Virus record (IMG/VR): IMGVR_UViG_3300009435_000003
Source of the DNA: a virus
Direction: 5' to 3' (one strand)
Length of the DNA: 57,115 bases
The notes beneath the pieces were generated by a model, which saw only the letters and a program-made list of their open reading frames with translations, ran no database searches and was not told where the DNA came from. Positions 1-57,115 of the stretch are shown here, one piece after another; positions within the stretch are counted from its first letter, which is position 1; every line of letters starts with the position of its first letter. Position numbers and translations under genes: made by a program.

Positions 1-123
1 AAAGTAACGAGGGGGAGAGCACTTCCCTCCCCCGCATTACCAATTAGATTACTTGAGCAATACGTGCTGGTTAGCAGCGCGAGTTACCAAGCAGCACTCA
101 GAGCGATAGTGGAACTTCGCAAC
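1..123. repeat. Terminal direct repeat, identical to 56993-57115 (circular-assembly overlap or short terminal redundancy)
   Basis: Read directly: both copies run AAAGTAACGAGGGGGAGAGCACTTCC...GGAACTTCGCAAC. Confidence 0.95.
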
Positions 124-1461
124 GTCGGAAGTGTCATTAGTGAAACCAAGTACACCACCACCAGTTACCCAGTGCTCCATTTCTCTGTTGTATCCGTTTG
201 CAGCCTTATAGTTCATCTCCAAAGCAGGAGCTCTGTGACCAGTCTTAGGGTCTGCAACGTCAGTCAAAGGAATCATACATCCCTTAACGATACCCTGACC
301 GCTTGCGTTATTAAGCAAGTTAGGGTTGTTCAAGAGTCCCATCTTCTTAAGGTGGAAAGTATATCCGCCTCTAGCGAAGCTCTGGAAACCGAGGTTGAGA
401 GCTGCATCTTGATTGTTTTGAAACGCACCGAAGTTCGCCGCAACACCAGAAGTAACTGAATCACCAACAGAACCAGCAGCAGAAGGAATGTTATTGATTT
501 GAGCGAAGAGCTGGCTATTCAACATAGCAGCATACTCAGGAGTAGCACCTTGCTTATCCAAGAGAGCAATCAACGCATCAAGGTCAGCAACCGAATCCAA
601 GTCCGCAGCAGCCGCAGAGGTAATACCTCTAGAAGCAACAGCATCGAAGTACCCTTCAGTACCAGCAATACCGGCAGGGCCATGTGTACCCGCCAGCTTC
701 TTGCCCATCAACATGGTGAGTTCTCTAGCGTCCATAAAACGCTGACGAGCATCCATCTCACCTTTGATGTACCATCGGTAGTCTCCTCCACCAACGTCGA
801 TATAACCGATGTTAGTTGCAGCAGAACCACTCACTTGGTAAGTCTCTTTCACGATAGCAAAAGGATTGGTTCTCTTCACAACGTTAGATTCGATGAAACG
901 TCCCGGCTGGTCTGTTCCCTGAGCATACATGTTACCCACGATAGGTAGCTCATGCGCCGCAGCGGTAACAGCACTTAAGTTAGAATCAGCGAAGTTAGCA
1001 ATAGTGAATGCACCATCGGCAGGAGTCGTAGCTGTAACGATACACACAACCTTGTCGATTGGGTGAATTACGAGGTCTCCTTTTCTAACCTTCAATGCCT
1101 CTACATCAGCATAATCGTCAGCGTCCTCAGCGTCGGCAGCAGCGAATGCTTGAGTCTTTCCAGTGGCAATCTCCGTTGCAACTGTAACGGCTTGAATTGG
1201 GTGGAGACGGGTCTCCTCAAAGTAGGTTACCTCATCGTTAGTTCCTACAGCTTTTGTAGCCCCCATCAACTCCAACAAACCAGAGATACCCTGATTTCCA
1301 AAAGTTTTAATAAGGTCTTTTCTCACATCGGGTGCGAGAACGCTTGCCAAGTCGCCCAAAGAAGCATACTTGCTTACTGGTGCGCCTAAGTTAAAAGCGT
1401 TGTTTGTTGCTCCATTGGGAGCGTTTGAACGGGCGGTTGCGCCCTGTTGTCCTAAGGCCAT
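49..1461 (-). CDS. Major capsid protein (putative)
   Basis: 470 aa, ATG start. Lies directly downstream of an acidic scaffold-like ORF and is followed by a strong hairpin terminator. Call is positional and by size; no motif recognised. Confidence 0.6.
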   Translation of the reverse strand: MALGQQGATARSNAPNGATNNAFNLGAPVSKYASLGDLASVLAPDVRKDLIKTFGNQGISGLLELMGATKAVGTNDEVTYFEETRLHPIQAVTVATEIATGKTQAFAAADAEDADDYADVEALKVRKGDLVIHPIDKVVCIVTATTPADGAFTIANFADSNLSAVTAAAHELPIVGNMYAQGTDQPGRFIESNVVKRTNPFAIVKETYQVSGSAATNIGYIDVGGGDYRWYIKGEMDARQRFMDARELTMLMGKKLAGTHGPAGIAGTEGYFDAVASRGITSAAAADLDSVADLDALIALLDKQGATPEYAAMLNSQLFAQINNIPSAAGSVGDSVTSGVAANFGAFQNNQDAALNLGFQSFARGGYTFHLKKMGLLNNPNLLNNASGQGIVKGCMIPLTDVADPKTGHRAPALEMNYKAANGYNREMEHWVTGGGVLGFTNDTSDVAKFHYRSECCLVTRAANQHVLLK

Positions 1462-1475
1462 TTGTTCTAAGTTTT

Positions 1476-2588
1476 TTAGATGTTAAAAGTCATTGTTCCC
1501 CTACCACCTAAAGCTTTTCTGAGTTGTTCTGCAACACCATCTGATTGACCTTGAGACATGTCCCTTTGAGTTGTATCGTTGCTCACATTAGCTGCCGTTT
1601 GCACAACCTTTCTTTGACCATCGCTTAGTCCCTGTTGGTACACAGACTTTACAATAGAATCAATGTTGTCTACTACAGCTCTATGAGCATTGAGTTTCTC
1701 AAAGTTCCAGTCACCTCCGTCATTCACATAGTCGTCGAAGTATTCCTCTAGTCGAGAGTTCTTACTAATGAGTTGTGACCGATAGTCTTCTTTGATTCCA
1801 TAGGTGAATTTCTCACCCGAAGGAAGTTCAAATACTAAACCATCAAAGTCTTTTACCTCAGCAGTCATTGTTCTCACCCAGTCTTCAGTAATAGGAGATT
1901 GCGCTTCCGTCTCTCCGTTCTCATCAACAGGAAGCTGGTAAGCGTCCCTGAGTTCGGAGATAGACTTCCGTGCGGATTCCGCATCCATCTTGAGTTGAAG
2001 TTTCGCTAGGTTGACATCGCCCTCTTCAAAACGGTCGGCATCCAGTTTGTATTTGCTGGTCATCAACAAAGCCACCTCATCTGTTGTGAGATTGCCATGT
2101 TCAATAACCATCTGGTTTCGTACAGCTGTAAGGTCATCCATTTCGGATGGGTTCAACTGCTGATACTTGTACCAGTCTTCTGGACTACGACCCGTCTTGC
2201 GGACGAAATCATTGATAGCGGAAACGCGCTCGTCGATTTCAACGGGTTTATTTGAAATCACGTCGGACAAGTAGTCATAACCAGAGACCTCTGTCCCAAG
2301 CTTTTCGCTTAGATACTTGAGGACTTCGGAATCGACATCCAAGCCTTCGAATGATTCAGATTCTTTTACAGCTTCCTGAAGAGACTCTGAAGGTTGAGCT
2401 TCAGGCTCTGCAACAGGTTGCGGATTTTCAGTAGTAGCTGGTTCAGCCACGACTTCATTTTGGACAGGCTCCACTGGAGCATCTGCCACGGTTTCTTCCA
2501 CAGCATTTTGTGTAGGTTCTTGTACTGGCGGTGTGTCGCTAATTGCAAACCCAGCCTCCGCCATTGCGGTTTCTAAATCTTTACTCAT
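1476..2588 (-). CDS. Scaffolding protein (putative)
   Basis: 370 aa with an acidic, Pro/Glu/Val-rich N-terminus and helical charged rest. Lies immediately upstream of the capsid gene. Confidence 0.55.
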   Translation of the reverse strand: MSKDLETAMAEAGFAISDTPPVQEPTQNAVEETVADAPVEPVQNEVVAEPATTENPQPVAEPEAQPSESLQEAVKESESFEGLDVDSEVLKYLSEKLGTEVSGYDYLSDVISNKPVEIDERVSAINDFVRKTGRSPEDWYKYQQLNPSEMDDLTAVRNQMVIEHGNLTTDEVALLMTSKYKLDADRFEEGDVNLAKLQLKMDAESARKSISELRDAYQLPVDENGETEAQSPITEDWVRTMTAEVKDFDGLVFELPSGEKFTYGIKEDYRSQLISKNSRLEEYFDDYVNDGGDWNFEKLNAHRAVVDNIDSIVKSVYQQGLSDGQRKVVQTAANVSNDTTQRDMSQGQSDGVAEQLRKALGGRGTMTFNI

Positions 2589-2594
2589 ATTGAA

Positions 2595-2915
2595 TTATTT
2601 GTAAGTTTTCTTTTGGCTTTTTGGTGGTGTCTTACTGTGACCACCTTTGCTCCAAAGGAATCGGTTTGCCCAGTATGCGGCACTACCTTTCCTCTTAATG
2701 TTTTTTGCGTGTCTACTTCTGAAGGCAGCTCTAGCTTTTGAGCTGTAGTTGTTGCCCATGCTCTGGTCACCAAAGCGAACGAGGGCCCCGCCCTCTTGCC
2801 CCGGACCAAGCGTACTAACCACGGCAGCTTTTTTCGTAGCGTGACCGCGCGTCAATTTGGGCTTGTTGACTCCAGCAAAACCCAGTCTCTTAGCCTTTTC
2901 TGAAGCACTAGACAT
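2595..2915 (-). CDS. Small basic protein, unknown function
   Basis: 106 aa, Lys/Arg-rich (RFGDQ..RSRHAKNI..SAAYWANRFLW). Has its own TAnnTTTG box 4 nt upstream of ATG. Confidence 0.6.
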   Translation of the reverse strand: MSSASEKAKRLGFAGVNKPKLTRGHATKKAAVVSTLGPGQEGGALVRFGDQSMGNNYSSKARAAFRSRHAKNIKRKGSAAYWANRFLWSKGGHSKTPPKSQKKTYK

Positions 2916-2927
2916 ACTGCAAATATA
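2916..2927 (-). promoter_or_regulatory. Host-type -7 box TATATTTG + 4 nt + ATG (predicted leaderless transcript)
   Basis: + strand CAAATATA at 2920-2927; ATG at 2915. Confidence 0.55.
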
Positions 2928-2937
2928 ACTCTATTGG

Positions 2938-3138
2938 CTATATATGAATTACACTGCCTGAGTCAAAGGTAAAGCTGTTGTCATAGTCGTTAAAAACACC
3001 ACGGTGCTCGTCCCCTACCTCGGTGTCATTCCAGTTCAAGGAAACCTCCTTGTAGGTTCCTATTTCAGTTGTCTTATCAGATTCAAAAACCTTGTACCCC
3101 GTTCTGGTGCAGATGTAGTATGCTGTTCTGGTTGCCAT
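2938..3138 (-). CDS. Hypothetical protein
   Basis: 66 aa ORF, TAATG overlap with the upstream gene stop. Confidence 0.5.
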   Translation of the reverse strand: MATRTAYYICTRTGYKVFESDKTTEIGTYKEVSLNWNDTEVGDEHRGVFNDYDNSFTFDSGSVIHI

Positions 3139-4016
3139 TAGCTTTCAATAAATCTAACGTCGTCAATAGCAAAGTCAGAGGAAAAGTTGTTGGGTGCCTC
3201 GTAAACGAAGTAGATGTAGTTCGTGACTTGGGAGGCTCTGTAGTTGTCTAGACTAATAACGTGCTCCACCCAATAAGAGCTGGTACCACTCCAAGTCGCT
3301 GAGGCAGGAGTTATTGAGGTGTGCTGGCCGCCAGCCGTATTCGTCATCGTGACTCTCCTAGTACTAGTGTTGTAGGCACCAGTTAAAGTAGCAAGAAGCG
3401 TTGCTTGGTCAGAAGCAGAGCTTGCTGCGTCGTCAATGTAAACTTTCAATACACCGGGAGCACTACCAAACATGTGCGCGTAGAACTTCAGGTCTAAACT
3501 ATTAGTCCCATCAGCCAGCTCGTTCTTAAAGATAAAGCCGGGAGTCCTCATTAGATAGAGGTTGCTTGTATCCAAGATTCCCGTGGCCTCGGTATAGGCA
3601 TACCTTGTTCCTGATGCGGTATCGTGAGTACCTAAGCTACCTCCATCAAACCCTGCGTGAGCTCCATTTGGGCCTGTGTTTCCAGAGCCAGTAGCGTTTG
3701 AATCAATCCTCCAGCCCGTAGCTGTCTTAGTCGTGCTGAGGCCCGCATTCTGCTGCGTTTGATTTTGAACCCACTTATTGTTAGTTGCTGAAGTGCAGTC
3801 TGCTCCACTAGCCCAACTGGACATGTCACCACTAGGTGACCACCCGCCACCCGAAGTCGTAGTGTTTACCGTTTGACCATTAAACGTCCAATGCTCAGAG
3901 AACGGGGTGCTACCAGCAACGCCAGCCAGCTCAGCAATACTGTTGATAGTAGTGCCGTTGATTTCTGCAACGTCGGCCTTTGCAACTCCAGAAAATGTGG
4001 CAAAATTTACTGGCAT
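3138..4016 (-). CDS. Fiber/receptor-binding protein with MAM / concanavalin-like lectin domain
   Basis: 292 aa. GPNGAHAGFDGG..YAYTEATG..LMRTPGF..LKFYAHMFG..GVLKVYID..FAIDDVRF matches the MAM-domain pattern from memory. Confidence 0.5.
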   Translation of the reverse strand: MPVNFATFSGVAKADVAEINGTTINSIAELAGVAGSTPFSEHWTFNGQTVNTTTSGGGWSPSGDMSSWASGADCTSATNNKWVQNQTQQNAGLSTTKTATGWRIDSNATGSGNTGPNGAHAGFDGGSLGTHDTASGTRYAYTEATGILDTSNLYLMRTPGFIFKNELADGTNSLDLKFYAHMFGSAPGVLKVYIDDAASSASDQATLLATLTGAYNTSTRRVTMTNTAGGQHTSITPASATWSGTSSYWVEHVISLDNYRASQVTNYIYFVYEAPNNFSSDFAIDDVRFIES

Positions 4017-4019
4017 GCC

Positions 4020-5069
4020 TTAGCTGATTTTCACCCAGCTACGGTCTGGATAGAAATAAATGAGTGCATTACTTGCATCAATAACGTACCCAATAATTCT
4101 TGAATAGTAGTTCTGAGTAGTTGGAGGGGATGACGCGACAGTGCCGCTCGAAGCCCCTAGATACAGAGGCGTTCCTTGTGCGGCTGTACTCCAGCCCTGA
4201 TTAGTAGCCATTTTAATACAGCCTTCAAGTAAAAGCTCTTGAGGGCTCACCGCGTCAGTAGTGCAAAACAACATTGTCGTTCCAGCAGCCGATGATGTAT
4301 GGTCAGCTGTGGTGATGGGGTTTGTGCCCTGCCCTTGAGAGTACCTCATGACCCTTCCGGCACTTAGGGTTCCTTGAAAGGAGCCACCTTTTACTAATAG
4401 CCTCGAACCTATTCCAAACGCACCAACTGTATTAACAGATACTAGGCCAACATCGATTTCTGCGGACGTAAGCGTCTGGGACCTAACAACACCAGTTGCT
4501 GCAACACCCGTAACAACAGCCGCAGTAAACGAACCAGCCGTAATTTTGTGAGTGCCAGAAGAATAGGTGATTTCAGAGTCAGAGGTAAGGGTGTCTGCGT
4601 CGCTCCAAATAGCAATCCTGTCTGCCCCTCCGCTACCGTCGATAGTTCCACCGCCTCCCGAAATCGTGCTAAAGGAAAGGGCTCCGCTTCCGTTTGTTGT
4701 TAACGCCTGCCCATTGGTGCCATCTGCTGTAGGAAGAGTTAGTGTATAAGCTTCCGTAAGGTTAGGGGCTGCAATACTAACCGTATCTGAGCCGTCATTA
4801 GATGCCTCAAACAGTGTAAGTTTGCCGGGCTGAGAGGCGACGGCACCTTTAACCTCTATGTCTTTCGCCTGAAATAACACACCGTCTTGCTGGGCATTGG
4901 TTGGCCCACTAGAAAGCCTAAGGATTTCGGTGCTATGTTCACTAATGAACTTTAAAGTACTTCCGTTACCGGAAATAGTATAAGTCCTGTCGGCATCAGC
5001 CTGTGTGAGGCTGGTAGTACCTATGTTACCATCCTCAGTTGTAAGTATTCTTTTCCAAGTTGCAGACAT
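4020..5069 (-). CDS. Tail fiber protein
   Basis: 349 aa. N-terminus MSATWKRILTTEDG is shared with the 483-aa fiber; Gly/Thr/Ser-rich beta-type sequence. Confidence 0.55.
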   Translation of the reverse strand: MSATWKRILTTEDGNIGTTSLTQADADRTYTISGNGSTLKFISEHSTEILRLSSGPTNAQQDGVLFQAKDIEVKGAVASQPGKLTLFEASNDGSDTVSIAAPNLTEAYTLTLPTADGTNGQALTTNGSGALSFSTISGGGGTIDGSGGADRIAIWSDADTLTSDSEITYSSGTHKITAGSFTAAVVTGVAATGVVRSQTLTSAEIDVGLVSVNTVGAFGIGSRLLVKGGSFQGTLSAGRVMRYSQGQGTNPITTADHTSSAAGTTMLFCTTDAVSPQELLLEGCIKMATNQGWSTAAQGTPLYLGASSGTVASSPPTTQNYYSRIIGYVIDASNALIYFYPDRSWVKIS

Positions 5070-5078
5070 GGTGCGCGG

Positions 5079-5258
5079 TTATTTTGCAACCCTCACGCCA
5101 TTGGCTGCTTCTTTCTTTTCTTCAAGCTTCAGTAGTCTGTCAAACTCCCTTTCGAGTTTGGACACCAAATCACCTACCACCTTGGCATCCACGGCTTTGA
5201 TGGTTTGGTTTTCTACAGACTTCTTACAGAGGGCGACTTCAGTGATGTCTAATTTCAT
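5079..5258 (-). CDS. Small coiled-coil protein (59 aa, below the ORF-track cutoff)
   Basis: Hand translation gives MKLDITEVALCKKSVENQTIKAVDAKVVGDLVSKLEREFDRLLKLEEKKEAANGVRVAK*. It fills an otherwise empty 200-bp gap in the co-oriented operon. Confidence 0.5.
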   Translation of the reverse strand: MKLDITEVALCKKSVENQTIKAVDAKVVGDLVSKLEREFDRLLKLEEKKEAANGVRVAK

Positions 5259-5276
5259 TTAAATGAGGGTTTGAAT

Positions 5277-5450
5277 TTATTTCGATTTCAACTGGTTCTG
5301 TAGTTTTTGCACTACGGCTGCCAGCAAAAGTACGTCCTTTCCGTCGAACTTGCAATCATGCACGACCTTTAAAAGAAAGGTGAGTTCTGGATGACTAAGG
5401 GTGTCAGTAGTTACACCGACACCCTTGTCACGGTTCTTTAATAGGCTCAT
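5277..5450 (-). CDS. Hypothetical protein
   Basis: Track ORF starts at TTG 5459. First ATG (MSLLKN...) is at 5450, 5 nt after the upstream stop. Confidence 0.45.
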   Translation of the reverse strand: MSLLKNRDKGVGVTTDTLSHPELTFLLKVVHDCKFDGKDVLLLAAVVQKLQNQLKSK

Positions 5451-5455
5451 TCTTA

Positions 5456-6907
5456 TCAAGCTCCGTCAATGTACAGGTAAAGTCCCGCTGTACCAGTGCC
5501 AGTGCCATCGTTAAACGCAAGGCTACCCTGTGGCATCGTAGTGATTGTAGGGTCGGCTGCATACTTGTTCAGTACCGCAACACCCATTTGAGGGAGCGAA
5601 GCCCCGGAGTCTCTTACCTCCCATCCGGAGAGACCCACGCTTGAGTCAACCCACTTGAAACTTGCTTTGTTTGCAGAAGTTGTAGTGGTGTCAACAATAA
5701 GACCCGCTCCGTCTGCGGTAGCGTCCGAGTGAGCACCCTCAGCAATCTCAATGGTCTTGTCTTCGACCGTCAACGTTTGAACATCAACAGATGATGTAGA
5801 GCCATTTACGACGAGGTCACCGTTAATGGTAACAGTAGTGTCAGCACCTTCGGACGTTGCCGCAGCAATCGTCATCGCCGTTTCAAGGCTGTTCGCGTTG
5901 GTCGTTCCGTCGGCATCAACGGTAGATGTCTTAAATAAGATGTCACCACCGATACCAGCACCAGTACTAATACCACCTGAGAAGGTCAGGTCGGATGCGC
6001 TGCCGTTACTGCCTGTGCCGTCTGCACCAGCCATAGAAGTCATCCCCGTCAGCGCAGCGGCCAAGTCAATGGTTACACTTCCAGAGGCACCACCACCACC
6101 GAGGTTTGTGCCAGCGGTAACATTCGTGATGTCACCAGTATTCGTAGTGTACCCGAATGACGTAATGCGGTCATTGATTGCCGCAGAGGTCATAAGAGAT
6201 GTGTCGTTGTCGGCGAAAGCTTCGCTTGAAAGCTGAATAGAGTTAGCCGCGAACTCAGACACAGTCAGTCCAGAAACGTCTAATGTGACAGAACCAGAAG
6301 CTCCGCCACCGGAGAGACCTGTACCAGCAGTAACACCTGTAATGTCACCAGTGTTTGTGGTGTAGCCGAATGACTCAATGCGGTCGTTAACAGCCGCAGA
6401 AGTCATGATGGACGTATCATTGTCTGCAAACGCCTCGTTTGAGAGTTGAATCGAGTTGGCCGCGAACTCAGTTACCGTCAATCCTGAGACATCCAGCGTA
6501 ACGCTACCGGAGGCACCGCCCCCAGAAAGACCAGTTCCCGCAGTAACGCCCGTGACGTCACCGGTGTTTGTCGTATATCCAAATGATGTAATGCGGTCAT
6601 TAATCGCAGCCGATGTCATAATAGACGTATCGTTGTCTGCGAATGCCTCACTCGAAAGTTGAATCGAAGCTGCTGCGAACTCAGATACGGTTAACCCGGA
6701 AACGTCGAGGGTGACGGCCCCTGAAGCACCGCCTCCAGTAAGACCAGTGCCTGCCGTTACACCCGTAATGTCACCAGTGTTGGAGGTGTACCCGAGTCCA
6801 GTTACAAAGTCGTGTACCGCATCCGCGTCCGGCAGAGCGGAACTGCCGTTCGTTACCGTGTCGGTAGTATCAGCGGTTGTAAGTATTCTTCTCCAAGATG
6901 CTGCCAT
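5456..6907 (-). CDS. Tail fiber protein with 3.5 tandem 71-aa repeats
   Basis: 483 aa. N-terminus MAASWRRILTTAD. Repeat unit is GDITGVTAGTGLxGGGASGxVTLDVSGLTVxEFAAxSIQLSxEAFADNDTSxMTSAAxNDRIxSFGYTTNT. Confidence 0.65.
   Translation of the reverse strand: MAASWRRILTTADTTDTVTNGSSALPDADAVHDFVTGLGYTSNTGDITGVTAGTGLTGGGASGAVTLDVSGLTVSEFAAASIQLSSEAFADNDTSIMTSAAINDRITSFGYTTNTGDVTGVTAGTGLSGGGASGSVTLDVSGLTVTEFAANSIQLSNEAFADNDTSIMTSAAVNDRIESFGYTTNTGDITGVTAGTGLSGGGASGSVTLDVSGLTVSEFAANSIQLSSEAFADNDTSLMTSAAINDRITSFGYTTNTGDITNVTAGTNLGGGGASGSVTIDLAAALTGMTSMAGADGTGSNGSASDLTFSGGISTGAGIGGDILFKTSTVDADGTTNANSLETAMTIAAATSEGADTTVTINGDLVVNGSTSSVDVQTLTVEDKTIEIAEGAHSDATADGAGLIVDTTTTSANKASFKWVDSSVGLSGWEVRDSGASLPQMGVAVLNKYAADPTITTMPQGSLAFNDGTGTGTAGLYLYIDGA
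6040..6820 (-). repeat. Tandem 213-bp coding repeats (about 3.5 copies) inside the fiber gene
   Basis: Protein repeats at aa 45-115, 116-186, 187-257 and a partial fourth. The DNA copies differ visibly, mostly at third positions. Confidence 0.8.
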
Positions 6908-6950
6908 AATTGATTTTTTTTAAACGTTGCTAAGTTAAGGACAATTTAGT

Positions 6951-7445
6951 TTATTCTGAATCGACTCCGAAGTACAGGTCGTCGTTGTCGTCGGCGTACA
7001 TACCCCCTTGAAAAGCGGCGGGTGGTGAGCCTGCCGGAAACACCTTGAACTCCACAACCCCATCTAGATTTATTTTACCTGTCCCGTTTGGGGTAAACTG
7101 AATGTCACCATTGGTTTGAGTAGTGGTAATTTTAAATGCGGTCGTGCCATCAAACAAGTCGAGGTCTCCGCCAAGCTGAGGGCTGGTGTCTTCAACGACA
7201 TTGTTTAACCCACTTCCAGTACCAATTTCCGTCCAGTTATTAGCATCCGTCCAAGTGCCGCCACCATAGATAAATGGTGTAGTCCCTACGATTGCCAAGA
7301 AACCACTTACCCTAAGGTTTGAATTCAATGCATCTCTCTCACCCGTGTTCGCAAAAAAACCAAAGCCTTTTACCTGATTGCCAGTGGCATCAAGGATAGG
7401 AGCGTTGGGGTTATTGTGCGATACTGGTCCGGGAAAAATTGGCAT
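6951..7445 (-). CDS. Tail fiber-associated protein
   Basis: 164 aa. VEDTSPQLGGDLDL..NGDIQFTPNGTGKINL resembles motifs common in phage fibers. Confidence 0.45.
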   Translation of the reverse strand: MPIFPGPVSHNNPNAPILDATGNQVKGFGFFANTGERDALNSNLRVSGFLAIVGTTPFIYGGGTWTDANNWTEIGTGSGLNNVVEDTSPQLGGDLDLFDGTTAFKITTTQTNGDIQFTPNGTGKINLDGVVEFKVFPAGSPPAAFQGGMYADDNDDLYFGVDSE

Positions 7446-8689
7446 CAGAAATCAATAGTTAGAATCTGACCGGATGCAAAAGCTTTGTCGAAGTCGCTTC
7501 TGTAAAACCGATAAGATGTAGTTACACCATAGGGATTAGTTAAATTGTAATCTACTGGAGACTGGAAGTCGGACAGAACGTCCACACCAGCCAAGTCCAC
7601 TTTATTGAGGTTGCCAAATGAGGCCGGGTACGCAATCCAAGTATAGTTAAGTGCTGTGTCCATTGCGGCATTAGCAGTAACATTGAAGTCTGACTCAGAG
7701 CGAAGGGCATTGAAGGCAGTCGTAAGTCCAGAATCAAAAAGTGCTTGGGCACTAGCGTCAGAGTTGATTGCAGTTGTGGTCGAGCCACCTACCTTGAGCC
7801 TAGGTCTAAACGAAATAGTAATGCTTCCGCTGGTTATAGTTTGGTCTCCAAGCCCAGAACCCCCGTCGTCGATAGCGGTGGCTTTGTACGACACACTAGT
7901 ATTGTTACCTGTATCCTGCTCCTCTACAGATGATAAGGTCTTTGTTCCGTTTGCGTCTGAGAATCCCTGCTCAATAACACTGCTTCCTCTTAGGAACTTT
8001 ACGGAGTTATCTGTCGTTTGAGTATTGTCTCCGATAGAAATGGTAAAAGCAGAGACCCTAATACCCTGCCCCATCTCTAGCGTTTCATTTGAGCTACGTG
8101 TACTGAATGAACCATACCCACCACCAGTCTCCTGAAGTGCTCTGGTAATAGACGACATAGAAATGTTAGTTCGATTGTACTGCTCCAACATGTTTCTAAG
8201 TACAGCCTCGATAGAAGTGCCCGCAGTTATTGGGGTAGTCATGTGCGAAAACGCAGCATCGTTATTTGAGATTGTGATAGCCGATGTAATGTTAGAGCTC
8301 ACATCACTCCATTGAGTGTTGTAGTTTACTCCGTCAATCTTTGTAAGTGCTTGACCTGCTGTTCCACCAACAGGAACACCCTGACCCGCTGCTCCGTCCT
8401 GACCATCAGTGCCGTCAGTGCCGTCAGTGCCGTCAGTGCCATTAGTACCGTTAGTGCCTGCTGGTCCCTGCGGTCCCTGCGCTCCTTGCGGACCTTGTGG
8501 TCCCTGCAATCCTTGCGCTCCAGCAGGTCCAGCACCAATAGCCCCAGCAATAGAAATAGAGTTGTCTGCTACCTGATTAACGGTAACGACTTTAGTGTCA
8601 GAACCACCATTAACAATAGACACCTTGATGATGTCACCGTGCTGGCTGGATACTTTTACATTATTAGGCTGGGTTACACTTACAGGCAT
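7445..8689 (-). CDS. Collagen-like fiber protein
   Basis: 414 aa with a Gly-X-Y run: [46 protein letters not shown]. Confidence 0.65.
8398..8460 (-). repeat. 9-bp microsatellite (about 6 units, CAGTGCCGT-type) encoding (GTD/GTN)n
   Basis: Read directly at 8401-8460: cagtgccgtcagtgccgtcagtgccgtcagtgccattagtaccgttagtgcc. Confidence 0.8.
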
Positions 8690-8698
8690 GGTGCTTCA

Positions 8699-9091
8699 TT
8701 ACGCGGTTATTGAAACATCTTCGTTCACCTTCAGTGTACCAAAAATCAAAGTAGATACAACTGCTGCTGTCTTCTGCTCGACATCATAGATGTAAAGACC
8801 TGATGGCATAGTCTTCATAACAGATGCAGCTACGGTAATGTCGATGAACTTAGCTGTTACGTCATCTGAGTCAGCCGTAACTGAAGCCGCAAAATTTACG
8901 TTGTCTGTGTTTTTCACATGGTCCCCTATGTCGGAGTGTCTAACCTCAAAGAGAAACACGTCTCCAGACTTAAAGGCTGCACCACCAGTAGAATTAGTTA
9001 CGGTGAGACGAAGAGAGAAGGTGTCCCCCTTTCTGCAAGTCACATCTACCCTTGATGAGGTGTCTAGGTTAATCTTAGTTGCGTTACTCAT
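8699..9091 (-). CDS. Beta-sandwich-type structural protein, unknown role
   Basis: Track ORF starts at TTG 9097; the ATG (MSNATKINLD) is at 9091. Overlaps the portal stop by 8 nt. Confidence 0.45.
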   Translation of the reverse strand: MSNATKINLDTSSRVDVTCRKGDTFSLRLTVTNSTGGAAFKSGDVFLFEVRHSDIGDHVKNTDNVNFAASVTADSDDVTAKFIDITVAASVMKTMPSGLYIYDVEQKTAAVVSTLIFGTLKVNEDVSITA

Positions 9092-11537
9092 CTCCAAAAA
9101 TCTCGTTGATTACTTCTTGATTCATTCCATCCTGCTTACCCTCAAGCTCACCGCGATTGCCTTGGCGTTGAGAGATAAGCTTTGATTGCTCAACAGCTTG
9201 TTTCTCTACTCTTTTGTCCTTGCGGTCCTCTTTTAGGGTTTCAATCTTTTCTCTAAACTCCTTGTCGTCAGCTTTAAAACCGAGACTTGCTTGAGCTCTA
9301 ATCATCTCAAGTTCTTTTCTCATCTGGTGCAATGCAGCAGCAACCTGTACTTCGACCTGACCCTTGAGTTGAATCTTCTGTACCTCAACCTGAGCCTCTA
9401 CCTGCATTTTTTGCATTTCACTCTGGGCGGCCACCTGAGAAGCCTGTGCATTTGCTTGAGCCTGCGCCTGCATATTCTGCTGCTGTTGACGCTGAAGCAT
9501 CTGCATGCGCTTCTTTCTTTTTACAGCAAGCAGTCTTTGAGCTTGGTCAATATCCTTAACCTGTCTGATTGCCATAGCGTCTTCAAGGTCAATCTCTTTT
9601 TGCGCTAGAGTAGCTTGAACATTTTGCTCAAGGAAGATGCGGTCATCGTCAGACATTTCTTGGACGACCATAACACCAAAGTTATACATAGGTAGGTTCT
9701 CAAAACTCTGAAGTACACCCATGCTCTTTTCACCTACAGCTTTCTCATAGACCCTATACAGTACTGAGTCCGGTGGGATAACCTGCAAGCACTTTACAAT
9801 GTCTTCGCACACTCTACGGTACAAAACCATACCCGCGTTTGTAATGTCATACAGGGCATTGTTGCCTGCGGCAAGAGCCTGTTGCCTCACCCCAACCAAA
9901 GCATCACCCTTAGGTGTACTTGCATCCATCACCTCGTTGATTCCTGTCGCATCACGAATCATGCGTAAGTAGTGGTTGTATAGATTGATGTACTCGTTGA
10001 TGTTTCGAATGTTGTTTTCTATTGAGCGGATAGGAGGATTTTGAAACCCACCCTCTGGGTTCTTACTTCTATAGTAGAACACACCAGTCTGCTCGTAGAT
10101 GTCTTGAATCTCTAATGGCTGTAAATCACCACCTCGTCCAAGCTGTACATTCTCAAGCCCCTCAATATCAACCAAGATTCCGTCCGGCTTAGCCTTAGCT
10201 ACAGCTTGCTGAATCTTCAGGTGTGTTAGCTGTAGTTGGTCAGCGAATCCAATAACGCTTCCAACAATGGACTTAGGCCGCATGCGACGGATGTTTGTAC
10301 AGGCAACACTGTAAGAAAGCCTAGCCTTGGTAAGGTCGTGTACATTCTTGGGCACATTCTTCTTCATGCCGTATCCAAAAATCATGCTAGTCCCGACGAC
10401 GTAACACCCGCCGTAGATGGTTTGATTCTCCATCTTGTATGGCTGCCTGTCATACACAGAGCCAGCTGACTCCTTGTACTCACCACCCTTAAAGTAGAAA
10501 CCAGTATTCCCGAACTGGGACTCCTTGCTTTCGTAATACACGCAGTCAACAGACAGGAACTCAAAGTCCATGATGTCTATTAGATAGTCGTCGTATCCAT
10601 GGGTGTAGCCACCGGCTCCCCTATCGTAACTCTTTACACCAAACAGACTTTTATCGTTGTACTTCTTGCCCATTACCCCCTTGGCAATCTCCTCATACTG
10701 AGATTCAGTGAGCTCATCTCCAGCCATTCGCTTCAACTCCTGAATGCTAATTCTTTTAATGTGACCACCGTACACAATGTCAGACATCGTAGGGTCTTCT
10801 GTGTAGCTATGAAGGAATGTAGATGGGTCTACATACTTCGTGGTTATACCATAGTTGGGGTCGTTATCTCTTTTAATGACACCCATTCCACACACCACCA
10901 AATCCTCTACAGCTCTGCGATAAACTGTCTGGTCAAAGTCATTCCAATCCAACGTGAGTGAAGTAGCTAATTGAGCAGCAATCTCCGCATTCGTTTTCAT
11001 GTTTTGCTCCATGAATATCTCAGCCTCCTCTGTTGTATCCGGAAGGATGTCCGGGTCAATCTGAGGCTGAAGGCCCATTGCCTTTGCTTCCTTGAGAAGC
11101 TCTTTGTCCTCGATTGATGATTCGATAGCAGCGCGTGCCTCGTCCTTCTCACCCTTACTTACAGGGTCGATAGCATCAATAGACGGATAGGGCTTTCTAG
11201 ATAGAATCCTATTGACAACCACCTTGACAAACTTAGGCACGATAGGAACTGGGCTCCAGTCAAGATTAAGCAATGTCCCGTCTCCGTTGTTGGGGTCGAG
11301 TGCGTTTAGAATCTGCTTGTAAACAGAGCTATCTTGCGTGCCGTTTGCGTAGTCACGGTTCTTTTCAAAATCATGCAGGCGTTGCCGCAGTAAGGAACCC
11401 GAATTGTCGCTTTTCCCCCATTGACTCTCAATAGCTTTCGCATACTTTAATCCGTAAGAACGGTCTGATTTCTCTAGCGGTGACGCAAAGGGGTCAGGGA
11501 AATTACCGTACTTGTTATTTTTGCTCCCTTGGGTCAT
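9084..11537 (-). CDS. Portal protein (putative)
   Basis: 817 aa from the ATG (MTQGSKNN; track start 11564 is TTG). Lies directly downstream of TerL. C-terminal Gln/Ala-rich coiled coil. Confidence 0.65.
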   Translation of the reverse strand: MTQGSKNNKYGNFPDPFASPLEKSDRSYGLKYAKAIESQWGKSDNSGSLLRQRLHDFEKNRDYANGTQDSSVYKQILNALDPNNGDGTLLNLDWSPVPIVPKFVKVVVNRILSRKPYPSIDAIDPVSKGEKDEARAAIESSIEDKELLKEAKAMGLQPQIDPDILPDTTEEAEIFMEQNMKTNAEIAAQLATSLTLDWNDFDQTVYRRAVEDLVVCGMGVIKRDNDPNYGITTKYVDPSTFLHSYTEDPTMSDIVYGGHIKRISIQELKRMAGDELTESQYEEIAKGVMGKKYNDKSLFGVKSYDRGAGGYTHGYDDYLIDIMDFEFLSVDCVYYESKESQFGNTGFYFKGGEYKESAGSVYDRQPYKMENQTIYGGCYVVGTSMIFGYGMKKNVPKNVHDLTKARLSYSVACTNIRRMRPKSIVGSVIGFADQLQLTHLKIQQAVAKAKPDGILVDIEGLENVQLGRGGDLQPLEIQDIYEQTGVFYYRSKNPEGGFQNPPIRSIENNIRNINEYINLYNHYLRMIRDATGINEVMDASTPKGDALVGVRQQALAAGNNALYDITNAGMVLYRRVCEDIVKCLQVIPPDSVLYRVYEKAVGEKSMGVLQSFENLPMYNFGVMVVQEMSDDDRIFLEQNVQATLAQKEIDLEDAMAIRQVKDIDQAQRLLAVKRKKRMQMLQRQQQQNMQAQAQANAQASQVAAQSEMQKMQVEAQVEVQKIQLKGQVEVQVAAALHQMRKELEMIRAQASLGFKADDKEFREKIETLKEDRKDKRVEKQAVEQSKLISQRQGNRGELEGKQDGMNQEVINEIFGDE

Positions 11538-11561
11538 GAAATAATTTGTTGGACTCAAGTG

Positions 11562-11569
11562 CAAATATA
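11562..11569 (-). promoter_or_regulatory. Host-type -7 box TATATTTG upstream of portal
   Basis: + strand CAAATATA, 24 nt before ATG 11537. Confidence 0.45.
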
Positions 11570-11586
11570 GTGATATGCGGCAAGCC

Positions 11587-13701
11587 TTAGGTCAGCTTGT
11601 ATCTTCTGAAGAAAACCTTATCCTCAAGCTTAGGTACTGCTTTCTTTTGCTTTACTTTTTGAGCTGCTAAAAGAGCAAGACCAGAACTGATTGATAGGTC
11701 ATACTTCGTCCTCTTGTCAATCTTAAATCCAATCCAGTCTTCCAGAGTCCTATTGAAGTACATGCGCCCGGGTTCACCCATCTCATTCAAACCAACATAC
11801 TTGTGTATGTAGTCTTCTATCGCTGATGCGTGTGCTTGAATTACATCCTGTGAATTAGAGGGAATGCCCTTAGTCTTCACGTTTGCAGATGATGACGTTG
11901 ACCTTAGGTGTTCTGGCCTGTCCATCACATACCCATCGTAACCCCTTGCCTCAAAGTGTCTTACGATACCGTACTTGTTGTTCTCTATCAGTAGTGGGTA
12001 ACCGTAGAACACAGCAGCCATAAGCACATCCTCATAGAAGATTTTTGCCATAGGTGGGCGGCTTGCGTACTCAGCTACAAACATGTTACTGGCGGCATCC
12101 ATATTGAACTTGTTGTAGATGTGGCAAGCACCCTTAGATGACCTACTGTCTACTGTAGCGTCGAGGTCGTAAGAGTCAACCCCACCACAACCCATATCGC
12201 CATTTGGTGGAACCCTCCTGTTTCTGTCCATTGACATGGTGCTCCTCTTGCTTTGCTCTGGCATCCATGAAACATACCACCTTCCTTGATGGTTTGGTAG
12301 GAACACAACCTCAGTGTCAGGTACCCCACCCTTCCATTGGAAGTTTCCCCTTACCACTGGATTAGGATACAGCGAGTCGTTGTGTTCTACCTGCTCGTAA
12401 ATCTTTCCGATGTTAAACAGGCTACCCTCTACACTATCCCTGAAGGCCTCATCTGGAGTAAACGGAAACTGCCTAATGGTTTCATTCAACTCCTTAGCAT
12501 CATTCTTCAAAGCATCTCTTTCATTCTTTAGGAATGTCTTGGAGCCAAAAGTCATGAAGTCCCCATCGAGTGTTTTAATCTCGGAGTGTGGGTCTTCGAT
12601 AATCGGGTTTCCGTGCACATCAAAGAACCCCTCTAACGATTCGTATGCCGGGATAAAAAGCCTGTAAAGTCCAGAGGCAGTTCTACCATTAGCGTTCCTC
12701 TTTGCCGGGTCTGAGTCTTTCCAAATCTGCTTGTATTGAGAGCCACCCTTGTCCATCGGGTTAACGGTGCTACCGACAAGTGCCTTGCCGACAATACGAC
12801 GACCAACAATAAGACAAGTCCTTTCAATGCGCCAAGCCTCGCGGATGTCAGAAGGCTTCTCCCATTTGCCCGCCTCGTCCATATACAGCATGTGCAGCTT
12901 CTCACCGTCGTAAGCATTGTTGGTGGTGTTCTTCCAGTTAAGCACTGTATTGAGCGCGTCACCAACATACGATGTTTTGTTGTTCTTCGTTATCCTTTTA
13001 GATGGCTCCCGAAACGCAAGCTCCATACGGGGGTTTGTGGTACCGTCTTGAATTGGTTTGAAGAAGAAAGGGTAGTGCCGAAACATCGACACCACTTTTT
13101 TCATGAAGATGTTTTCCTGAGCATCCTTACCAGTCTTCGACTGTATGCCAAGAAGCTTGTCTTTAACCTGAGTAGCTTCGTCAAGAAGAACAGAAGAGCA
13201 GATATTAGTGTAACCAGAGCGGCGACACTTAGTGTAAAGCTGGCCAATACAGCGCGGGTCAGCTTCGCACGCAGCCATGTGAAGGAAAATGTCTCTTTGG
13301 AATCCCAGATATGAGGGGTAGCCAATGTCAATCTTCGTCCACTGGAGGAGCATGTAGTGCCGCCCCGTGATAAACGTAGGCTCACCCTTATTGTAAAACC
13401 AAAAACCTTCCCTGCGCCTTCTAAACTCTTCCTCGATAAATGGACGAAACTTTTCTCGAAACTCCTTGGGCGTTTCGGCCCACTCATCCATGCTTCGAAT
13501 ACGGGACAGTTCTGCTGGCATAGGTAGCCTTTCCCACATCTGCATACTTGCCTCCAGACCTTCTCCTTTGATTCCTTTTGTTGGAGCCTTAGGAAGACCA
13601 ATGAGAATCCCACTAAGCTCCACGACATCTCCGAGCGTACCGTTGGGACAAATCTTAACAATCGGTTCTTCATAATCATCTATTTTAAATAGGGCATCCA
13701 T
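11587..13701 (-). CDS. terL: Terminase large subunit
   Basis: 704 aa from the ATG (MDALFKI; track start is TTG). Walker-A-like CRRSGYT, Walker B LYMDEAGKW, nuclease Asp motif GGVDSYDLD. Confidence 0.75.
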   Translation of the reverse strand: MDALFKIDDYEEPIVKICPNGTLGDVVELSGILIGLPKAPTKGIKGEGLEASMQMWERLPMPAELSRIRSMDEWAETPKEFREKFRPFIEEEFRRRREGFWFYNKGEPTFITGRHYMLLQWTKIDIGYPSYLGFQRDIFLHMAACEADPRCIGQLYTKCRRSGYTNICSSVLLDEATQVKDKLLGIQSKTGKDAQENIFMKKVVSMFRHYPFFFKPIQDGTTNPRMELAFREPSKRITKNNKTSYVGDALNTVLNWKNTTNNAYDGEKLHMLYMDEAGKWEKPSDIREAWRIERTCLIVGRRIVGKALVGSTVNPMDKGGSQYKQIWKDSDPAKRNANGRTASGLYRLFIPAYESLEGFFDVHGNPIIEDPHSEIKTLDGDFMTFGSKTFLKNERDALKNDAKELNETIRQFPFTPDEAFRDSVEGSLFNIGKIYEQVEHNDSLYPNPVVRGNFQWKGGVPDTEVVFLPNHQGRWYVSWMPEQSKRSTMSMDRNRRVPPNGDMGCGGVDSYDLDATVDSRSSKGACHIYNKFNMDAASNMFVAEYASRPPMAKIFYEDVLMAAVFYGYPLLIENNKYGIVRHFEARGYDGYVMDRPEHLRSTSSSANVKTKGIPSNSQDVIQAHASAIEDYIHKYVGLNEMGEPGRMYFNRTLEDWIGFKIDKRTKYDLSISSGLALLAAQKVKQKKAVPKLEDKVFFRRYKLT

Positions 13702-13886
13702 TACATTACTTGACCCCAATGGTTAGACTTGAAACTCGGCATGCCTGACTTAGGCTCTTTTAATTCCATGTAAGCCTCACACTTATCGCACATCACATCG
13801 TGACGCGCCTTGCCCTCTATAATCCTAATCGAGGTGTTGGTTGCTTCCTGTTCGTGGCTACAATCGCTACAGATAAACTTTGCCAT
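13701..13886 (-). CDS. Zinc-ribbon protein
   Basis: 61 aa, CSDC...CDKC. TAATG junction with terL. Confidence 0.55.
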   Translation of the reverse strand: MAKFICSDCSHEQEATNTSIRIIEGKARHDVMCDKCEAYMELKEPKSGMPSFKSNHWGQVM

Positions 13887-13888
13887 AT

Positions 13889-14194
13889 CTACTTACTAAA
13901 TTTTTCAGCAAATCCGCCAGAGTAATCTTTTTCTTGCTCAATGCTTCCGTTTGACTTCAGGTCTTTTACCATCTGCTCAAGCCGCTGTCTCTCAACCAGC
14001 AACTCCTTGCAATCAATAGCTGTTTGTTTTATGGACTGTAGTTCGGCTTTACGCGCAGAACCACCGGCCTCAGGGTCAACAGGACGCTTGACCTCATCAA
14101 TCATGTTGTCTATAGCCAGCTCCATAGACTTCATTAGCCTTTGAGCGGCACCGATGGTTGTGAACTTACTTGACGACATAGAGGACATCATCAT
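13889..14194 (-). CDS. Hypothetical coiled-coil protein (position compatible with a small terminase; unproven)
   Basis: 101 aa, two genes upstream of terL, helical. Confidence 0.4.
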   Translation of the reverse strand: MMMSSMSSSKFTTIGAAQRLMKSMELAIDNMIDEVKRPVDPEAGGSARKAELQSIKQTAIDCKELLVERQRLEQMVKDLKSNGSIEQEKDYSGGFAEKFSK

Positions 14195-14747
14195 CTGTCA
14201 TGCGATACACAATGCTATCGTCATCCAGTTTCATTTTGTAATCGCGGTCTGGTAAGAAGCCAACCACGTCTCCTTTCCTTACACCTTGTTCGACCATCCG
14301 TTTCGATGGGGTAACGACCCGAGCCTCTACCTCTTTTTTCTCTTCATGAGAAACTATGATTACACCACCCTCGGTAACCTCCTCTTCGGTAGATGATTCT
14401 ATCGGCTCAAGAAAAACCCAATCAGCGAGCATGTGCAACTCACCATTTGAGTTTCGATACGCAATAGCGTGGCTACCCCTAGGGTTTGCGTAATTCAAGA
14501 CAGCCATGTACACGCCATCGTCTATCCGTAGGTTATCACTGATAGTTACATGATGGTGAAAGAACAGGGTGTCTCCTTTCTTTACTCCGGTCTCAAAAGA
14601 ATTAGGGGCGGACAGGACTTTCCCATGACAAACACGATGCTCAAATTCATTGAACCTTGTGTCGATGTAAAGCTCCTTGCCTCCTACCGTTACAGTGCCT
14701 GTAGTTTTCTCGGGCACCTCAACGAAGAAGTGTCTTAATGATTTCAT
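14166..14747 (-). CDS. Tandem GroES-like (co-chaperonin fold) protein, tentative
   Basis: 193 aa. Second half EGGVIIVSHEEKKEVEARVV..GVRKGDVVGF..DDDVLYVV fits the GroES pattern; first half fits more weakly. Confidence 0.35.
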   Translation of the reverse strand: MKSLRHFFVEVPEKTTGTVTVGGKELYIDTRFNEFEHRVCHGKVLSAPNSFETGVKKGDTLFFHHHVTISDNLRIDDGVYMAVLNYANPRGSHAIAYRNSNGELHMLADWVFLEPIESSTEEEVTEGGVIIVSHEEKKEVEARVVTPSKRMVEQGVRKGDVVGFLPDRDYKMKLDDDSIVYRMTDDDVLYVVK

Positions 14748-14980
14748 TCAAAATTACAATCGTACTCAATTAGAACAGGTTGGTTCTCAACCGTCTTCCA
14801 AATATACGTTGAATCTTCGTCCTCTAGGTAAACATGGTACCTTCTTACGTTGTACCTGTATAGTGCTGCATCGTCTTCTTTGATTGCACAAACCTTAGCT
14901 TGTCCAGCTTTCATCCCGACATAGTACGCCATTGCGTCCTTGGGGTTTGGCCCAACGACAATCTTTCTAATAAGTTGCAT
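14744..14980 (-). CDS. Hypothetical protein
   Basis: 78 aa, ATGA-coupled to the downstream gene. Confidence 0.5.
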   Translation of the reverse strand: MQLIRKIVVGPNPKDAMAYYVGMKAGQAKVCAIKEDDAALYRYNVRRYHVYLEDEDSTYIWKTVENQPVLIEYDCNFE

Positions 14981-14984
14981 GATT

Positions 14985-15272
14985 TTAGTTTAGGTAGAAA
15001 CCTAGAAAGCCGTCTTCATCTTCGTTTTCTTCAGCACCTTGAAAGGCTTGAAACTGAAGCGTCATGAACTCCTCAAACTCTCCTGAGTCCCTACAGTTAT
15101 TTCCGTAAGTCAAACTCCAACGATTCTCCTCTTCTCCTTCCTCTTCAAGAAAACCAAAAGCAGCAGTATATACCAAGTCTCCACAGTGATTGTACTTCTT
15201 GGTAATCTCCTCGATTCTCTCCATGACCTCTGAGACTTCAGAGAACATTGCTTTCTTTAGAATATCATCCAT
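14985..15272 (-). CDS. Acidic hypothetical protein
   Basis: Internal ATG (MDDILKK) 4 nt after the upstream stop; Glu/Asp-rich. Confidence 0.5.
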   Translation of the reverse strand: MDDILKKAMFSEVSEVMERIEEITKKYNHCGDLVYTAAFGFLEEEGEEENRWSLTYGNNCRDSGEFEEFMTLQFQAFQGAEENEDEDGFLGFYLN

Positions 15273-15276
15273 GGCA

Positions 15277-16134
15277 TTAAGTGATTGAGAAGATGGAACA
15301 GCTAGATGCGGCACCACTTGTTGTAAGGTTAGCATTTACAAGCCAGAACCCTGTATCAACAGCGATACACTCAATCACGTCTCCAATCTTTCCGCCTCTG
15401 GTTGCAGAATCACTATCTAGCGTAATCGTGTTGTTGGTACCGCTCTTGGCTTGGTTTTGAATAGCCCTAGAGCTGCCGTCACTTTTGTCAAGGGTGACCT
15501 TCCCGAAGAACTTATCACCACTAGCAGACTTGATTCTCATAGCAGTAGACTTCTCTGTTAAGACAACGAACTTTAGATTATCACCAGCAGCACTGATTGA
15601 AGGTAGGTTAATAGTACCACCGTTAATTGCGTTAATATCCAAGAGGTAAACGACACTACCGTCACTGGCTTGAATGCTACCGGTATTTGTAAGGGTAGAC
15701 ATGGTAGGAACAGCGGAGTCCGCAGCAATGGTAATCGTGTCTGTTGATGAGTTTCTAGAAAGAGTAATTCCACCTCCTGCATTGAACGTGACAGTCTTGC
15801 TTGAACCGGTAGACTGAGCTACGGTAATCTGTGGGCTGGCGGTTCCTGACGTGCTGGTCGTTACAGTTGAAGCCGAGGGGAATGCCCTCTTCTTAATTGT
15901 ACCATCACTAGCAATAATCAAAACATCTGTTTCGGTTCCGGTAGCCAAGCTGGTTGGTCCACTGCCAATCTTTAGTCCAGCAACTTTTACCTCCGTGGTA
16001 GAAAGCGAGAGTGCGGAAGAGTTTCCACTCCCATCTTCAATTACCTTTAGGCTGGATGTAAGGTTAGCGGCATCTGTTGTTTTCAGAAGCCCTTGATACG
16101 TTGACTTAATCCTATTTCCACTAAGTGTTCCCAT
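15277..16134 (-). CDS. Fiber-like structural protein
   Basis: 285 aa, Ser/Thr/Gly-rich; N-terminus GNRIKSTYQGLLKT. Confidence 0.45.
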   Translation of the reverse strand: MGTLSGNRIKSTYQGLLKTTDAANLTSSLKVIEDGSGNSSALSLSTTEVKVAGLKIGSGPTSLATGTETDVLIIASDGTIKKRAFPSASTVTTSTSGTASPQITVAQSTGSSKTVTFNAGGGITLSRNSSTDTITIAADSAVPTMSTLTNTGSIQASDGSVVYLLDINAINGGTINLPSISAAGDNLKFVVLTEKSTAMRIKSASGDKFFGKVTLDKSDGSSRAIQNQAKSGTNNTITLDSDSATRGGKIGDVIECIAVDTGFWLVNANLTTSGAASSCSIFSIT

Positions 16135-16150
16135 GCGATTAACTTTACAG

Positions 16151-16158
16151 CAAATATA
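16151..16158 (-). promoter_or_regulatory. Host-type -7 box TATATTTG
   Basis: + strand CAAATATA, 16 nt before ATG 16134. Confidence 0.45.
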
Positions 16159-16164
16159 CTACTA

Positions 16165-16599
16165 ATGAGTAGACACCATCCGTCGCGCAGAAGGCGTGAC
16201 TTTAGCAAATTGAATAAACGATATGTAAAGCGTAACGACCTAAAGAAACTATCGTTAGTACTAAGAGATGTAAAACTTAACTTCGATATAGGACTGGCCG
16301 AAGTTGAGACACTTTTGTTCTGTTACGACTACGAGTTCTTCACCATCAACCATCTCTCGAAAGCCATGGGCAAGAGCAGGAAGAAGCTGTATGAAAGGAC
16401 CGTGTTGCCCCTGAAGCAAAAAGGGTACATAGAAGTAATACATCATGGCAAGGAGGTTGATTCTTACGTCAATGCCCTATTCCATGAGAAGTCCGGTAAC
16501 GAGCATAGACTCGGTTTGTCTCAATCGGGACGCATGCTTGTGCAGCGAATATACAGAAAGCTAGATGGGGGTGAGCCTATTAATCTTGAGTCTTCTTGA
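16165..16599 (+). CDS. Winged-helix (MarR-like) DNA-binding protein, opposite-strand insert
   Basis: 144 aa with a basic N-terminus and an HTH-like stretch TINHLSKAMGKSRKKLYERTVLPLKQKGYIE. Tail-to-tail 20-nt overlap with its neighbour. Confidence 0.45.
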   Translation: MSRHHPSRRRRDFSKLNKRYVKRNDLKKLSLVLRDVKLNFDIGLAEVETLLFCYDYEFFTINHLSKAMGKSRKKLYERTVLPLKQKGYIEVIHHGKEVDSYVNALFHEKSGNEHRLGLSQSGRMLVQRIYRKLDGGEPINLESS

Positions 16600-17134
16600 G
16601 TGATGAGTCTGAATACTCGGACTCAAACTTCTCGTTGTAACCTAGAATCTTAGAGACGTAATCTCTTGTTTCTAAAGGAAGTCTTTTAATCCAGTCTAAG
16701 GAGTTGTAGATATCCACACCCTCGTCTCTAGCTTGATTCAATACACGAACTACGGCAGTGGGACCAAAGTTGTAGGCCGCAAGAGACTTGGCAATCTTAA
16801 CCTCATCTGAACCCTTGTTCCAACTTCTTTCCATCAACGACTCCATGTATGCACGTTGAGCCATACGGGAGTCTTTAGGATTAAAAGCGTCAAAGCCCTC
16901 AGGTATCATGCCTTTCTCCTTCATGTAACTTTCAGTGCCGGGCATAATCTGAGCTAGTCCACGAGCTCCCGCAGGTGACTCAGCTAAAGGATTAAACCTA
17001 GACTCCTTAAAGATTTGTCTTTCAAGAATGTCATCAAAACTCTTAGCACCAGACGGTGGCCAATCAACTGAACCGTCCTCTCTCATGCTTACTCTGGCTA
17101 CCCTTTGATTTTTTTTTTCTCGTTTTACAAGCAT
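16580..17134 (-). CDS. Lytic transglycosylase (SLT domain)
   Basis: FKESRFNPLAESPAGARGLAQIMPGT..AYNFGP is the classic SLT catalytic-Glu motif. ATG at 17134 (track start is GTG 17140). Confidence 0.8.
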   Translation of the reverse strand: MLVKREKKNQRVARVSMREDGSVDWPPSGAKSFDDILERQIFKESRFNPLAESPAGARGLAQIMPGTESYMKEKGMIPEGFDAFNPKDSRMAQRAYMESLMERSWNKGSDEVKIAKSLAAYNFGPTAVVRVLNQARDEGVDIYNSLDWIKRLPLETRDYVSKILGYNEKFESEYSDSSLKKTQD

Positions 17135-17146
17135 GGGCACAATATA
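17135..17146 (-). promoter_or_regulatory. -7 box variant TATATTGT + 4 nt + ATG
   Basis: + strand ACAATATA at 17139-17146. Confidence 0.4.
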
Positions 17147-17197
17147 CGGAATCTAATAGCGTTAAGGATGTAGACAAACCTTTAAACCCCTTCCATT

Positions 17198-17662
17198 ATG
17201 AAGAACATCATTTTAATTTTTGCCCTTGTCGCAAACGCAGCTTCGGCTCAGTACATGCATTTCAGAATCATACCTGACCATGACCACAACATGTTGTCAT
17301 CTTCTGACAACGATAGTGTGGAGTGGGTTGTATTCATCGACGACCTATACGAACCGTCCGAAACTCCAGACTTCAAACCGTTGCGCGAAGCGGAGTGTAT
17401 TTTTGATTCAGGCTCTACTGTCCTGAACTACAAAACGTACACACTCGGTACTCATCACCTGCTGCTACGCAATAAGATTAGTGGACAGAACATCGCATAC
17501 GCAGTCCTGCACATTGACTACAATGCCCGAGATTTTAGAATGAGCCGGGGAGGAGTGTTTACAATGTGGATTTTCGAGCACGATGACCCATACGCGGTGT
17601 ATGCACCTACACGGGAGAATGCGTGGGCTACCCCTTACTTTATTCCGGGGTTGCTGAATTAA
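17198..17662 (+). CDS. Secreted protein, unknown function, opposite-strand insert
   Basis: 154 aa with signal peptide MKNIILIFALVANAASA|Q. Confidence 0.55.
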   Translation: MKNIILIFALVANAASAQYMHFRIIPDHDHNMLSSSDNDSVEWVVFIDDLYEPSETPDFKPLREAECIFDSGSTVLNYKTYTLGTHHLLLRNKISGQNIAYAVLHIDYNARDFRMSRGGVFTMWIFEHDDPYAVYAPTRENAWATPYFIPGLLN

Positions 17663-18870
17663 AACTTTGCTTTAAGGTCCTTTCGGGTAAACAGTTTAGC
17701 AAGCTTAGTAGGATACTTTACAGTACCCCTGTCACCGAAATTTTCGGTTCGATTGAACAAGCCTCTGCTGACAGAAGTGACTCCGCGTTCACCCTCTTCT
17801 TTTGTAGGGGGAATCTCGGTGCCTCTGTTGGCACGCTTGTAAATCATTCCCCCGCCATCCATCTCATCTCGAATCAAACGACCCATCGAATCGTATCTAG
17901 GGCGGTTTTGCTGCCTTGCCTTCTGAGCTTGCTCTGCTCTTTGCAGTTGTTCTTGGGCTTCACGCTCATCCGTGTCTATGAAGTATTGGTCTACATTTCC
18001 ATAGTACTGACCTTTCTGTGAGGACTGCCCGGGGGCTGTATATCGAGGTCCGGTTTCCTGAGAGCCATTTTCATCCATGAACCTTTCTAGGAAATTGACC
18101 GCATCTTTATTAGGGGTGCCGCTCGCGCTTCCGCTCAGGTCAACCCCTTCGGCCTTGGCTAGTTCCAACATCTTAACGGCATCTTCATTCCTAACCGCTC
18201 TATTTCCAACAGAAACCATAAACCCTTTACGCTCGACCGGCCCCTTACCTACCTCGCTTCTCTGAGTAACCGAAGGGGGCGTGTGATAAGAAACACGAGG
18301 AACCGTTAGCTCCCCTAACATCAAAGCACCATGGAAATCACCAATCTTCTTGTCAGTCATGTATGTAGTAGCCACTGAAAGCTTCTCCGCATCTGACTTA
18401 CCCTCAAGACCTTGGAAGTTTTCGTTACCAGATTCAATCATTTGATTGATTGCATTGAGAGCTTGGTCTGGGTTTCTCTTCATGTATCCAACAACCTTAG
18501 CGGAGTACTTATTGTACTGCTGGTCAAGAGAGCCATCACCAGACAAATAGTCTTTACCGAAGTCAGACTTAACAAGAGTCTGCTTCATATCATCATCTAA
18601 GTCATCAAGGTTTCCTGAAGCGGGGAGTTGGAAGTTGTATGCGTCAATCTTACCGGGGGATTGCGCCTCCTGCATACCTTCGTTATTACGAAAGTTGGAA
18701 GTAATCGTTTCTTGAGTTACAGGGTTGTAAGGGCTTGCTGGAGTTTTCTTAGGGTCACCTTCACGCTCAATCCCAACGCCGTTCTCAGCGTAAGCCATCT
18801 TACCGCCAAAGGCCATTCTCAATCTGTCTACAGAGCTTCCGTAGCCATACTTTTTTCTTCCGTATTCCAT
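17659..18870 (-). CDS. Hypothetical protein
   Basis: 403 aa, own -7 box, no motif recognised. Confidence 0.6.
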   Translation of the reverse strand: MEYGRKKYGYGSSVDRLRMAFGGKMAYAENGVGIEREGDPKKTPASPYNPVTQETITSNFRNNEGMQEAQSPGKIDAYNFQLPASGNLDDLDDDMKQTLVKSDFGKDYLSGDGSLDQQYNKYSAKVVGYMKRNPDQALNAINQMIESGNENFQGLEGKSDAEKLSVATTYMTDKKIGDFHGALMLGELTVPRVSYHTPPSVTQRSEVGKGPVERKGFMVSVGNRAVRNEDAVKMLELAKAEGVDLSGSASGTPNKDAVNFLERFMDENGSQETGPRYTAPGQSSQKGQYYGNVDQYFIDTDEREAQEQLQRAEQAQKARQQNRPRYDSMGRLIRDEMDGGGMIYKRANRGTEIPPTKEEGERGVTSVSRGLFNRTENFGDRGTVKYPTKLAKLFTRKDLKAKF

Positions 18871-18882
18871 ACTGCAAATGTA
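18871..18882 (-). promoter_or_regulatory. -7 box TACATTTG + 4 nt + ATG
   Basis: + strand CAAATGTA at 18875-18882. Confidence 0.55.
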
Positions 18883-18893
18883 ATCTTAAGTTG

Positions 18894-19313
18894 TTATCTC
18901 AAATCTGTGTCGTGTTTCTTAGAGCCACGAATGTAACTGTTGACTCTGCCCATAGCCCACGCAGCCATAGATGCTCCTCGACGAGAGCCAGACGAAAGCC
19001 AAGCACCTTGTCCCCTTCTGTAAACTTTCTTTAAGGTTCCGAAAGAAATTCCGGAACTCTTGGCTTTCTTTTGTAGTGTTGCTCTTGTAGAGCTACTCAA
19101 AGGTTTGGCTTTTACTTTAGCCCCCTTCTTAGCCTCTACCCTCTTCTTGAATAGGGATAGCTTGATACGCTTGCCAGACCTGTAGTCCTCCGACATCTTC
19201 TTCTTGTTGGCGGCATCCTCCTCTACAGTGGCTTTTATTTCTTTACCCTGTCCGGGGTCAGTGTATCTAGTAGGGAGTCCGAGTCTATACGGTTGCTTCC
19301 TTTTACTTGCCAT
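18894..19313 (-). CDS. Basic protein, unknown function
   Basis: 139 aa, Lys-rich; GQGAWLSSGSRRGASMAAWAMGRVNSY. Confidence 0.55.
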   Translation of the reverse strand: MASKRKQPYRLGLPTRYTDPGQGKEIKATVEEDAANKKKMSEDYRSGKRIKLSLFKKRVEAKKGAKVKAKPLSSSTRATLQKKAKSSGISFGTLKKVYRRGQGAWLSSGSRRGASMAAWAMGRVNSYIRGSKKHDTDLR

Positions 19314-19491
19314 GGTCAGCCACTTTAAACGATGCCTTCTCTACAGCACCCGGATGCGGTTTGTACTCACCCTTCATGAGGTAGTATCTACCCTGCTCCT
19401 CCATCCAGTGATATCCAGAGGGGGGAGAGACCGAAACCTTCTTAGAGGAAACCTTCAGCTTTGCGCGTTCTGATTTCTTCGCCGTCTTCAT
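19303..19491 (-). CDS. Hypothetical small protein
   Basis: 62 aa; GYHWMEEQGRYYLMKGEYKPHPG. Confidence 0.5.
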   Translation of the reverse strand: MKTAKKSERAKLKVSSKKVSVSPPSGYHWMEEQGRYYLMKGEYKPHPGAVEKASFKVADHGK

Positions 19492-19760
19492 GTCTTCATC
19501 TTAGGTTTTGGTAAACCCTTGGACTGTCTCTCCTTCTCCTTGGAGATGATGTCTTTCAATGCCTCGTCTCGTCTTCCGGTAAGGAGCCAAGTCATGGCAT
19601 ACCCTTTCATTACCTTATCAGGAATTGACACATCAGGGAAGGCATCACCCATGTGCTTAGCCATGTCCTTTAGATTGGACTCTTTTGTTATCGGCTTTTT
19701 AGTTGGGTCGCCGTTTACCTTGACACCCGTTGAGGCTTTCTTTTTGCTCTTGTATAGCAT
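19488..19760 (-). CDS. Hypothetical protein
   Basis: ATG (MLYKSKKK) lies 4 nt after a TATATTTG box; the longer track ORF would overlap its neighbour. Confidence 0.5.
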   Translation of the reverse strand: MLYKSKKKASTGVKVNGDPTKKPITKESNLKDMAKHMGDAFPDVSIPDKVMKGYAMTWLLTGRRDEALKDIISKEKERQSKGLPKPKMKT

Positions 19761-19772
19761 AACGCAAATATA
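19761..19772 (-). promoter_or_regulatory. -7 box TATATTTG + 4 nt + ATG
   Basis: + strand CAAATATA at 19765-19772. Confidence 0.55.
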
Positions 19773-19773
19773 G

Positions 19774-20040
19774 TCATTTGGTAAGACCCCATTTGTGGTT
19801 GCTGTATCCAACATGAACCTTGAAATCAATGGACTTGACACTCAGCCTCAAGTTATCTTTCTGCTTCTTAATTCTAGCGGGGCTCTTGAACGCGAGCTGT
19901 ATCAGTCTATCCCGGTGAACATCGCTTCCCCAGATTAGATTTTTATCATTACCCGAAAGAACAACGTCTTTAATACGGTAATCTCTTTTCGTTTTGCCGT
20001 CGTGAAGAACGACATCGCACAGGTGGATAGGGTCTTTCAT
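19774..20040 (-). CDS. Hypothetical protein
   Basis: ATG (MKDPIHL); the track start is TTG. Confidence 0.5.
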   Translation of the reverse strand: MKDPIHLCDVVLHDGKTKRDYRIKDVVLSGNDKNLIWGSDVHRDRLIQLAFKSPARIKKQKDNLRLSVKSIDFKVHVGYSNHKWGLTK

Positions 20041-20066
20041 ACTCCTATAACGGAGCAAGAATCAAA

Positions 20067-20273
20067 TTATTGCATCTGGTTTTTAGCCAACAGCAATTTC
20101 ACCTCCTGCACTTCTTTAAGAAGTAGCTTCACGTCCTCTTTCATCTCGGAGTTGTCGGTCTCCAAGGCAATCACCCTCCCCTTCAAGGAGCTGTAGTCTG
20201 ACTGGTGTTTAATCCAAATCCCAATCAGCGAGCCTGCTATAATAAACAGCTCAAACTGTGTCAATGCATCCAT
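20067..20273 (-). CDS. Small membrane protein with coiled coil
   Basis: 68 aa; TM segment LFIIAGSLIGIWI followed by a heptad-rich tail. Confidence 0.5.
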   Translation of the reverse strand: MDALTQFELFIIAGSLIGIWIKHQSDYSSLKGRVIALETDNSEMKEDVKLLLKEVQEVKLLLAKNQMQ

Positions 20274-20285
20274 GTTACAAAAGTA
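20274..20285 (-). promoter_or_regulatory. -7 box TACTTTTG + 4 nt + ATG
   Basis: + strand CAAAAGTA at 20278-20285. Confidence 0.55.
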
Positions 20286-20307
20286 GTAAAATGAATATTA
20301 CGTCAAC

Positions 20308-21429
20308 TCAAAACCTCCGCTCTGTAATTCTCCTTACTTGCTCCTCTCTATAGAAGGGGTCTAGCTCTGCACCGAAACAAATCTGACCCCAGTTAGCCAG
20401 CACAATTTGAAGGTCGGTAACTGTAAAGAAGCCATCCCCATTTAGGTCTCCCTCAATCCAGTCTATATCTCCCAGATGCGCAAGCATCAGCATCAAGTCG
20501 TTCATACCTACAACCAAATCACCACTGATATCTCCTGCGCAATACGGGTCACCAGTCGTGAGTCCCGGCCTAGTGATTTCAATCATGTTGTGCATGCGTT
20601 CAATCTGACCAGTGGTAAAGTGTTGCCTGCATGAATCTACGTAGTAGTCCATGTGGTTATCTGGTGTATAGCTGTATAGTGCAGGAGGGCATATTGGATT
20701 TTCACAGCTCCAGTTTAGTTTTGTTGGTGGAGTGTCACAAACAAAGTCTCCTGTCTCCTCGCAATCACCGAGGTCTTGGCCGCAGTTATCTACGTTTCGA
20801 AAGACATGCTGTAGGCTTAGGAAATGTCCCACCTCATGGATAAGTGTTTTGTTCTCATCTCTATTATTCAGTAGGTGGTCTCCGAGTCTTCCGAATACAC
20901 TTGTCTTGACCCACACTCCGTCTAGCGTTGTTTGAGGTGTGTAAGCTGTCCACGCAAAACCAAGTATGCCTTGACAAAAAGCTGGGAACACATGTACATT
21001 CATTACCGTCTCCCTATCCCATACGATATCCTCTAGGTAATTATTCATAGAAATAAAGGCAAACCCATTGTAAGGAACGCAGTTAGTGTTGAGTAACGCA
21101 TAGGAATCCTCGTACTCATCAAAGTCATGGTACTCTATGGATAGTAAATCAAACTCGTACATCGCCTCCTCGAACTCCTCATTCAAATGAGCAGCTGCAT
21201 CGTTAACGACATAGGTAGGTAGATTGCTGTGGGGTATGCTGTCGGTGTGATAGATATGAATGACGTAGTTGACCGTCTTCCATTCTGGTTCATCTGGAAA
21301 GAACCCCATTGTTCTTACAGCTAAATCCTCCGGTTCCCCGAATGTGACACACTGAGAATTGACCCTGCTCACAAACAAGAGGGTAAGCATCCATAGGATG
21401 AAGATTGCATGGAACTTATAGCGTGACAT
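20308..21429 (-). CDS. Secreted M43-like (metzincin) zinc metalloprotease with C-terminal dockerin-like repeats
   Basis: Signal peptide MSRYKFHAIFILWMLTLLFVSRVNS; HEVGHFLSLQHVF (HExxHxxxxxH); two DxxGDxxxxxxDL repeats (DISGDLVVGMNDL, DLNGDGFFTVTDL). Confidence 0.7.
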   Translation of the reverse strand: MSRYKFHAIFILWMLTLLFVSRVNSQCVTFGEPEDLAVRTMGFFPDEPEWKTVNYVIHIYHTDSIPHSNLPTYVVNDAAAHLNEEFEEAMYEFDLLSIEYHDFDEYEDSYALLNTNCVPYNGFAFISMNNYLEDIVWDRETVMNVHVFPAFCQGILGFAWTAYTPQTTLDGVWVKTSVFGRLGDHLLNNRDENKTLIHEVGHFLSLQHVFRNVDNCGQDLGDCEETGDFVCDTPPTKLNWSCENPICPPALYSYTPDNHMDYYVDSCRQHFTTGQIERMHNMIEITRPGLTTGDPYCAGDISGDLVVGMNDLMLMLAHLGDIDWIEGDLNGDGFFTVTDLQIVLANWGQICFGAELDPFYREEQVRRITERRF

Positions 21430-22084
21430 GTGGTTGAGTTTAGGGTATAGCATTCCCTCGCACACTATTAGTATTCAACAAGAACGATAGCCACGTTTCC
21501 AAAAATGCTGGATGCTGTCGTAGCTATACGTGAGTGCTCCACAAGCACTCTACGTGAAGCGTTCGTTGCTAAGCTTATGCGAAGTTACACGAAAAAAATT
21601 AGAAAGTCAAGTGCTTTGACAAGATTAAAACAGTTTGAGCCATAAAAGTAGTACTTACAACCCGCATGCTAATCCGTTTTTTAGGTGAAAAAAGCGATGA
21701 GAAATGTACCCCCATGGGATTATACATACATACAGACGCTACGCCGTGCAAACCGAAACGCAATCGCTGACCCCACCCCCTGCAAACGTGTCGTGTTGCC
21801 GCCAAACATTCTAGCTTTTTGCTTGCGTGCTCTGCTGGTCTGGTCGATGGCCGTGCTCCATCCGTGGTCTGAGACATGAGGTACAGCCAGCCGATTGATG
21901 GACTAGAACCAAAGACCCAAGGCACAATCCACGCCCCTGCATTCGGTTGCTCCTATACGCTACCCACAAATGGGGCATTAACATCTGTTGGCAATTAGCT
22001 CATACTAGAACAAGATTGATATCCGTTATACACTCAACAACGCGATAGCTAAATAGATATAACATAACCCCTAACACACTGATA
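21430..22084. other. 0.65-kb non-coding divergent region between the two arms (candidate origin/control region or ncRNA)
   Basis: Only low-quality ORFs. AT-rich 21590-21720 next to GC-rich 21730-21960. Hairpins GAGTGCT-N5-AGCACTC, GTCAA-N5-TTGAC and GATGG-N7-CCATC. Confidence 0.5.
21978..22011 (+). promoter_or_regulatory. Early cassette copy A (short form): TTAACATCTGTTGGCA-N6-TCATACTAGAAC
   Basis: Box1 variant carrying an exact ATCTGTT, plus a Box3-like core; first element of the + arm. Confidence 0.45.
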
Positions 22085-22573
22085 ATGAATAAGTTAAACA
22101 TCACATACAAGCGAGGCATCAACACGATGGACTTGACAGCAGAGGGATACGGAGTCATTCAGGAGAAGGTCACCGACGTGTTCGTCGATGGTGAATTCAG
22201 AATGTTCATCTCCAAGGACGAAGTGACCAAGGAGTACACTGCATGGGAGGACAATGACAGCGAAATGTTCTCCGGAGGATTGACCTTGAGAGAGTGCAAG
22301 GAGAACGTCGAGCGAGTGCTGTTGAAGGAAGCCCGTGAGGACAACCAAGACGCATACGAGGACGCGATACTGGAGCGCAGATACATGCGTAACCTCAAGG
22401 ATGCTTGCACCACTCCAAGTGAGCGGTTCGAGGCTCAGGAAGCCATCGACATTGCTCAATCGAAGCTGGACACGTTGCAGGCTGAGTACGTTGCGATACT
22501 GGAACGCTTGAAGCCATTGATGCCAAGCCACGCAAAGAGCATGGCGCAAATTAGATTGGGTTCTGCACAATAA
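22085..22573 (+). CDS. Hypothetical early protein
   Basis: 162 aa, first gene of the + arm. Confidence 0.6.
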   Translation: MNKLNITYKRGINTMDLTAEGYGVIQEKVTDVFVDGEFRMFISKDEVTKEYTAWEDNDSEMFSGGLTLRECKENVERVLLKEAREDNQDAYEDAILERRYMRNLKDACTTPSERFEAQEAIDIAQSKLDTLQAEYVAILERLKPLMPSHAKSMAQIRLGSAQ

Positions 22574-22606
22574 AGCGAGATTGAGAAGCGTTAACACTAT
22601 AGAAAC
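22565..22606 (+). promoter_or_regulatory. Early cassette copy B: GCACAATAA-N14-GCGTTAACACTATAGAAAC
   Basis: Box2 overlaps the upstream stop codon. Box3 is the closest match to the SP6 core GACACTATAGAAG. Confidence 0.55.
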
Positions 22607-22607
22607 A

Positions 22608-22629
22608 GGGGAGGCAAATCGGTCTCCCC
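22608..22629 (+). other. 5' UTR hairpin GGGGAG-N10-CTCCCC
   Basis: Read directly; a hairpin with the same stem sits at the 3' end of the same gene. Confidence 0.6.
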
Positions 22630-22643
22630 ACAAATTGAAAGCC

Positions 22644-23585
22644 ATGAGTAAAGCAAAGAAAGACGTCTACCAGCAGGTCACCGACCGCATCATCGAGGGT
22701 CTCCAGACCAAGGGTCTCCAATGGTTCAAGCCTTGGAACGCTGGACAAGGCATGGGTGCTATGATGCCCATCAACAACACCACGGGGAAAGCCTATCGTG
22801 GTCTCAACCAGCTGTTCCTCTGCATCGAGCAGACGGCCAATGGCTACGAGCACAACGAATGGTTGACCTACAAGCAGGCGGCTAAGGCTGGCGGCAATGT
22901 AGTCAAGGGTTCTACAGGCACTGAGATTGTGTTCTGGAACATCAGCTACGTTGACCCAACGGCCAGCCCAGCTAAGTTCTACCGCAAGGTGACTGACGCT
23001 CCTGCCAGCATCCGTCCGCTGTTGAAGAAGGTCTTCAGCCCACGTCTCTGGAACGTGTTCAACATCGCCCAGTGCGAAGGTATCGAGCCACGTCGCAAGC
23101 CCGTGACTCCGGTTGAGCCAGCGGAGCAGTTCAATCCAATCGGTGAGGCTGATAAGGTGTACGCAGAGCTGTACCCCACCAAGCACAAGCCCACACTGGG
23201 TCATGGTGGAGCCAGCGCGTTCTACGCTCCAATGCGCCATCACGTCCAGATGCCCAAGCCTGAGACGTTCGTGACGAACGATGACTACTACAAGACTCTG
23301 TTCCACGAGTTGGTGCACAGCACTGGTCACGAGGATATCTTGAACCGCCTGAACAAGGTGGCCGCCTTCGGGTCTGAGGACTACAGCAAGGAGGAGTTGG
23401 TGGCTGAGATTGGTGCTCAGTTCCTCGTCGGTCTCACAGGCATCGAGCCAAAGGATGACCACGTAAACAGCCAAGCCTACGTCAACAACTGGGTGAAGCA
23501 GTTGAAGGATAAGCCGAAGATGGCTCTGTCAGCCGCGAACAAGGCAATGAAGGCTGTGGACTTCATCATGGGGGGAGAGGTGTGA
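22644..23585 (+). CDS. ardC: ArdC-like antirestriction protein (ssDNA-binding N-domain + zincin metallopeptidase)
   Basis: VYQQVTDRIIEGL..WFKPWN..TGKAYRGLNQLFL..WLTYKQAAKAGGNVVKG, then HELVHSTGH..FGSEDYSKEELVAEIGAQFL. Start re-picked at MSKAKKD. Confidence 0.85.
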   Translation: MSKAKKDVYQQVTDRIIEGLQTKGLQWFKPWNAGQGMGAMMPINNTTGKAYRGLNQLFLCIEQTANGYEHNEWLTYKQAAKAGGNVVKGSTGTEIVFWNISYVDPTASPAKFYRKVTDAPASIRPLLKKVFSPRLWNVFNIAQCEGIEPRRKPVTPVEPAEQFNPIGEADKVYAELYPTKHKPTLGHGGASAFYAPMRHHVQMPKPETFVTNDDYYKTLFHELVHSTGHEDILNRLNKVAAFGSEDYSKEELVAEIGAQFLVGLTGIEPKDDHVNSQAYVNNWVKQLKDKPKMALSAANKAMKAVDFIMGGEV

Positions 23586-23610
23586 GCCTCCCCTCCGCCC
23601 TTCGGGGCGT
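23572..23610 (+). terminator. Two tandem GC hairpins after ardC (GGGGAG-N10-CTCCCC, then CGCCC-TTCG-GGGCG)
   Basis: Read directly; followed by TTAACATTAATT. Coordinates +/-1. Confidence 0.5.
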
Positions 23611-23674
23611 TAACATTAATTCACAAGTAACGCACAATAAAACGAATACATCCAGCGTTACTACTATAGAAACG
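23610..23674 (+). promoter_or_regulatory. Early cassette copy C
   Basis: TTAACATTAATTCACA-N6-GCACAATAA-N14-GCGTTACTACTATAGAAAC, with a GTAACGC/GCGTTAC stem. Coordinates +/-1. Confidence 0.55.
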
Positions 23675-23681
23675 AGAGAAC

Positions 23682-24017
23682 ATGAAAAAATACGACTCAA
23701 CACCGATTGCATACGCAAGCTACCCAAACACCGGAGTAGTCCGAACTGACCGCAAGTTCCGCGCCACAATCCAGTTCCACACTGGGAGCGCATGGAGCAA
23801 AGGGACATGGGCTTGCTCGAAGACGTTCAACAACGAGAGCCACATAGACAACTTCATCGCATACATGGAGAGGACTAAGGGTTGGAACGTCGATGAGGTA
23901 TGGTATGGAAAGAACCTGACTCCCCTTGAGGACTCTTGGGCGTATGCTGGCGATGCTGTAAAAAAGAAGTTTCACAAGCCTAATGGCTGGAAGGCTAGAC
24001 GCTCTGCCGGATACTAA
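23682..24017 (+). CDS. Hypothetical early protein
   Basis: 111 aa, own cassette. Confidence 0.6.
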   Translation: MKKYDSTPIAYASYPNTGVVRTDRKFRATIQFHTGSAWSKGTWACSKTFNNESHIDNFIAYMERTKGWNVDEVWYGKNLTPLEDSWAYAGDAVKKKFHKPNGWKARRSAGY

Positions 24018-24080
24018 TTAACATCCGTTAACAACCTGAGCACAATAACAAGAAGCCCTTCTGCGTTATTACTATAGAAG
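24018..24080 (+). promoter_or_regulatory. Early cassette copy D (full consensus)
   Basis: TTAACATCCGTTAACA-N6-GCACAATAA-N14-GCGTTATTACTATAGAAG; ATG at 24100. Confidence 0.6.
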
Positions 24081-24099
24081 CCACCAATAGATAAATTAC

Positions 24100-24393
24100 A
24101 TGGGACAGAAAGCAATTCAAATAGACACGATGACATGCGGACAGCACTTCCTTCCCGCCATCTTTAACGGGGACACCGAGTCCCTAGGCGCACACGAAGA
24201 GTATCTCTTGGAGCGCGAGGTGAGGTGGTATCAGATGCAGGGAGAGGAGGACTACCCCAACTTCGTTAGCATCGAGTTCGAGTGCACATCAAGCGAGCGA
24301 TACATGTGCGGATGTGACCTAACAGGGCATCTCGGTGAATGTGTAGAGGTGAAGGTCTTTGTGTTCCTAGATGAGAACTACGTGAAAGATTAA
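24100..24393 (+). CDS. Hypothetical early protein
   Basis: 97 aa, Cys/His-containing. Confidence 0.6.
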   Translation: MGQKAIQIDTMTCGQHFLPAIFNGDTESLGAHEEYLLEREVRWYQMQGEEDYPNFVSIEFECTSSERYMCGCDLTGHLGECVEVKVFVFLDENYVKD

Positions 24394-24451
24394 CATCCGT
24401 TAACAGACTGCGCACAATAACAGCAAACCTGCCGCGTTATTACTAAAGAAG
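24390..24451 (+). promoter_or_regulatory. Early cassette copy E
   Basis: Box1 contains the upstream TAA stop. Box3 variant is GCGTTATTACTAAAGAAG. Confidence 0.6.
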
Positions 24452-24473
24452 ACATCATTAAAAACAATTCAAT

Positions 24474-25679
24474 ATGAGAGTTACCACGAAAAACAACAAG
24501 GCCTTCACGCCTGATTCCAAGTCAGCCATCATCGCACTTGTGAGGTTACGACGTTCGTCATTCCAAAGCATCTACAAGGTTGAGCAAGCAATCAGAGATG
24601 AGTACATCAAGCTTACAGCTAACAGCTTCGGTGTCATCCCAGCAGATTACTATCAACTACAAAAGCCCGTCAACGCTAAGGCAATGGCAAAGGCTAGATT
24701 GGCTGTAATTGGGGGGACAAGTACTACTATTTGCAGGCGATTCCTTGAGGTCGTACCAAATATGTCTGACTACACGATATCGCTGTGTGAACAGGGTGAG
24801 GCTGTATTAGAGGAGGCAAACGGCAACGGGTCAAGCCATTCAGCTTACAGCAATCGAGTAAGTGAGTATGACCTGAATCGAGTCTTAGAATTTGTCTTGG
24901 AGAAGAAGCACCTTGATAACCAAGAGCTACTGGACTACAACGAAGACGTTAAGAGGTCTATTAAACGGGGCAAGTATCTCAAGGCGGTGCGCGAAGGTGA
25001 CCCTCTGCGTGCTGGGCTGGAGGAAGGTCAGGTGTGCTATGAGTTCACTGATGCCGTGTTCGATGACCACATCGACATGTTCACCAATGTGCTGTTCATT
25101 GGTCACCAACTGCGTGTTGTGAAGGATACAGATTGCAACATGTACACCATTCAAAAACTGACCACCAACGCCCATGAACCATGGAGAACAGTTGGATTCG
25201 AGGACAAGTTGTACGATGTTATCGTTGGGTTATCTGGCACATTGCTAAACAAGGAGCTAAGGGCTGTAGAGTCAGCCGTTCGACAATGCGAGCGAGGTCA
25301 ACCTATGATTCAAGACCTATTCACACCGGATGAGATTCGACAACTGGCTGATACCCAGTGCGTGCAACTGCCAAAGCAGACTACGTTTTCTGTAGTGAAA
25401 GTTGGCACAGAGTCTTTCGGGTGCGTTGAATGCTCTAAGGTCAAGCCAGAGGCGAACGTGATTGCATCTGGACTCAAGTATGAGGATGCTGATAAGTTGC
25501 GAGGCTTATCATCCAAAGACGCTGAAGCAAAGCGACGAGTGGAGAAAAAAGCCAATCGCATCAACAACATGAGAGAACAGCTCGTTCAAGAAAGGGCTGA
25601 GTTGGTTAAGCTGGAGGAGGAGCAAGAGCAAGCTGAAAGCAACTTGACTAATCACCAGAACCAAATACAGGCGGCATGA
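24474..25679 (+). CDS. Hypothetical early protein with C-terminal coiled coil
   Basis: 401 aa, no motif recognised. Confidence 0.65.
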   Translation: MRVTTKNNKAFTPDSKSAIIALVRLRRSSFQSIYKVEQAIRDEYIKLTANSFGVIPADYYQLQKPVNAKAMAKARLAVIGGTSTTICRRFLEVVPNMSDYTISLCEQGEAVLEEANGNGSSHSAYSNRVSEYDLNRVLEFVLEKKHLDNQELLDYNEDVKRSIKRGKYLKAVREGDPLRAGLEEGQVCYEFTDAVFDDHIDMFTNVLFIGHQLRVVKDTDCNMYTIQKLTTNAHEPWRTVGFEDKLYDVIVGLSGTLLNKELRAVESAVRQCERGQPMIQDLFTPDEIRQLADTQCVQLPKQTTFSVVKVGTESFGCVECSKVKPEANVIASGLKYEDADKLRGLSSKDAEAKRRVEKKANRINNMREQLVQERAELVKLEEEQEQAESNLTNHQNQIQAA

Positions 25680-25843
25680 TATTCGATAACGCACACAACC
25701 CATTCATCGAGCTTGACCTATCGAAGGAAGAGCTGGTGGAAGCATACAACTTCTTCCAAGGAGTTGACCTAGAATCCCAGATGCTAGTAGCTGATGCACT
25801 TGATGCTAAGTACAGCCTGATGGAGTTAATTAACATCCGTTAA
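25676..25843 (+). CDS. Small acidic protein (55 aa, below the track cutoff)
   Basis: ATGA-coupled to the upstream gene: MIFDNAHNPFIELDLSKEELVEAYNFFQGVDLESQMLVADALDAKYSLMELINIR*. The stop lies inside Box1. Confidence 0.5.
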   Translation: MIFDNAHNPFIELDLSKEELVEAYNFFQGVDLESQMLVADALDAKYSLMELINIR

Positions 25844-25892
25844 CAAACGACGGACAATATCTCAGAACACGGTGCGTTCTAACTATAGAAAC
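25830..25892 (+). promoter_or_regulatory. Early cassette copy F
   Basis: TTAACATCCGTTAACA-N6-GGACAATAT-N13-GCGTTCTAACTATAGAAAC, with hairpin AGAAC-N7-GTTCT. Confidence 0.6.
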
Positions 25893-25911
25893 ACCACAAA
25901 AACAATTCACC

Positions 25912-26157
25912 ATGATTAAAATCATTTTAACAACAGAAGACGGATGGGACTGCGCTCCCGCCATCATGGAGGTATCCGAGCTACTACCACATGCTCGTGA
26001 GATGCACTACGAGATTCAGTGTTGCAAGAGAAGCATGAGCGCGAAGGATATGCTTAGTGACCTGAACGATTTCGTTACCGACCTCAAGCAAAGGATAGAC
26101 GATGCCGCTGAAGAATTAGAAGGAGTTGAATTTCAAACCGTTGAAGATGAAGAGTAA
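25912..26157 (+). CDS. Hypothetical early protein
   Basis: 81 aa, acidic. Confidence 0.6.
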   Translation: MIKIILTTEDGWDCAPAIMEVSELLPHAREMHYEIQCCKRSMSAKDMLSDLNDFVTDLKQRIDDAAEELEGVEFQTVEDEE

Positions 26158-26377
26158 AGCCGCAATCCCAGAGAAAGGTCAGTTGACCGACATGATTATA
26201 AACTTCGAGGAGCAACAGTGTACCATCGAAGAGATACTGGAGTTGTTCTCCGTGCTCATCCAGACTGGCATGGCATGGTCTCTTCAGGGTAGCTACGGGC
26301 GGTTGGCTCGTCACCTCATCGACCAAGGAAGTTTATCCGATGATGGCACAATAACTCACGAGTTCCTGCCGTTCTAA
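26147..26377 (+). CDS. Hypothetical early protein
   Basis: ATG (MKSKAAIPEKG) overlaps the upstream gene by 11 nt; the track start is TTG. Confidence 0.55.
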   Translation: MKSKAAIPEKGQLTDMIINFEEQQCTIEEILELFSVLIQTGMAWSLQGSYGRLARHLIDQGSLSDDGTITHEFLPF

Positions 26378-26387
26378 TTATAGAAAC
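26346..26387 (+). promoter_or_regulatory. Early cassette copy G (Box2+Box3 embedded in the end of the upstream CDS)
   Basis: GCACAATAA-N13-GCCGTTCTAATTATAGAAAC; the TAA stop lies inside Box3. Confidence 0.5.
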
Positions 26388-26403
26388 CAAAAAACAATTC
26401 AAT

Positions 26404-26637
26404 ATGAGTATGTTCGATAAAACCCCACGTCACTTCAGCGTGACACAAAACAAGGCCACCGAAGCCGGAGTCATGAAGATTCAAATCGGAAAGCTTGAGC
26501 TGTCAATCACAACGCTCAACGGAATCAATGAAGCTGTGGTGTTCTCAGAGAGCGGAGACCAAGTTTCTGAGACTAAGTTCACAGATTTCAACGAGGTCAT
26601 CTCGTTATTCTGGAAGCTGGAATCACTCGACATTTAA
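26404..26637 (+). CDS. Hypothetical early protein
   Basis: 77 aa, conserved leader. Confidence 0.6.
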   Translation: MSMFDKTPRHFSVTQNKATEAGVMKIQIGKLELSITTLNGINEAVVFSESGDQVSETKFTDFNEVISLFWKLESLDI

Positions 26638-26663
26638 GTTAAACCCCCAAAAAACAATTCACC

Positions 26664-27143
26664 ATGGGATTAGATATGTACCTGACTCGTAACCACTATG
26701 TGCGGAACTGGAGTCACCGACCAGACAGAGACTACAAGGTCTCTGCGAAGATGAACAACAAGCGTGTACCCTTCCTCGGAAGCGTAGGCGAAGTGACCAG
26801 CATCCGTGAGGAGGTGCTGTGCTGGAGAAAAGCCAACGCCATCCACAAGTGGTTCGTTGACAACGTGCAGGACGGAGATGATGACTGCGGGAAATACTAC
26901 GTAGGTATCGAGCAACTACAAGAGTTGCGACACGCCTGCCTTGCCGTCATCGCATCGCCAGAGCGAGCCGAAGAACTACTACCTACGCAAAGTGGGTTCT
27001 TCTACGGGAGCACAGAGTTTGATGAGTACTACTTGGAGGACTTGCGTATGACCGCAAAGACTATCGAGAAGCTCGTGAAACAGCAAATCCAAGCCAAGGA
27101 CATGAAGCACTCGATGGACTTCGAGTACAGCTCATCTTGGTAA
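26664..27143 (+). CDS. Hypothetical protein (MGLDMYL.. / WRKANAIHKWF family seen in many phages, function unknown)
   Basis: 159 aa, conserved leader. Confidence 0.6.
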   Translation: MGLDMYLTRNHYVRNWSHRPDRDYKVSAKMNNKRVPFLGSVGEVTSIREEVLCWRKANAIHKWFVDNVQDGDDDCGKYYVGIEQLQELRHACLAVIASPERAEELLPTQSGFFYGSTEFDEYYLEDLRMTAKTIEKLVKQQIQAKDMKHSMDFEYSSSW

Positions 27144-27206
27144 TTAACATCCGTTAACAAGCGGAGCACAATAACCCAGAAAGTCTGGCGTTATAGATAG
27201 AGAAAC
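27144..27206 (+). promoter_or_regulatory. Early cassette copy I
   Basis: TTAACATCCGTTAACA-N6-GCACAATAA-N13-GCGTTATAGATAGAGAAAC, with hairpin ATAACCCAGA-aag-TCTGGcGTTAT. Confidence 0.55.
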
Positions 27207-27222
27207 CAAAAAACATTTCATT

Positions 27223-27627
27223 ATGAGTGAAGTAAATAGTAATATCGAGTGGACGGATGAGGCAATGATGGCCTTCTGTCAAGTGTATGCAGGCAACATC
27301 AATTCGCCACGACTGCCAATGCAAATCAGCTACAAGAAGTATCACAAGCTGAAGATTAATGAGAAGCTGGAAGCATTCAAGCGAGACTGGTCAGAGTACC
27401 AGCGTAAGCTTAAGTTTCCCTTCAGTGAGGGAGATGAGCATTGGGTGCTGGGTGGTGATGGCATCCTCCGCTACAGCGTATGGGACGACGTGTCCGAGGA
27501 AGACCACATGGCCAACCCCGACCTCAGGTACTTCACCTTTGAGCAGGGCATAGACATGGCTCGTCGCAACGGAATCCTGAACGACTACAACAGCCTGATT
27601 GGTCTTCTAAAAGCCCCAACGCCATGA
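27223..27627 (+). CDS. Hypothetical protein
   Basis: 134 aa. Confidence 0.6.
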   Translation: MSEVNSNIEWTDEAMMAFCQVYAGNINSPRLPMQISYKKYHKLKINEKLEAFKRDWSEYQRKLKFPFSEGDEHWVLGGDGILRYSVWDDVSEEDHMANPDLRYFTFEQGIDMARRNGILNDYNSLIGLLKAPTP

Positions 27628-27911
27628 GTTACGAGTCATTCCGCAACAGAGAGACGTGGTTGGTCAACGTCTGGGGTTTTGTTGATGGTCTCGCAGAGAC
27701 CTACATCGACACCGAGAATCCGAACGACCTAACGGGAGTAACCCCTCAGTGGTGTAGAGATTGCTTCGACATGATAGTCGAGGATACCTACAACAAATTA
27801 CCTAACGGAATCCTCAAGGACTTCGTTGATGGATGCCTTCAGACAATCGACTGGCACGAGCTGTCAATGACGGTGAAGGACACAATAAAAGAGCAACGAG
27901 AGACGTTGTAG
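27624..27911 (+). CDS. Hypothetical protein
   Basis: 95 aa, ATGA-coupled. Confidence 0.6.
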   Translation: MSYESFRNRETWLVNVWGFVDGLAETYIDTENPNDLTGVTPQWCRDCFDMIVEDTYNKLPNGILKDFVDGCLQTIDWHELSMTVKDTIKEQRETL

Positions 27912-27937
27912 CTGTATAAAACATAACCCCTTTTACA

Positions 27938-28156
27938 ATGAGTAATACAACAGAAGATATGAGCCGTGAGGATACGATGGCAATGCACTTCGAGCTTCAC
28001 GACAGCAAGACAGTGTGCCGTCTGTTCCTTGATGTTTGTCGCAGGTACGACCTAGGTAACATAGACCAGAGCCAAATGGTGCAGGCATGCATGCTGGTCG
28101 CAGACGAAGCAGAAAAACTTGGGTTGCGAGACCCCCTAAAAGAATGGGAGTTATGA
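27938..28156 (+). CDS. Hypothetical protein
   Basis: 72 aa. Confidence 0.55.
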   Translation: MSNTTEDMSREDTMAMHFELHDSKTVCRLFLDVCRRYDLGNIDQSQMVQACMLVADEAEKLGLRDPLKEWEL

Positions 28157-28425
28157 ATGAAGCAATTAACATGTGGAAAAAAATGTGCAGTAATCTGTTG
28201 AAAATGTCACGGAAAACATCGAACTTTGCAAAAGCGGTTCACGTCGAGAGGCAAGCTTACAGCAACCTGATACGACAACAGGGTGTACTGCTTGATGAAT
28301 ACGAAGATTTAGTTAAAGCCTATGAAGAGAACAATCAAGATGCTGATAGCGTCACCCCTACTCCTCCTGTCAATCCTACTACACCCAGTAGTGATACTAC
28401 AAGGATGGATAATGAAAGAAGTTGA
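28153..28425 (+). CDS. Hypothetical protein
   Basis: ATG (MNEAINMW) is ATGA-coupled; the upstream part of the track ORF overlaps the previous gene. Confidence 0.55.
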   Translation: MNEAINMWKKMCSNLLKMSRKTSNFAKAVHVERQAYSNLIRQQGVLLDEYEDLVKAYEENNQDADSVTPTPPVNPTTPSSDTTRMDNERS

Positions 28426-28444
28426 ATCCTTTATTAAATAGAAT

Positions 28445-28963
28445 ATGTCACAACACAAATTCAAGACCACGAACATCCGTGGCAAGCAATACGTCGAAGT
28501 AAACGAGCGTATTAAATTCTTCCGACAGGAAGACCAGTACAAGAACTGGACAATCTCCACAGAAATCAACATGATGGATACCGGAGACGAGTGTATCTGT
28601 AAATGCCTGATTGCCGACCCCGAACAACGAGTCATAGCCACAGGTCATGCACATGAAGTGAAGTCATCGAGTAACATCAACAAGACATCCTTCGTGGAGA
28701 ACTGCGAGACATCGGCTGTAGGTAGAGCACTTGCGATGATGGGGATTGGGATAGATGCCAGCATTGCCTCAGCTAACGAGGTCAAGGAAGCTATCGCTAA
28801 ACAAGACGAGCCAGAGGATATTGAGCGTGACTACCAAAAGGCAGTGACCTACCTCAAGAATGCTAAAGACCGTAAGGATGCTTGGACTAAGATTGAAAAG
28901 CAATCTAAGACTAAGTTCAGCAAGGCTCAGTACAGCAAACTAGTGGAATACTCCGAAGCCTGA
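28445..28963 (+). CDS. Single-strand annealing protein (Rad52/ERF-like), putative
   Basis: 172 aa; ENCETSAVGRALAMMGIGI motif. Immediately upstream of, and TGATG-coupled to, a PD-(D/E)XK exonuclease. Confidence 0.5.
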   Translation: MSQHKFKTTNIRGKQYVEVNERIKFFRQEDQYKNWTISTEINMMDTGDECICKCLIADPEQRVIATGHAHEVKSSSNINKTSFVENCETSAVGRALAMMGIGIDASIASANEVKEAIAKQDEPEDIERDYQKAVTYLKNAKDRKDAWTKIEKQSKTKFSKAQYSKLVEYSEA

Positions 28964-29727
28964 TGTTGTCAGTTCAATTAGCAGAAGCCGTAGGTAAGGG
29001 TCACTTATCATACAGCTCAGTAAAGTACGCACTACAAGACATGCGCTTGTGGGAGATGTACATGAGGGGACAACTCTTCAAAGAGAGTGAAGCCCTGACG
29101 TTCGGAAGTATGTACGATTGCCTTCTGTTTACACCGGAGGATTTCGATAAGCAATTCTTAGTGCTCAATGACAGCGCAAAGTGTGAGGAGATTGGTGGTC
29201 GTGCACCACGTATGACTAACAAGTACAAGGCTTGGGTTAAGGACTTCCAAGAGGAGGCCGAAGAAAAGAAAGTCAAGCTCATTGGTCAGGACGATTTCAA
29301 GAAAGCTCAAGAAATGATTGAGCGATTGAAGGTGACTGGTGTAATGGAGGAGTACCTCATCGGTGATTACCAACATGAGTTCAATAAGGAAATCTCAGGC
29401 GTTCCAGTACGTGGATTCTTGGATTGCCTGAACAAGGACTACATCAGTGACCATAAGACCACCCGTAGCCTATCGGCATTCCGTTACGCGGTAAGAGACT
29501 ACGGTTACGACATCCAAGCTTACATCTACTGTAGCGTGCTGGGTTTGGATAAGTTCTACTGGGTAGCACAAGAGAAGGCGTATCCCTACGTCATCGGTGT
29601 TTACCAAGCCAGTGATGAAACCATTGAGAATGGTAAGGTGAAGTTTGATAAGGCAGTAGAAAGAATTACTCGGTACTTGGACAATAACCTTGAGACAGAG
29701 ACGTTCTACATCAAAGGACTAATCTGA
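28963..29727 (+). CDS. PD-(D/E)XK exonuclease (RecE/YqaJ/Cas4-like recombination exonuclease)
   Basis: 254 aa; GFLDCLNKDYISDHKTT (D...D-x-K) and a downstream YDIQAYIY motif. Confidence 0.6.
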   Translation: MLSVQLAEAVGKGHLSYSSVKYALQDMRLWEMYMRGQLFKESEALTFGSMYDCLLFTPEDFDKQFLVLNDSAKCEEIGGRAPRMTNKYKAWVKDFQEEAEEKKVKLIGQDDFKKAQEMIERLKVTGVMEEYLIGDYQHEFNKEISGVPVRGFLDCLNKDYISDHKTTRSLSAFRYAVRDYGYDIQAYIYCSVLGLDKFYWVAQEKAYPYVIGVYQASDETIENGKVKFDKAVERITRYLDNNLETETFYIKGLI

Positions 29728-29996
29728 TGAATGCACAAGAGCTAATCACACGAGCAAACCTGCACTTCGGTATCGACGTTACCAAGTGTAAGGACTTTGG
29801 CAAGGACGGTTTCACTGACCGATGCTTTACAGCATACTATGCCATCACTGAATTGAAGATGCCCTACAAGGAGCTGGCTGATGCCATGGACGAACAGGAC
29901 AGAACTAAGCTACGCCTCATGTGGCTGTATGCTGAAGGACTTATGGGAGTTGTACAATCCCGCAACCGGTACAAGCAGTTTACATTAACCTTTTAA
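29727..29996 (+). CDS. Hypothetical protein
   Basis: 89 aa, TGATG-coupled. Confidence 0.55.
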   Translation: MNAQELITRANLHFGIDVTKCKDFGKDGFTDRCFTAYYAITELKMPYKELADAMDEQDRTKLRLMWLYAEGLMGVVQSRNRYKQFTLTF

Positions 29997-30006
29997 TTTT
30001 TTAGAC

Positions 30007-30267
30007 ATGGCTGATAACAGCAACGTGTATGTGGGATACACTGAATCCCCACGAGTAAACCAGCGAGTATCATTCACGCTGGAGGAGTTAGACAACCTCA
30101 AGCAGTACGCAACTGCAAAGGGTAGAGTTTACATTGATGTTGTCTCTGTCCCAGACCGAGAAGACAATCGAAAGATGAAAGCTTTCTGCTCTGTGTACGA
30201 CCCGAATAGTCAGGGTGAACAGCAGCGCAAGGTAGACAAGCAAAGCACTTCTGAAGTGCCGTTCTAA
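30007..30267 (+). CDS. Hypothetical protein
   Basis: 86 aa; the C-terminal ..VPF* codons coincide with a Box3-like CCGTTCTAA. Confidence 0.55.
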   Translation: MADNSNVYVGYTESPRVNQRVSFTLEELDNLKQYATAKGRVYIDVVSVPDREDNRKMKAFCSVYDPNSQGEQQRKVDKQSTSEVPF

Positions 30268-30332
30268 ATAGTGGTTAGGATATAGATAGACCGCAAGGGG
30301 GGAGTCAGTTTCGTGAATTGTTCTGGCTCCCC
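30259..30332 (+). promoter_or_regulatory. Degenerate Box3-like element plus GGGGAG-N22-CTCCCC hairpin upstream of the tRNA
   Basis: CCGTTCTAAATAGTGGTTAGGATATAGATAGACC, then the hairpin at 30297-30332. Confidence 0.3.
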
Positions 30333-30339
30333 TCGCTAT

Positions 30340-30413
30340 GCTCTCGTAGCTCAACTGGATAGAGCATCACCCTTCTAAGGTGAATGTTGCAGGTTCGAGT
30401 CCTGCCGGGAGTA
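30340..30413 (+). tRNA. tRNA-Arg: tRNA-Arg (anticodon UCU)
   Basis: Hand-folded cloverleaf: acceptor GCTCTCG/CGGGAGT (2 G-U pairs), D arm GCTC/GAGC, anticodon arm TCACC-cTTCTaa-GGTGA, T arm GCAGG-TTCGAGT-CCTGC, discriminator A, no encoded CCA. Confidence 0.85.
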
Positions 30414-30428
30414 CAAAATTTTATTTCA

Positions 30429-31040
30429 ATGGACATCTTCAGACAAACATACCAAACCTACATCGAGGCTATCGGTGCAGAACCAAACAACTCAAGGACA
30501 CGGCAGCAAGTAGAGATAAGGGCAGCGTTTGCCAATGCTACATCAGCCTTCTTTCACCACAGCGTGTGTTCAAACCTGTTCAATAAAGACAGGACAACCA
30601 TCTACCATTACAAGCAGAGTCATGAGATGTATTTTGTCTCAAGCCCTGAATACAGAACGTACTTCGAAACAGCCTCTCGAATCGTACTAGAAAAGCTGGA
30701 CTCCTTCAAGAAGGAAGACTTAAATTTAGAGGCTCAAAACTTTCTTTCTCCTCATGAGCAAATTGATACAATCAAAGGCATCATCGAAACCCTCGAAACC
30801 TTCAAAGACCGAATCCAAATCAGACTCAGACGCTATAAACCCGGAACACTACAAGAAGGGGGGCAAGCAAGTGTGGCAGATGATGATAGATATCTGGGGC
30901 AAAGACTCATACATCGCGTTCTGCGAGATGAACGTCTTCAAGTACCGCATGCGGGCAGGGAACAAGCCGGGGAACAGCTTGGAGCAGGACATGAAGAAAG
31001 CAAAGTGGTACGAGAACCAGATACAACAGTTGCGCGATGA
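30429..31040 (+). CDS. DnaA-domain-IV-like HTH protein; its 3' ~290 nt overlap the DUF3310 gene in another frame
   Basis: ATG (MDIFRQ) lies just after the tRNA. NKDRTTIYHYKQ resembles the DnaA C-terminal RDHTTVLHA motif. The C-terminal 95 aa look like out-of-frame sequence. Confidence 0.45.
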   Translation: MDIFRQTYQTYIEAIGAEPNNSRTRQQVEIRAAFANATSAFFHHSVCSNLFNKDRTTIYHYKQSHEMYFVSSPEYRTYFETASRIVLEKLDSFKKEDLNLEAQNFLSPHEQIDTIKGIIETLETFKDRIQIRLRRYKPGTLQEGGQASVADDDRYLGQRLIHRVLRDERLQVPHAGREQAGEQLGAGHEESKVVREPDTTVAR

Positions 31041-31128
31041 ACAATCAAAAGGTAACCATCTATCCAACAATCTATCGCACACAGGAGGCAGTAATTACAT
31101 CGCTGGATACAGTTCTAACGAGGATTAA
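30754..31128 (+). CDS. DUF3310-family protein
   Basis: INPEHYKKGGKQVWQMMIDIWG..FCEMNVFKYRMRAGNKPG..QDMKKAKWYENQI fits the DUF3310 pattern. The last 92 nt overlap the primase gene. Confidence 0.65.
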   Translation: MSKLIQSKASSKPSKPSKTESKSDSDAINPEHYKKGGKQVWQMMIDIWGKDSYIAFCEMNVFKYRMRAGNKPGNSLEQDMKKAKWYENQIQQLRDEQSKGNHLSNNLSHTGGSNYIAGYSSNED

Positions 31129-32833
31129 AGAAGGTAAGAGTCAACCAAAGGTTGAACTAATAAGGGAGGGTGACAAAGCTATTAAGCAAGAGCTACCTGC
31201 GGTATGTTTTAGTGGAGTCTTTGAGAAGAACAAGCGAAGCGATGACAGCTTAAAGTTTCACAGCGGCTTGGTAATTCTAGACTTTGACCATGTTGACGTA
31301 GCAAGAACTAAGTCTGCCTTAGCTGGAGACAAGTACATCATGTCGTGCTGGGCATCACCCAGCGGTGAGGGTGTTAAAGGTTTAGTCGAGATAACAAACA
31401 CGGAGAGACATCGTGACCACTACCGCTCACTGATTAAATACTTCGACGAGCAGTATGGTCTTGAGTTAGACAGCACCGGAGAGAATGAAAGCCGAGCGTG
31501 CTTTGAGTCATACGACCCAGACATCGTTGTCAAGGCTGAGTACGAGAGGTATGGCGGCATGATGTCAGAGCATTCTCAAAATCAAGTCGTTAAAGACTTG
31601 TCTGGGAGGACTGACTTCAATAAGATAAACATAGCAGCAGCTATGATACGCAAGGCGGAGGAAGGAGAGAAGCATAACGTCCTTGTCAAGGCTTCCAGTT
31701 TAATGGGTGGGTACATTGCCAGTGGCATTGTTGAAGAAGATGTTGCTCGCTGGATACTCGAAAGAGAGATTCAGAAGCGGGACATTGACAATTTGGAGGG
31801 GGCTTTACTGACTATTAATGACGGGATAGCAAACGGAAAGAAGCTACCTATCAGTGAGGTCATCAGTAGCGAAGAGAAGATTAAGAGAGACATGAAACTG
31901 AATGATGGGGACATGTCCTTTATCAGCAGTGACGATGTTGATTACGATTGGATTGAGCAGTATGTGGATGGCAAGATACCCCTAGGTCTTAGCACAGGAA
32001 ACCAATTCATGGATGAGAACTTCGTATTCAAAAAGGAGTTCGTTATGATTAATGGTCACAGTAATATCGGTAAGACAACCTTTGCGCTGTGGATGATGGT
32101 GGCAAGTTCAATGCATCACAACTGGAGGTGGGTAATCTACAGCTCAGAGAACCGCTCTGCTGCCGTGAAGATGAAGCTGGTTCAGTTTGCGCTGAATAAG
32201 AAGATTGGTAGCACCACACACATCGAACGTAAAAAAGCTAGGGACTGGGTTGAGAAGCACTTCGTTGTAATCGACAACAGCAAGACCTACAGTTACATGG
32301 ACATCATCCTGTTCTGTGAGAAGGTGCACAGGCAGAACCCGATTGACGGCTTGTTTGTTGACCCATACAACAGCCTTAAGATTGAGATGAGTGCTAACCG
32401 TGGAGTCGGCCCTCATGAGTATCACTATGAAGCAGCTTCAGAGTTTCTGACCTTCAGCAATAACATGGATGTAGCTGTATGGGTTAACGCTCACAGTATT
32501 ACTGAGAGCCAGCGCAGGAAAGGCGATGACGGTTTGCAAGTCGCTCCTTACGCAGAGGATACTGAGCATGGTGGAAAGTGGGTGAATCGTAGTGACTGCT
32601 TCATCACGTTACACAGAAAGATTCAGCACCCCGATGTTCTCCAGCGCAGGTGTATTGAGATGCATGTTCGAAAGGTTCGAGAGGTGGACACTGGTGGTAA
32701 GCCCACTCCCTACGCTCAGCCAATGATTTTTGAATTGAACTCAACACAGAGTGGATTTTCTATGCACGCTCCCAACCAAAAGCTATTCACATCTCTTGGT
32801 GAACAACTTGTTGGCAAACAAGAGCACTTCTAA
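31037..32833 (+). CDS. Primase-helicase (BT4734/VirE-N-like primase domain + RecA/DnaB-type P-loop ATPase)
   Basis: 598 aa. LPAVCFSGVF..GLVILDFDH..CWASPSGEGVKG, then Walker A GHSNIGKTT and Walker B LFVDPYNSL. Confidence 0.65.
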   Translation: MNNQKVTIYPTIYRTQEAVITSLDTVLTRIKEGKSQPKVELIREGDKAIKQELPAVCFSGVFEKNKRSDDSLKFHSGLVILDFDHVDVARTKSALAGDKYIMSCWASPSGEGVKGLVEITNTERHRDHYRSLIKYFDEQYGLELDSTGENESRACFESYDPDIVVKAEYERYGGMMSEHSQNQVVKDLSGRTDFNKINIAAAMIRKAEEGEKHNVLVKASSLMGGYIASGIVEEDVARWILEREIQKRDIDNLEGALLTINDGIANGKKLPISEVISSEEKIKRDMKLNDGDMSFISSDDVDYDWIEQYVDGKIPLGLSTGNQFMDENFVFKKEFVMINGHSNIGKTTFALWMMVASSMHHNWRWVIYSSENRSAAVKMKLVQFALNKKIGSTTHIERKKARDWVEKHFVVIDNSKTYSYMDIILFCEKVHRQNPIDGLFVDPYNSLKIEMSANRGVGPHEYHYEAASEFLTFSNNMDVAVWVNAHSITESQRRKGDDGLQVAPYAEDTEHGGKWVNRSDCFITLHRKIQHPDVLQRRCIEMHVRKVREVDTGGKPTPYAQPMIFELNSTQSGFSMHAPNQKLFTSLGEQLVGKQEHF

Positions 32834-32849
32834 CCGTACCTTTTAGGGT

Positions 32850-33332
32850 ATGGCTAAACGCCGGAAGAACTTAACAAGACCAACGAAGGGAAGGAAGCGC
32901 AAAGACCTCAGTAGGGGTTCAGTAAAGCTGAAGTCAACTCTTGAGACCTACTGTTACGACAGGTTGAAGGAATCAAAGATTGATTTTGGATATGAGAGCG
33001 AGACATTTCAGTTGATGGACTCGTTTAGGTATCCCGGAGTTTACCATAAGTCTACGAGGGGTAAGGATGTTATGACGGATGCGACAAACAAGGTGGTGCT
33101 TTCGATTAAGTACACTCCAGACTTTGTTAGCCACGAGAATCGTTTCATTATTGAGACGAAGGGGTGGGTTCCATCACAGCACACTTTTCCTTTAAGGTGG
33201 AAGCTGTTTTTAAAGTACATGTCAGACAATGACATGGATGACTACATGCTTTTCATCCCTAAAAACAAAAAGCAAATAGATGCCGCGATAACAATCATAC
33301 TGAACCACATCAATGGAGAAGCAAAAACTTAG
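32850..33332 (+). CDS. T7 endonuclease I-like Holliday junction resolvase
   Basis: YTPDFVSHENRFIIETKGW compares with T7 gp3 YTPDF..FVETKG. Confidence 0.65.
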   Translation: MAKRRKNLTRPTKGRKRKDLSRGSVKLKSTLETYCYDRLKESKIDFGYESETFQLMDSFRYPGVYHKSTRGKDVMTDATNKVVLSIKYTPDFVSHENRFIIETKGWVPSQHTFPLRWKLFLKYMSDNDMDDYMLFIPKNKKQIDAAITIILNHINGEAKT

Positions 33333-33546
33333 TCAGCTCTACAGCTACTGTACTCAGGAGATACAGAGGTTGACTACGGAGCTGTACGAGCAGCTTCACG
33401 ACAACAAGGGTGCACCAGTCACGAACTGGGAGCAAACGCTTGACGACGTAAGAAAGTACAAGAAACTAGTAATCTTGGAGCTTGAAGCAATGAAGCACGC
33501 TCTTAGGGAATACATAGAAGAATCAGATGGCGAGCAGCTTCCGTAA
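33313..33546 (+). CDS. Hypothetical protein
   Basis: 77 aa, helical. Confidence 0.5.
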   Translation: MEKQKLSQLYSYCTQEIQRLTTELYEQLHDNKGAPVTNWEQTLDDVRKYKKLVILELEAMKHALREYIEESDGEQLP

Positions 33547-34111
33547 AGACCTTGAGTTCGGCAATAGGATAGAGCTTGCTTGGATGAACTTCATGGGGGA
33601 CAAAACCCTAAAGACATACGAGCAGTCAAAGGGTAAGGAACCCGGATGGGATATCGTTGAGTTAAACGACAAGGTTTACTTCGAGGTCAAGTGGGATACC
33701 AAATCATCGGCAGCTTGGTCTTCATACGGAACCCGTAGAGACCCCACTGGTAACTTGTTTATCGAGTACGTAAACCCAAGTGCGGATAAAGACAGTGGGA
33801 TTCGAGCGTCAATTTCAAAGTACTGGGTCTATGTGGTTAAGTACGCACCCAATTCTTTAGTTGATGAGAATAGTTTCGGTGACTACAAAGCTCATGCACA
33901 TCTATTCAATCGCGAAGCCCTACTAAAATTCTGTGAGTCAAGCAACTTAAATACACGCGACACAAAGAGAGATGTAGGTAAAGGCATGCCGGTAAATGCT
34001 CGTGGTTGGATTCTCCCTTGGGACATTGTTAATGAATCAAAAAAAGACAGCGGATGGTTGGCTGTTTATGACATCTCTGACTATCTTTCTCTTCCGATTT
34101 TAACACAATGA
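33527..34111 (+). CDS. PD-(D/E)XK-fold nuclease, putative
   Basis: WDIVEL..VYFEVKWD (D...E-x-K). Confidence 0.4.
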   Translation: MASSFRKDLEFGNRIELAWMNFMGDKTLKTYEQSKGKEPGWDIVELNDKVYFEVKWDTKSSAAWSSYGTRRDPTGNLFIEYVNPSADKDSGIRASISKYWVYVVKYAPNSLVDENSFGDYKAHAHLFNREALLKFCESSNLNTRDTKRDVGKGMPVNARGWILPWDIVNESKKDSGWLAVYDISDYLSLPILTQ

Positions 34112-34644
34112 AAAAGATTATTAACAAAGAGTTTGGCGTTCTTCATGAGGCCATCGAAAGCATTCTTCATGTTGAGCTGATTACAACATGCCGAAACAGA
34201 GAGAATGTAAATGCCCGTATGATTTTCTCCAAGATTTTACTGGACAAGGGCTACACTACGGTGGCTATTGCTAAGTACTTAAGTAAGACCCACTGCACTA
34301 TCGTTCATTACAAGAAACGATTCGACGGATACATTCTGAATGATAAAAGACTGAAGGGTTCTTACGAAAGCGCAAAGGCAGTGTACTTCGGTAGCTTTGA
34401 CCCAGTGTTTGACATGAGTAACAAAGAACTCAAGGACGAGGTGTTCAACCTCAGAAAAACAATCAAGTCACTAGAGAATGATGTCACCGAAGCGAAGGAA
34501 TACCTGCGCGAAGTGAAAGAGAAGTACGTGTGGAAGGGTGGGTTTGATGGGATACAGGAATTGCTGCATCAAAAGTGTCCGATTGGAGAAGAGACGAGTG
34601 TACAACGCGCCCTTAATAATTACTTAAATGGATTACACTACTGA
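34108..34644 (+). CDS. DnaA-domain-IV-like HTH protein (paralog of 30429)
   Basis: NVNARMIFSKILLDKGYTTVAIAKYLSKTHCTIVHYKK. Confidence 0.5.
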   Translation: MKKIINKEFGVLHEAIESILHVELITTCRNRENVNARMIFSKILLDKGYTTVAIAKYLSKTHCTIVHYKKRFDGYILNDKRLKGSYESAKAVYFGSFDPVFDMSNKELKDEVFNLRKTIKSLENDVTEAKEYLREVKEKYVWKGGFDGIQELLHQKCPIGEETSVQRALNNYLNGLHY

Positions 34645-34864
34645 AGACCTTGATAAAGTTCTAGGTTTCAAGACTTGGACAGACAAACAAAAGATGGACG
34701 AACTCCTTAGGATGGACTGTGCTTTGCACTGCGCCCTAGGAACGGATTCAACAAAGGGTGAGCGGGAGGCCGTTAAAAGAGAGTCTCGAAAGATTTACAA
34801 AGCAATCAAGACGTTTGATGAGCAGAACGGGGAGATGTTCTTACGAGTAATGGATTTGAAATGA
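34628..34864 (+). CDS. Hypothetical protein
   Basis: 78 aa. Confidence 0.5.
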   Translation: MDYTTEDLDKVLGFKTWTDKQKMDELLRMDCALHCALGTDSTKGEREAVKRESRKIYKAIKTFDEQNGEMFLRVMDLK

Positions 34865-35154
34865 AGACACGACCCACTAAAGAGTTTATCGCTGGTCTCA
34901 ACAAGTTCAAAAGGGACTATCTTATTGAGGTGTTGGCAGAGAACGATGCGCTACTAGCTGATGGCTTCGAGGAAGCTTTGGTTGGTCACACGCAAGGGGG
35001 AAACATCGTAGCTGTGTACGATTACGACACCTGTGTTTCAATCCTAATCCATAGAGACGGTATGACGATTGAGGACGCTGTTGAGTTCATGGAGTTCAAC
35101 GTCGTTGGTTCATACGTCGGAGAAAAGACTCCCGTGTTTATCTCGTATGGTTGA
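34861..35154 (+). CDS. Hypothetical protein
   Basis: 97 aa, ATGA-coupled. Confidence 0.55.
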   Translation: MKTRPTKEFIAGLNKFKRDYLIEVLAENDALLADGFEEALVGHTQGGNIVAVYDYDTCVSILIHRDGMTIEDAVEFMEFNVVGSYVGEKTPVFISYG

Positions 35155-35632
35155 GCTCTCGGTAACAACGGGAATGATTCTTCGTGCAGAGCAGCGTGCA
35201 GAAGAAATGGGTGCACTGAACAATAGTATTACCGAGGGAGAAGCAAACCTAGAAGCTTTCATAGCAGAGCAGGCGGTGTCAGAGCATCTTAAGCAGAGGA
35301 TTGAAGACACCTACGATTACGATTTGTTTTGGGCACCACATGGCCACGTCCTTACAGCTGACATCAAGACCAAGCGAAGAACTAAGCTGCCGTCTCCCTA
35401 CTTCGATTGCCACATTGCAGACACTAGCCTGCATCAAGAATGCGATACATACATCTTCGCATCCATAGTCAAGACGGATAAGAAATTCAGAGTTTGGGCA
35501 TTGGGTTGGATAACCAAGAAGGATTTCCTCGGCAAAGCCAAACGTGTACGCAAGGGAGACAGAGACGGAGACTTTGTTGAGCACGTTGACGCTTACAAAT
35601 GCAAGGTGTCAGAGCTCTGGCGAATGCCATAA
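35147..35632 (+). CDS. PD-(D/E)XK-like nuclease, tentative
   Basis: ATG (MVELSV). YDYDLF..HVLTADIKTK (D...D-x-K). Last gene of the + arm. Confidence 0.35.
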   Translation: MVELSVTTGMILRAEQRAEEMGALNNSITEGEANLEAFIAEQAVSEHLKQRIEDTYDYDLFWAPHGHVLTADIKTKRRTKLPSPYFDCHIADTSLHQECDTYIFASIVKTDKKFRVWALGWITKKDFLGKAKRVRKGDRDGDFVEHVDAYKCKVSELWRMP

Positions 35633-35693
35633 AGATGTATATTGCATTGCGTTACGCCGGATAGTGCATAGCGAATTTTGGTTACCTTTCAGA

Positions 35694-35720
35694 CCCCTGC
35701 TCTTCGGAGCGGGGGTTTTT
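35694..35720 (+). terminator. Rho-independent terminator closing the + arm (at the convergence point)
   Basis: CCCCTGCTC-TTCG-GAGCGGGGG, a 9-bp stem with tetraloop, followed by TTTTTG. Confidence 0.8.
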
Positions 35721-35721
35721 G

Positions 35722-35853
35722 TTAGCCACTACAGGACTCGCAGTCCTCAGGGCTTTCGATGTTGCAAGTGATTTCCCCCGATTCAATCTTGTCTTCTGAC
35801 TCTTTAAGTTTCTTTGGGTCAAGGAAGCTGATATCAAATTCTTCTTCTCTCAT
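35722..35853 (-). CDS. Small acidic Cys-containing protein (43 aa, below the track cutoff); last gene of the - arm
   Basis: ATGA-coupled to the membrane-protein gene: MREEEFDISFLDPKKLKESEDKIESGEITCNIESPEDCESCSG*. Confidence 0.4.
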   Translation of the reverse strand: MREEEFDISFLDPKKLKESEDKIESGEITCNIESPEDCESCSG

Positions 35854-36296
35854 TTTGCTCTAGATTTTTCAATGGTTCGTCCTGCAAAGTAAGCACCAAA
35901 TGATGTAAGCATAAGTATCTCAAGGAGAGACACGTAGCTGTCTTTCACGTTGAAAGGAAGGTTGTCCATAGAGTCTAACACCATGGTCATTACAAACATT
36001 ACCATCAAAGCAATAAGCGTTACTGGCCTAATGTACTTAGCTAGCTTCACGTCGCTACCCATGTCAGCCTTCCAACGCTCAGTCACGTTGTTCTGGTAGG
36101 CAATCTCTGCGTCAACCTTTGCCCTGACTTCTTCTGGGTCTATGTCAGGGTATTCCCTGTCAATCAAGTTCTTCACCATGCCGAGTGCCCCGCTATCTGG
36201 AAGCAAGTCTCCCACGGTGTCGAGTACATTGGGTGCAGCCTTGGCAAGCCACTTACCTAGTCCGGTGTCTTTGATTTTCTTTTTATCAGCCATCAT
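35850..36296 (-). CDS. Membrane protein, holin candidate
   Basis: Start at MMADKKK (the upstream part of the track ORF overlaps the preceding gene). Two C-terminal TM segments: IRPVTLIALMVMFVMTMVL and SLLEILMLTSFGAYFAG. Confidence 0.5.
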   Translation of the reverse strand: MMADKKKIKDTGLGKWLAKAAPNVLDTVGDLLPDSGALGMVKNLIDREYPDIDPEEVRAKVDAEIAYQNNVTERWKADMGSDVKLAKYIRPVTLIALMVMFVMTMVLDSMDNLPFNVKDSYVSLLEILMLTSFGAYFAGRTIEKSRAK

Positions 36297-36756
36297 AATC
36301 AGTGTATGTGATTGTACATTCCTCACACTCCAGTGCCGCTGCAATGGGAGGATAAACTCTTTTGTATGCTGCGGTCGAGCCACCGACAAATCCAGTGGAC
36401 GCGATGTTCTCCGTCTGGGTATTGCCAAGCAAGAGGCACCCACTAGTATCGTCCTCATCGTTGCCGCAATGAATAAGGATGTGCTTGAAGTTAGGTACAT
36501 CTAATACCTCAAGCATTCCCTTGTGCATTTCACCAAACCTTTTAGTGTATCTGTCGTGGTATCCACCCCAAGTCTTCAGCCTTAGCTTGTATGTTCCCGC
36601 AGGGATTCGGGTCTCATGCATGACCTTCTCTTTTCTATCCTCGTCCTCAAGGGTGAAGCAAAGAAACTCACGGAACTCTGTCCCGTTGCTCACATCAAAC
36701 AACAGCCCCAGCGTGTCCCGCTCTTGGCTGCTAAACCTCATTACTTCTAGTTTCAT
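36286..36756 (-). CDS. DUF5675 / YkuD-fold cell-wall enzyme (endolysin candidate)
   Basis: 156 aa. ILIHCGNDEDDTSGCLLLG matches the L,D-transpeptidase-fold H...(S/T)xGC catalytic motif. Adjacent to the holin-like gene. Confidence 0.5.
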   Translation of the reverse strand: MKLEVMRFSSQERDTLGLLFDVSNGTEFREFLCFTLEDEDRKEKVMHETRIPAGTYKLRLKTWGGYHDRYTKRFGEMHKGMLEVLDVPNFKHILIHCGNDEDDTSGCLLLGNTQTENIASTGFVGGSTAAYKRVYPPIAAALECEECTITYTDYDG

Positions 36757-39700
36757 TCTTCTACGGATTCTATGTACTGCTCCTCAACATAGAACGAAGG
36801 TCTGACGATGGCCAGATAAGAGTCAATGAATGTCTTGAACTTTTCAAACTCTTGCGGCTCCATGTCTTGACTCTTCCCTCTGAGGTAGGCGTAGTAATCT
36901 CTAGCGTTCTTAAGTTGCTTAGGTAGCTTTCGAGCCTCTCTGATGTATGACTTGTAGTCCTCTGGGTATTCATCCTTCATCACCTGCTCCGCCACCAATG
37001 GCTTGACAGAAGAGCGGAAGCTGTCAGCGGCACGCTTCTTATCAAACACAGATTCTTTGTCTTCGATGACCTTCATGATTCTCTCCTCACCTATGACCTC
37101 TCCCTCAAGGTTGTTGCCATACTTTTCTGCAATTACCTCATACGCAGCGAGTGCCTCCTCGTTGGACAACCTCCTGTCTTTTGGTAGGTCATCCATTTCA
37201 CGGACAAGAACATCAATCTCTTTACTAGACAGCCCAAACATCTGACCAGCAAACAAAAATGTCTTCATGTAGTAGTGTAACTCCATTGCCTCTTTGTCTT
37301 CTGGTCTAACGAAGTACTCCGTCCCGTTGCTCGACACCACGCGGTTCGGTGGTAGCGCAAGGTTTTCCGCAACCGTTCTAGCATCGTCAAGGAAGTCTCC
37401 ATACGGGCCAAGGAATCTAGTGAACCCTTGAGTTACATCCTTCGGGGCAGACTTGTAGTACATCGGAGCACCCTTGCTTAGCCTTGTCCATCTTTCGTAT
37501 CCATCATCATCACCTAAATCAAAATCACCTTCCATCATTACATCGTAGGGATAGAAGAGGAACATGTTTAAAGCACCCTTGACTTGATTGTCAAAGATTC
37601 CCATTGGCGGGAGCGGATTCGCATCGACAACCACCTGAGATAAAATGTCTCTCCATCTCGAATCTTTTGGCATCTCCTCTTCGTCGTCGTCGATAAACAT
37701 ACTGGAGATTGCAGGAATCAAAACCTTTCCGATGTAAGCAAAAAGAGTAAGCTCAGCAGCGTGCCCAAGCATAGCAATACCACCCTCTTTTTTAGCTTGC
37801 GCATCACCCTTGTAGATTCTCATTGCATCCGACGAGATGCTTCGCTTCTTGTTTACGGCGAATCTTGAGAACGGAAGAAGAATGTTTTGTGCGAGGTAGG
37901 CAATGATAGATTTCACACCTTTCTCCTGCATGTATAAATCAGCCGCCTCTCTTGGAGTAGATGCCGCTTGGTCTTTGTTCACCATTGCGTCAGCATAACT
38001 CAATGCTGTAGAGTTGGGGGTAACAGCTTCCGCGTCCCAGTCAATCTGGTCAAAGCTTTCAACGACACCTTCGGTAATTAAGGCATCACCATAGAACGTA
38101 AACCACGATGCTACAGCCGCAACCTTGTCAGTGCCCTTAAGGTTCTTCAAGCTTATATCACTCATAGTCCTGACAATCTTTTGAAGGTTGCCTTCATCAA
38201 GGCTCATCCTCCCTGTGTATGGGTCGATGTTACCTGCCTCGTAGTCCCTCTGGAATACAGGAGAGTTTTGAAGTAGTTTGTACCTACCGTCATCAAGAGC
38301 AAGCTTAGCGTCTTTGCCCGCTAGAGTCTTCAAGGAGAAGTAAACCATCTCCGATAAGGTTGTAAGCAGATATGGGATAGATTGAATTGGGTTCTTAGTC
38401 TGAAACATGACCGACGTAAGGACTGTACTCTGCTTCAGAGTTTGAATACCGAAGCTACCGAATGCCCTTACGATGACCGCATTACGAAGCAGGTTGATGG
38501 GATTGATGAATCTAAAACCAATAGCCTTGAATGTAGGCTGGAATACTGGAGGAACCTTACCAGTGTCTTGCTGCACATACAGCATGATTTTTCTCTCAAG
38601 CTCCATGCGAACTTTAGCATTCGGGATGAAGGCTTTCATTGCGTCGCTGTTCAGGACATAGCTTGAACGGACAACTGAACCAACGGTGTTGGATAATATG
38701 ATGTTGTCTCTCAGCGTCCTCTCGTTAACAGATAGAAAATCAAGACCGATTCTATTCTTACCCTTGAGTGAACGAGGATTTCTCTCGAAGCTACTTCCAG
38801 CCACCTTCTTGGTTTGAGACAGTGAACTACTTGCTAATGCATCGTTCAATGAAATCCGTAGACTAAGCATGTCATCTACATCTCTTGAGCCTGTCTCTGG
38901 AATAACCTCAAATGCCGTATAGTTATCCTCAACAACCAACTCCTTGCCAAGATATCTCTCGACGTAGTTTCTAAACGCTGGCATGAGGCTGGAGTGAATG
39001 TCCGACGTAAACTGAACCATCTCCACTACGTCCTTACGTTCCGACTCAACCCGAGCAATCATTTCTGAAAGAGTTTCAGCCTGACCAAACATGTAATTGA
39101 ATGCATCTTCAAACTCATCAATCTCTTCATTAGAGAAAGACTGCTGCTCGGAGTAGTAATCAATCGTTCTGCGCATAGAGTTTCGAAGCTCCAAGTACCA
39201 AGCCGCCTCAGCTTGGCCACGCTCACCCTCAAACTCAGGCATCTGCTTAGCCATAGAGTACAGCTGCATAATAGCTCTGTCCATTCTGGTTGTTACGCTT
39301 CCCCCATCTTCGGTAATTCTGTTAATCTCATTCTCCAACAACTCAACCACCTGACTGTGAATGAAATCCGCATTAGCAAAGTCATTGGTTAGCTGTGCCA
39401 AACCGATAGCAACCCTAAGCTTTGCGAAGGTTATCCTGTCTGTTGGAATCACATTAGACAGATAGGAGTTTACAGTATCTAGCATGCCAAAGAACGCACC
39501 CTTTCTCGCTTTCAATCCCTTACGCCTTACAAGCTGTTCGAGCTTGCTAGGCATGTCGATATTCCCCTGAATCAAAGCGTGCATGTATCCGATGCCATAT
39601 ACCGAATCATTAATGAGGTAATCGTCAAGCCTGTAATCAAGGTTGATGATGTGATGTCTCTTTAGTTTATTGAGCCTTGCTCTGAGCTTATCAAAGTCCA

Positions 39701-42700
39701 AGTCTGCCACGCTGTAGATACCAAGGATGTCCGCAATTTGCGTATCCTCTAGGAGTTTCTCAATGTTGGCTACAATCCTTGGTAGTAACACGTCATTAAT
39801 AATGGCATCCTTCTGTAGCTCCTCTTTCGTTACAGCCTGTTCAGCCAGAATCTGAGTAATCAAATCAACATGAGCCGGGTTGCTCGCATTAAGGACAACA
39901 GTATCACCCGTATCTGGGTGTTGGATTGTTGGGTTGTCATCAATGAACTTAAGTATAGCTCTGCGGCTAGAAGACAATCTACTCCTCTCGTAATTCTGAA
40001 CCAGCTTCTTATACTCCTCCTCTACGGTGGTGTTGTTCTTTGCTGCACGCAGCTGAGCGCGAGCCATGAAAACAGCCTGTCTACCCAGCTCCTCCATCGC
40101 TTGATAGTTGCTAAGCTTATTGTACAAAATACCAGCCTCGGTCTTAGGGAAAGCAACACCAACATAGGCCTCAATCTCTGGCTCAAAGACAGCCTTGGCC
40201 TTGGACATTGAGCTGATGGTTGACATCAGTGTACTGACGAATCCTTCCAGCTCGTTCTGAGGAAGAAGTGCAGGGTTGATTGAGGCTAAACCGTTTGCAA
40301 TCTTCGCGTAGGTAGTTACGTTTTTTGCTGCACCGCTTCTACCCTTTGGCCTAGCCATTCTTTTGATTCGCTTCTGCAACTTCTGAGCATGCTTGATGCC
40401 GTCTAGGTATCGCTGCATCTCAGCCTTAGAGTCTCTCTTATCAAAGATGACAGAGATTTTGTCGATGAAGGTTTGCATAGCCTCCATACCCTGCTCCTCA
40501 ATCTTCTTTCCGCTGGTTTTGTGCGCCTGTCGGATGGCCTTAACCATTGCTGTAATTTGGGAGCGGGTGAAGGGAGTCTTTGAATCCTCTTTCATGCGCC
40601 CATCAATCAGTTCAATCGCCTTAGTCAAGAACTCATTAAAGGTCTTGGACTTATCCTTCAGTTGAGTGAGAGCTTTCTGTAAGTTCTTTGCCTTGGTTCC
40701 CATCTTTCGGGTCTCGGCTGCATTAGCCATAGCTACACGCATACCCTCTTTCTTCCCTTGAGAACGCCCCTGCTTATAGGCTACAGCTTTCTTGAACAGC
40801 ATATCAGCCCCCTCCTTAGAAAGACCCATGTCCATCAAGGTCTTAATAACCTCAGGCTTGGCGTAAGCAAAAGCATCTAGCTGTTGAGATTCATCCAACC
40901 CTGTAACAGGATTCTTTCTGCGCTTATCTCTGGTGATGATAGGTGACGGGTATGCCTTATCAATCATTTGAGAAACCTTCTTCAGGAAGCTACCTTGAGC
41001 TTTAGATTCTGAGTCAACGATAGCTTGAGCCTTGGGTCTAGTCTTACCAAAGCCATAAGCCGCCTGAAGCAATCCCATACTTCCCTTCCACCTGCCGTCA
41101 ATAGCCTTGCGTTCGTTTGCATCACTCCTTCGAACACCATCCTTCGTGGCATACTCACCGTCAGCAAGCTTGGCCTCCATGAAGTCCGCCCTACTGAGGC
41201 CTGTTTCGTTGTCAAGCATCACATCGTTGACATGAGGTTTGTCTGCGAACAAGTGAATCTTTGGTGTCTTTTTATTTCCGCCAGCATTTCTCATGACCAC
41301 GGCAGCAGGGAATGCCTCGTTGCCCGGCATCATGTCAACCTCAAGGTCTGAGTCAACCTCGATGGCGGCGTACACCACATCTTTAGGAACACCTTGAAGG
41401 TGACCCTCAATCATAGAGAGAACAAGTGTCCTCTTGAGCGTGCTTCCAACTTGGGATTTTGTAAGCTTGCTTACACCCGTAATTTCTTTTACTTTATCGA
41501 GAGACTTAGGGTTTTCTCTAATCACAGACATGCGCCCGAGGTTAGCGAACAGCTTATCCATGTAAGCCCTCCTTAATTCAAAGGATGTGTTGTCAGTTCT
41601 GCGAAGACTTGCCTCCACAGCCGAACGAATGTCTGCTCTCTTTCCCTTGAACTTAACCTTCTCACCGTATCTACCTTCTTTCTTTGCTGGTAGTGCATCA
41701 ATGATATCATTCAAAGAGTCTACGATAAGTTTGTCGATTTGATTTTGCGTAAGGATACCTTCCCCTACTAACCTATCCATGAGGTTAAGACCTGCCTCCA
41801 TTGTGGTGATGTTACTCTTCACCTTGTCGTCAGTTCCACTGACAAGCAAAACATGAACCTTACCGTCAGGAGACTTAGCCCTCATCTTGTTGACGGTATT
41901 CTTGAATGCGCTAGCGTCTCCCTTTTGTCCAAACGCCCATGTGTTCTTTGTTCGAACTGGATAAAACAATCCGCCTCCGCCTTCAGCTAAGACTTCTTCG
42001 TCAAGAAAAACAGTACCAACAAGCATGTGGTCTGGAGATGATACTATCACCTGACTCTCATTCAGCACCTCATCAAACACGGCATTGTGAAGTACGACAC
42101 TAGCACTCTCTTCAAACTCACCATCTTCTACCGCGTATCTGTTTGAGATGCGACCAAATTTCTGAGCCTTGTTGCTGAAAGACACCTTGGTGTCCATGCC
42201 GTCTTGACCCGGAAGGATGTGCTGAAACTTAATCGGCACGCCGTCCTTAGTGACCATGCTAAATCGTTCGTCAGTTACAGGAACTTTTTCTACGTCTTTA
42301 GCAAGGACGAGAGCACCAATCTGAATAACCTCAGATGCGCTTACAATAGGGTTGCCGTCCCTTTTGTCATAGAACCAGCTGTGACGGAAAGGGTTCATGC
42401 CCACCTGCACCCATCCCTCGTGCTTTCCTACAGGGTGGTCTGAGATGTTGTACTGGTCGCTATCCATGATGTCTACCGCACGTTGGCGGAGCTGCTGTGA
42501 ATCGTGATTCCTCCAGTCGCCAAACATGCGGGCAATAGGACTCTTGCTTTTCTCTGTTGCAATTTGAAATGCGAACTTCGGCATGGCAAGGAACTCAACA
42601 TCACTAATCAGTCCCGTTTGACCATACCCAATAGAGCCCCCCATGTTTGGAGACCTCACGTCATTCGTAGAGCCTTGGTGAATGGAAACAACCCACACAT

Positions 42701-45700
42701 CGTAACTGTCGTATGCAGGTATGTCCAAACGAAGCGCAACATAGTACCCCTCAGGGATGGTCTTGTTTACGTCAATGATTCCAGCGTTTAGCTTATTAGA
42801 TGTAAGGGCACTACCAACATCTAGTATGCTTGGAACCTCGGGAACAGTGGGGAACGGAGTAATTGGTGACTCCCTCCTGATAATCTCAATGAACTGCTCT
42901 TGATTGATTTCTTGAGCAGCGTAGCTCTTGAGAGCCTCTACGACAATAGGCTTTCTTTTTTGACGTTGACTGTCCGGAAGCAAGAGTTCCTTCTTCCTTT
43001 CCTCAAGCTCAGTCTGGGTGAGGTTAGCCTTGGTGAGAAAGTCCTCTAGTCCGGGCTTGTTTTGAAGCTCTCTAACGAATGCCTGTGGCTTACCGTTGGC
43101 AAGACCTTCTGCATAGTTGAATGCATCGTCGTATTCATCCATACGGATACCATCCCCAACCTTACCCTCACCCTTAACGAAGAACACAACGTCCGGCTTG
43201 TCTATTAGCGGTGAGTCAGCGTCATTCCAACCCTCTGGTGCAAACTCTTCATTGAAGTCAAGCCTAACGACTGGCCTCCATCCATTGTTCACGTAAAGAC
43301 TCTCAAGCTTTGTAGCAAAAGCATCGTAGAACTTACCTCCCTCCCTTGCTCTGATGGCCTGAAGAGGTGCGCTGATTGCCCTTAACTGTGAGTCAGGGTT
43401 CTTAAACAACCCACCCATGTATCCATCAGATTTAAGGTACGCCCCACCAAGCCCATCCTTAGTCATGAACAGCTTACCTCCGTCGTCTATGATTTTCTGT
43501 GCGTCCGCCTCCGATAGAGCATCGACCTGAAGAACCATCTTCATCTTGAGCTCCTTCATTCTGTCCGTGGCTTCAGCCATAGAAGCAGCCCATCGACCCG
43601 CATCAGTAACCTCTTCTACATCCCTGTTCCTAGCGTAGATACCTTGAGCCTTGGTATCCATATCCGCGAGCTCCACCATCATGGCGTTATACCCAGCACG
43701 AACAGCTGCATTACGCAAGTCTTCGGTAGCTGTTACCGCCTCTCCAGCCGCTAACTGACCAGTCATTTTTTGAATAGCTGTAACAAGGTCATCGAGCCTA
43801 GGGTCGGCTTCCGTCATGTCTACCTCAACACCCGGGATAGTATTTACGGCCTTAGCAACGAAGTCTTTGAACTGATTTACCAAACCTTTCTTTACCTCAA
43901 TGCCCACATCTCCAGTTGTAATGTCTCCAAGTAACTCAACTAAGAACTCCTCAGCAGTCATGGGGTCACCCTCCATCGCTTGAGCTTGCTTTGTCTTAAC
44001 TCCTCTTTGACCAGCAAGGAAGTTGTTGTACTTCTTCCGCAGCTCTCCAGACAGTCCCTTGTACAAAGAGACTGACAGCTGTTGTACCGCATCCTCTCCT
44101 ATAGACTCAAGAACGAGGTCGTGAAATGCCTCGTGGAAAGATGTGTTTTCCATGGCGGCTGGAGCATAGATGTGAATCTTACCCTTGCCTACCCACATTC
44201 CGCGACCAAGAGCTTCTCCCGTCGCGTTCATAAATGATGTGTCCGTCTTGTGAATTACAACGCCTTCGAACTTACCAGTCTTAGACAGTGCTTTGGCTAC
44301 AGTTACGACATTCTTAAGGGCACGCTTCATACTCACCCCAGTGCTTAGCTTTTCAACTTGGTCAATCCTATTGAATGTTACTTCATTAATAGCATCAAGA
44401 ACAGAGTCTGCGTTTTCTCCAGTAACGGTAGTAGATTCTGAGTCACCTTCGAACAGAGAGCCGTAGTCGTTGTAGTATCTGTCAATCTTAGAGATTCTAC
44501 CGCTGACACGATTGAACTCTTTATTGATGTCAAGGTCGTACTCCATGCCAAGCTCCTTCTCAAGCTTGGTCCTCTCCTCAAGCAACGCAACCATCTCTGC
44601 TTTAAACCCATCTCTTGTCTCACCCTTTTCAGTTCTCTCAAACTGTAACCCCAGTTGGATAATCTTCTTCTGGATACCCGTCAACTGAGACCAAGCCTCG
44701 TTGTTGTTTTCATGTAGGTCTTCGTAGAACTTTCTTCTGTTCCGGTTTCGAGTAGCCCTGCCCATTACAGCTGCCTCCAACTTCCTACCAATCTCTTGTC
44801 TCGTGGCTTGGTCTGGAGCTGTATCGTATTCCTTAGTGAGCTTCTCGATTTGAATAGCGTCACGCACTGAAGGCAGCGATGTTACAGCCATAGCTCCCGC
44901 GTAGATAGCACCGGGAATTTGAGCCGTAACGGAAACACCACCACCAAGAGCGATACCACCGTACACCCCGTCCTTTACGTCAGCCATCATGTCATCAAAA
45001 TCAAACTCCACGTTGGGGTTGAATGATGCACTTGTAATGTACTGAATGCCCGCAGTAACACCTTCGGTAACACCCTCCTCAATCATACCAATACCAGTTG
45101 CCTTTAGAAGACCCTTAACAAAGTTCTCCTTACCAACTTTAGAAAGCCTCCCTAATGCTCTTGAGCTAATGTTTGCAGCGACTAGGGCTGGCAACCCCTC
45201 GGCAACACCCATGATTGAGGTGTATGCGGACTTCTCCGCACCGCTCATTTCCTGAAACCACTCCTCGTCTCTTACGGCGTTGTACTGTGTGCCCATACCC
45301 ATGGCACTGGTGGCGGTAAACATACCTGCGGTCCGGCTTATTCTGACAATCTTCTTTGCCTGAGATACAGTCTTACCAGCAGCCATAAACTGTCTGGTCT
45401 TTGCAATTTGCTCAGCTCGATTCAGCCCCTTGAGTGAGGTTCTAAGCTGCGAAAGTCCTGTGCTTCTTGATGCTGCCCCTCTAGTGAGTACCCCCGCAAC
45501 GATTGCGCCACCCATCATAGGAACAGATTCACCCCCCATTCTGAGGTAATCATTAATCAAGTCGTCAAGCTCTCCATCATCCCCCTTAAGAGACAACACC
45601 TTGTCTGTTTTCGCTGCAAGTCTTTCTAACGAAATAGGAAGTTCCTTTGCAATTTCTTCAGCCTGCGCACTCCCCTCTTCACCGGCACGAATCGCCCATT

Positions 45701-46613
45701 GTGTGAACCAGTTGTCGTCCCCAAACATTGAAGCGACCGCATCGCCAAGTATGAAGTTGCCACCAGCCATGGTCTCTTTCCACGCCTTGGATACCGAACG
45801 CCCAAACCCAGCAAATGCACCACCCTCAACGACCTCTACACCGCCGATGTATTTGTCTTCGTTCAGGTCAACTGAGAGCCCGTAATTATCATACAGATAT
45901 CTCTCGTAATCACTTACTTTCTTAGGGTCTTCGAGAATGGATTGAGGTAGGTTTTCCCTAAGCTTAGCACCAGACCTAGTGGCAATGCCAGCTCCTAAGT
46001 CTTGAAGAGATTTAGACACCTGATTCTTAAGTGGAACAGGCATTAGGATGCTCTCTCCCTCAAGCTCTGGATTTCCAGTAAGGTCTCTGTAAACCTCATC
46101 AGTTACACCACCCAAAACCCTTCTATTGATTTCAAAGTCAGGGTCACCCTCTTCAATCAAGAAGTCTACAAGTTCTTTTTTCGCTGTAAACCTTTCGTCC
46201 TCGGTTGTTGATTGGTTAAATGCGTTTAGAAAATCTTGATAGCTACCTTGACTATTCTCATAGTTGACAATATCCGTAAACTTGGATACATCAAACTTTT
46301 CGTAAATCGTTTGTAGGTATGCGTTGTCAAAAGACGTGGCATAATCATTCAGGATGTCCGCCTCAAACTGCGGAACTCTTACATCATTTATCCTCGGTGC
46401 CGTAAGAAAATCCGAAAGTGCAGTGTCTTGTTCTCCACCCAGAGATGTAGGTGAACTTGAATCCAATGAATCCACCTCCGAAACCAAGGGAGATTGTGAA
46501 GTTTCTTCTTTTTTTTTTTGACTATTGTACTGGGCAATAATCGCTAGAAGTTCTGCTTCAGAAGCACCATTAGCCTGCGCTTCAGTAAGCAGTGCCTTTA
46601 ACTGTTCGTCCAT
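36753..46613 (-). CDS. Giant virion-module protein (3,286 aa): internal/ejected multidomain protein
   Basis: Sits in the position of podovirus internal core proteins. Gly/Ala-rich hydrophobic segments at aa ~360-590; HEAFH zincin motif at aa 827-831 (nt 44121-44135); long helical C-terminal half. Confidence 0.6.
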   Translation of the reverse strand: MDEQLKALLTEAQANGASEAELLAIIAQYNSQKKKEETSQSPLVSEVDSLDSSSPTSLGGEQDTALSDFLTAPRINDVRVPQFEADILNDYATSFDNAYLQTIYEKFDVSKFTDIVNYENSQGSYQDFLNAFNQSTTEDERFTAKKELVDFLIEEGDPDFEINRRVLGGVTDEVYRDLTGNPELEGESILMPVPLKNQVSKSLQDLGAGIATRSGAKLRENLPQSILEDPKKVSDYERYLYDNYGLSVDLNEDKYIGGVEVVEGGAFAGFGRSVSKAWKETMAGGNFILGDAVASMFGDDNWFTQWAIRAGEEGSAQAEEIAKELPISLERLAAKTDKVLSLKGDDGELDDLINDYLRMGGESVPMMGGAIVAGVLTRGAASRSTGLSQLRTSLKGLNRAEQIAKTRQFMAAGKTVSQAKKIVRISRTAGMFTATSAMGMGTQYNAVRDEEWFQEMSGAEKSAYTSIMGVAEGLPALVAANISSRALGRLSKVGKENFVKGLLKATGIGMIEEGVTEGVTAGIQYITSASFNPNVEFDFDDMMADVKDGVYGGIALGGGVSVTAQIPGAIYAGAMAVTSLPSVRDAIQIEKLTKEYDTAPDQATRQEIGRKLEAAVMGRATRNRNRRKFYEDLHENNNEAWSQLTGIQKKIIQLGLQFERTEKGETRDGFKAEMVALLEERTKLEKELGMEYDLDINKEFNRVSGRISKIDRYYNDYGSLFEGDSESTTVTGENADSVLDAINEVTFNRIDQVEKLSTGVSMKRALKNVVTVAKALSKTGKFEGVVIHKTDTSFMNATGEALGRGMWVGKGKIHIYAPAAMENTSFHEAFHDLVLESIGEDAVQQLSVSLYKGLSGELRKKYNNFLAGQRGVKTKQAQAMEGDPMTAEEFLVELLGDITTGDVGIEVKKGLVNQFKDFVAKAVNTIPGVEVDMTEADPRLDDLVTAIQKMTGQLAAGEAVTATEDLRNAAVRAGYNAMMVELADMDTKAQGIYARNRDVEEVTDAGRWAASMAEATDRMKELKMKMVLQVDALSEADAQKIIDDGGKLFMTKDGLGGAYLKSDGYMGGLFKNPDSQLRAISAPLQAIRAREGGKFYDAFATKLESLYVNNGWRPVVRLDFNEEFAPEGWNDADSPLIDKPDVVFFVKGEGKVGDGIRMDEYDDAFNYAEGLANGKPQAFVRELQNKPGLEDFLTKANLTQTELEERKKELLLPDSQRQKRKPIVVEALKSYAAQEINQEQFIEIIRRESPITPFPTVPEVPSILDVGSALTSNKLNAGIIDVNKTIPEGYYVALRLDIPAYDSYDVWVVSIHQGSTNDVRSPNMGGSIGYGQTGLISDVEFLAMPKFAFQIATEKSKSPIARMFGDWRNHDSQQLRQRAVDIMDSDQYNISDHPVGKHEGWVQVGMNPFRHSWFYDKRDGNPIVSASEVIQIGALVLAKDVEKVPVTDERFSMVTKDGVPIKFQHILPGQDGMDTKVSFSNKAQKFGRISNRYAVEDGEFEESASVVLHNAVFDEVLNESQVIVSSPDHMLVGTVFLDEEVLAEGGGGLFYPVRTKNTWAFGQKGDASAFKNTVNKMRAKSPDGKVHVLLVSGTDDKVKSNITTMEAGLNLMDRLVGEGILTQNQIDKLIVDSLNDIIDALPAKKEGRYGEKVKFKGKRADIRSAVEASLRRTDNTSFELRRAYMDKLFANLGRMSVIRENPKSLDKVKEITGVSKLTKSQVGSTLKRTLVLSMIEGHLQGVPKDVVYAAIEVDSDLEVDMMPGNEAFPAAVVMRNAGGNKKTPKIHLFADKPHVNDVMLDNETGLSRADFMEAKLADGEYATKDGVRRSDANERKAIDGRWKGSMGLLQAAYGFGKTRPKAQAIVDSESKAQGSFLKKVSQMIDKAYPSPIITRDKRRKNPVTGLDESQQLDAFAYAKPEVIKTLMDMGLSKEGADMLFKKAVAYKQGRSQGKKEGMRVAMANAAETRKMGTKAKNLQKALTQLKDKSKTFNEFLTKAIELIDGRMKEDSKTPFTRSQITAMVKAIRQAHKTSGKKIEEQGMEAMQTFIDKISVIFDKRDSKAEMQRYLDGIKHAQKLQKRIKRMARPKGRSGAAKNVTTYAKIANGLASINPALLPQNELEGFVSTLMSTISSMSKAKAVFEPEIEAYVGVAFPKTEAGILYNKLSNYQAMEELGRQAVFMARAQLRAAKNNTTVEEEYKKLVQNYERSRLSSSRRAILKFIDDNPTIQHPDTGDTVVLNASNPAHVDLITQILAEQAVTKEELQKDAIINDVLLPRIVANIEKLLEDTQIADILGIYSVADLDFDKLRARLNKLKRHHIINLDYRLDDYLINDSVYGIGYMHALIQGNIDMPSKLEQLVRRKGLKARKGAFFGMLDTVNSYLSNVIPTDRITFAKLRVAIGLAQLTNDFANADFIHSQVVELLENEINRITEDGGSVTTRMDRAIMQLYSMAKQMPEFEGERGQAEAAWYLELRNSMRRTIDYYSEQQSFSNEEIDEFEDAFNYMFGQAETLSEMIARVESERKDVVEMVQFTSDIHSSLMPAFRNYVERYLGKELVVEDNYTAFEVIPETGSRDVDDMLSLRISLNDALASSSLSQTKKVAGSSFERNPRSLKGKNRIGLDFLSVNERTLRDNIILSNTVGSVVRSSYVLNSDAMKAFIPNAKVRMELERKIMLYVQQDTGKVPPVFQPTFKAIGFRFINPINLLRNAVIVRAFGSFGIQTLKQSTVLTSVMFQTKNPIQSIPYLLTTLSEMVYFSLKTLAGKDAKLALDDGRYKLLQNSPVFQRDYEAGNIDPYTGRMSLDEGNLQKIVRTMSDISLKNLKGTDKVAAVASWFTFYGDALITEGVVESFDQIDWDAEAVTPNSTALSYADAMVNKDQAASTPREAADLYMQEKGVKSIIAYLAQNILLPFSRFAVNKKRSISSDAMRIYKGDAQAKKEGGIAMLGHAAELTLFAYIGKVLIPAISSMFIDDDEEEMPKDSRWRDILSQVVVDANPLPPMGIFDNQVKGALNMFLFYPYDVMMEGDFDLGDDDGYERWTRLSKGAPMYYKSAPKDVTQGFTRFLGPYGDFLDDARTVAENLALPPNRVVSSNGTEYFVRPEDKEAMELHYYMKTFLFAGQMFGLSSKEIDVLVREMDDLPKDRRLSNEEALAAYEVIAEKYGNNLEGEVIGEERIMKVIEDKESVFDKKRAADSFRSSVKPLVAEQVMKDEYPEDYKSYIREARKLPKQLKNARDYYAYLRGKSQDMEPQEFEKFKTFIDSYLAIVRPSFYVEEQYIESVEE

Positions 46614-46625
46614 GCGTCAAAAATA
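46614..46625 (-). promoter_or_regulatory. -7 box TATTTTTG + 4 nt + ATG of the giant gene
   Basis: + strand CAAAAATA at 46618-46625. Confidence 0.5.
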
Positions 46626-46629
46626 CGGA

Positions 46630-48258
46630 TTATTCCTGACCTTCCTCCTGTTGAGCTAAGAACTCACGTAGAATCACTTTTGTAGCTGCCTCCTCCAAAA
46701 TATCCCTACCAATTCTTCTACCTGTCGGCTGGTCAACAGCACGGAATTTGCTGTTAATTAGCTCAAACCTTGGGTCGAATGTAAATACAGTTTCTGTGCT
46801 TAGGTCAAGACCTTCAATATCTTGGGTAACACCCTCGATAAGTCCCGGTCCAGTAGCAATATCATAACCTATGAGCTCACCCCCCGGGCTAAGAACAACA
46901 TTATTGACAAGGGTTGTTTGAGCAGCTTCTCCATCCCCTGCCCCTACAGCAAACTTAAATTCTCTGCCCTTGACACTTGCGGGAACACGATACACACTTT
47001 GATTAGGTTTTTCTGGAACCGTGTTGTCATCCTCATCAATGTACGCTGGGATTGTCATGCTGTCTTTTACAGGGATAAGGTCTGTTAATGGCTTGTCGGT
47101 CTCTTGAGAGGCCTTAAGTCTTGCTTGTGCAGCAGCGTCAGAGCGTCTTGCCGAAAGGTCTTGAGCAAGCTGATTGTTTACCTGCACAAGGTTGAATGCC
47201 TTTGATGCGGCCTCCTCCATGTACAGCTTAACAGCCTTTCTTCTTTCAATGTACTGTCGAGATACAGCACCCATGTTCCCCATCTCTTCCTTAACCTCCT
47301 CATCAGACACATCAAATACCCACTCTCCGCTAGAGTCGAGTTTACCATTACCAATGTTTTTACCGCTGGGTAGCACAGTAAAAATTTCCTCTGCATTGTA
47401 AAGAGCAAAAGCCTCAGTAAAATCTGACTCCGTAAGCTCTGTAGTTCCGGGCTTCTGTAAATTCTTGTAGCCTGTAACAGCGATAGCCTCCATCATTTCA
47501 GTACCCCTTACGGAAAACTTAGATTGAAGGTTCGCGTCAATGTCTTCATAGATTGCCGCTTTGTTAAGTGTACCATCTGCAAACCCAAGGTCTGTAAGGT
47601 TTTGGTAGGTTGCCTCGCGAGCTGCAAGCACGTCTGTATATACAGAGTTACCAAGGTTTTCCGTCATGTATTCGGTACCCTTCCATAGGGTAGAAGGAAC
47701 AAACACGTCGCTCATGTCCGCGATGTTAGACTCTCTCCAGTTTATTTGACCGTTGCCCATCACCACCTCAAGCTGTCTAGTCGCTTCGTTCCAACTGTAG
47801 TTGGCTTTAGAGTATTCGTTGTATTTATCTAAGCTTTCTGCAATACCGCCCGATAGGTTCTTGTATTGGCCTTGTGCGATTGACAATCTAGTTTGATTAT
47901 CTAGTGCACTTTTAGCTGTAGAAATGTTCTTGAACTCAATAAACTCACCACGAAGTCTTTGATACTCGTCAATGTCTGATTGAACACCAGTTCTGTAAGC
48001 TTTTGTTGCAGCATTCTGATACTCAGTCAATAAAATCTGAGCACCATCCCTGTATTTTGATGTGATTCCAGCGGGTACAGCCTCACCGAGCGCGTCGGTA
48101 AAGCCCATGGTTTGGTTAGTCTGAGCTTTTCTTCTTTCAAACTCATCAGACATACCCTGAATGCCTTGGCTTATTCTATCTCCAATCTGAGCACCGATAC
48201 CTGTGTAGCTAATTGGTGCTGGGAGAAAACCAGTTTTAAATCTCGTTCCTTCTGCCAT
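46630..48258 (-). CDS. Internal virion protein (putative)
   Basis: 542 aa from the ATG (MAEGTRF; the track start is TTG). Position is between the nozzle-like and giant genes. Confidence 0.5.
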   Translation of the reverse strand: MAEGTRFKTGFLPAPISYTGIGAQIGDRISQGIQGMSDEFERRKAQTNQTMGFTDALGEAVPAGITSKYRDGAQILLTEYQNAATKAYRTGVQSDIDEYQRLRGEFIEFKNISTAKSALDNQTRLSIAQGQYKNLSGGIAESLDKYNEYSKANYSWNEATRQLEVVMGNGQINWRESNIADMSDVFVPSTLWKGTEYMTENLGNSVYTDVLAAREATYQNLTDLGFADGTLNKAAIYEDIDANLQSKFSVRGTEMMEAIAVTGYKNLQKPGTTELTESDFTEAFALYNAEEIFTVLPSGKNIGNGKLDSSGEWVFDVSDEEVKEEMGNMGAVSRQYIERRKAVKLYMEEAASKAFNLVQVNNQLAQDLSARRSDAAAQARLKASQETDKPLTDLIPVKDSMTIPAYIDEDDNTVPEKPNQSVYRVPASVKGREFKFAVGAGDGEAAQTTLVNNVVLSPGGELIGYDIATGPGLIEGVTQDIEGLDLSTETVFTFDPRFELINSKFRAVDQPTGRRIGRDILEEAATKVILREFLAQQEEGQE

Positions 48259-48259
48259 C

Positions 48260-49180
48260 TTAATCTGCTTTTTCAAATCTAGTTACGAGCTTTCTAACGA
48301 AGCTGTGAAGTCCTGATTTACCCTTACCTGAAAGTTTCTGTAGCCGAGTAGCATCCTCTGGAGCAATAACATACTCGCCTCCAGTAAGGGCAATACCCAT
48401 AGACTTACCATCTTCATCAACTACATACATCTCATTTTTCTCGTGGCTAAACTCACCCGGTGTTTTTTGAACCTCGCCTCCATCTTCCATTTTAGAAAGG
48501 GCAATACCGCCTACTGCGGCCTGAGCCATCCCTCCAAGGGCACCAGCAAAGCCAGCGGAACGCTGTTGTCTAGCTTGAGCAACTTGAGCCTGTGCTAATG
48601 CCTGCGCGTCGTAACCATACTCGAGGTCTCTCGTAGAGCGGGCCTCTCTTCTGCCAACTTCTTGTTGTTTTGCATCGGCCAAATTTGTAAGAGCCTGCGT
48701 TTGTAATTGTTGTTGGGTCATGGCTTCCGTTCTCATCTGAGATTGAGCGTCTCTTTGCGCCTGCATCACAGCCCCAAGACCTCTAGCCCCAAACTGACCC
48801 GCTGCCTGCGTCGTGGTGGCTAAGGAACGGTTGATGTCCTCTGTTCTCATCTGAACTAACCTTTGGTCATAGGCGTTTTTTGCAGCCTCGTAGTACTCCG
48901 AAGGCGTTGACAAAGATGGTTGAGAAGCCTTAAGCTTTCTAAGCTCTGTCTCCGCAACTCCAAGTGCCTTTTCACCTCGCTTGATTCCAGCACCCCCAGC
49001 AAAAATGTCTACAATACCACCCAAAGCAGTGGCAGCTCCAGAGCCTATCATACCCAACGCAGCCGCTGAAGGGGAGTAAGTGCTCCCGCCGCCGCCGCCG
49101 CCACTGGGGTCACCACCCCCGCCAGTGTTGTCGGGAGTTTCTGGTGGTGGAATGTTTGCTTCGTTTCCGTCTTGACTCAT
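48260..49180 (-). CDS. Internal virion protein (putative), Gly-rich with Gln/Ala coiled coil
   Basis: 306 aa; GGGGDPSGGGGGG and hydrophobic Gly/Ala stretches. Confidence 0.5.
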   Translation of the reverse strand: MSQDGNEANIPPPETPDNTGGGGDPSGGGGGGSTYSPSAAALGMIGSGAATALGGIVDIFAGGAGIKRGEKALGVAETELRKLKASQPSLSTPSEYYEAAKNAYDQRLVQMRTEDINRSLATTTQAAGQFGARGLGAVMQAQRDAQSQMRTEAMTQQQLQTQALTNLADAKQQEVGRREARSTRDLEYGYDAQALAQAQVAQARQQRSAGFAGALGGMAQAAVGGIALSKMEDGGEVQKTPGEFSHEKNEMYVVDEDGKSMGIALTGGEYVIAPEDATRLQKLSGKGKSGLHSFVRKLVTRFEKAD

Positions 49181-49193
49181 AGCTACAAATTTA
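49181..49193 (-). promoter_or_regulatory. -7 box TAAATTTG + 5 nt + ATG; the box contains the upstream TAA stop
   Basis: + strand CAAATTTA at 49186-49193. Confidence 0.45.
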
Positions 49194-52100
49194 TTGGTTT
49201 TGTGAATTATCTAGTGGAGAAGGTGTGTACACCGCATTTACCCCGTACAGCTCAACCGCAGACGTGTTGTCATTTACGAGTTTAAATTTAGCGTAGTAAT
49301 CTCTCAACACCTCTCCGTTGATAACGTCAGAAGATAAGGCCATTAGCGTGCTACCAACAAGGTTGCCGGGGTCGCTGTCTACAACGATTGTCTTTCTGTC
49401 CTTTACGGACTGTATAGTTTTGGTTGTATTGCCCTCTGCGGAGCCCGTAAGAGTTTTAACAGTATCGCCAATACCGAACGGAAGGTTGCTAATCCTAGAG
49501 GTGAAGGTGATTTCTTTATTGCTGTTTGCCTGTGAAGCAACAACACCTAACACAATCCGCTCAGTGCCAATAGAGTCACTGGCATTTGCAGCGATACCAC
49601 GAGGGATATTGGTGTAGTACATACCCTCCTTCTCCTCAAACATTGCTTCGGTGATGGTGGTGTTTTGCGTGTTGTTTTCTATGGCTCCAGACCAAGTGTC
49701 GTTACCCTCAAGGCTCATAGCTGTGTAAGCCTTTACCATGGATGGTGTTTGCTTAGAAACCATGTCTACCGTAGAGTTAAATTGATTACCGTAGAAGTTG
49801 TTTCGAGTAGCATTGATGTTATGTCTGTACATCTGACCCCCTTCAAAGGAAAAGAATCTGTTGTGAATATGAGCATACATCTCAGGGATGAAGCTGTATC
49901 TCGTCATCCAGAACTCCTTTGTAGTAGAGTATGCAATGGTTTCCCCATTGTTGGTTACGGCACTCCCCACAGCCACAGCATCGGAAGCATCTGAAGCTAC
50001 ATTAGCCCCGATATCAATGATGCTGGTACAGAACTTAATTGAACCGTCTTTACATGACAGCTCAGCAGTACCTCTAAATTCTCCAGATGTACTTAAGACT
50101 ACATCTACCGGCACTTTTTCTTCCTTGTCAACATGAATTGGGTCAACGAAAACAGAACCTCTTTTCATCAGGAGGTCGGCATACACAACACCAACATGGG
50201 TCTTGTTCCATATCGGCTCTCTATCATCACTGTTAATGTGTGCGCTGTCCCAAGGGTATTCGTCTTTATCCCAAGTAAGAGTGTTGGTCGATGCAACGAT
50301 GGACACCCTCCCATCGGCAGATGTGACATCCGGATTGGTGGGGGGCTTAACTATATCTCCAACTGTTGTACCCCCAAAACCCAATGGCGCGGTGTCTGTA
50401 CTTTCAATAGTAACGATGAACTCGCTATTCTCTGGGTCAATTCCCGAAGGCAGTCTGGGGGTTGATGTGCTTTCAAAAGCATTCATGAAGGCAGTCTCGA
50501 AGAAAGACTCCATTTTAGTGTCACTAATAGGACTAATGCCAGATGAGGTCACCGCGATAACCTTACCTGAAGACATGTCAGAAAAATAAATCCTTCCGAA
50601 TCTTTCAACCACCGACTCTGGATTTCTTCCGGGGCCGTATGTACCAGAAAGATAGGTCTCCTTGCCGAGCACATCAGTGGAAGTGACTAGTTGAGATTGA
50701 CCCGTGCTTTGGATTAGTGTTCTTCCTACTGGTGTAAGACTAACCTTGTTTTCCTGTAGGTTAAAGAAGGACTCCCCTGCATCAACCAAGTAGGTGATAA
50801 TCCCATGCTGACTATTGTAGTCTTTGAATGGGAACAATGAAGGGTTAAACGAGGAAAGGTTAAGCCTACTGGAGTCGGACACAAACCTATCACTGTAAGT
50901 AACTGCCGACTCACGGGTAATCTCTTTTTGCTCTACTGTCTCGACGAATGGTCGGCCAATGTTAATAGCCTTCGAGTCAAAGAAGTCGCTAACGCTTTCT
51001 GACTCTACAATTTGCTTTCTGTATCTAGCCTCATCAACCTTAGTTGGGTCAAAGATTCTAGTGATGCCAGACACTGGGGCAAATGAAGATTCAGGGTTGA
51101 ACAACTGTTCCCTAATACGCATGTAAACGTCACCCTCTCTGAGTGTAATCACACCGGGGAACAGACTGTTTCCACTCCCCACCGTAGTGTCTACAGTGTT
51201 TGCGGAGGCCGTGGTTCCGATGGTGTTAGAACTAAATGGATTAGACGGATGCACGCTATACACAAACAGCCCGTTGCCCTCTGGCCTAACACTCTCAACA
51301 AAAACCCTACCAGTAGAACTAATTGCATCGCCGTCGGCGTTGTCTCCAGTGTTCACCCTGTCTCCATTGTACAACCTCTGAGAAGAGATAAACGAAAACT
51401 CACCCTCAACGGTGATGCTAAAAGCGGGAACTGAGGTGTTACTGCGGTCACCCCCGTGAGTTCTAGTTCCGCCTATTGTTTTGATGTCGTAACACCTACC
51501 AACCTCATAGTAAATCCTGTTCTCTTGCCCTTTTTGAGGTCTGTAAATTTCTACCACACATCCCTGAGAAAAGAAGTCCGTACCCACAGCAATCTCATCC
51601 CTACTAAACCTTGGAGTATTGTTGTCCCTAACAGTTAAAAACCATCCTGTTCTTCGGAAATTGTTTTCATCAGACTGAACCGCACCACCATCAGAGGCCG
51701 TAGATTGTACGGATAGTTTAATTGGATTCTTGTCGTCGTCTACATAGTACTTGTAGGAGGTGATTGCAAACTCGTGCATCGGTCTAATACGGCTGCCGTC
51801 TGGACCAACGTACTCGATGATTCGCATTACATCTCCCTCCTGATACTGATAGTCTAACTGCCCTCCTTTAAATTCCTTGTAAGAGTTTGCCTTACCCTCA
51901 GTAGGCCTCATAGACACAAAGATTTGACCATTGATTCCGCCAGCAATGGATTCGATAACTGGTCTATCCCTATCTGCTACCACATTCTGAGGAGAGAGAA
52001 TGTCGGAGAATGTCGTTTGCTTTCCTAGGCAAGCCTCAGCAATACTCACCTGCATAATCTTATCGTAGCTGGTGTTTTTGCTGTACATGGGAGCCCATTT

Positions 52101-54524
52101 TGATGCCCACTCTGGTGGCTCATGCAAGAGTCTCATGTCAATCGCAGTCGGTCCGTTCCTTCCCTGTCTCTGAGAAGCCCCAAAGTGAGCCACATCCACG
52201 GTGTCAATCTTCTGGACACCAGAGGCTCTGTTTCTTTCGTCGTAATACACAACACCGAAGTCGTGTGTCGCACCAGCCTTGAAGCTCTGAACCTTTTCAG
52301 ACTCTCCAAACACATCAACATTTCCTACAGCGTCGTAATCAAAAAGCAAAGACTTAATGCTACTAGAGCCATTGTCGTAGTCCTCGACAGTAAACCCATC
52401 CGCATTCACATGCGTTGAGTTGATGATGACGCTGTGCTCATCAATGTCGTAGACATCATATCCGCTATAATTTTCTGCAACCAGAGGATGGTTTGAAGTA
52501 TCAACAAACTGGTTTCCTGTTTGAGTTGAGCCAAAGCCCCTATTTACACCCTTCACGAACTGTGATGAAAGGTCAACACCAGCCATCCGAACAAAGAACC
52601 TAACTTTTGTTGGCGAGATAACCGAAGAGGAGTGAATGACAAACTTTAATTCTCCTGAAAATCCTACAAACAACTGGTTCTTGTTGTTGATGTTTGATGG
52701 GATTAAGTCATGGTTGGCACCCCCAACAGCAGCCATGTGGGTGGTCATCCTCCCAAACTGACCCTCGTTGTTGTCGTTAGAAGAAAGGTTGTTTCCATAG
52801 GCATCTCCAGCCTGAGAGCTTGAGGTCTGACCCGGAGACACCCCAACGAATGCAGATGTTTGGCCAACAACACCATCAATCAGGGCATCCCGAAAGTTAT
52901 CCAAGTTTGTTACGTCAGACACATCGAACTGCTTGCTGAATATGATGTCGCTATTTGGGGTGAAATTTGATAGTGCTCCGTTCGTGTTATCGGGGTGAAG
53001 AATTGTGCAGTTCTGCGAGTGTACTAGCTGCCCGTTTTGAAACGTACTAGCCGGAACATCAATAGCACTGTCGTTGTCCCCAGAACACATGATTCCAATT
53101 TTACTCGAAGACAGATTTACACTGAAGTCAATAGATGGAGACATGTCCGCAGGAAAACCACCTTCAGGAAACTCTGAAAGGTCTACATCAAAATGGATTC
53201 CCGTCGTGGTGAAGCTATTGTCACTGGTGTTATCAGGGTCTGTAAAGCCATAACCGTCAAGGTGATTTGCTGCAAAATCCAACTCCGATGGACTAGCTGA
53301 GCTAGTGCCATTCAATGGGGCAAAGAAGGCTTCAGCAAAGTCTGTGTTATACGAACCACTAAAGGAACTGTAATAGGCGTTATTTGACCTTACGATAGCA
53401 TCGTTGTCATTAACTGTAAAGTCATAGTCTCCACCAAGAGAGCTCTCGGGTTTGTACACTGGGTAGTTGTAGACATCTGTTTCTATGTTGTCAAACCCCT
53501 CTAAGTAGTTCCCGTAAATCAACCTACCGTCAGACACGCATTGAGCCCCAGCTCTTCTGGGAACTGCATCAAAAGACTTGTTCACCTCCTCATCGGAGAG
53601 GAAGGTGTAGGCTCCATCGTTTCTGAAGATAAAGTTTTGAGTCAGCGTACCTATGCTCACAGGCTCGACATTATCAAGCTCCTTAATAAGCACGAACGCA
53701 CCATCATTATTCTTTCTACCGAACAACCTAATCTTCTCAACGGGACCGCTGGAGTTAGTGATTGTTAGCCTAAGCTCATTGTTTCTTTTCTCTAGCGAGC
53801 CAAACTCTCTAGAGTTGAATGCAGTGTGAGACTTACTTACAGCTAGGGATGAGTACGCAGAAAGCGCAGACACCTCGCCATCGTCATAAACGTATTGATA
53901 CGCGAACTGAAAGCAAGACTCTTTGAGGTTGTTTACACCTAAGCTTTGATTGGTTTGAAATGCAAACGTAATTACATCCTGAGGCGGTGCCTTTGCAACA
54001 GTGAGAAACTTCGATTTAGTTTGGTCTGTGCCACCTGTGAATGCGGAGCTGTACTGCCCAAGGATTGCCTTGGTAGCGTTAATCTTTCTAGGTTCGTTTC
54101 TGTTGTCGGTGAAGTAGAGTAAGTGCTCTTGAAATTGATTAACAACAATATCAGCCTTCACGAAACCGCCTTGGGAAAAGTTTAAAACGTCGTCCTCATA
54201 AACCTTTCTGTAGGTGTTGTCAGAAGAATCATACAGGTAGATACCGTGACTACCGTTTGAGTTGTAGAGAAAGAAGTAGATGCTCTTCTCTGCGTCAGAT
54301 GACACACACCCAATGACCCTATTGGTGCCAGAGCTTGGGATAGCGTCTTCGGAAGTTCTTGCAGCTATAGCAGTATTGCCCTGCACGTTTTTTACCACGC
54401 CTTGTTGCCCGTCACTCTCGTGTGAAACGCGAATGTTGAGAGCATCAGTCATCTCAAAAGGCTTTACAAGTCTTTCGTCCTCATCCTTGTTGAGATACTG
54501 GGGTACAAGCTTCTCAATAGCCAT
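49191..54524 (-). CDS. 1,777-aa tail nozzle/tubular-B-like structural protein (putative)
   Basis: Positional call: it follows adaptor-like genes after the capsid, as in the T7-type order. Beta-rich, Asn/Ser/Thr/Gly-rich. Confidence 0.45.
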   Translation of the reverse strand: MAIEKLVPQYLNKDEDERLVKPFEMTDALNIRVSHESDGQQGVVKNVQGNTAIAARTSEDAIPSSGTNRVIGCVSSDAEKSIYFFLYNSNGSHGIYLYDSSDNTYRKVYEDDVLNFSQGGFVKADIVVNQFQEHLLYFTDNRNEPRKINATKAILGQYSSAFTGGTDQTKSKFLTVAKAPPQDVITFAFQTNQSLGVNNLKESCFQFAYQYVYDDGEVSALSAYSSLAVSKSHTAFNSREFGSLEKRNNELRLTITNSSGPVEKIRLFGRKNNDGAFVLIKELDNVEPVSIGTLTQNFIFRNDGAYTFLSDEEVNKSFDAVPRRAGAQCVSDGRLIYGNYLEGFDNIETDVYNYPVYKPESSLGGDYDFTVNDNDAIVRSNNAYYSSFSGSYNTDFAEAFFAPLNGTSSASPSELDFAANHLDGYGFTDPDNTSDNSFTTTGIHFDVDLSEFPEGGFPADMSPSIDFSVNLSSSKIGIMCSGDNDSAIDVPASTFQNGQLVHSQNCTILHPDNTNGALSNFTPNSDIIFSKQFDVSDVTNLDNFRDALIDGVVGQTSAFVGVSPGQTSSSQAGDAYGNNLSSNDNNEGQFGRMTTHMAAVGGANHDLIPSNINNKNQLFVGFSGELKFVIHSSSVISPTKVRFFVRMAGVDLSSQFVKGVNRGFGSTQTGNQFVDTSNHPLVAENYSGYDVYDIDEHSVIINSTHVNADGFTVEDYDNGSSSIKSLLFDYDAVGNVDVFGESEKVQSFKAGATHDFGVVYYDERNRASGVQKIDTVDVAHFGASQRQGRNGPTAIDMRLLHEPPEWASKWAPMYSKNTSYDKIMQVSIAEACLGKQTTFSDILSPQNVVADRDRPVIESIAGGINGQIFVSMRPTEGKANSYKEFKGGQLDYQYQEGDVMRIIEYVGPDGSRIRPMHEFAITSYKYYVDDDKNPIKLSVQSTASDGGAVQSDENNFRRTGWFLTVRDNNTPRFSRDEIAVGTDFFSQGCVVEIYRPQKGQENRIYYEVGRCYDIKTIGGTRTHGGDRSNTSVPAFSITVEGEFSFISSQRLYNGDRVNTGDNADGDAISSTGRVFVESVRPEGNGLFVYSVHPSNPFSSNTIGTTASANTVDTTVGSGNSLFPGVITLREGDVYMRIREQLFNPESSFAPVSGITRIFDPTKVDEARYRKQIVESESVSDFFDSKAINIGRPFVETVEQKEITRESAVTYSDRFVSDSSRLNLSSFNPSLFPFKDYNSQHGIITYLVDAGESFFNLQENKVSLTPVGRTLIQSTGQSQLVTSTDVLGKETYLSGTYGPGRNPESVVERFGRIYFSDMSSGKVIAVTSSGISPISDTKMESFFETAFMNAFESTSTPRLPSGIDPENSEFIVTIESTDTAPLGFGGTTVGDIVKPPTNPDVTSADGRVSIVASTNTLTWDKDEYPWDSAHINSDDREPIWNKTHVGVVYADLLMKRGSVFVDPIHVDKEEKVPVDVVLSTSGEFRGTAELSCKDGSIKFCTSIIDIGANVASDASDAVAVGSAVTNNGETIAYSTTKEFWMTRYSFIPEMYAHIHNRFFSFEGGQMYRHNINATRNNFYGNQFNSTVDMVSKQTPSMVKAYTAMSLEGNDTWSGAIENNTQNTTITEAMFEEKEGMYYTNIPRGIAANASDSIGTERIVLGVVASQANSNKEITFTSRISNLPFGIGDTVKTLTGSAEGNTTKTIQSVKDRKTIVVDSDPGNLVGSTLMALSSDVINGEVLRDYYAKFKLVNDNTSAVELYGVNAVYTPSPLDNSQNQ

Positions 54525-55345
54525 TAGTACTTAGGTGATTGCTTGAAGTTCTTGCGAATAATTTGAAGCGCATCCTCTTTGCTGAACGCCTTAAGTCTAG
54601 CGTTCGCCTTTCTCCTCTCGTTGTAGTAATCCTGTCTTGCCCTTCCCTTCTCACCCAATGGTACACTCGTCTTTCTTTCGATTAACTTGTAGTACATGTA
54701 AGAGCGTAAGGCTTCTTCAGCCTCAACGTGAACTGTAGGGTTTGAAGAACGGGCCTCATCTGCGATGTATTCAATAACAATCTCATCACCTGAACCAGAT
54801 GACAATTCAATCCTGTTCTGGTCCTCATTGAGCCTGTACTGGCCTTCGTAGAACCCGCCGCCTAGCCCGTAAATCTGTCCGATACCCCCTTGAAAAACAT
54901 AGTTGCTAAACGTGATGAAGTCTTCGTCACCAAATACACCACCAGATGTAGCTCCTTTATCGTCCACTCGGTCAAACACGCCGTCTCCGTTGGAGTCAAC
55001 CGCATCAGCTGTAGTTGCTGCTTTTGTCCCGCTGCTATTTGCGTATGCTTGCGCGTAGTCAATGTTCTTGTTCTCTGCAAACACATGAACCAATCCATCG
55101 CTACCCACAATACCAACCTTAATCAGGCTTACAAAATCATCCGGGAGGTCAACAGTATCGTTGGAGTTTGACTTAAGCTTTACTGAGCGAACTCGCTTCA
55201 GCATATCAAATCCCATCTCCCTGATTCCACGTAGAGCAAGGTTCCTGATAACAACATCAGAAGCATTGCTGACGTAATCATCAGAGTCAATAGTTAGAAC
55301 AAAGTCATTTACTACCTGCTCTACGGTGACGAGGTTCCTTGCCAT
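54524..55345 (-). CDS. Head-tail adaptor / tubular-A-like protein (putative)
   Basis: 273 aa, TAATG-coupled to the 1,777-aa gene. Confidence 0.4.
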   Translation of the reverse strand: MARNLVTVEQVVNDFVLTIDSDDYVSNASDVVIRNLALRGIREMGFDMLKRVRSVKLKSNSNDTVDLPDDFVSLIKVGIVGSDGLVHVFAENKNIDYAQAYANSSGTKAATTADAVDSNGDGVFDRVDDKGATSGGVFGDEDFITFSNYVFQGGIGQIYGLGGGFYEGQYRLNEDQNRIELSSGSGDEIVIEYIADEARSSNPTVHVEAEEALRSYMYYKLIERKTSVPLGEKGRARQDYYNERRKANARLKAFSKEDALQIIRKNFKQSPKY

Positions 55346-55348
55346 GTG

Positions 55349-56086
55349 TTATCTCTTTTGCGATTGAGTCTCTGCGTAGTTGTAGATGTTAGCGTCACGC
55401 AGTGTAACACCGATAAGTCTAGCCATCTCCTCGATAATCTCAGGGATGTAATGCTCAGGAAGCTCGAAATCTATGCTGCTTGCAGCTGCGTAAGTCTCCT
55501 TGTTATTGACAACTGTAAACCCAAACGTAGGCATGGATACAGTTCTAGCACCAGTAGTAGCGAGCAAACCCTCGGGCTGCTTGTAGTATCGGACATTAAT
55601 CTTTTTGATACTAGTGGGAAACACCATAATTTCATCATCCAAGAAAGCAACAGGATTGTCCTCAGTCGGCTTGCTCAGATTGCTTGATAGAATGTACTCA
55701 AGCTTTTCCTCATCGTATTCGACAGGAACAGTAACAGACGATGACACATCCATTAGGATTGAGCCGTGTGTCTTTACCGTAATGATTTTAGCTAGGTCAT
55801 CCGGCTTTGCAAAGTGAGAACCAGAAGTTCTAGGGATTGCTCCAGACGACTTAGAGAACAGAGCCAAGTCCTCTTTAACCTGCTTAGACAAAGACTTATC
55901 TCTACCGGGGTCAATACCCCTCCTCTTCAAAGCCTCAATGTCGCTGAGCTTAGTGAACAGCTTATTGAATATGTTGGCCTGTGCGATTGGTGCAAACGCA
56001 TTGAATTGGGCGGGTGTAACAAAGCCTCGCTGGTCTTTATTAGCGATGTCTTTCAGTGCATTGTAAACTTCTCGTACGCTTGCCAT
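55349..56086 (-). CDS. Structural protein (putative)
   Basis: 245 aa, own promoter following a terminator. Confidence 0.45.
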   Translation of the reverse strand: MASVREVYNALKDIANKDQRGFVTPAQFNAFAPIAQANIFNKLFTKLSDIEALKRRGIDPGRDKSLSKQVKEDLALFSKSSGAIPRTSGSHFAKPDDLAKIITVKTHGSILMDVSSSVTVPVEYDEEKLEYILSSNLSKPTEDNPVAFLDDEIMVFPTSIKKINVRYYKQPEGLLATTGARTVSMPTFGFTVVNNKETYAAASSIDFELPEHYIPEIIEEMARLIGVTLRDANIYNYAETQSQKR

Positions 56087-56106
56087 GGATTAGGGGAATC
56101 TCCTGC

Positions 56107-56114
56107 AAATATAC
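56107..56114 (-). promoter_or_regulatory. Host-type -7 box TATATTTG
   Basis: + strand CAAATATA, 20 nt before ATG 56086. Confidence 0.5.
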
Positions 56115-56146
56115 AGAAAAAGAAAGGGGGCTATGCGCCCCCCTTC
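56115..56146 (-). terminator. Rho-independent terminator after the 268-aa gene
   Basis: On the - strand: GGGGGGCGCATAGCCCCC hairpin followed by TTTCTTTTTCTG. Confidence 0.75.
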
Positions 56147-56166
56147 CCCTGATGATTACGTTGATA

Positions 56167-56973
56167 TTAGGCAATAGCCTCTAGCTGGCGTTCCAGCTCT
56201 GAGAGTACCGTTGAACCTTTATCAGTCATTACAAATCTAGTCATTACTTCTACAGCATCCTGTCCTACAGGTATAGAAACAATCATCTTACCTGTATCAA
56301 ACCAAACCACAGCACCCTTCCTTTCTTCAATTACTTGAAAGTCAAGGGATTGTGATACGGTAGAACGAGCGTTAACCATTGGACTATCAATCGTACCCAA
56401 GAACTTAGCTGGGTTTGATTTTGCAATCTTAATAAGAGCATGCTTTATGGCAAGGTCTTTTTGATTGGTGTTGATGTTTAGCGCAAGAGCAACAGGTAAG
56501 AGCTCATCTAGCGGTCTTGATTTGATGATTGAGATAGCATCATTAATCTTGAACTCACTCTCTATATCCGCCTCAAACGTTTCTTCCTTGTTCATCAGTT
56601 GAAACAGGATACCCCCATTCGCCTTGTTGTCTGGATGATTGTCTAGAAACGCGGAGAGATTTGATTGGTCTGGGTAAACTGTAAGATAGCTCTTGTCAAA
56701 GAGTACCTGACCCACCTGAGCTAGGTTAGTTTGCTCATCAACCCAAGGTGAGTTTTCTTGTGGGCAATACCTTAGAGCCCGAATCCTTTTGGTTTCAGGG
56801 TCAATGGCTCTAACATTCTTTGATGAAATCTTTAAGATAAAATCATTACCACTGATTACCTCGTAAGTCTTTGGGGCGGTATCCGCATTAGGAATAACCC
56901 TCTTAAATGAAGTGCCTGATGGCTTGGTAGTTTTTTGAGGCGGTCTACCACCGCGCTTCTTTGTCTGTTCCAT
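56167..56973 (-). CDS. Hypothetical protein with basic GRP (AT-hook-like) N-terminus, insulated by terminators
   Basis: 268 aa; MEQTKKRGGRPPQKTTKP. A monocistronic unit between the capsid terminator and its own terminator. Confidence 0.55.
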   Translation of the reverse strand: MEQTKKRGGRPPQKTTKPSGTSFKRVIPNADTAPKTYEVISGNDFILKISSKNVRAIDPETKRIRALRYCPQENSPWVDEQTNLAQVGQVLFDKSYLTVYPDQSNLSAFLDNHPDNKANGGILFQLMNKEETFEADIESEFKINDAISIIKSRPLDELLPVALALNINTNQKDLAIKHALIKIAKSNPAKFLGTIDSPMVNARSTVSQSLDFQVIEERKGAVVWFDTGKMIVSIPVGQDAVEVMTRFVMTDKGSTVLSELERQLEAIA

Positions 56974-56985
56974 TCTAAAAAATTA
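56974..56985 (-). promoter_or_regulatory. -7 box variant TAATTTTT + 4 nt + ATG
   Basis: + strand AAAAATTA at 56978-56985. Confidence 0.4.
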
Positions 56986-57027
56986 AATTAAGAAAGTAAC
57001 GAGGGGGAGAGCACTTCCCTCCCCCGC
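56986..57027 (-). terminator. Rho-independent terminator after the capsid gene (hairpin also present at 9-35)
   Basis: On the - strand: GGGGGAGGGAAGTGCTCTCCCCC hairpin (GGGGGAG/CTCCCCC stem) followed by TCGTTACTTTCTTAATTTAATTTTTT. Confidence 0.75.
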
Positions 57028-57115
57028 ATTACCAATTAGATTACTTGAGCAATACGTGCTGGTTAGCAGCGCGAGTTACCAAGCAGCACTCAGAGCGATA
57101 GTGGAACTTCGCAAC
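56993..57115. repeat. Second copy of the 123-bp terminal repeat
   Basis: Identical to 1-123. Confidence 0.95.

Follow-up and report, generated by a model that had tools for sequence, protein, structure and literature searches.

The 57,115-nt viral sequence analysed here (IMG/VR record IMGVR_UViG_3300009435_000003), referred to as the window throughout, belongs to a Bacteroidota phage with its early arm on the + strand and its late genes on the - strand. The phage is distantly crAss-related, as seen from a muzzle domain (PF25729) in a 1777-aa ORF, the portal and TerL. A 598-aa ORF had been named as the largest of the + strand, which is correct for that strand only; overall, the largest ORF encodes 3286 aa and is located at 36753-46613 (-). 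The gene at 16165-16599 codes for a winged-helix-like protein. No phage sigma factor or RNA polymerase (RNAP) was detected among the ORFs scanned, and the earlier statement that the window lacks a T7-like RNAP ORF holds in Pfam, PHROGs and PDB searches. Genes of the early arm are preceded by copies of a composite element, here called cassettes, consisting of an optional Box 1, Box 2 and a Box 3 that begins with CGTT:

21978-22042, + strand: cassette A, degenerate but full, preceding the first gene of the + arm (ATG 22085); Box 1-like TTAACATCTGTTGGCA 21978-21993, Box 2-like CATACTAG 22001-22008, CGTT 22024-22027 at the right spacing, A at +12 = 22036
22566-22606, + strand: cassette B, without Box 1; CACAATAA 22566-22573, N15, CGTT 22589-22592, TAGAAAC 22600-22606, predicted start A22601; proposed driver of an ArdC-like anti-restriction gene (22644-23585)
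23610-23673, + strand: cassette C; degenerate Box 1 23610-23625, CACAATAA 23633-23640, CGTT 23656-23659, TAGAAAC 23667-23673, predicted start A23668; gene at 23682
24018-24081, + strand: cassette D; Box 1 24018-24033, CACAATAA 24041-24048, CGTT 24064-24067, TAGAAGC 24075-24081, predicted start A24076; gene at 24100
24390-24452, + strand: cassette E; Box 1 24390-24405, CACAATAA 24413-24420, CGTT 24435-24438, AAGAAGA 24446-24452, predicted start A24447; gene at 24474 (401 aa)
25830-25892, + strand: cassette F; Box 1 25830-25845, GACAATAT 25853-25860, CGTT 25875-25878, TAGAAAC 25886-25892, predicted start A25887; gene at 25912
26347-26387, + strand: cassette G, without Box 1; CACAATAA 26347-26354, CGTT 26370-26373, TAGAAAC 26381-26387, predicted start A26382; gene at 26404
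27144-27206, + strand: cassette I; Box 1 27144-27159, CACAATAA 27167-27174, CGTT 27189-27192, GAGAAAC 27200-27206, predicted start A27201; gene at 27223
27881-27921, + strand: cassette J; CACAATAA 27881-27888, N15, CGTT 27904-27907, TATAAAA 27915-27921; gene at 27938
17138-17177, + strand: putative cassette-like promoter within the late arm; CACAATAT, N14, CGTT 17160-17163, TAGACAA; upstream of ORF 17198-17662
29680-29719, + strand: possible internal promoter; GACAATAA, N14, CGTT 29702-29705; within the 3' end of a DUF3799 exonuclease gene, upstream of the gene at 29727
30220-30275, + strand: weak, mis-spaced cassette-like stretch upstream of tRNA-Arg(TCT) (30340-30414); CCGTTCTAAATAG at 30259, preceded by the hairpin GCACTTCtgaAGTGC

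The repeated element, originally proposed from the window alone, is confirmed as strand-specific and far above chance: its bipartite core ACAATA-N15/16-CGTT has 11 matches in the window, all 11 on the + strand, against 0.15 expected. Boxes 2 and 3 of cassettes B, C, D, E, F, G and I begin where they had been predicted (from 22566/22589 for B to 27167/27189 for I, as listed), and we agree that Box 1 is missing from B and G and degenerate in C. The copies at 27881-27921, 17138-17177 and 29680-29719 are additions to the original set. Based on relatives, the element was redefined as (g)CACAATA(A/T)-N14/15-CGTT-N7-TAGAAAC. A cross-lineage logo was built from 31 copies found in the window and in relatives L011, L012, L013 and L017 with a pattern that demanded CACAATA(A/T) and CGT[TG], so that the conservation of CACAATA(A/T) and CGTT is partly built in; TAGAAAC lay outside the pattern and is nevertheless conserved, with an A at +12 in 29 of the 31 copies. 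CGTT or its variants CGTC and CGTG are present in every copy. The spacer between Box 2 and CGTT measures 14 or 15 nt about equally often and its letters are unconserved; CGTT-N7-TAGAAAC keeps a fixed phase over about 18 bp. The homologues of the degenerate cassette A in L011 (220) and L013 (616) are full cassettes. Cassettes are strictly oriented and consistently placed relative to start codons, with predicted leaders of 13-43 nt, and one L011 copy has its CGTT 12 nt ahead of an ATG, an arrangement consistent with leaderless initiation at +12. The upstream part of cassette G lies within coding sequence.

Box 1 (TTAACATCCGTTAACA) has four exact matches, at 24018, 24390, 25830 and 27144, and one with 3 mismatches at 21978, all on the + strand (0.45 expected). 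Across relatives it reduces to an optional upstream direct repeat, TTAACA-N4-TTAACA, with a 10-bp period, a feature typical of protein-binding sites. The inner 4 nt vary freely (TCCG, CTAG, CCAG, CGAG, CCGA, GCCG), and 6 nt separate Box 1 from Box 2 in the window, L011 and L013, compared with 0-1 nt in L012 and L017.

Bacteroidota sigma-A promoters are characterized by a -7 box TAnnTTTG and a -33 TTTG. As had been proposed, such host-type TAnnTTTG boxes are confined to the other arm, being found within 60 nt of 10 of 37 - strand gene starts versus 0 of 29 on the + strand. No other promoter type was found on the early arm. Without sigma-A boxes, the early arm must be read by a factor that pre-exists in the cell or arrives with the virion.

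A bipartite promoter of ECF-sigma type read by the host enzyme, originally given as an alternative, is favoured by the comparative and literature evidence. In the transcription start site map of Flavobacterium psychrophilum, SM6 comprises sigma-ECF-type promoters of the form xxAAY-N16-CGT with C at -12, and its genes include gldN, porU, Band-7 genes and an ECF sigma/anti-sigma operon (PMC9723704). Five SM6 promoters from Table S2 all follow this form, with -35 pentamers reading GTAAC, ACAAC, ACAAT or ATACT, and the gldN promoter, ACAATaatagtttaagaatttCGTT, i.e. ACAATAA-N14-CGTT, has a core nearly identical to that of the phage (PMC9723704). ACAAT, 16 or 17 nt and CGTT are found in all phage copies, which places an SM6-like -35 (xxAAC/xxAAY) 16-17 nt upstream of the CGT core of an SM6-like -10, and the near-invariant A, the predicted phage start, follows 12 nt after the C. 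In cassette-bearing phages, the early arms contain 9, 8, 9, 11 and 5 sense-strand matches to ACAAY-N16/17-CGTH, with about 0.8 expected and 0-1 antisense. Sigma recognition typically shows such a 1-nt flexibility in the spacer that separates two boxes. These comparisons establish that the motif exists, how it is built, that it is conserved and that it matches mapped flavobacterial promoters of ECF type, although the latter come from one other species, were assigned to sigma-ECF computationally and may not be those of this host. The phage cassettes share with SM6 the xxAAY pentamer, the 16-nt spacer and CGT with C at -12; unlike SM6, they add an invariant CAC..T, the conserved TAGAAAC and the optional TTAACA repeat, and precede phage early genes instead of host genes (PMC9723704).

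We hypothesize that the entire early + strand arm is transcribed from the cassettes and that these are promoters of ECF-sigma type. The -35-like element would be (c)ACAAT(aa), followed after 16/17 nt by a -10-like CGTT whose C lies at -12; judging from SM6 geometry, initiation would be at the near-invariant A of TAGAAAC. Box 1, centred near -51, would be an optional upstream element, most likely an accessory-protein site or an UP-like element. The reader would be host multisubunit RNAP carrying an alternative ECF-type sigma already present at infection, and late - strand genes would then be expressed via host primary sigma-A and TAnnTTTG. The most attractive candidate may be a sigma serving type IX secretion and gliding genes such as gldN. 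In Porphyromonas gingivalis, the PorXY-SigP system includes an ECF sigma that controls type IX secretion genes (PMC4800418). The likeness is that this Bacteroidota regulon includes gldN (porN), the gene of the best-matching flavobacterial promoter; the two systems, however, have no defined promoter consensus in common, and the connection with the phage is inferred (PMC4800418). Overall, we see an even chance that the early arm is read by host RNAP with an ECF-type sigma, possibly the type IX secretion/gliding one. Several features sit uneasily with it. The phage -35 pentamer invariably ends in T, whereas C is the final base in three of the five SM6 examples and in classical ECF -35 elements. 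To our knowledge, neither the strongly conserved TAGAAAC start region at a fixed 7 nt from CGTT nor Box 1 is a feature of ECF promoters, and both are more typical of phage-polymerase promoters. Across IMG/VR, the full cassette is restricted to this phage family, so a phage-supplied specificity factor may act. ECF regulons tend to be small and under the control of anti-sigmas, which would make a lytic phage depending on an ECF sigma unusual.

A polymerase or specificity factor delivered with the virion, as in N4 and crAss-like phages, and hidden in the 3286-aa ORF or another uncharacterised virion protein is an unlikely reader of the cassettes. In phi14:2, early genes are transcribed by the virion RNAP gp66 and middle and late genes by host sigma-A, and the early transcripts have no common upstream motif (bioRxiv 10.1101/2020.03.07.982082). 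The window resembles phi14:2 in its related virion module (PF25729 muzzle, portal, TerL), its early/late split, its late TTG/TAnnTTTG host promoters and its early genes without sigma-A boxes, and the 3286-aa ORF adjoins the muzzle gene (compare gp66, in the block upstream of the tail genes); it differs in its strong upstream motif. RNAPs of the gp66 type contain two double-psi beta-barrels and DFDxD. Whereas gp66 has DFDID, no such protein is detectable here: DFDxD is absent from the window, D[FYW]DxD occurs in no long ORF, and hhalign of the 3286-aa ORF against gp66 gives a probability of 0.3%. The family restriction and fixed start region of the cassette also suit a virion-delivered factor, and residues 355-570 of the ORF align weakly with the N4 vRNAP N-terminal domain (hhalign probability 16%); against this, the ORF does not match the N4 polymerase domain and has no Pfam, PHROG or PDB sequence match. 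N4 vRNAP has a central T7-like polymerase domain and uses hairpin promoters with a 5-7-bp stem and a 3-nt loop. The likeness to N4 lies in a giant virion protein, its packaging here being predicted, in short hairpins around CGTT that about 30% of copies can form (mean z -1.0), and in the perfect palindrome of relative MW202828. The hairpins are unexplained by an ECF promoter but are not shared by the cassettes in general, and an N4-type polymerase domain was not detected. Fold searches with the 3286-aa ORF are uninformative, not negative, because the models are poor (pLDDT 49 and 53). From its sequence, the ORF resembles a polyvalent ejection protein of modular build, with a HEAFH motif (putative metallopeptidase) and modules shuffled among homologues containing LPD38, RadC, GNAT and presumably ART-PolyVal domains (the last taken from an accession number), a pattern that speaks against a polymerase. 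Its C-terminal 1200 aa are predicted to be almost all-helical, also a point against. So is the finding that relative L015 keeps the C-terminal half of the giant, yet its early promoters are sigma-A-type.

The headline of the original prediction, T7/SP6-type promoters for a dedicated single-subunit RNAP with Box 1 as a class II pause/terminator, appears largely refuted by the comparative data, and we give it hardly any credence. Box 3 in the window does read ACTATAGAA, which is SP6-like, and the fixed-phase block of about 18 bp runs into a conserved start region as in T7, SP6 and T3 promoters. T7/SP6-type promoters, however, are contiguously conserved over about 23 bp (-17 to +6), with TATA before +1 and without an upstream element; here an obligatory box sits at about -35 at a flexible 14/15-nt distance, and relatives that keep the element replace TATAG with CTAG, TTAG or GTAG (CTAGAAAC, TTAGAAAC, GTAGAAAC). 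No cognate polymerase, single-subunit or two-barrel, is detectable (Pfam, PHROGs, PDB; hhalign against the N4 vRNAP polymerase domain). The supposed pause heptamer ATCYGTT runs across the four variable nt in the middle of Box 1 and is unconserved in relatives, and the idea of one terminator-promoter unit per gene finds no terminator-like hairpins at cassettes, except after the ArdC gene. Only slightly less improbable is a sigma-70-like promoter with TTAACA (Box 1) as -35, 17 nt and CACAAT (Box 2) as -10, Box 3 being a transcribed leader element. TTAACA-17-CACAAT scores 9/12 consensus matches in five copies, but cassettes B, G and J and many copies in relatives keep Boxes 2 and 3 without Box 1, the 17-nt spacing is broken by the 0-1-nt gap in L012 and L017, and this consensus is not used by Bacteroidota sigma-A, the late genes of the same genome carrying TAnnTTTG. 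Operators or recombination cassettes as the primary identity of the repeats, i.e. sites for a phage regulator or joints for early-gene shuffling, are very unlikely, although such roles may well coexist with promoter function. The 10-bp period of Box 1, the winged-helix-like protein, a perfect palindrome (GTGTCGTTAACGACAC) upstream of 8 early genes in the distant relative MW202828 and an extra gene with cassettes on both flanks in L002 point in this direction; the strict orientation, the consistent placing before start codons, the lack of another promoter on the early arm and an architecture identical to that of mapped promoters argue against it.

Three copies lie outside the main series. The degenerate copy originally placed before the tRNA does contain CCGTTCTAAATAG, but its upstream box is poor and mis-spaced, and its membership is doubtful. 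The arrangement at 29680-29719 also occurs in L011, L012 and L013, and coding constraint may be the cause. The + strand ORF behind the copy at 17138-17177 encodes a signal-peptide-like N-terminus and is kept in relative L032 at 60% identity.

The window covers almost all of a podophage genome (about 57 kb, 45-49% G+C), organized into three gene blocks:

49-21465, minus strand: structural and lysis arm (capsid-like protein, tail fibres, portal, large terminase, GroES-like protein and endolysin)
22085-35632, plus strand: early arm (ArdC-like anti-restriction protein, PD-(D/E)XK exonuclease, tRNA-Arg and primase-helicase)
35850-56973, minus strand: second minus-strand block (ORFs of 3286, 548 and 306 aa and a 1777-aa protein)

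The 1777-aa protein carries the C-terminal domain of the crAssvirus muzzle. The nearest large terminase is that of MW202828, an uncultured 60.8-kb phage (46%), followed by Flavobacterium 'elemo' phages (41%) and then by Cellulophaga and crAss-like phages. A near-identity search of phage records with the window returned no match, and an Rfam scan of the window detected the tRNA alone. The primase-helicase has more than 1600 metagenome homologues at E <= 1e-10, many of them on 55-61 kb contigs and some from Tara Oceans. The late arm ends in a gene with a peptidase M43 domain (20308-21465, minus strand; also present in two relatives, L013 and L016), for which a dockerin-like match was weak and sub-threshold. 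The divergent late and early arms are separated by about 620 bp (21466-22084) with no convincing gene; this stretch could contain an origin or a non-coding RNA. Non-coding early regions with high transcription are known from Cellulophaga phage phi14:2. The early arm is closed at its convergent junction by a terminator-like hairpin followed by a T-run (35701-35715, plus strand).

Two promoter classes divide this genome. TAnnTTTG, the -7 box of Bacteroidota sigma-A, is found within 60 nt of the start of 10 of 37 minus-strand genes compared with 0 of 29 plus-strand genes. In late genes it often lies only 4-5 nt from the ATG:

Gene starts 18870, 20273, 46613, 49180 and others, minus strand: TAnnTTTG ending 4-5 nt before the ATG

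Late mRNAs would thus be leaderless or carry very short leaders. In phi14:2, this box is likewise found ahead of the middle promoters of host RNAP that were defined by experiment. Its presence at the late genes of the window indicates that the host belongs to the Bacteroidota and that its primary sigma factor serves these genes. The early arm is wholly dependent on a different repeated element, the cassette. Since sigma-A boxes are missing there, whatever reads the cassettes must be in place before infection or be brought in by the virion.

Together, the cassettes make up one early-promoter family. Box 2 and Box 3, the -35-like and downstream parts, were found where the original prediction had placed them, and Box 1, an upstream repeat, is likewise real, with four exact copies and one degenerate copy, all on the plus strand, against 0.45 expected. 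The minimal core ACAATA-N15/16-CGTT has 11 matches, 11/11 on the plus strand (0.15 expected). Copy A, the one furthest upstream at the early arm, is complete but degenerate and has its CGTT at 22024, and three copies were added to those already listed:

17138-17177, plus strand: cassette-like promoter within the late arm, upstream of the plus-strand ORF 17198-17662
27881, plus strand: additional copy
29680, plus strand: additional copy located within coding sequence

ORF 17198-17662 adjoins the endolysin gene and has a signal-peptide-like N-terminus (MKNIILIFALVANAASA); its product is possibly a membrane or exclusion protein made early.

Related genomes conserve the element. Close relatives (L002-L007, with 84-95% identity in a 401-aa protein) keep all boxes while the spacers drift, and the cassette is also found in the more distant L013, L011, L012 and L017 (helicase identity of 78, 68, 60 and 59%, respectively). 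The logo derived from 31 copies, which were selected by a pattern requiring CGT[TG] and CACAATAA with up to 2 mismatches, reads (g)CACAATA(A/T), 14 or 15 unconserved nucleotides, CGTT, 7 weakly conserved nucleotides and TAGAAAC(C), with CGTC replacing CGTT in L017 and CGTG in one copy. TAGAAAC lies outside the selection pattern, and an A is found 12 nt from the C of CGTT in 29/31 copies. Box 1 consists of the direct repeat (G)TTAACA-N4-(G)TTAACA, whose central 4 nt vary freely; many copies have no Box 1, and where present it lies 6 nt or 0-1 nt from Box 2, depending on the lineage. A sigma-70 consensus scan had suggested that Box 1 and Box 2 together form a sigma-70 promoter, an assignment rejected due to this variable spacing; being often absent as well, Box 1 is therefore not the -35 element of a Box 2 '-10'. 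A sigma-54 reading of Box 2 was also discarded, because the copies have no TTGC and do not share GG at -24.

This comparison does not support a T7/SP6-type promoter core: the SP6-like TATAG is confined to the window's own lineage and is replaced by CTAGAAAC, TTAGAAAC or GTAGAAAC in relatives. The resemblance of Box 1 to the T7 pause signal ATCYGTT arises from its freely variable central 4 nt, and a pause-site role is not supported either. Terminator-promoter units are likewise unsupported: no intrinsic-terminator-like sites coincide with the cassettes, the ArdC gene alone has hairpins after it, and a terminator-like site at 35701 closes the arm. Specifically, two hairpins lie downstream of the ArdC-like gene at about 23566-23608; a further hairpin, GGGGAGgcaaatcggtCTCCCC, is located in its predicted 5' leader (22608-22629) and is kept in L013, with a similar one in L011. 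In about 30% of cassette copies, the nucleotides just 5' of CGTT are complementary to it (e.g. GAACGcacaCGTTC) and could form a short hairpin (z averaging -1.0 across 33 copies):

27175-27193 and 27893-27909 in the window, and 4189-4206 in L011: examples of CGTT hairpins in cassette spacers

The closest counterpart of the cassette is a bacterial promoter class. Six promoter motifs have been defined by mapping transcription starts in Flavobacterium psychrophilum. Three of them are variants of the sigma-A TAnnTTTG box and one is assigned to sigma-54; motif SM6 was attributed by its authors to ECF-type sigma factors (PMC9723704). SM6 is found upstream of gldN, porU and a PG0189 homologue (type IX secretion/gliding), Band-7 proteins and an ECF sigma/anti-sigma pair (PMC9723704). 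Five SM6 promoters were taken from Table S2 of that study, with the start index verified using two overlapping gldN rows:

SM6 promoter 1: GTAAC-N16-CGTATAAC
SM6 promoter 2: ACAAC-N16-CGTTTATAG
SM6 promoter 3: ATACT-N16-CGTTTCTAC
SM6 promoter 4 (gldN): ACAAT-N16-CGTTTTAG
SM6 promoter 5: GTAAC-N16-CGTCTTAC

The phage core, ACAAT followed by AA, N14/15 and CGTT, shares with SM6 the pentamer class, the 16/17-nt spacer and the -10 core, and is identical to the F. psychrophilum gldN promoter (ACAATAA-N14-CGTT). In 5/5 SM6 promoters the C of CGT is located at -12. Applied to the cassettes, this rule predicts transcription to start at the near-invariant A of TAGAAAC, one base upstream of the G originally proposed, with predicted leaders of 13-43 nt; examples of such predicted starts are 22601, 24076, 25887 and 27201. 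One L011 copy has its CGTT exactly 12 nt 5' of an ATG, which would result in a leaderless message. The relaxed pattern ACAAY-N16/17-CGTH shows enrichment in the early arms of cassette-bearing phages, on the sense strand alone (5-11 matches, about 0.8 expected); L015, L016, MW202828 and an elemo phage show none.

The alternative offered initially, in which the host enzyme uses a bipartite ECF-like promoter, is supported by this geometry and is the best-supported explanation, one that we give an even chance of being correct. In Porphyromonas gingivalis, the ECF sigma factor SigP controls type IX secretion genes together with PorX/PorY (PMC4800418). As gldN is among the most highly expressed genes in the F. 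psychrophilum data (PMC9723704), uninfected cells could already have such an ECF holoenzyme available. We found no report of ECF-type early promoters in lytic phages in the searchable literature. This host-based reading does not account for what Box 1 does, for why TAGAAAC is so strongly conserved or for the CGTT hairpin potential.

The main rival, that a virion-delivered activity reads the cassettes, appears unlikely but draws support from the distribution of the full element. The strict cassette pattern occurs in 51 IMG/VR stretches, 35 of them within the window's phage family; the remaining 16 reduce to four independent chance-like events, with 13/16 representing one inherited coding sequence. 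Across 596 Gb of representative genomes (GTDB) there were 38 single matches, approximately the number expected by chance and none of them related to this phage, although this pattern included the phage-specific start region and the scan thus says nothing about host promoters lacking it. The full element including its start region is therefore specific to the phage family, which keeps a virion factor in contention. A particular form of this idea, an unrecognised virion-borne RNAP or sigma-like module in the 3286-aa or another virion protein that mimics ECF-promoter geometry, we consider improbable. The original prediction correctly stated that the window has no stand-alone T7-like RNAP ORF but overlooked this giant minus-strand ORF (36753-46613), which is preceded by its own TAttTTTG promoter. 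Searches against Pfam, PHROGs and PDB sequences, and of two segment profiles against PDB, gave no match. The DFDxD motif is absent from all long ORFs of the window (its sole match being in a 13-codon frame) and from the MW202828 giant protein; as a control, gp66, the virion RNAP of phi14:2, shows DFDID at 1361. In hhalign, a 13-sequence profile of the ORF gave a probability of 0.3% and no alignment with gp66. The N-terminal domain of N4 vRNAP aligned weakly with the glycine-rich N-terminal region of the ORF (aa 355-570, probability of 16%), and the N4 polymerase domain gave no alignment. AlphaFold2 models from shallow alignments were poor (pLDDT of 49 for aa 700-1850 and 53 for aa 2090-3286, the latter almost all-helical), so that Foldseek against PDB, with nothing below E = 0.3, is uninformative. 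L015 retains the C-terminal half of the giant protein, yet its early genes carry sigma-A-type boxes and no cassettes. No sigma70 r2/r4 domain came up when about 55 ORFs were scanned against Pfam and PHROGs. A hidden polymerase or targeting factor may exist, but nothing points to one.

The giant ORF contains an HExxH motif (HEAFH, metallopeptidase), and its modules recur, reordered, in giant proteins of 2300-5700 aa with LPD38, RadC and GNAT; its giant homologues also contain PF18760, which we take to be ART-PolyVal. Judged from sequence, such module shuffling is the signature described for 'polyvalent' injected proteins (PMC5512222).

If the host-based reading is correct, the whole early programme of this widespread family of ~57-60 kb aquatic Bacteroidota phages is wired to a host alternative sigma factor, with sigma-A taking over for late genes. 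Gliding-motility mutants of flavobacteria are phage-resistant; with the best-matching host promoter in the type IX secretion/gliding regulon, infection success would track the physiological state in which the receptor is displayed. A virion-borne reader, if real, would mean that an abundant family of aquatic Bacteroidota phages injects transcription machinery of a new kind. For Bacteroidota genetics, the cassette is in addition a source of compact, orthogonal promoter parts. Only part of the family behind the >1600 helicase homologues carries it: L015 and L016 (helicase identity of 57% and 54%) have host-type TAAATTTG boxes at early genes and no cassettes, indicating that early-promoter type switches within the family. 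No repeated element was found in the Elemovirus early region. In MW202828, a distant relative, a perfect 16-bp palindrome, GTGTCGTTAACGACAC, is located 16-39 nt 5' of eight early genes (1540-6900); it contains CGTTAAC, as do the window's Box 1 and Box 3, and could represent a different early-promoter or operator system.

A conserved plus-strand gene inside the minus-strand late arm (16165-16599) codes for a basic protein of 144 aa whose winged-helix matches (DUF6293_C, TrmB) are weak, and a plus-strand 'repressor' gene is comparably placed in MW202828. Its product is a candidate regulator, possibly binding Box 1. Further, a conserved A-rich stretch, AAAAACAATTCA(A/C)(T/C), is found immediately 5' of the ATG at 24456-24473, 25895-25911, 26388-26403, 26646-26663 and 27207-27222, including gene 26664, which has no cassette, and probably serves as a Shine-Dalgarno-independent translation-initiation signal.

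What the first reader, a model, noticed from the sequence alone, without database searches (positions are those of the whole stretch)
36753..46613. 3,286-aa virion-module giant protein: candidate home of the missing early-transcription activity, or a polyvalent ejected effector
This single ORF is 17% of the genome. It sits where podoviruses encode ejected internal proteins: after the adaptor, a 1,777-aa nozzle-like gene and two internal-protein-like genes. It has its own TATTTTTG-N4-ATG start. Directly visible features are Gly/Ala-rich membrane-like segments (aa ~360-590), a zincin HEAFH motif (aa 827-831, nt 44121-44135), a segment (aa ~1040-1135, GGAYLKSDGYMGGLF...LDFNEEFAPEGW) that recalls acetyltransferase-like modules of large polyvalent phage/plasmid proteins, and about 1,300 aa of helical C-terminal sequence. 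Its size and location parallel the N4 vRNAP (3,500 aa) and the crAss-like virion RNAPs, which transcribe early genes from phage-specific promoters. I could NOT find convincing polymerase motifs by eye. There is no DxDGD/NADFDGD, and the only T7-like look-alikes are weak (TDAGR at aa 1003-1007, LINDSVYG at aa 2333-2340), with no proper R-x3-K-x7-YG motif.
Basis: inference. Interest (0 to 1): 0.8.

Follow-up and report, generated by a model that had tools for sequence, protein, structure and literature searches.

The report
Giant injected multi-effector phage protein
This 3,286-residue gene of a marine Bacteroidota podovirus is most likely a "polyvalent" cargo protein, packed in the virion and shot into the host with the DNA, carrying a zinc protease, an acetyltransferase-like domain and several unknown domains; no RNA polymerase could be found in it.

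Summary
The ORF is real: 36753-46613, minus strand, 3,286 aa, 365 kDa, 17% of a closed 56,992-bp genome. It has full-length homologues down to 40% identity.

It is built from modules that are shuffled among other 2-6 kaa phage proteins carrying ART-PolyVal, LPD23/38, RadC, GNAT, ddrB-ParB and SNF2. This puts it in the phage-type polyvalent protein class of Iyer et al. 2017.
- Module A (HEAFH) is a zincin MPTase. It is remotely homologous to the C-terminus of the ΦcrAss001 virion cargo protein gp47.
- Module B is GNAT-derived.
- Module C is L5-gp82-like.
- Module D and the roughly 1,400-aa helical C-terminus have no Pfam or PDB relative.
- The C-terminal module ends at least 891 protein clusters.

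The gene follows a crAss-muzzle-like tail protein, which is the slot where crassviruses encode cargo and virion RNAP. Like those cargo proteins, it has no cysteine.

The RNAP idea is not supported. AlphaFold models of aa 1190-3286 (pLDDT 77-80) match no polymerase; the best PDB Foldseek E-value is 0.5. Sequence profiles hit no PDB chain, and tblastn found no N4-like or crAss-like phage.

A real but unexplained promoter-like cassette (7 copies) remains in the early region.

The parts
36753..46613 (-). Complete giant ORF: 3,286 aa, 365 kDa, pI 5.3, no cysteine
   Evidence: Full-length homologues at 40-97% identity on 52-60 kb contigs.
46618..46625 (-). TATTTTTG (TAnnTTTG, Bacteroidetes -7-box-like) 4 nt upstream of the ATG, inside the 16-nt gap after the upstream gene's stop codon
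   Evidence: TAnnTTTG lies within 19 nt of 6 of 33 ORF starts. Its reading as a host-type promoter is my inference from the published Bacteroidetes consensus.
45594..46613 (-). N1, aa 1-340: conserved N-terminal helix, invariant KKK (aa 33-35), and an acidic Ser-rich linker
   Evidence: Invariant columns. The same M..D...KKK..S pattern appears in the consensus of distant relatives. Not modelled structurally.
44514..45593 (-). N2, aa 341-700: Gly/Ala-rich conserved region with glycine-zipper-like segments; not classical TM helices
   Evidence: 23-25% G+A and maximum hydropathy 1.2. Found in 10 of 21 distant full-size relatives and in the elemo giant.
43614..44396 (-). Module A, aa ~740-1000: zincin-like metallopeptidase (MPTase) with H814 on the preceding strand, HEAFH at 827-831 and the AEEFLVELLGD helix at 887-897
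   Evidence: Invariant H827, E828, H831, E889, E893. Present in all 21 distant full-size relatives. Weak DUF2268/M13 hits in homologous segments. hhalign against the ΦcrAss001 gp47 C-terminus gives 84%, E=7e-6, with an identical HEAFH.
43074..43616 (-). Module B, aa ~1000-1180: GNAT-derived domain with a divergent acetyl-CoA loop (QLRAIS in place of Q/RxxGxG/A)
   Evidence: Aligns to P0037 aa 1347-1463 (E=1e-14), which Pfam assigns to Acetyltransf_1/7/10. Three fragments hit GNAT families. It is the most widespread module.
42219..43028 (-). Module C, aa ~1196-1465: beta-rich domain related to Pfam Phage_L5_gp82; motifs RLDIPAY, HQG and GMNPFRHSWFYDKRDG
   Evidence: Ten homologous fragments hit PF25735, best E=1e-7. 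Tandemly duplicated in RadC/LPD38 proteins. Also present in Roseobacter phage CRP-9 gp54. Modelled at pLDDT mostly 80-95.
41124..42194 (-). Module D, aa ~1474-1830: alpha/beta domain of unknown function (SSPDxMxVG...GGGGLFYP...SPDGK)
   Evidence: Shared with P0021, P0022, P0024, P0028, P0036-P0039, P0047 and the elemo giant. No Pfam or PDB hit. Modelled at pLDDT ~85-90.
39174..41123 (-). Mid region, aa ~1831-2480: basic (17-20% K+R in aa 1801-2200) helical region, conserved together with the C-terminal module
   Evidence: present in 18 of 21 distant full-size relatives.
36756..39173 (-). C-terminal module, aa ~2481-3286: all-helical conserved domain that always ends the protein
   Evidence: An exhaustive profile search found 891 cluster representatives at E<=1e-3 and 500 at E<=1e-30. 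Matches end a median 6 aa from the C-terminus. AlphaFold pLDDT 80, pTM 0.77. No PDB match. BFVD matches are the C-terminal pieces of giant 'large polyvalent protein' entries. No Pfam hit in 10 members.
37674..37772 (-). Most hydrophobic helix of the protein (aa 2948-2974), followed by the acidic run DDDEEE (aa 2975-2980); conserved in distant relatives
   Evidence: The consensus 'GDDEDEE' appears.
46630..49180 (-). Two upstream genes (548 aa and 306 aa), both cysteine-free with no family hits; candidate small cargo or ejection proteins
   Evidence: Their position matches ΦcrAss001 gp45/gp46 and Cellulophaga phage phi19:3 gp126/gp127. No sequence similarity was found.
49191..54524 (-). 1,777-aa tail protein with a crAss muzzle C-terminal domain; sets the genomic context
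   Evidence: PHROG 14478, E=2e-104. Pfam crAss_MUZ_C, E=1.9e-10. tblastn hits virion structural proteins of Cellulophaga Pachyviridae phages.

Best explanation
The gene encodes a phage-type polyvalent cargo protein.

**Shown.** It is a mosaic built on a constant chassis:
- a conserved N-terminus
- a Gly/Ala-rich region
- a zincin metallopeptidase
- a basic helical mid-region
- a large all-helical C-terminal module

Into this chassis are inserted exchangeable payload domains: here a GNAT-derived domain, an L5-gp82-like beta domain and an unknown alpha/beta domain. It carries no recognisable RNA polymerase.

**Inferred from context and from the published model for this class:**
- A few copies are packed into the capsid late in infection.
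- The protein is extruded partly unfolded through the muzzle-type tail, ahead of or together with the DNA. The complete lack of cysteine fits passage through the periplasm.
- The N-terminal Gly/Ala-rich and hydrophobic segments may help cross or dock at the membrane.
- Once in the cytoplasm the zincin cuts the polyprotein, or host targets, releasing the payload domains.
- The payloads then modify host proteins or nucleic acids in the first minutes of infection, before any phage gene is expressed. One possible route is acylation by the GNAT-like module, if it is still active.

The constant C-terminal module is the best candidate for the packaging/ejection function, because it is the one part that never varies and always sits at the end. 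Early transcription is most likely done by the host RNA polymerase.
For: **Module map and shuffling.** BLASTP and HMM maps show modules A-E recurring in a different order in 2.3-5.7 kaa proteins that carry ART-PolyVal, LPD23, LPD38, RadC, GNAT, SNF2-like, DUF7178, ddrB-ParB and DUF3293.

**Chassis.** All 21 distant full-size relatives detected keep the zincin and the C-terminal module. Only 1-3 of them keep modules B or C.

**Zincin.** H814, HEAFH and the downstream EE-helix are invariant. This pattern fits the phage-type MPTase clade described in PMC5512222. hhalign to ΦcrAss001 gp47, which is mass-spectrometry-verified virion cargo, gives 84%, E=7e-6.

**GNAT.** Homology is transitive, through P0037.

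**C-terminal module.**
- 891 clusters contain it.
- It always ends the protein.
- The model is confident.
- BFVD matches are the tails of 'large polyvalent protein' entries from podo-, myo- and siphovirus contigs.

**Context.**
- It is the last gene of the virion block, after a crAss-muzzle-domain tail protein and two small genes, and before a DUF5675 gene and a holin.
- A distant homologue, P0039, has the same layout.
- Cellulophaga phages have a 1,439-1,871-aa gene annotated 'virion structural protein' in this position.

**Cysteine.** The counts are 0 of 3,286 here and 0 in both upstream genes, against up to 3% in the phage's non-virion proteins. They are also 0 of 3,667 in the elemo giant and 0 in phi19:3 gp126, gp127 and gp129. 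ΦcrAss001 cargo proteins have 0-3 each.

**Host RNAP use.** TAnnTTTG is enriched just upstream of ORF starts, including this gene.
Against: - No proteomics exist for this phage, so virion packaging rests on synteny and analogy. The Cellulophaga protein in the same slot shows no sequence similarity and only a weak fold match (E=6e-3).
- The query itself reaches no Pfam, PHROG or NCBIfam threshold. Domain assignments for A, B and C are therefore transitive or motif-based.
- The GNAT acetyl-CoA loop lacks the usual glycines, so module B may be inactive or repurposed.
- Modules C and D, the mid-region and the C-terminal module have no known function.
- Zincin self-processing is a published hypothesis, not a demonstrated activity, for this class.
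- aa 1-1190 was not modelled.
- Foldseek with 1,050-residue multidomain queries can miss single-domain similarities.
Confidence: 0.7

Rival explanations
1. Virion RNA polymerase. The giant protein contains an N4-like single-subunit or crAss-like two-barrel RNAP. This is injected and transcribes the early genes from the phage-specific cassette promoters.
For: - Its size and slot parallel N4 gp50 and the crassvirus cargo RNAP genes.
- It shares the MPTase module that PMC5512222 reports in N4 vRNAP, and that I find in ΦcrAss001 gp47.
- The closed genome has no RNAP gene.
- The genome has seven copies of a cassette with an SP6/T7-like ACTATAGAA core and an upstream hairpin.
Against: - No DxDGD, and no T7-type motif set.
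- AlphaFold models of aa 1190-3286 (pLDDT 77 and 80) find no polymerase in the PDB, although, to my knowledge, it holds T7 RNAP, N4 mini-vRNAP, phi14:2 gp66 and QDE-1.
- The C-terminal 1,046 aa is almost all helix, with no palm-like sheet.
- Profile searches of the whole protein hit no PDB chain at E<=10 except noise.
- tblastn found no Schitoviridae or Crassvirales record.
- There is no similarity to ΦcrAss001 gp49 or gp50.
- aa 1-1190 is filled by other identifiable modules.
Confidence: 0.04
2. It is mainly a structural ejectosome or conduit protein. Like T7 gp15/gp16 or P22 gp7/gp16/gp20, it would form or extend the trans-envelope channel for DNA. The helical C-terminal 1,400 aa would build the tube, and the enzymatic modules would be accessory or vestigial.
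For: [quoted passage not shown]
- It has a very large helical body with a confident single architecture, pTM 0.77.
- It has a conserved hydrophobic helix plus acidic run and a Gly/Ala-rich N-terminal region.
- It has no cysteine.
- The crassvirus literature assigns channel formation to small cargo proteins next to the muzzle gene.
Against: - There is no fold or sequence match to any solved ejection protein in the PDB.
- The invariant catalytic-type residues of the zincin, and the strong conservation of modules B-D, argue for enzymatic payloads.
- Relatives carry clear effector enzymes (ART, ddrB-ParB, SNF2, RadC) on the same chassis.

This rival is not exclusive with the best explanation: the chassis may do this job.
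Confidence: 0.16
3. It is a late cytoplasmic protein that is never packaged. It could be an assembly factor, or an anti-defence or host-takeover enzyme complex that acts in the producing cell.
For: - There is no direct evidence of packaging.
- It is followed by a holin gene, so it could simply be a late gene.
- It has its own host-type -7 box.
Against: - The chassis is shared with a class whose studied members (P1 DdrB, N4 vRNAP) are packaged, as discussed in PMC5512222.
- It has a probable remote homology to the MS-verified ΦcrAss001 virion cargo protein gp47.
- Cysteine avoidance is shared with virion cargo proteins but not with this phage's replication proteins.
- Counter-defence effectors made late in infection would act too late to be useful.
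Confidence: 0.08

Closest known systems
Phage-type polyvalent proteins (Iyer, Burroughs, Anand, de Souza & Aravind 2017, J Bacteriol; PMC5512222)
   Same: - It is a giant single polypeptide in a phage virion block.
- A zincin MPTase is the constant hub, with a conserved His on the strand before HExxH.
- It contains a GNAT-family module.
- Modules are shuffled among relatives that carry ART-PolyVal, LPD23/38, ddrB-ParB, RadC and SNF2-like domains.
- The predicted role is as effectors delivered with the DNA.
   Different: - The query matches none of the Pfam models built from that study (MPTase-PolyVal, LPDs).
- Its GNAT loop is atypical.
- Modules C and D, and the ~1,400-aa helical C-terminal chassis shared by at least 891 clusters, match no Pfam model. 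I could not find them described.
ΦcrAss001 cargo proteins, especially gp47 (262 kDa, 'RNAP-associated'; Bayfield et al. 2023, PMC10172136)
   Same: - The gene order is the same: muzzle-type tail protein, then two smaller genes, then giant gene(s).
- Both are nearly cysteine-free and predominantly helical.
- gp47 ends in a zincin with the identical HEAFH motif (hhalign 84%, E=7e-6).
[quoted passage not shown]
   Different: - There is no detectable similarity outside the zincin.
- There is no counterpart of the polymerase subunits gp49 and gp50.
- This genome is half the size, and it is not a member of Crassvirales by anything tested here.
Bacteriophage N4 virion RNA polymerase gp50 (3,500 aa)
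   Same: - The size is similar.
- According to PMC5512222 it is itself a polyvalent protein with an MPTase region needed for encapsidation.
- From my knowledge of the N4 literature, its terminal regions serve packaging and injection while the middle carries the payload.
   Different: In N4 the payload is a T7-like RNAP. Here the payload is GNAT-like plus unknown domains, and no polymerase motif, sequence similarity or fold was found.
Flavobacterium phage elemo 3,667-aa 'structural protein' (MT497078, QMP85787) and Roseobacter phage CRP-9 gp54
   Same: - The elemo giant shares N2, the zincin and module D (hhalign 59-99%). It is cysteine-free and lies in a ~60-kb podovirus with the same muzzle-like protein.
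- CRP-9 gp54 shares module C (E=3e-33).
   Different: - Identity is only 22-25% over 18% of the query for elemo, whose C-terminal module barely matches.
- CRP-9 gp54 is 1,395 aa and sits right after the portal gene.
- Neither protein has been characterised.
Cellulophaga Pachyviridae phage virion structural proteins (phi46:3 gp120, phi19:3 gp129)
   Same: - They occupy the same position at the end of a syntenic virion block.
- They are annotated as virion structural proteins.
- They are cysteine-free.
   Different: They are 1,439-1,871 aa. There is no sequence similarity and only a weak BFVD fold match for phi19:3 (E=6e-3).

Membership tests
Polyvalent proteins (Iyer et al. 2017) | One large polypeptide combining several unrelated effector-type domains | tested here: met
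   There are at least five separable modules. Two have an assignable superfamily (zincin, GNAT). They recur in different orders in other giants.
Polyvalent proteins (Iyer et al. 2017) | Zincin-like MPTase hub: HExxH plus a downstream Glu helix (phage clade: conserved His on the preceding strand) | tested here: met
   H814, H827-E828-x-x-H831 and E889/E893 are invariant. The module is present in all 21 distant relatives. hhalign to the gp47 zincin gives 84%. The Pfam MPTase-PolyVal model itself did not match, and hhalign to this phage's own ArdC MPTase gave only 2%.
Polyvalent proteins (Iyer et al. 2017) | Presence of LPD (large polyvalent protein associated) domains | tested here: not met
   No LPD model hits the query. 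LPD23 and LPD38 occur only in relatives that share other modules. hhalign of the C-terminal module against LPD38 tails gave 0.7%.
Polyvalent proteins (Iyer et al. 2017) | Encoded with virion genes of a phage (or in a conjugation locus) | tested here: met
   It is the last gene of the virion block, after the muzzle-like protein. P0039 has the same layout.
Polyvalent proteins (Iyer et al. 2017) | Packaged and delivered into the host with the DNA | not testable with these tools
   This needs virion proteomics and infection assays. Only indirect support exists: synteny, the gp47 link and the absence of cysteine.
T7/N4-like single-subunit RNA polymerase | Motifs T/DxxGR, A, B (Rx3Kx6-7YG) and C in order, with the right-hand palm/fingers/thumb fold | tested here: not met
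   Only isolated look-alikes exist. TDAGR lies just before the GNAT module, and LINDSVYG lies inside a helix of the model. No PDB polymerase appears among the Foldseek hits for aa 1190-3286. Sequence searches were negative. aa 1-1190 was tested by sequence only.
Two-barrel (DPBB) RNA polymerase (crAss-like vRNAP, YonO, QDE-1) | Two double-psi beta-barrels, with the DxDGD metal site | tested here: not met
   There is no DxDGD. hmmsearch and hhalign against ΦcrAss001 gp49 and gp50 gave only noise. Foldseek was negative. Caveat: the beta-rich module C was searched only as part of a 1,051-residue model.
GNAT acetyltransferases | GNAT fold recognised by Pfam models | tested here: inconclusive
   The query does not hit directly. 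Its module B aligns at E=1e-14 to a P0037 segment that exceeds the Pfam GNAT cut-offs. Three of the fragments scanned hit GNAT models. No structure was predicted for this part.
GNAT acetyltransferases | Acetyl-CoA pyrophosphate loop Q/R-x-x-G-x-G/A | tested here: inconclusive
   Relatives have KGKGVA or KAKGVA. The query family has Q-L-(K/R)-A-(V/I)-S at the aligned position (sequences). Small residues are kept but the glycines are lost.
Pfam Phage_L5_gp82 (PF25735) | Match to the family model | tested here: inconclusive
   Ten homologous fragments match, best E=1e-7, and P0040 scores 26.8 bits against a cut-off of 27. The query segment itself does not match. The family has no known function.
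Crassvirus-type cargo proteins | Encoded directly downstream of a muzzle protein and present in virions | tested here: inconclusive
   The position is met (compared), and a zincin is shared with gp47. Presence in virions is not testable here.

The most novel reading that the evidence does not exclude
The giant cargo protein could still be what lets the seven SP6-like, hairpin-flanked cassette promoters fire immediately after injection. It would not do this through a known polymerase fold. Instead, one of its unassigned parts would act as a non-canonical polymerase, or as an injected sigma-like or RNAP-redirecting factor. The candidates are module C, module D and the basic helical mid-region. 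That would make it a new way for a phage to bring its early-transcription specificity inside the virion.
Probability: 0.05. Interest if true: 0.85.

Novelty: new member of a known kind. Interest (0 to 1): 0.42.

Why it matters
The finding removes an attractive but unsupported candidate for a third lineage of virion RNA polymerases. It places the gene instead in the polyvalent-protein class, and extends that class to marine Bacteroidota podoviruses with a crassvirus-type muzzle.

Two things are worth keeping.

1. These giants appear to share a constant chassis of conserved N-terminus, zincin and a ~1,400-aa helical C-terminus. This chassis is found in at least 891 protein clusters and has no Pfam model or solved relative. 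If it is the packaging/ejection device, it is a widespread natural vehicle for injecting exchangeable enzymes into bacteria. It would also be a handle for predicting which phage proteins are delivered.
2. The zincin link to ΦcrAss001 gp47 suggests that crassvirus 'RNAP-associated' cargo and these effector giants share ancestry.

The unexplained early-promoter cassette in a genome without any RNAP gene is a separate, testable question.

Tried and rejected
- **Family libraries on the whole protein.** Pfam, PHROGs and NCBIfam gave nothing significant.
- **DNA search.** megablast against phages found no match.
- **First module alignment.** A 60-sequence MAFFT alignment of aa 680-1830 (A3) misplaced the A and D fragments onto module B. 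I did not use it for folding. I re-cut the regions (A5, A6) and checked the placement.
- **P0085.** It looked like a free-standing C-terminal module, but it is a gene cut by a contig end.
- **Cellulophaga phi46:3 gp120 and phi19:3 gp129 as homologues.** hhalign and hmmsearch were negative.
- **LPD38 as the identity of the C-terminal module.** hhalign gave 0.7%, with only a DDEE...P.P motif aligned.
- **ΦcrAss001 gp45 and gp46 as homologues of the 306-aa and 548-aa neighbours.** BLASTP gave only noise.
- **A sigma factor or small RNAP among the other ORFs.** PHROG/Pfam scans of the larger ORFs, and my reading of the translations, found none. The 178-aa and 218-aa ORFs look like DnaA-C-type HTH proteins by eye only.
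- **Cassette motif in fetched relatives.** No exact matches.
- **Bacterial genomes.** The scan for the C-terminal module returned only one short contig of a Parvibaculum MAG, which I read as probably a mis-binned phage contig. The A6 alignment was too diverse for that tool.
- **Literature.** Searches for elemo and Cellulophaga virion proteomics and for L5 gp82 found nothing usable.
- **Failed lookup.** One context lookup (P0022) failed on the server.

Full report
**1. Observation**

The window is a closed phage genome. Its first and last 123 nt are identical, which gives 56,992 unique bp. ORF 36753-46613 on the minus strand is open for 3,286 codons. It encodes a 365-kDa acidic protein and is 17.3% of the genome.

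The 16-nt gap after the upstream stop codon contains TATTTTTG, 4 nt before the ATG.

Two points need correcting:
- The Gly/Ala-rich stretch at aa 360-590 is real but too weakly hydrophobic for classical transmembrane helices (maximum 19-residue hydropathy 1.2).
- The most hydrophobic helix is instead at aa 2956-2974, followed by DDDEEE.

The gene is under selection. Full-length homologues from 97% down to 40% identity sit on 52-60-kb metagenomic contigs.

**2. What it is**

The protein itself matches nothing in Pfam, PHROGs, NCBIfam or PDB sequences. Homology searches, however, recover distant giants of 2.3-5.7 kaa that each share only pieces of it.

Mapping those pieces defines these modules:

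| Module | Residues |
|---|---|
| N2 | 341-700 |
| A | ~740-1000 |
| B | ~1000-1180 |
| C | ~1196-1465 |
| D | ~1474-1830 |
| helical mid-region | ~1831-2480 |
| C-terminal module | ~2481-3286 |

In the relatives the order differs; B-A-D-C is common. Module C can be tandemly duplicated. The partner domains are ART-PolyVal, LPD23, LPD38, RadC, GNAT, SNF2-like, DUF7178, ddrB-ParB and DUF3293. This is the signature of the polyvalent proteins of Iyer et al. 2017 (PMC5512222).

*Module A.* It has an invariant His on the preceding strand (H814), HEAFH, and a downstream AEEFLVELLGD helix with invariant glutamates. This is the pattern that paper describes for a phage-type zincin clade. A 55-sequence profile of module A aligns to the C-terminal 200 aa of ΦcrAss001 gp47, which has the identical HEAFH, with hhalign probability 84% and E=7e-6. 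The narrower family profile aligns only the motif itself.

*Module B.* It aligns at E=1e-14 to a segment of P0037 that passes the Pfam GNAT cut-offs. The acetyl-CoA loop has lost its glycines, so activity is uncertain.

*Module C.* It is related to Pfam Phage_L5_gp82, a family of unknown function.

*Module D.* It has no relative of known function.

**3. The chassis**

An exhaustive profile search with aa 2241-3286 found 891 cluster representatives at E<=1e-3, and 500 at E<=1e-30. Ten short members have no Pfam domain there.

Among 21 distant full-size relatives that the family profile detects:
- all keep the zincin and the C-terminal module
- 18 keep the mid-region
- 10 keep N2
- only 1-3 keep B or C

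The extreme N-terminus (M-x-D ... KKK ... Ser-rich) also recurs in the consensus of 16 distant giants. The picture is a constant chassis with exchangeable inserts.

**4. Structure and the RNAP test**

Two AlphaFold2 jobs were available.

| Region | pLDDT | pTM | Features |
|---|---|---|---|
| aa 1190-2240 | 76.9 | 0.46 | modules C and D mostly above 80 |
| aa 2241-3286 | 80.1 | 0.77 | one large, almost purely helical body |

Foldseek against 350,542 PDB chains gave best E-values of 0.49 and 0.61. The top hits were only helical-repeat proteins and transporters, with no polymerase among them.

Against BFVD, the C-terminal model matched the second or third fragments of long viral proteins at E down to 4e-21. 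Those that carry names are called 'Large polyvalent protein associated domain-containing protein', LPD38, RelA/SpoT, nuclease, helicase or type I restriction enzyme. Some names place them on podo-, myo- or siphovirus contigs.

The sequence tests were also negative:
- Whole-protein, A5 and A6 profiles hit no meaningful PDB chain at E<=10.
- tblastn of aa 1-3000 against 50,697 phage records found only Flavobacterium, Roseobacter, Microbacterium and one uncultured phage. It found no N4-like or crAss-like record.
- Comparison with ΦcrAss001 gp49 and gp50 gave only noise.

The part not modelled (aa 1-1190) is taken up by the acidic linker, the Gly/Ala-rich region, the zincin and the GNAT-like module.

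There are limits. Only two models could be made, and Foldseek queries of about 1,050 residues can miss single-domain similarity, which matters most for the beta-rich module C.

**5. Context**

The gene closes the virion block. Going upstream on the same strand are:
- a 548-aa gene and a 306-aa gene without any family
- a 1,777-aa protein that belongs to virion-structural PHROG 14478 and carries the Pfam crAss muzzle C-terminal domain
- three further genes, two in 'virion structural protein' PHROGs and one in a PHROG of unknown function

Downstream are a DUF5675 gene and a holin.

Three comparisons bear on this slot:
- The order 'muzzle, two smaller genes, giant' is that of ΦcrAss001 gp44-gp47. 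There gp45, gp46, gp47, gp49 and gp50 are mass-spectrometry-verified cargo, thought to be extruded partly unfolded (PMC10172136).
- The Cellulophaga Pachyviridae phages are syntenic and have a 1,439-1,871-aa 'virion structural protein' in this slot, although without sequence similarity.
- A distant homologue, P0039, lies in the same arrangement on a 60-kb contig.

A simple compositional feature unites these slot proteins: they avoid cysteine.

| Protein | Cys / length |
|---|---|
| This giant | 0 / 3,286 |
| Its two upstream neighbours | 0 |
| Elemo giant | 0 / 3,667 |
| phi19:3 gp126, gp127, gp129 | 0 |
| ΦcrAss001 gp46 | 0 / 534 |
| ΦcrAss001 gp47 | 1 / 2,341 |
| ΦcrAss001 gp49 | 1 / 1,349 |
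| ΦcrAss001 gp50 | 3 / 2,412 |

Replication and other non-virion proteins of this phage reach up to about 3%. I read this as adaptation to unfolded passage through the tail and periplasm. That is inference.

**6. Mechanism proposed**

Shown: the mosaic architecture, the constant chassis, the zincin catalytic residues, the GNAT ancestry, the absence of a recognisable polymerase, and the cargo-type genomic slot.

Inferred:
- packaging of a few copies into the capsid
- ejection ahead of or together with the DNA
- possible membrane interaction by the Gly/Ala-rich and hydrophobic segments
- zincin-mediated self-processing or attack on host proteins
- early action of the payload domains on host defence or physiology
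- a packaging/ejection role for the C-terminal module

I put 0.7 on the overall reading: about 0.85 for class membership, about 0.7 for virion delivery, and about 0.4 for the specific processing and acylation steps.

**7. The 'missing transcription activity'**

The premise is real. Seven plus-strand copies of GCGTTnnnACTATAGAAAC lie between 22.6 and 27.2 kb, where 0.46 are expected. Each is preceded about 14 nt upstream by GCACAATAAC or a close variant (GGACAATAT in one copy). Four to five copies also have TTAACATCCGTTAACA, which can form a 5-bp hairpin. Each is followed within 45 nt by an ATG. The core resembles SP6/T7 promoters; that comparison is from my memory.

The closed genome has no RNAP gene. 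The only ORFs over 600 aa besides the giant and the muzzle-like protein are the portal and the large terminase.

Host-type TAnnTTTG boxes, however, sit 1-19 nt before six ORF starts, including this gene. About 0.2 are expected from 33 occurrences genome-wide. Host RNA polymerase clearly has entry points, and a cascade through an as yet unrecognised phage factor is the economical explanation.

I found no sigma factor by eye or by the family scans I could afford. The question stays open, but it should be separated from this gene.

**8. Verdict**

This is a well-supported new member of the polyvalent-protein class, not a virion RNA polymerase. Its interest lies in three things:
- the uncharacterised but very widespread chassis
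- the link to crassvirus cargo
- the residual promoter puzzle

Noticed in passing
window 22588-27206 (+): copies starting at 22588, 23655, 24063, 24434, 25874, 26369, 27188: There are seven copies of a promoter-like cassette in front of successive early ORFs, in a genome with no RNAP gene. Each has GCACAATAAC (or a close variant), then ~14 nt, then GCGTTnnnACTATAGAAAC. Four to five copies are also preceded by TTAACATCCGTTAACA (a potential TTAAC/ATCC/GTTAA hairpin). An ATG follows 10-45 nt downstream, often after AAAAACAATTCA. The core resembles SP6/T7 promoters. Which polymerase or factor reads it is unknown.
   Followed up: partly
window 22641-23585 (+): The first gene after the first cassette is an ArdC homologue: an anti-restriction ssDNA-binding domain plus an HELVH zincin. 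It matches PDB 6I89 at E=6e-40. Its zincin is not detectably close to module A of the giant (hhalign 2%).
   Followed up: yes
window, upstream of ORF starts at 14747, 16134, 18870, 46613, 49180, 56086 (all minus strand): TAnnTTTG, the Bacteroidetes -7 promoter box, lies only 1-19 nt before six ATGs, where about 0.2 would be expected. This suggests host-RNAP promoters that give leaderless or very short-leader mRNAs, and it points to a Bacteroidota host.
   Followed up: partly
window 1-123 and 56993-57115: The two ends are identical over 123 nt. The window is a circularly closed assembly of 56,992 bp.
   Followed up: yes
window 49191-54524 (-): The 1,777-aa tail protein carries a Pfam crAss muzzle C-terminal domain (aa 1573-1642, E=1.9e-10). 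It is related to virion structural proteins of Cellulophaga Pachyviridae, Tenacibaculum, Maribacter and Flavobacterium elemo phages. A crassvirus-type muzzle element therefore occurs in ~57-76-kb non-crass podoviruses.
   Followed up: partly
window 36753-49180 (-); L001, L004, L006, L007: Proteins in the 'cargo slot' are cysteine-free or nearly so across unrelated sequences: this phage, elemo, Cellulophaga phi19:3 and phi46:3, and ΦcrAss001 gp46, gp47, gp49 and gp50. Neighbouring tail proteins and the replication proteins are not. This may be a usable predictor of ejected proteins.
   Followed up: partly
L006 (ΦcrAss001) gp47 aa ~2100-2300: The ΦcrAss001 'putative RNA-polymerase subunit' gp47 ends in a zincin-like region with HEAFH at aa 2157-2161. 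It is homologous to module A of the giant (hhalign 84%). I did not see this domain mentioned in the passages of the crassvirus paper that I read.
   Followed up: partly
window 6072-6795 (-), inside ORF 5456-6907: There are three tandem copies of a 213-nt unit (74-75% identity, i.e. 71-aa repeats) inside a 483-aa protein that has a weak NlpC/P60 hit.
   Followed up: no
window 20308-21465 (-) and 16580-17140 (-): One ORF is a secreted-looking M43 (pappalysin-type) metallopeptidase with 12 cysteines and a weak dockerin hit. The other is a 186-aa ORF with a lytic-transglycosylase-like GLAQIMPGT motif (by eye only).
   Followed up: no
L008 (NZQM01000100.1, 'MAG: Parvibaculum sp.'): A 10.8-kb contig binned into an alphaproteobacterial MAG encodes a 47%-identical homologue of the C-terminal 1,040 aa. 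It is probably a phage contig that was mis-binned.
   Followed up: no
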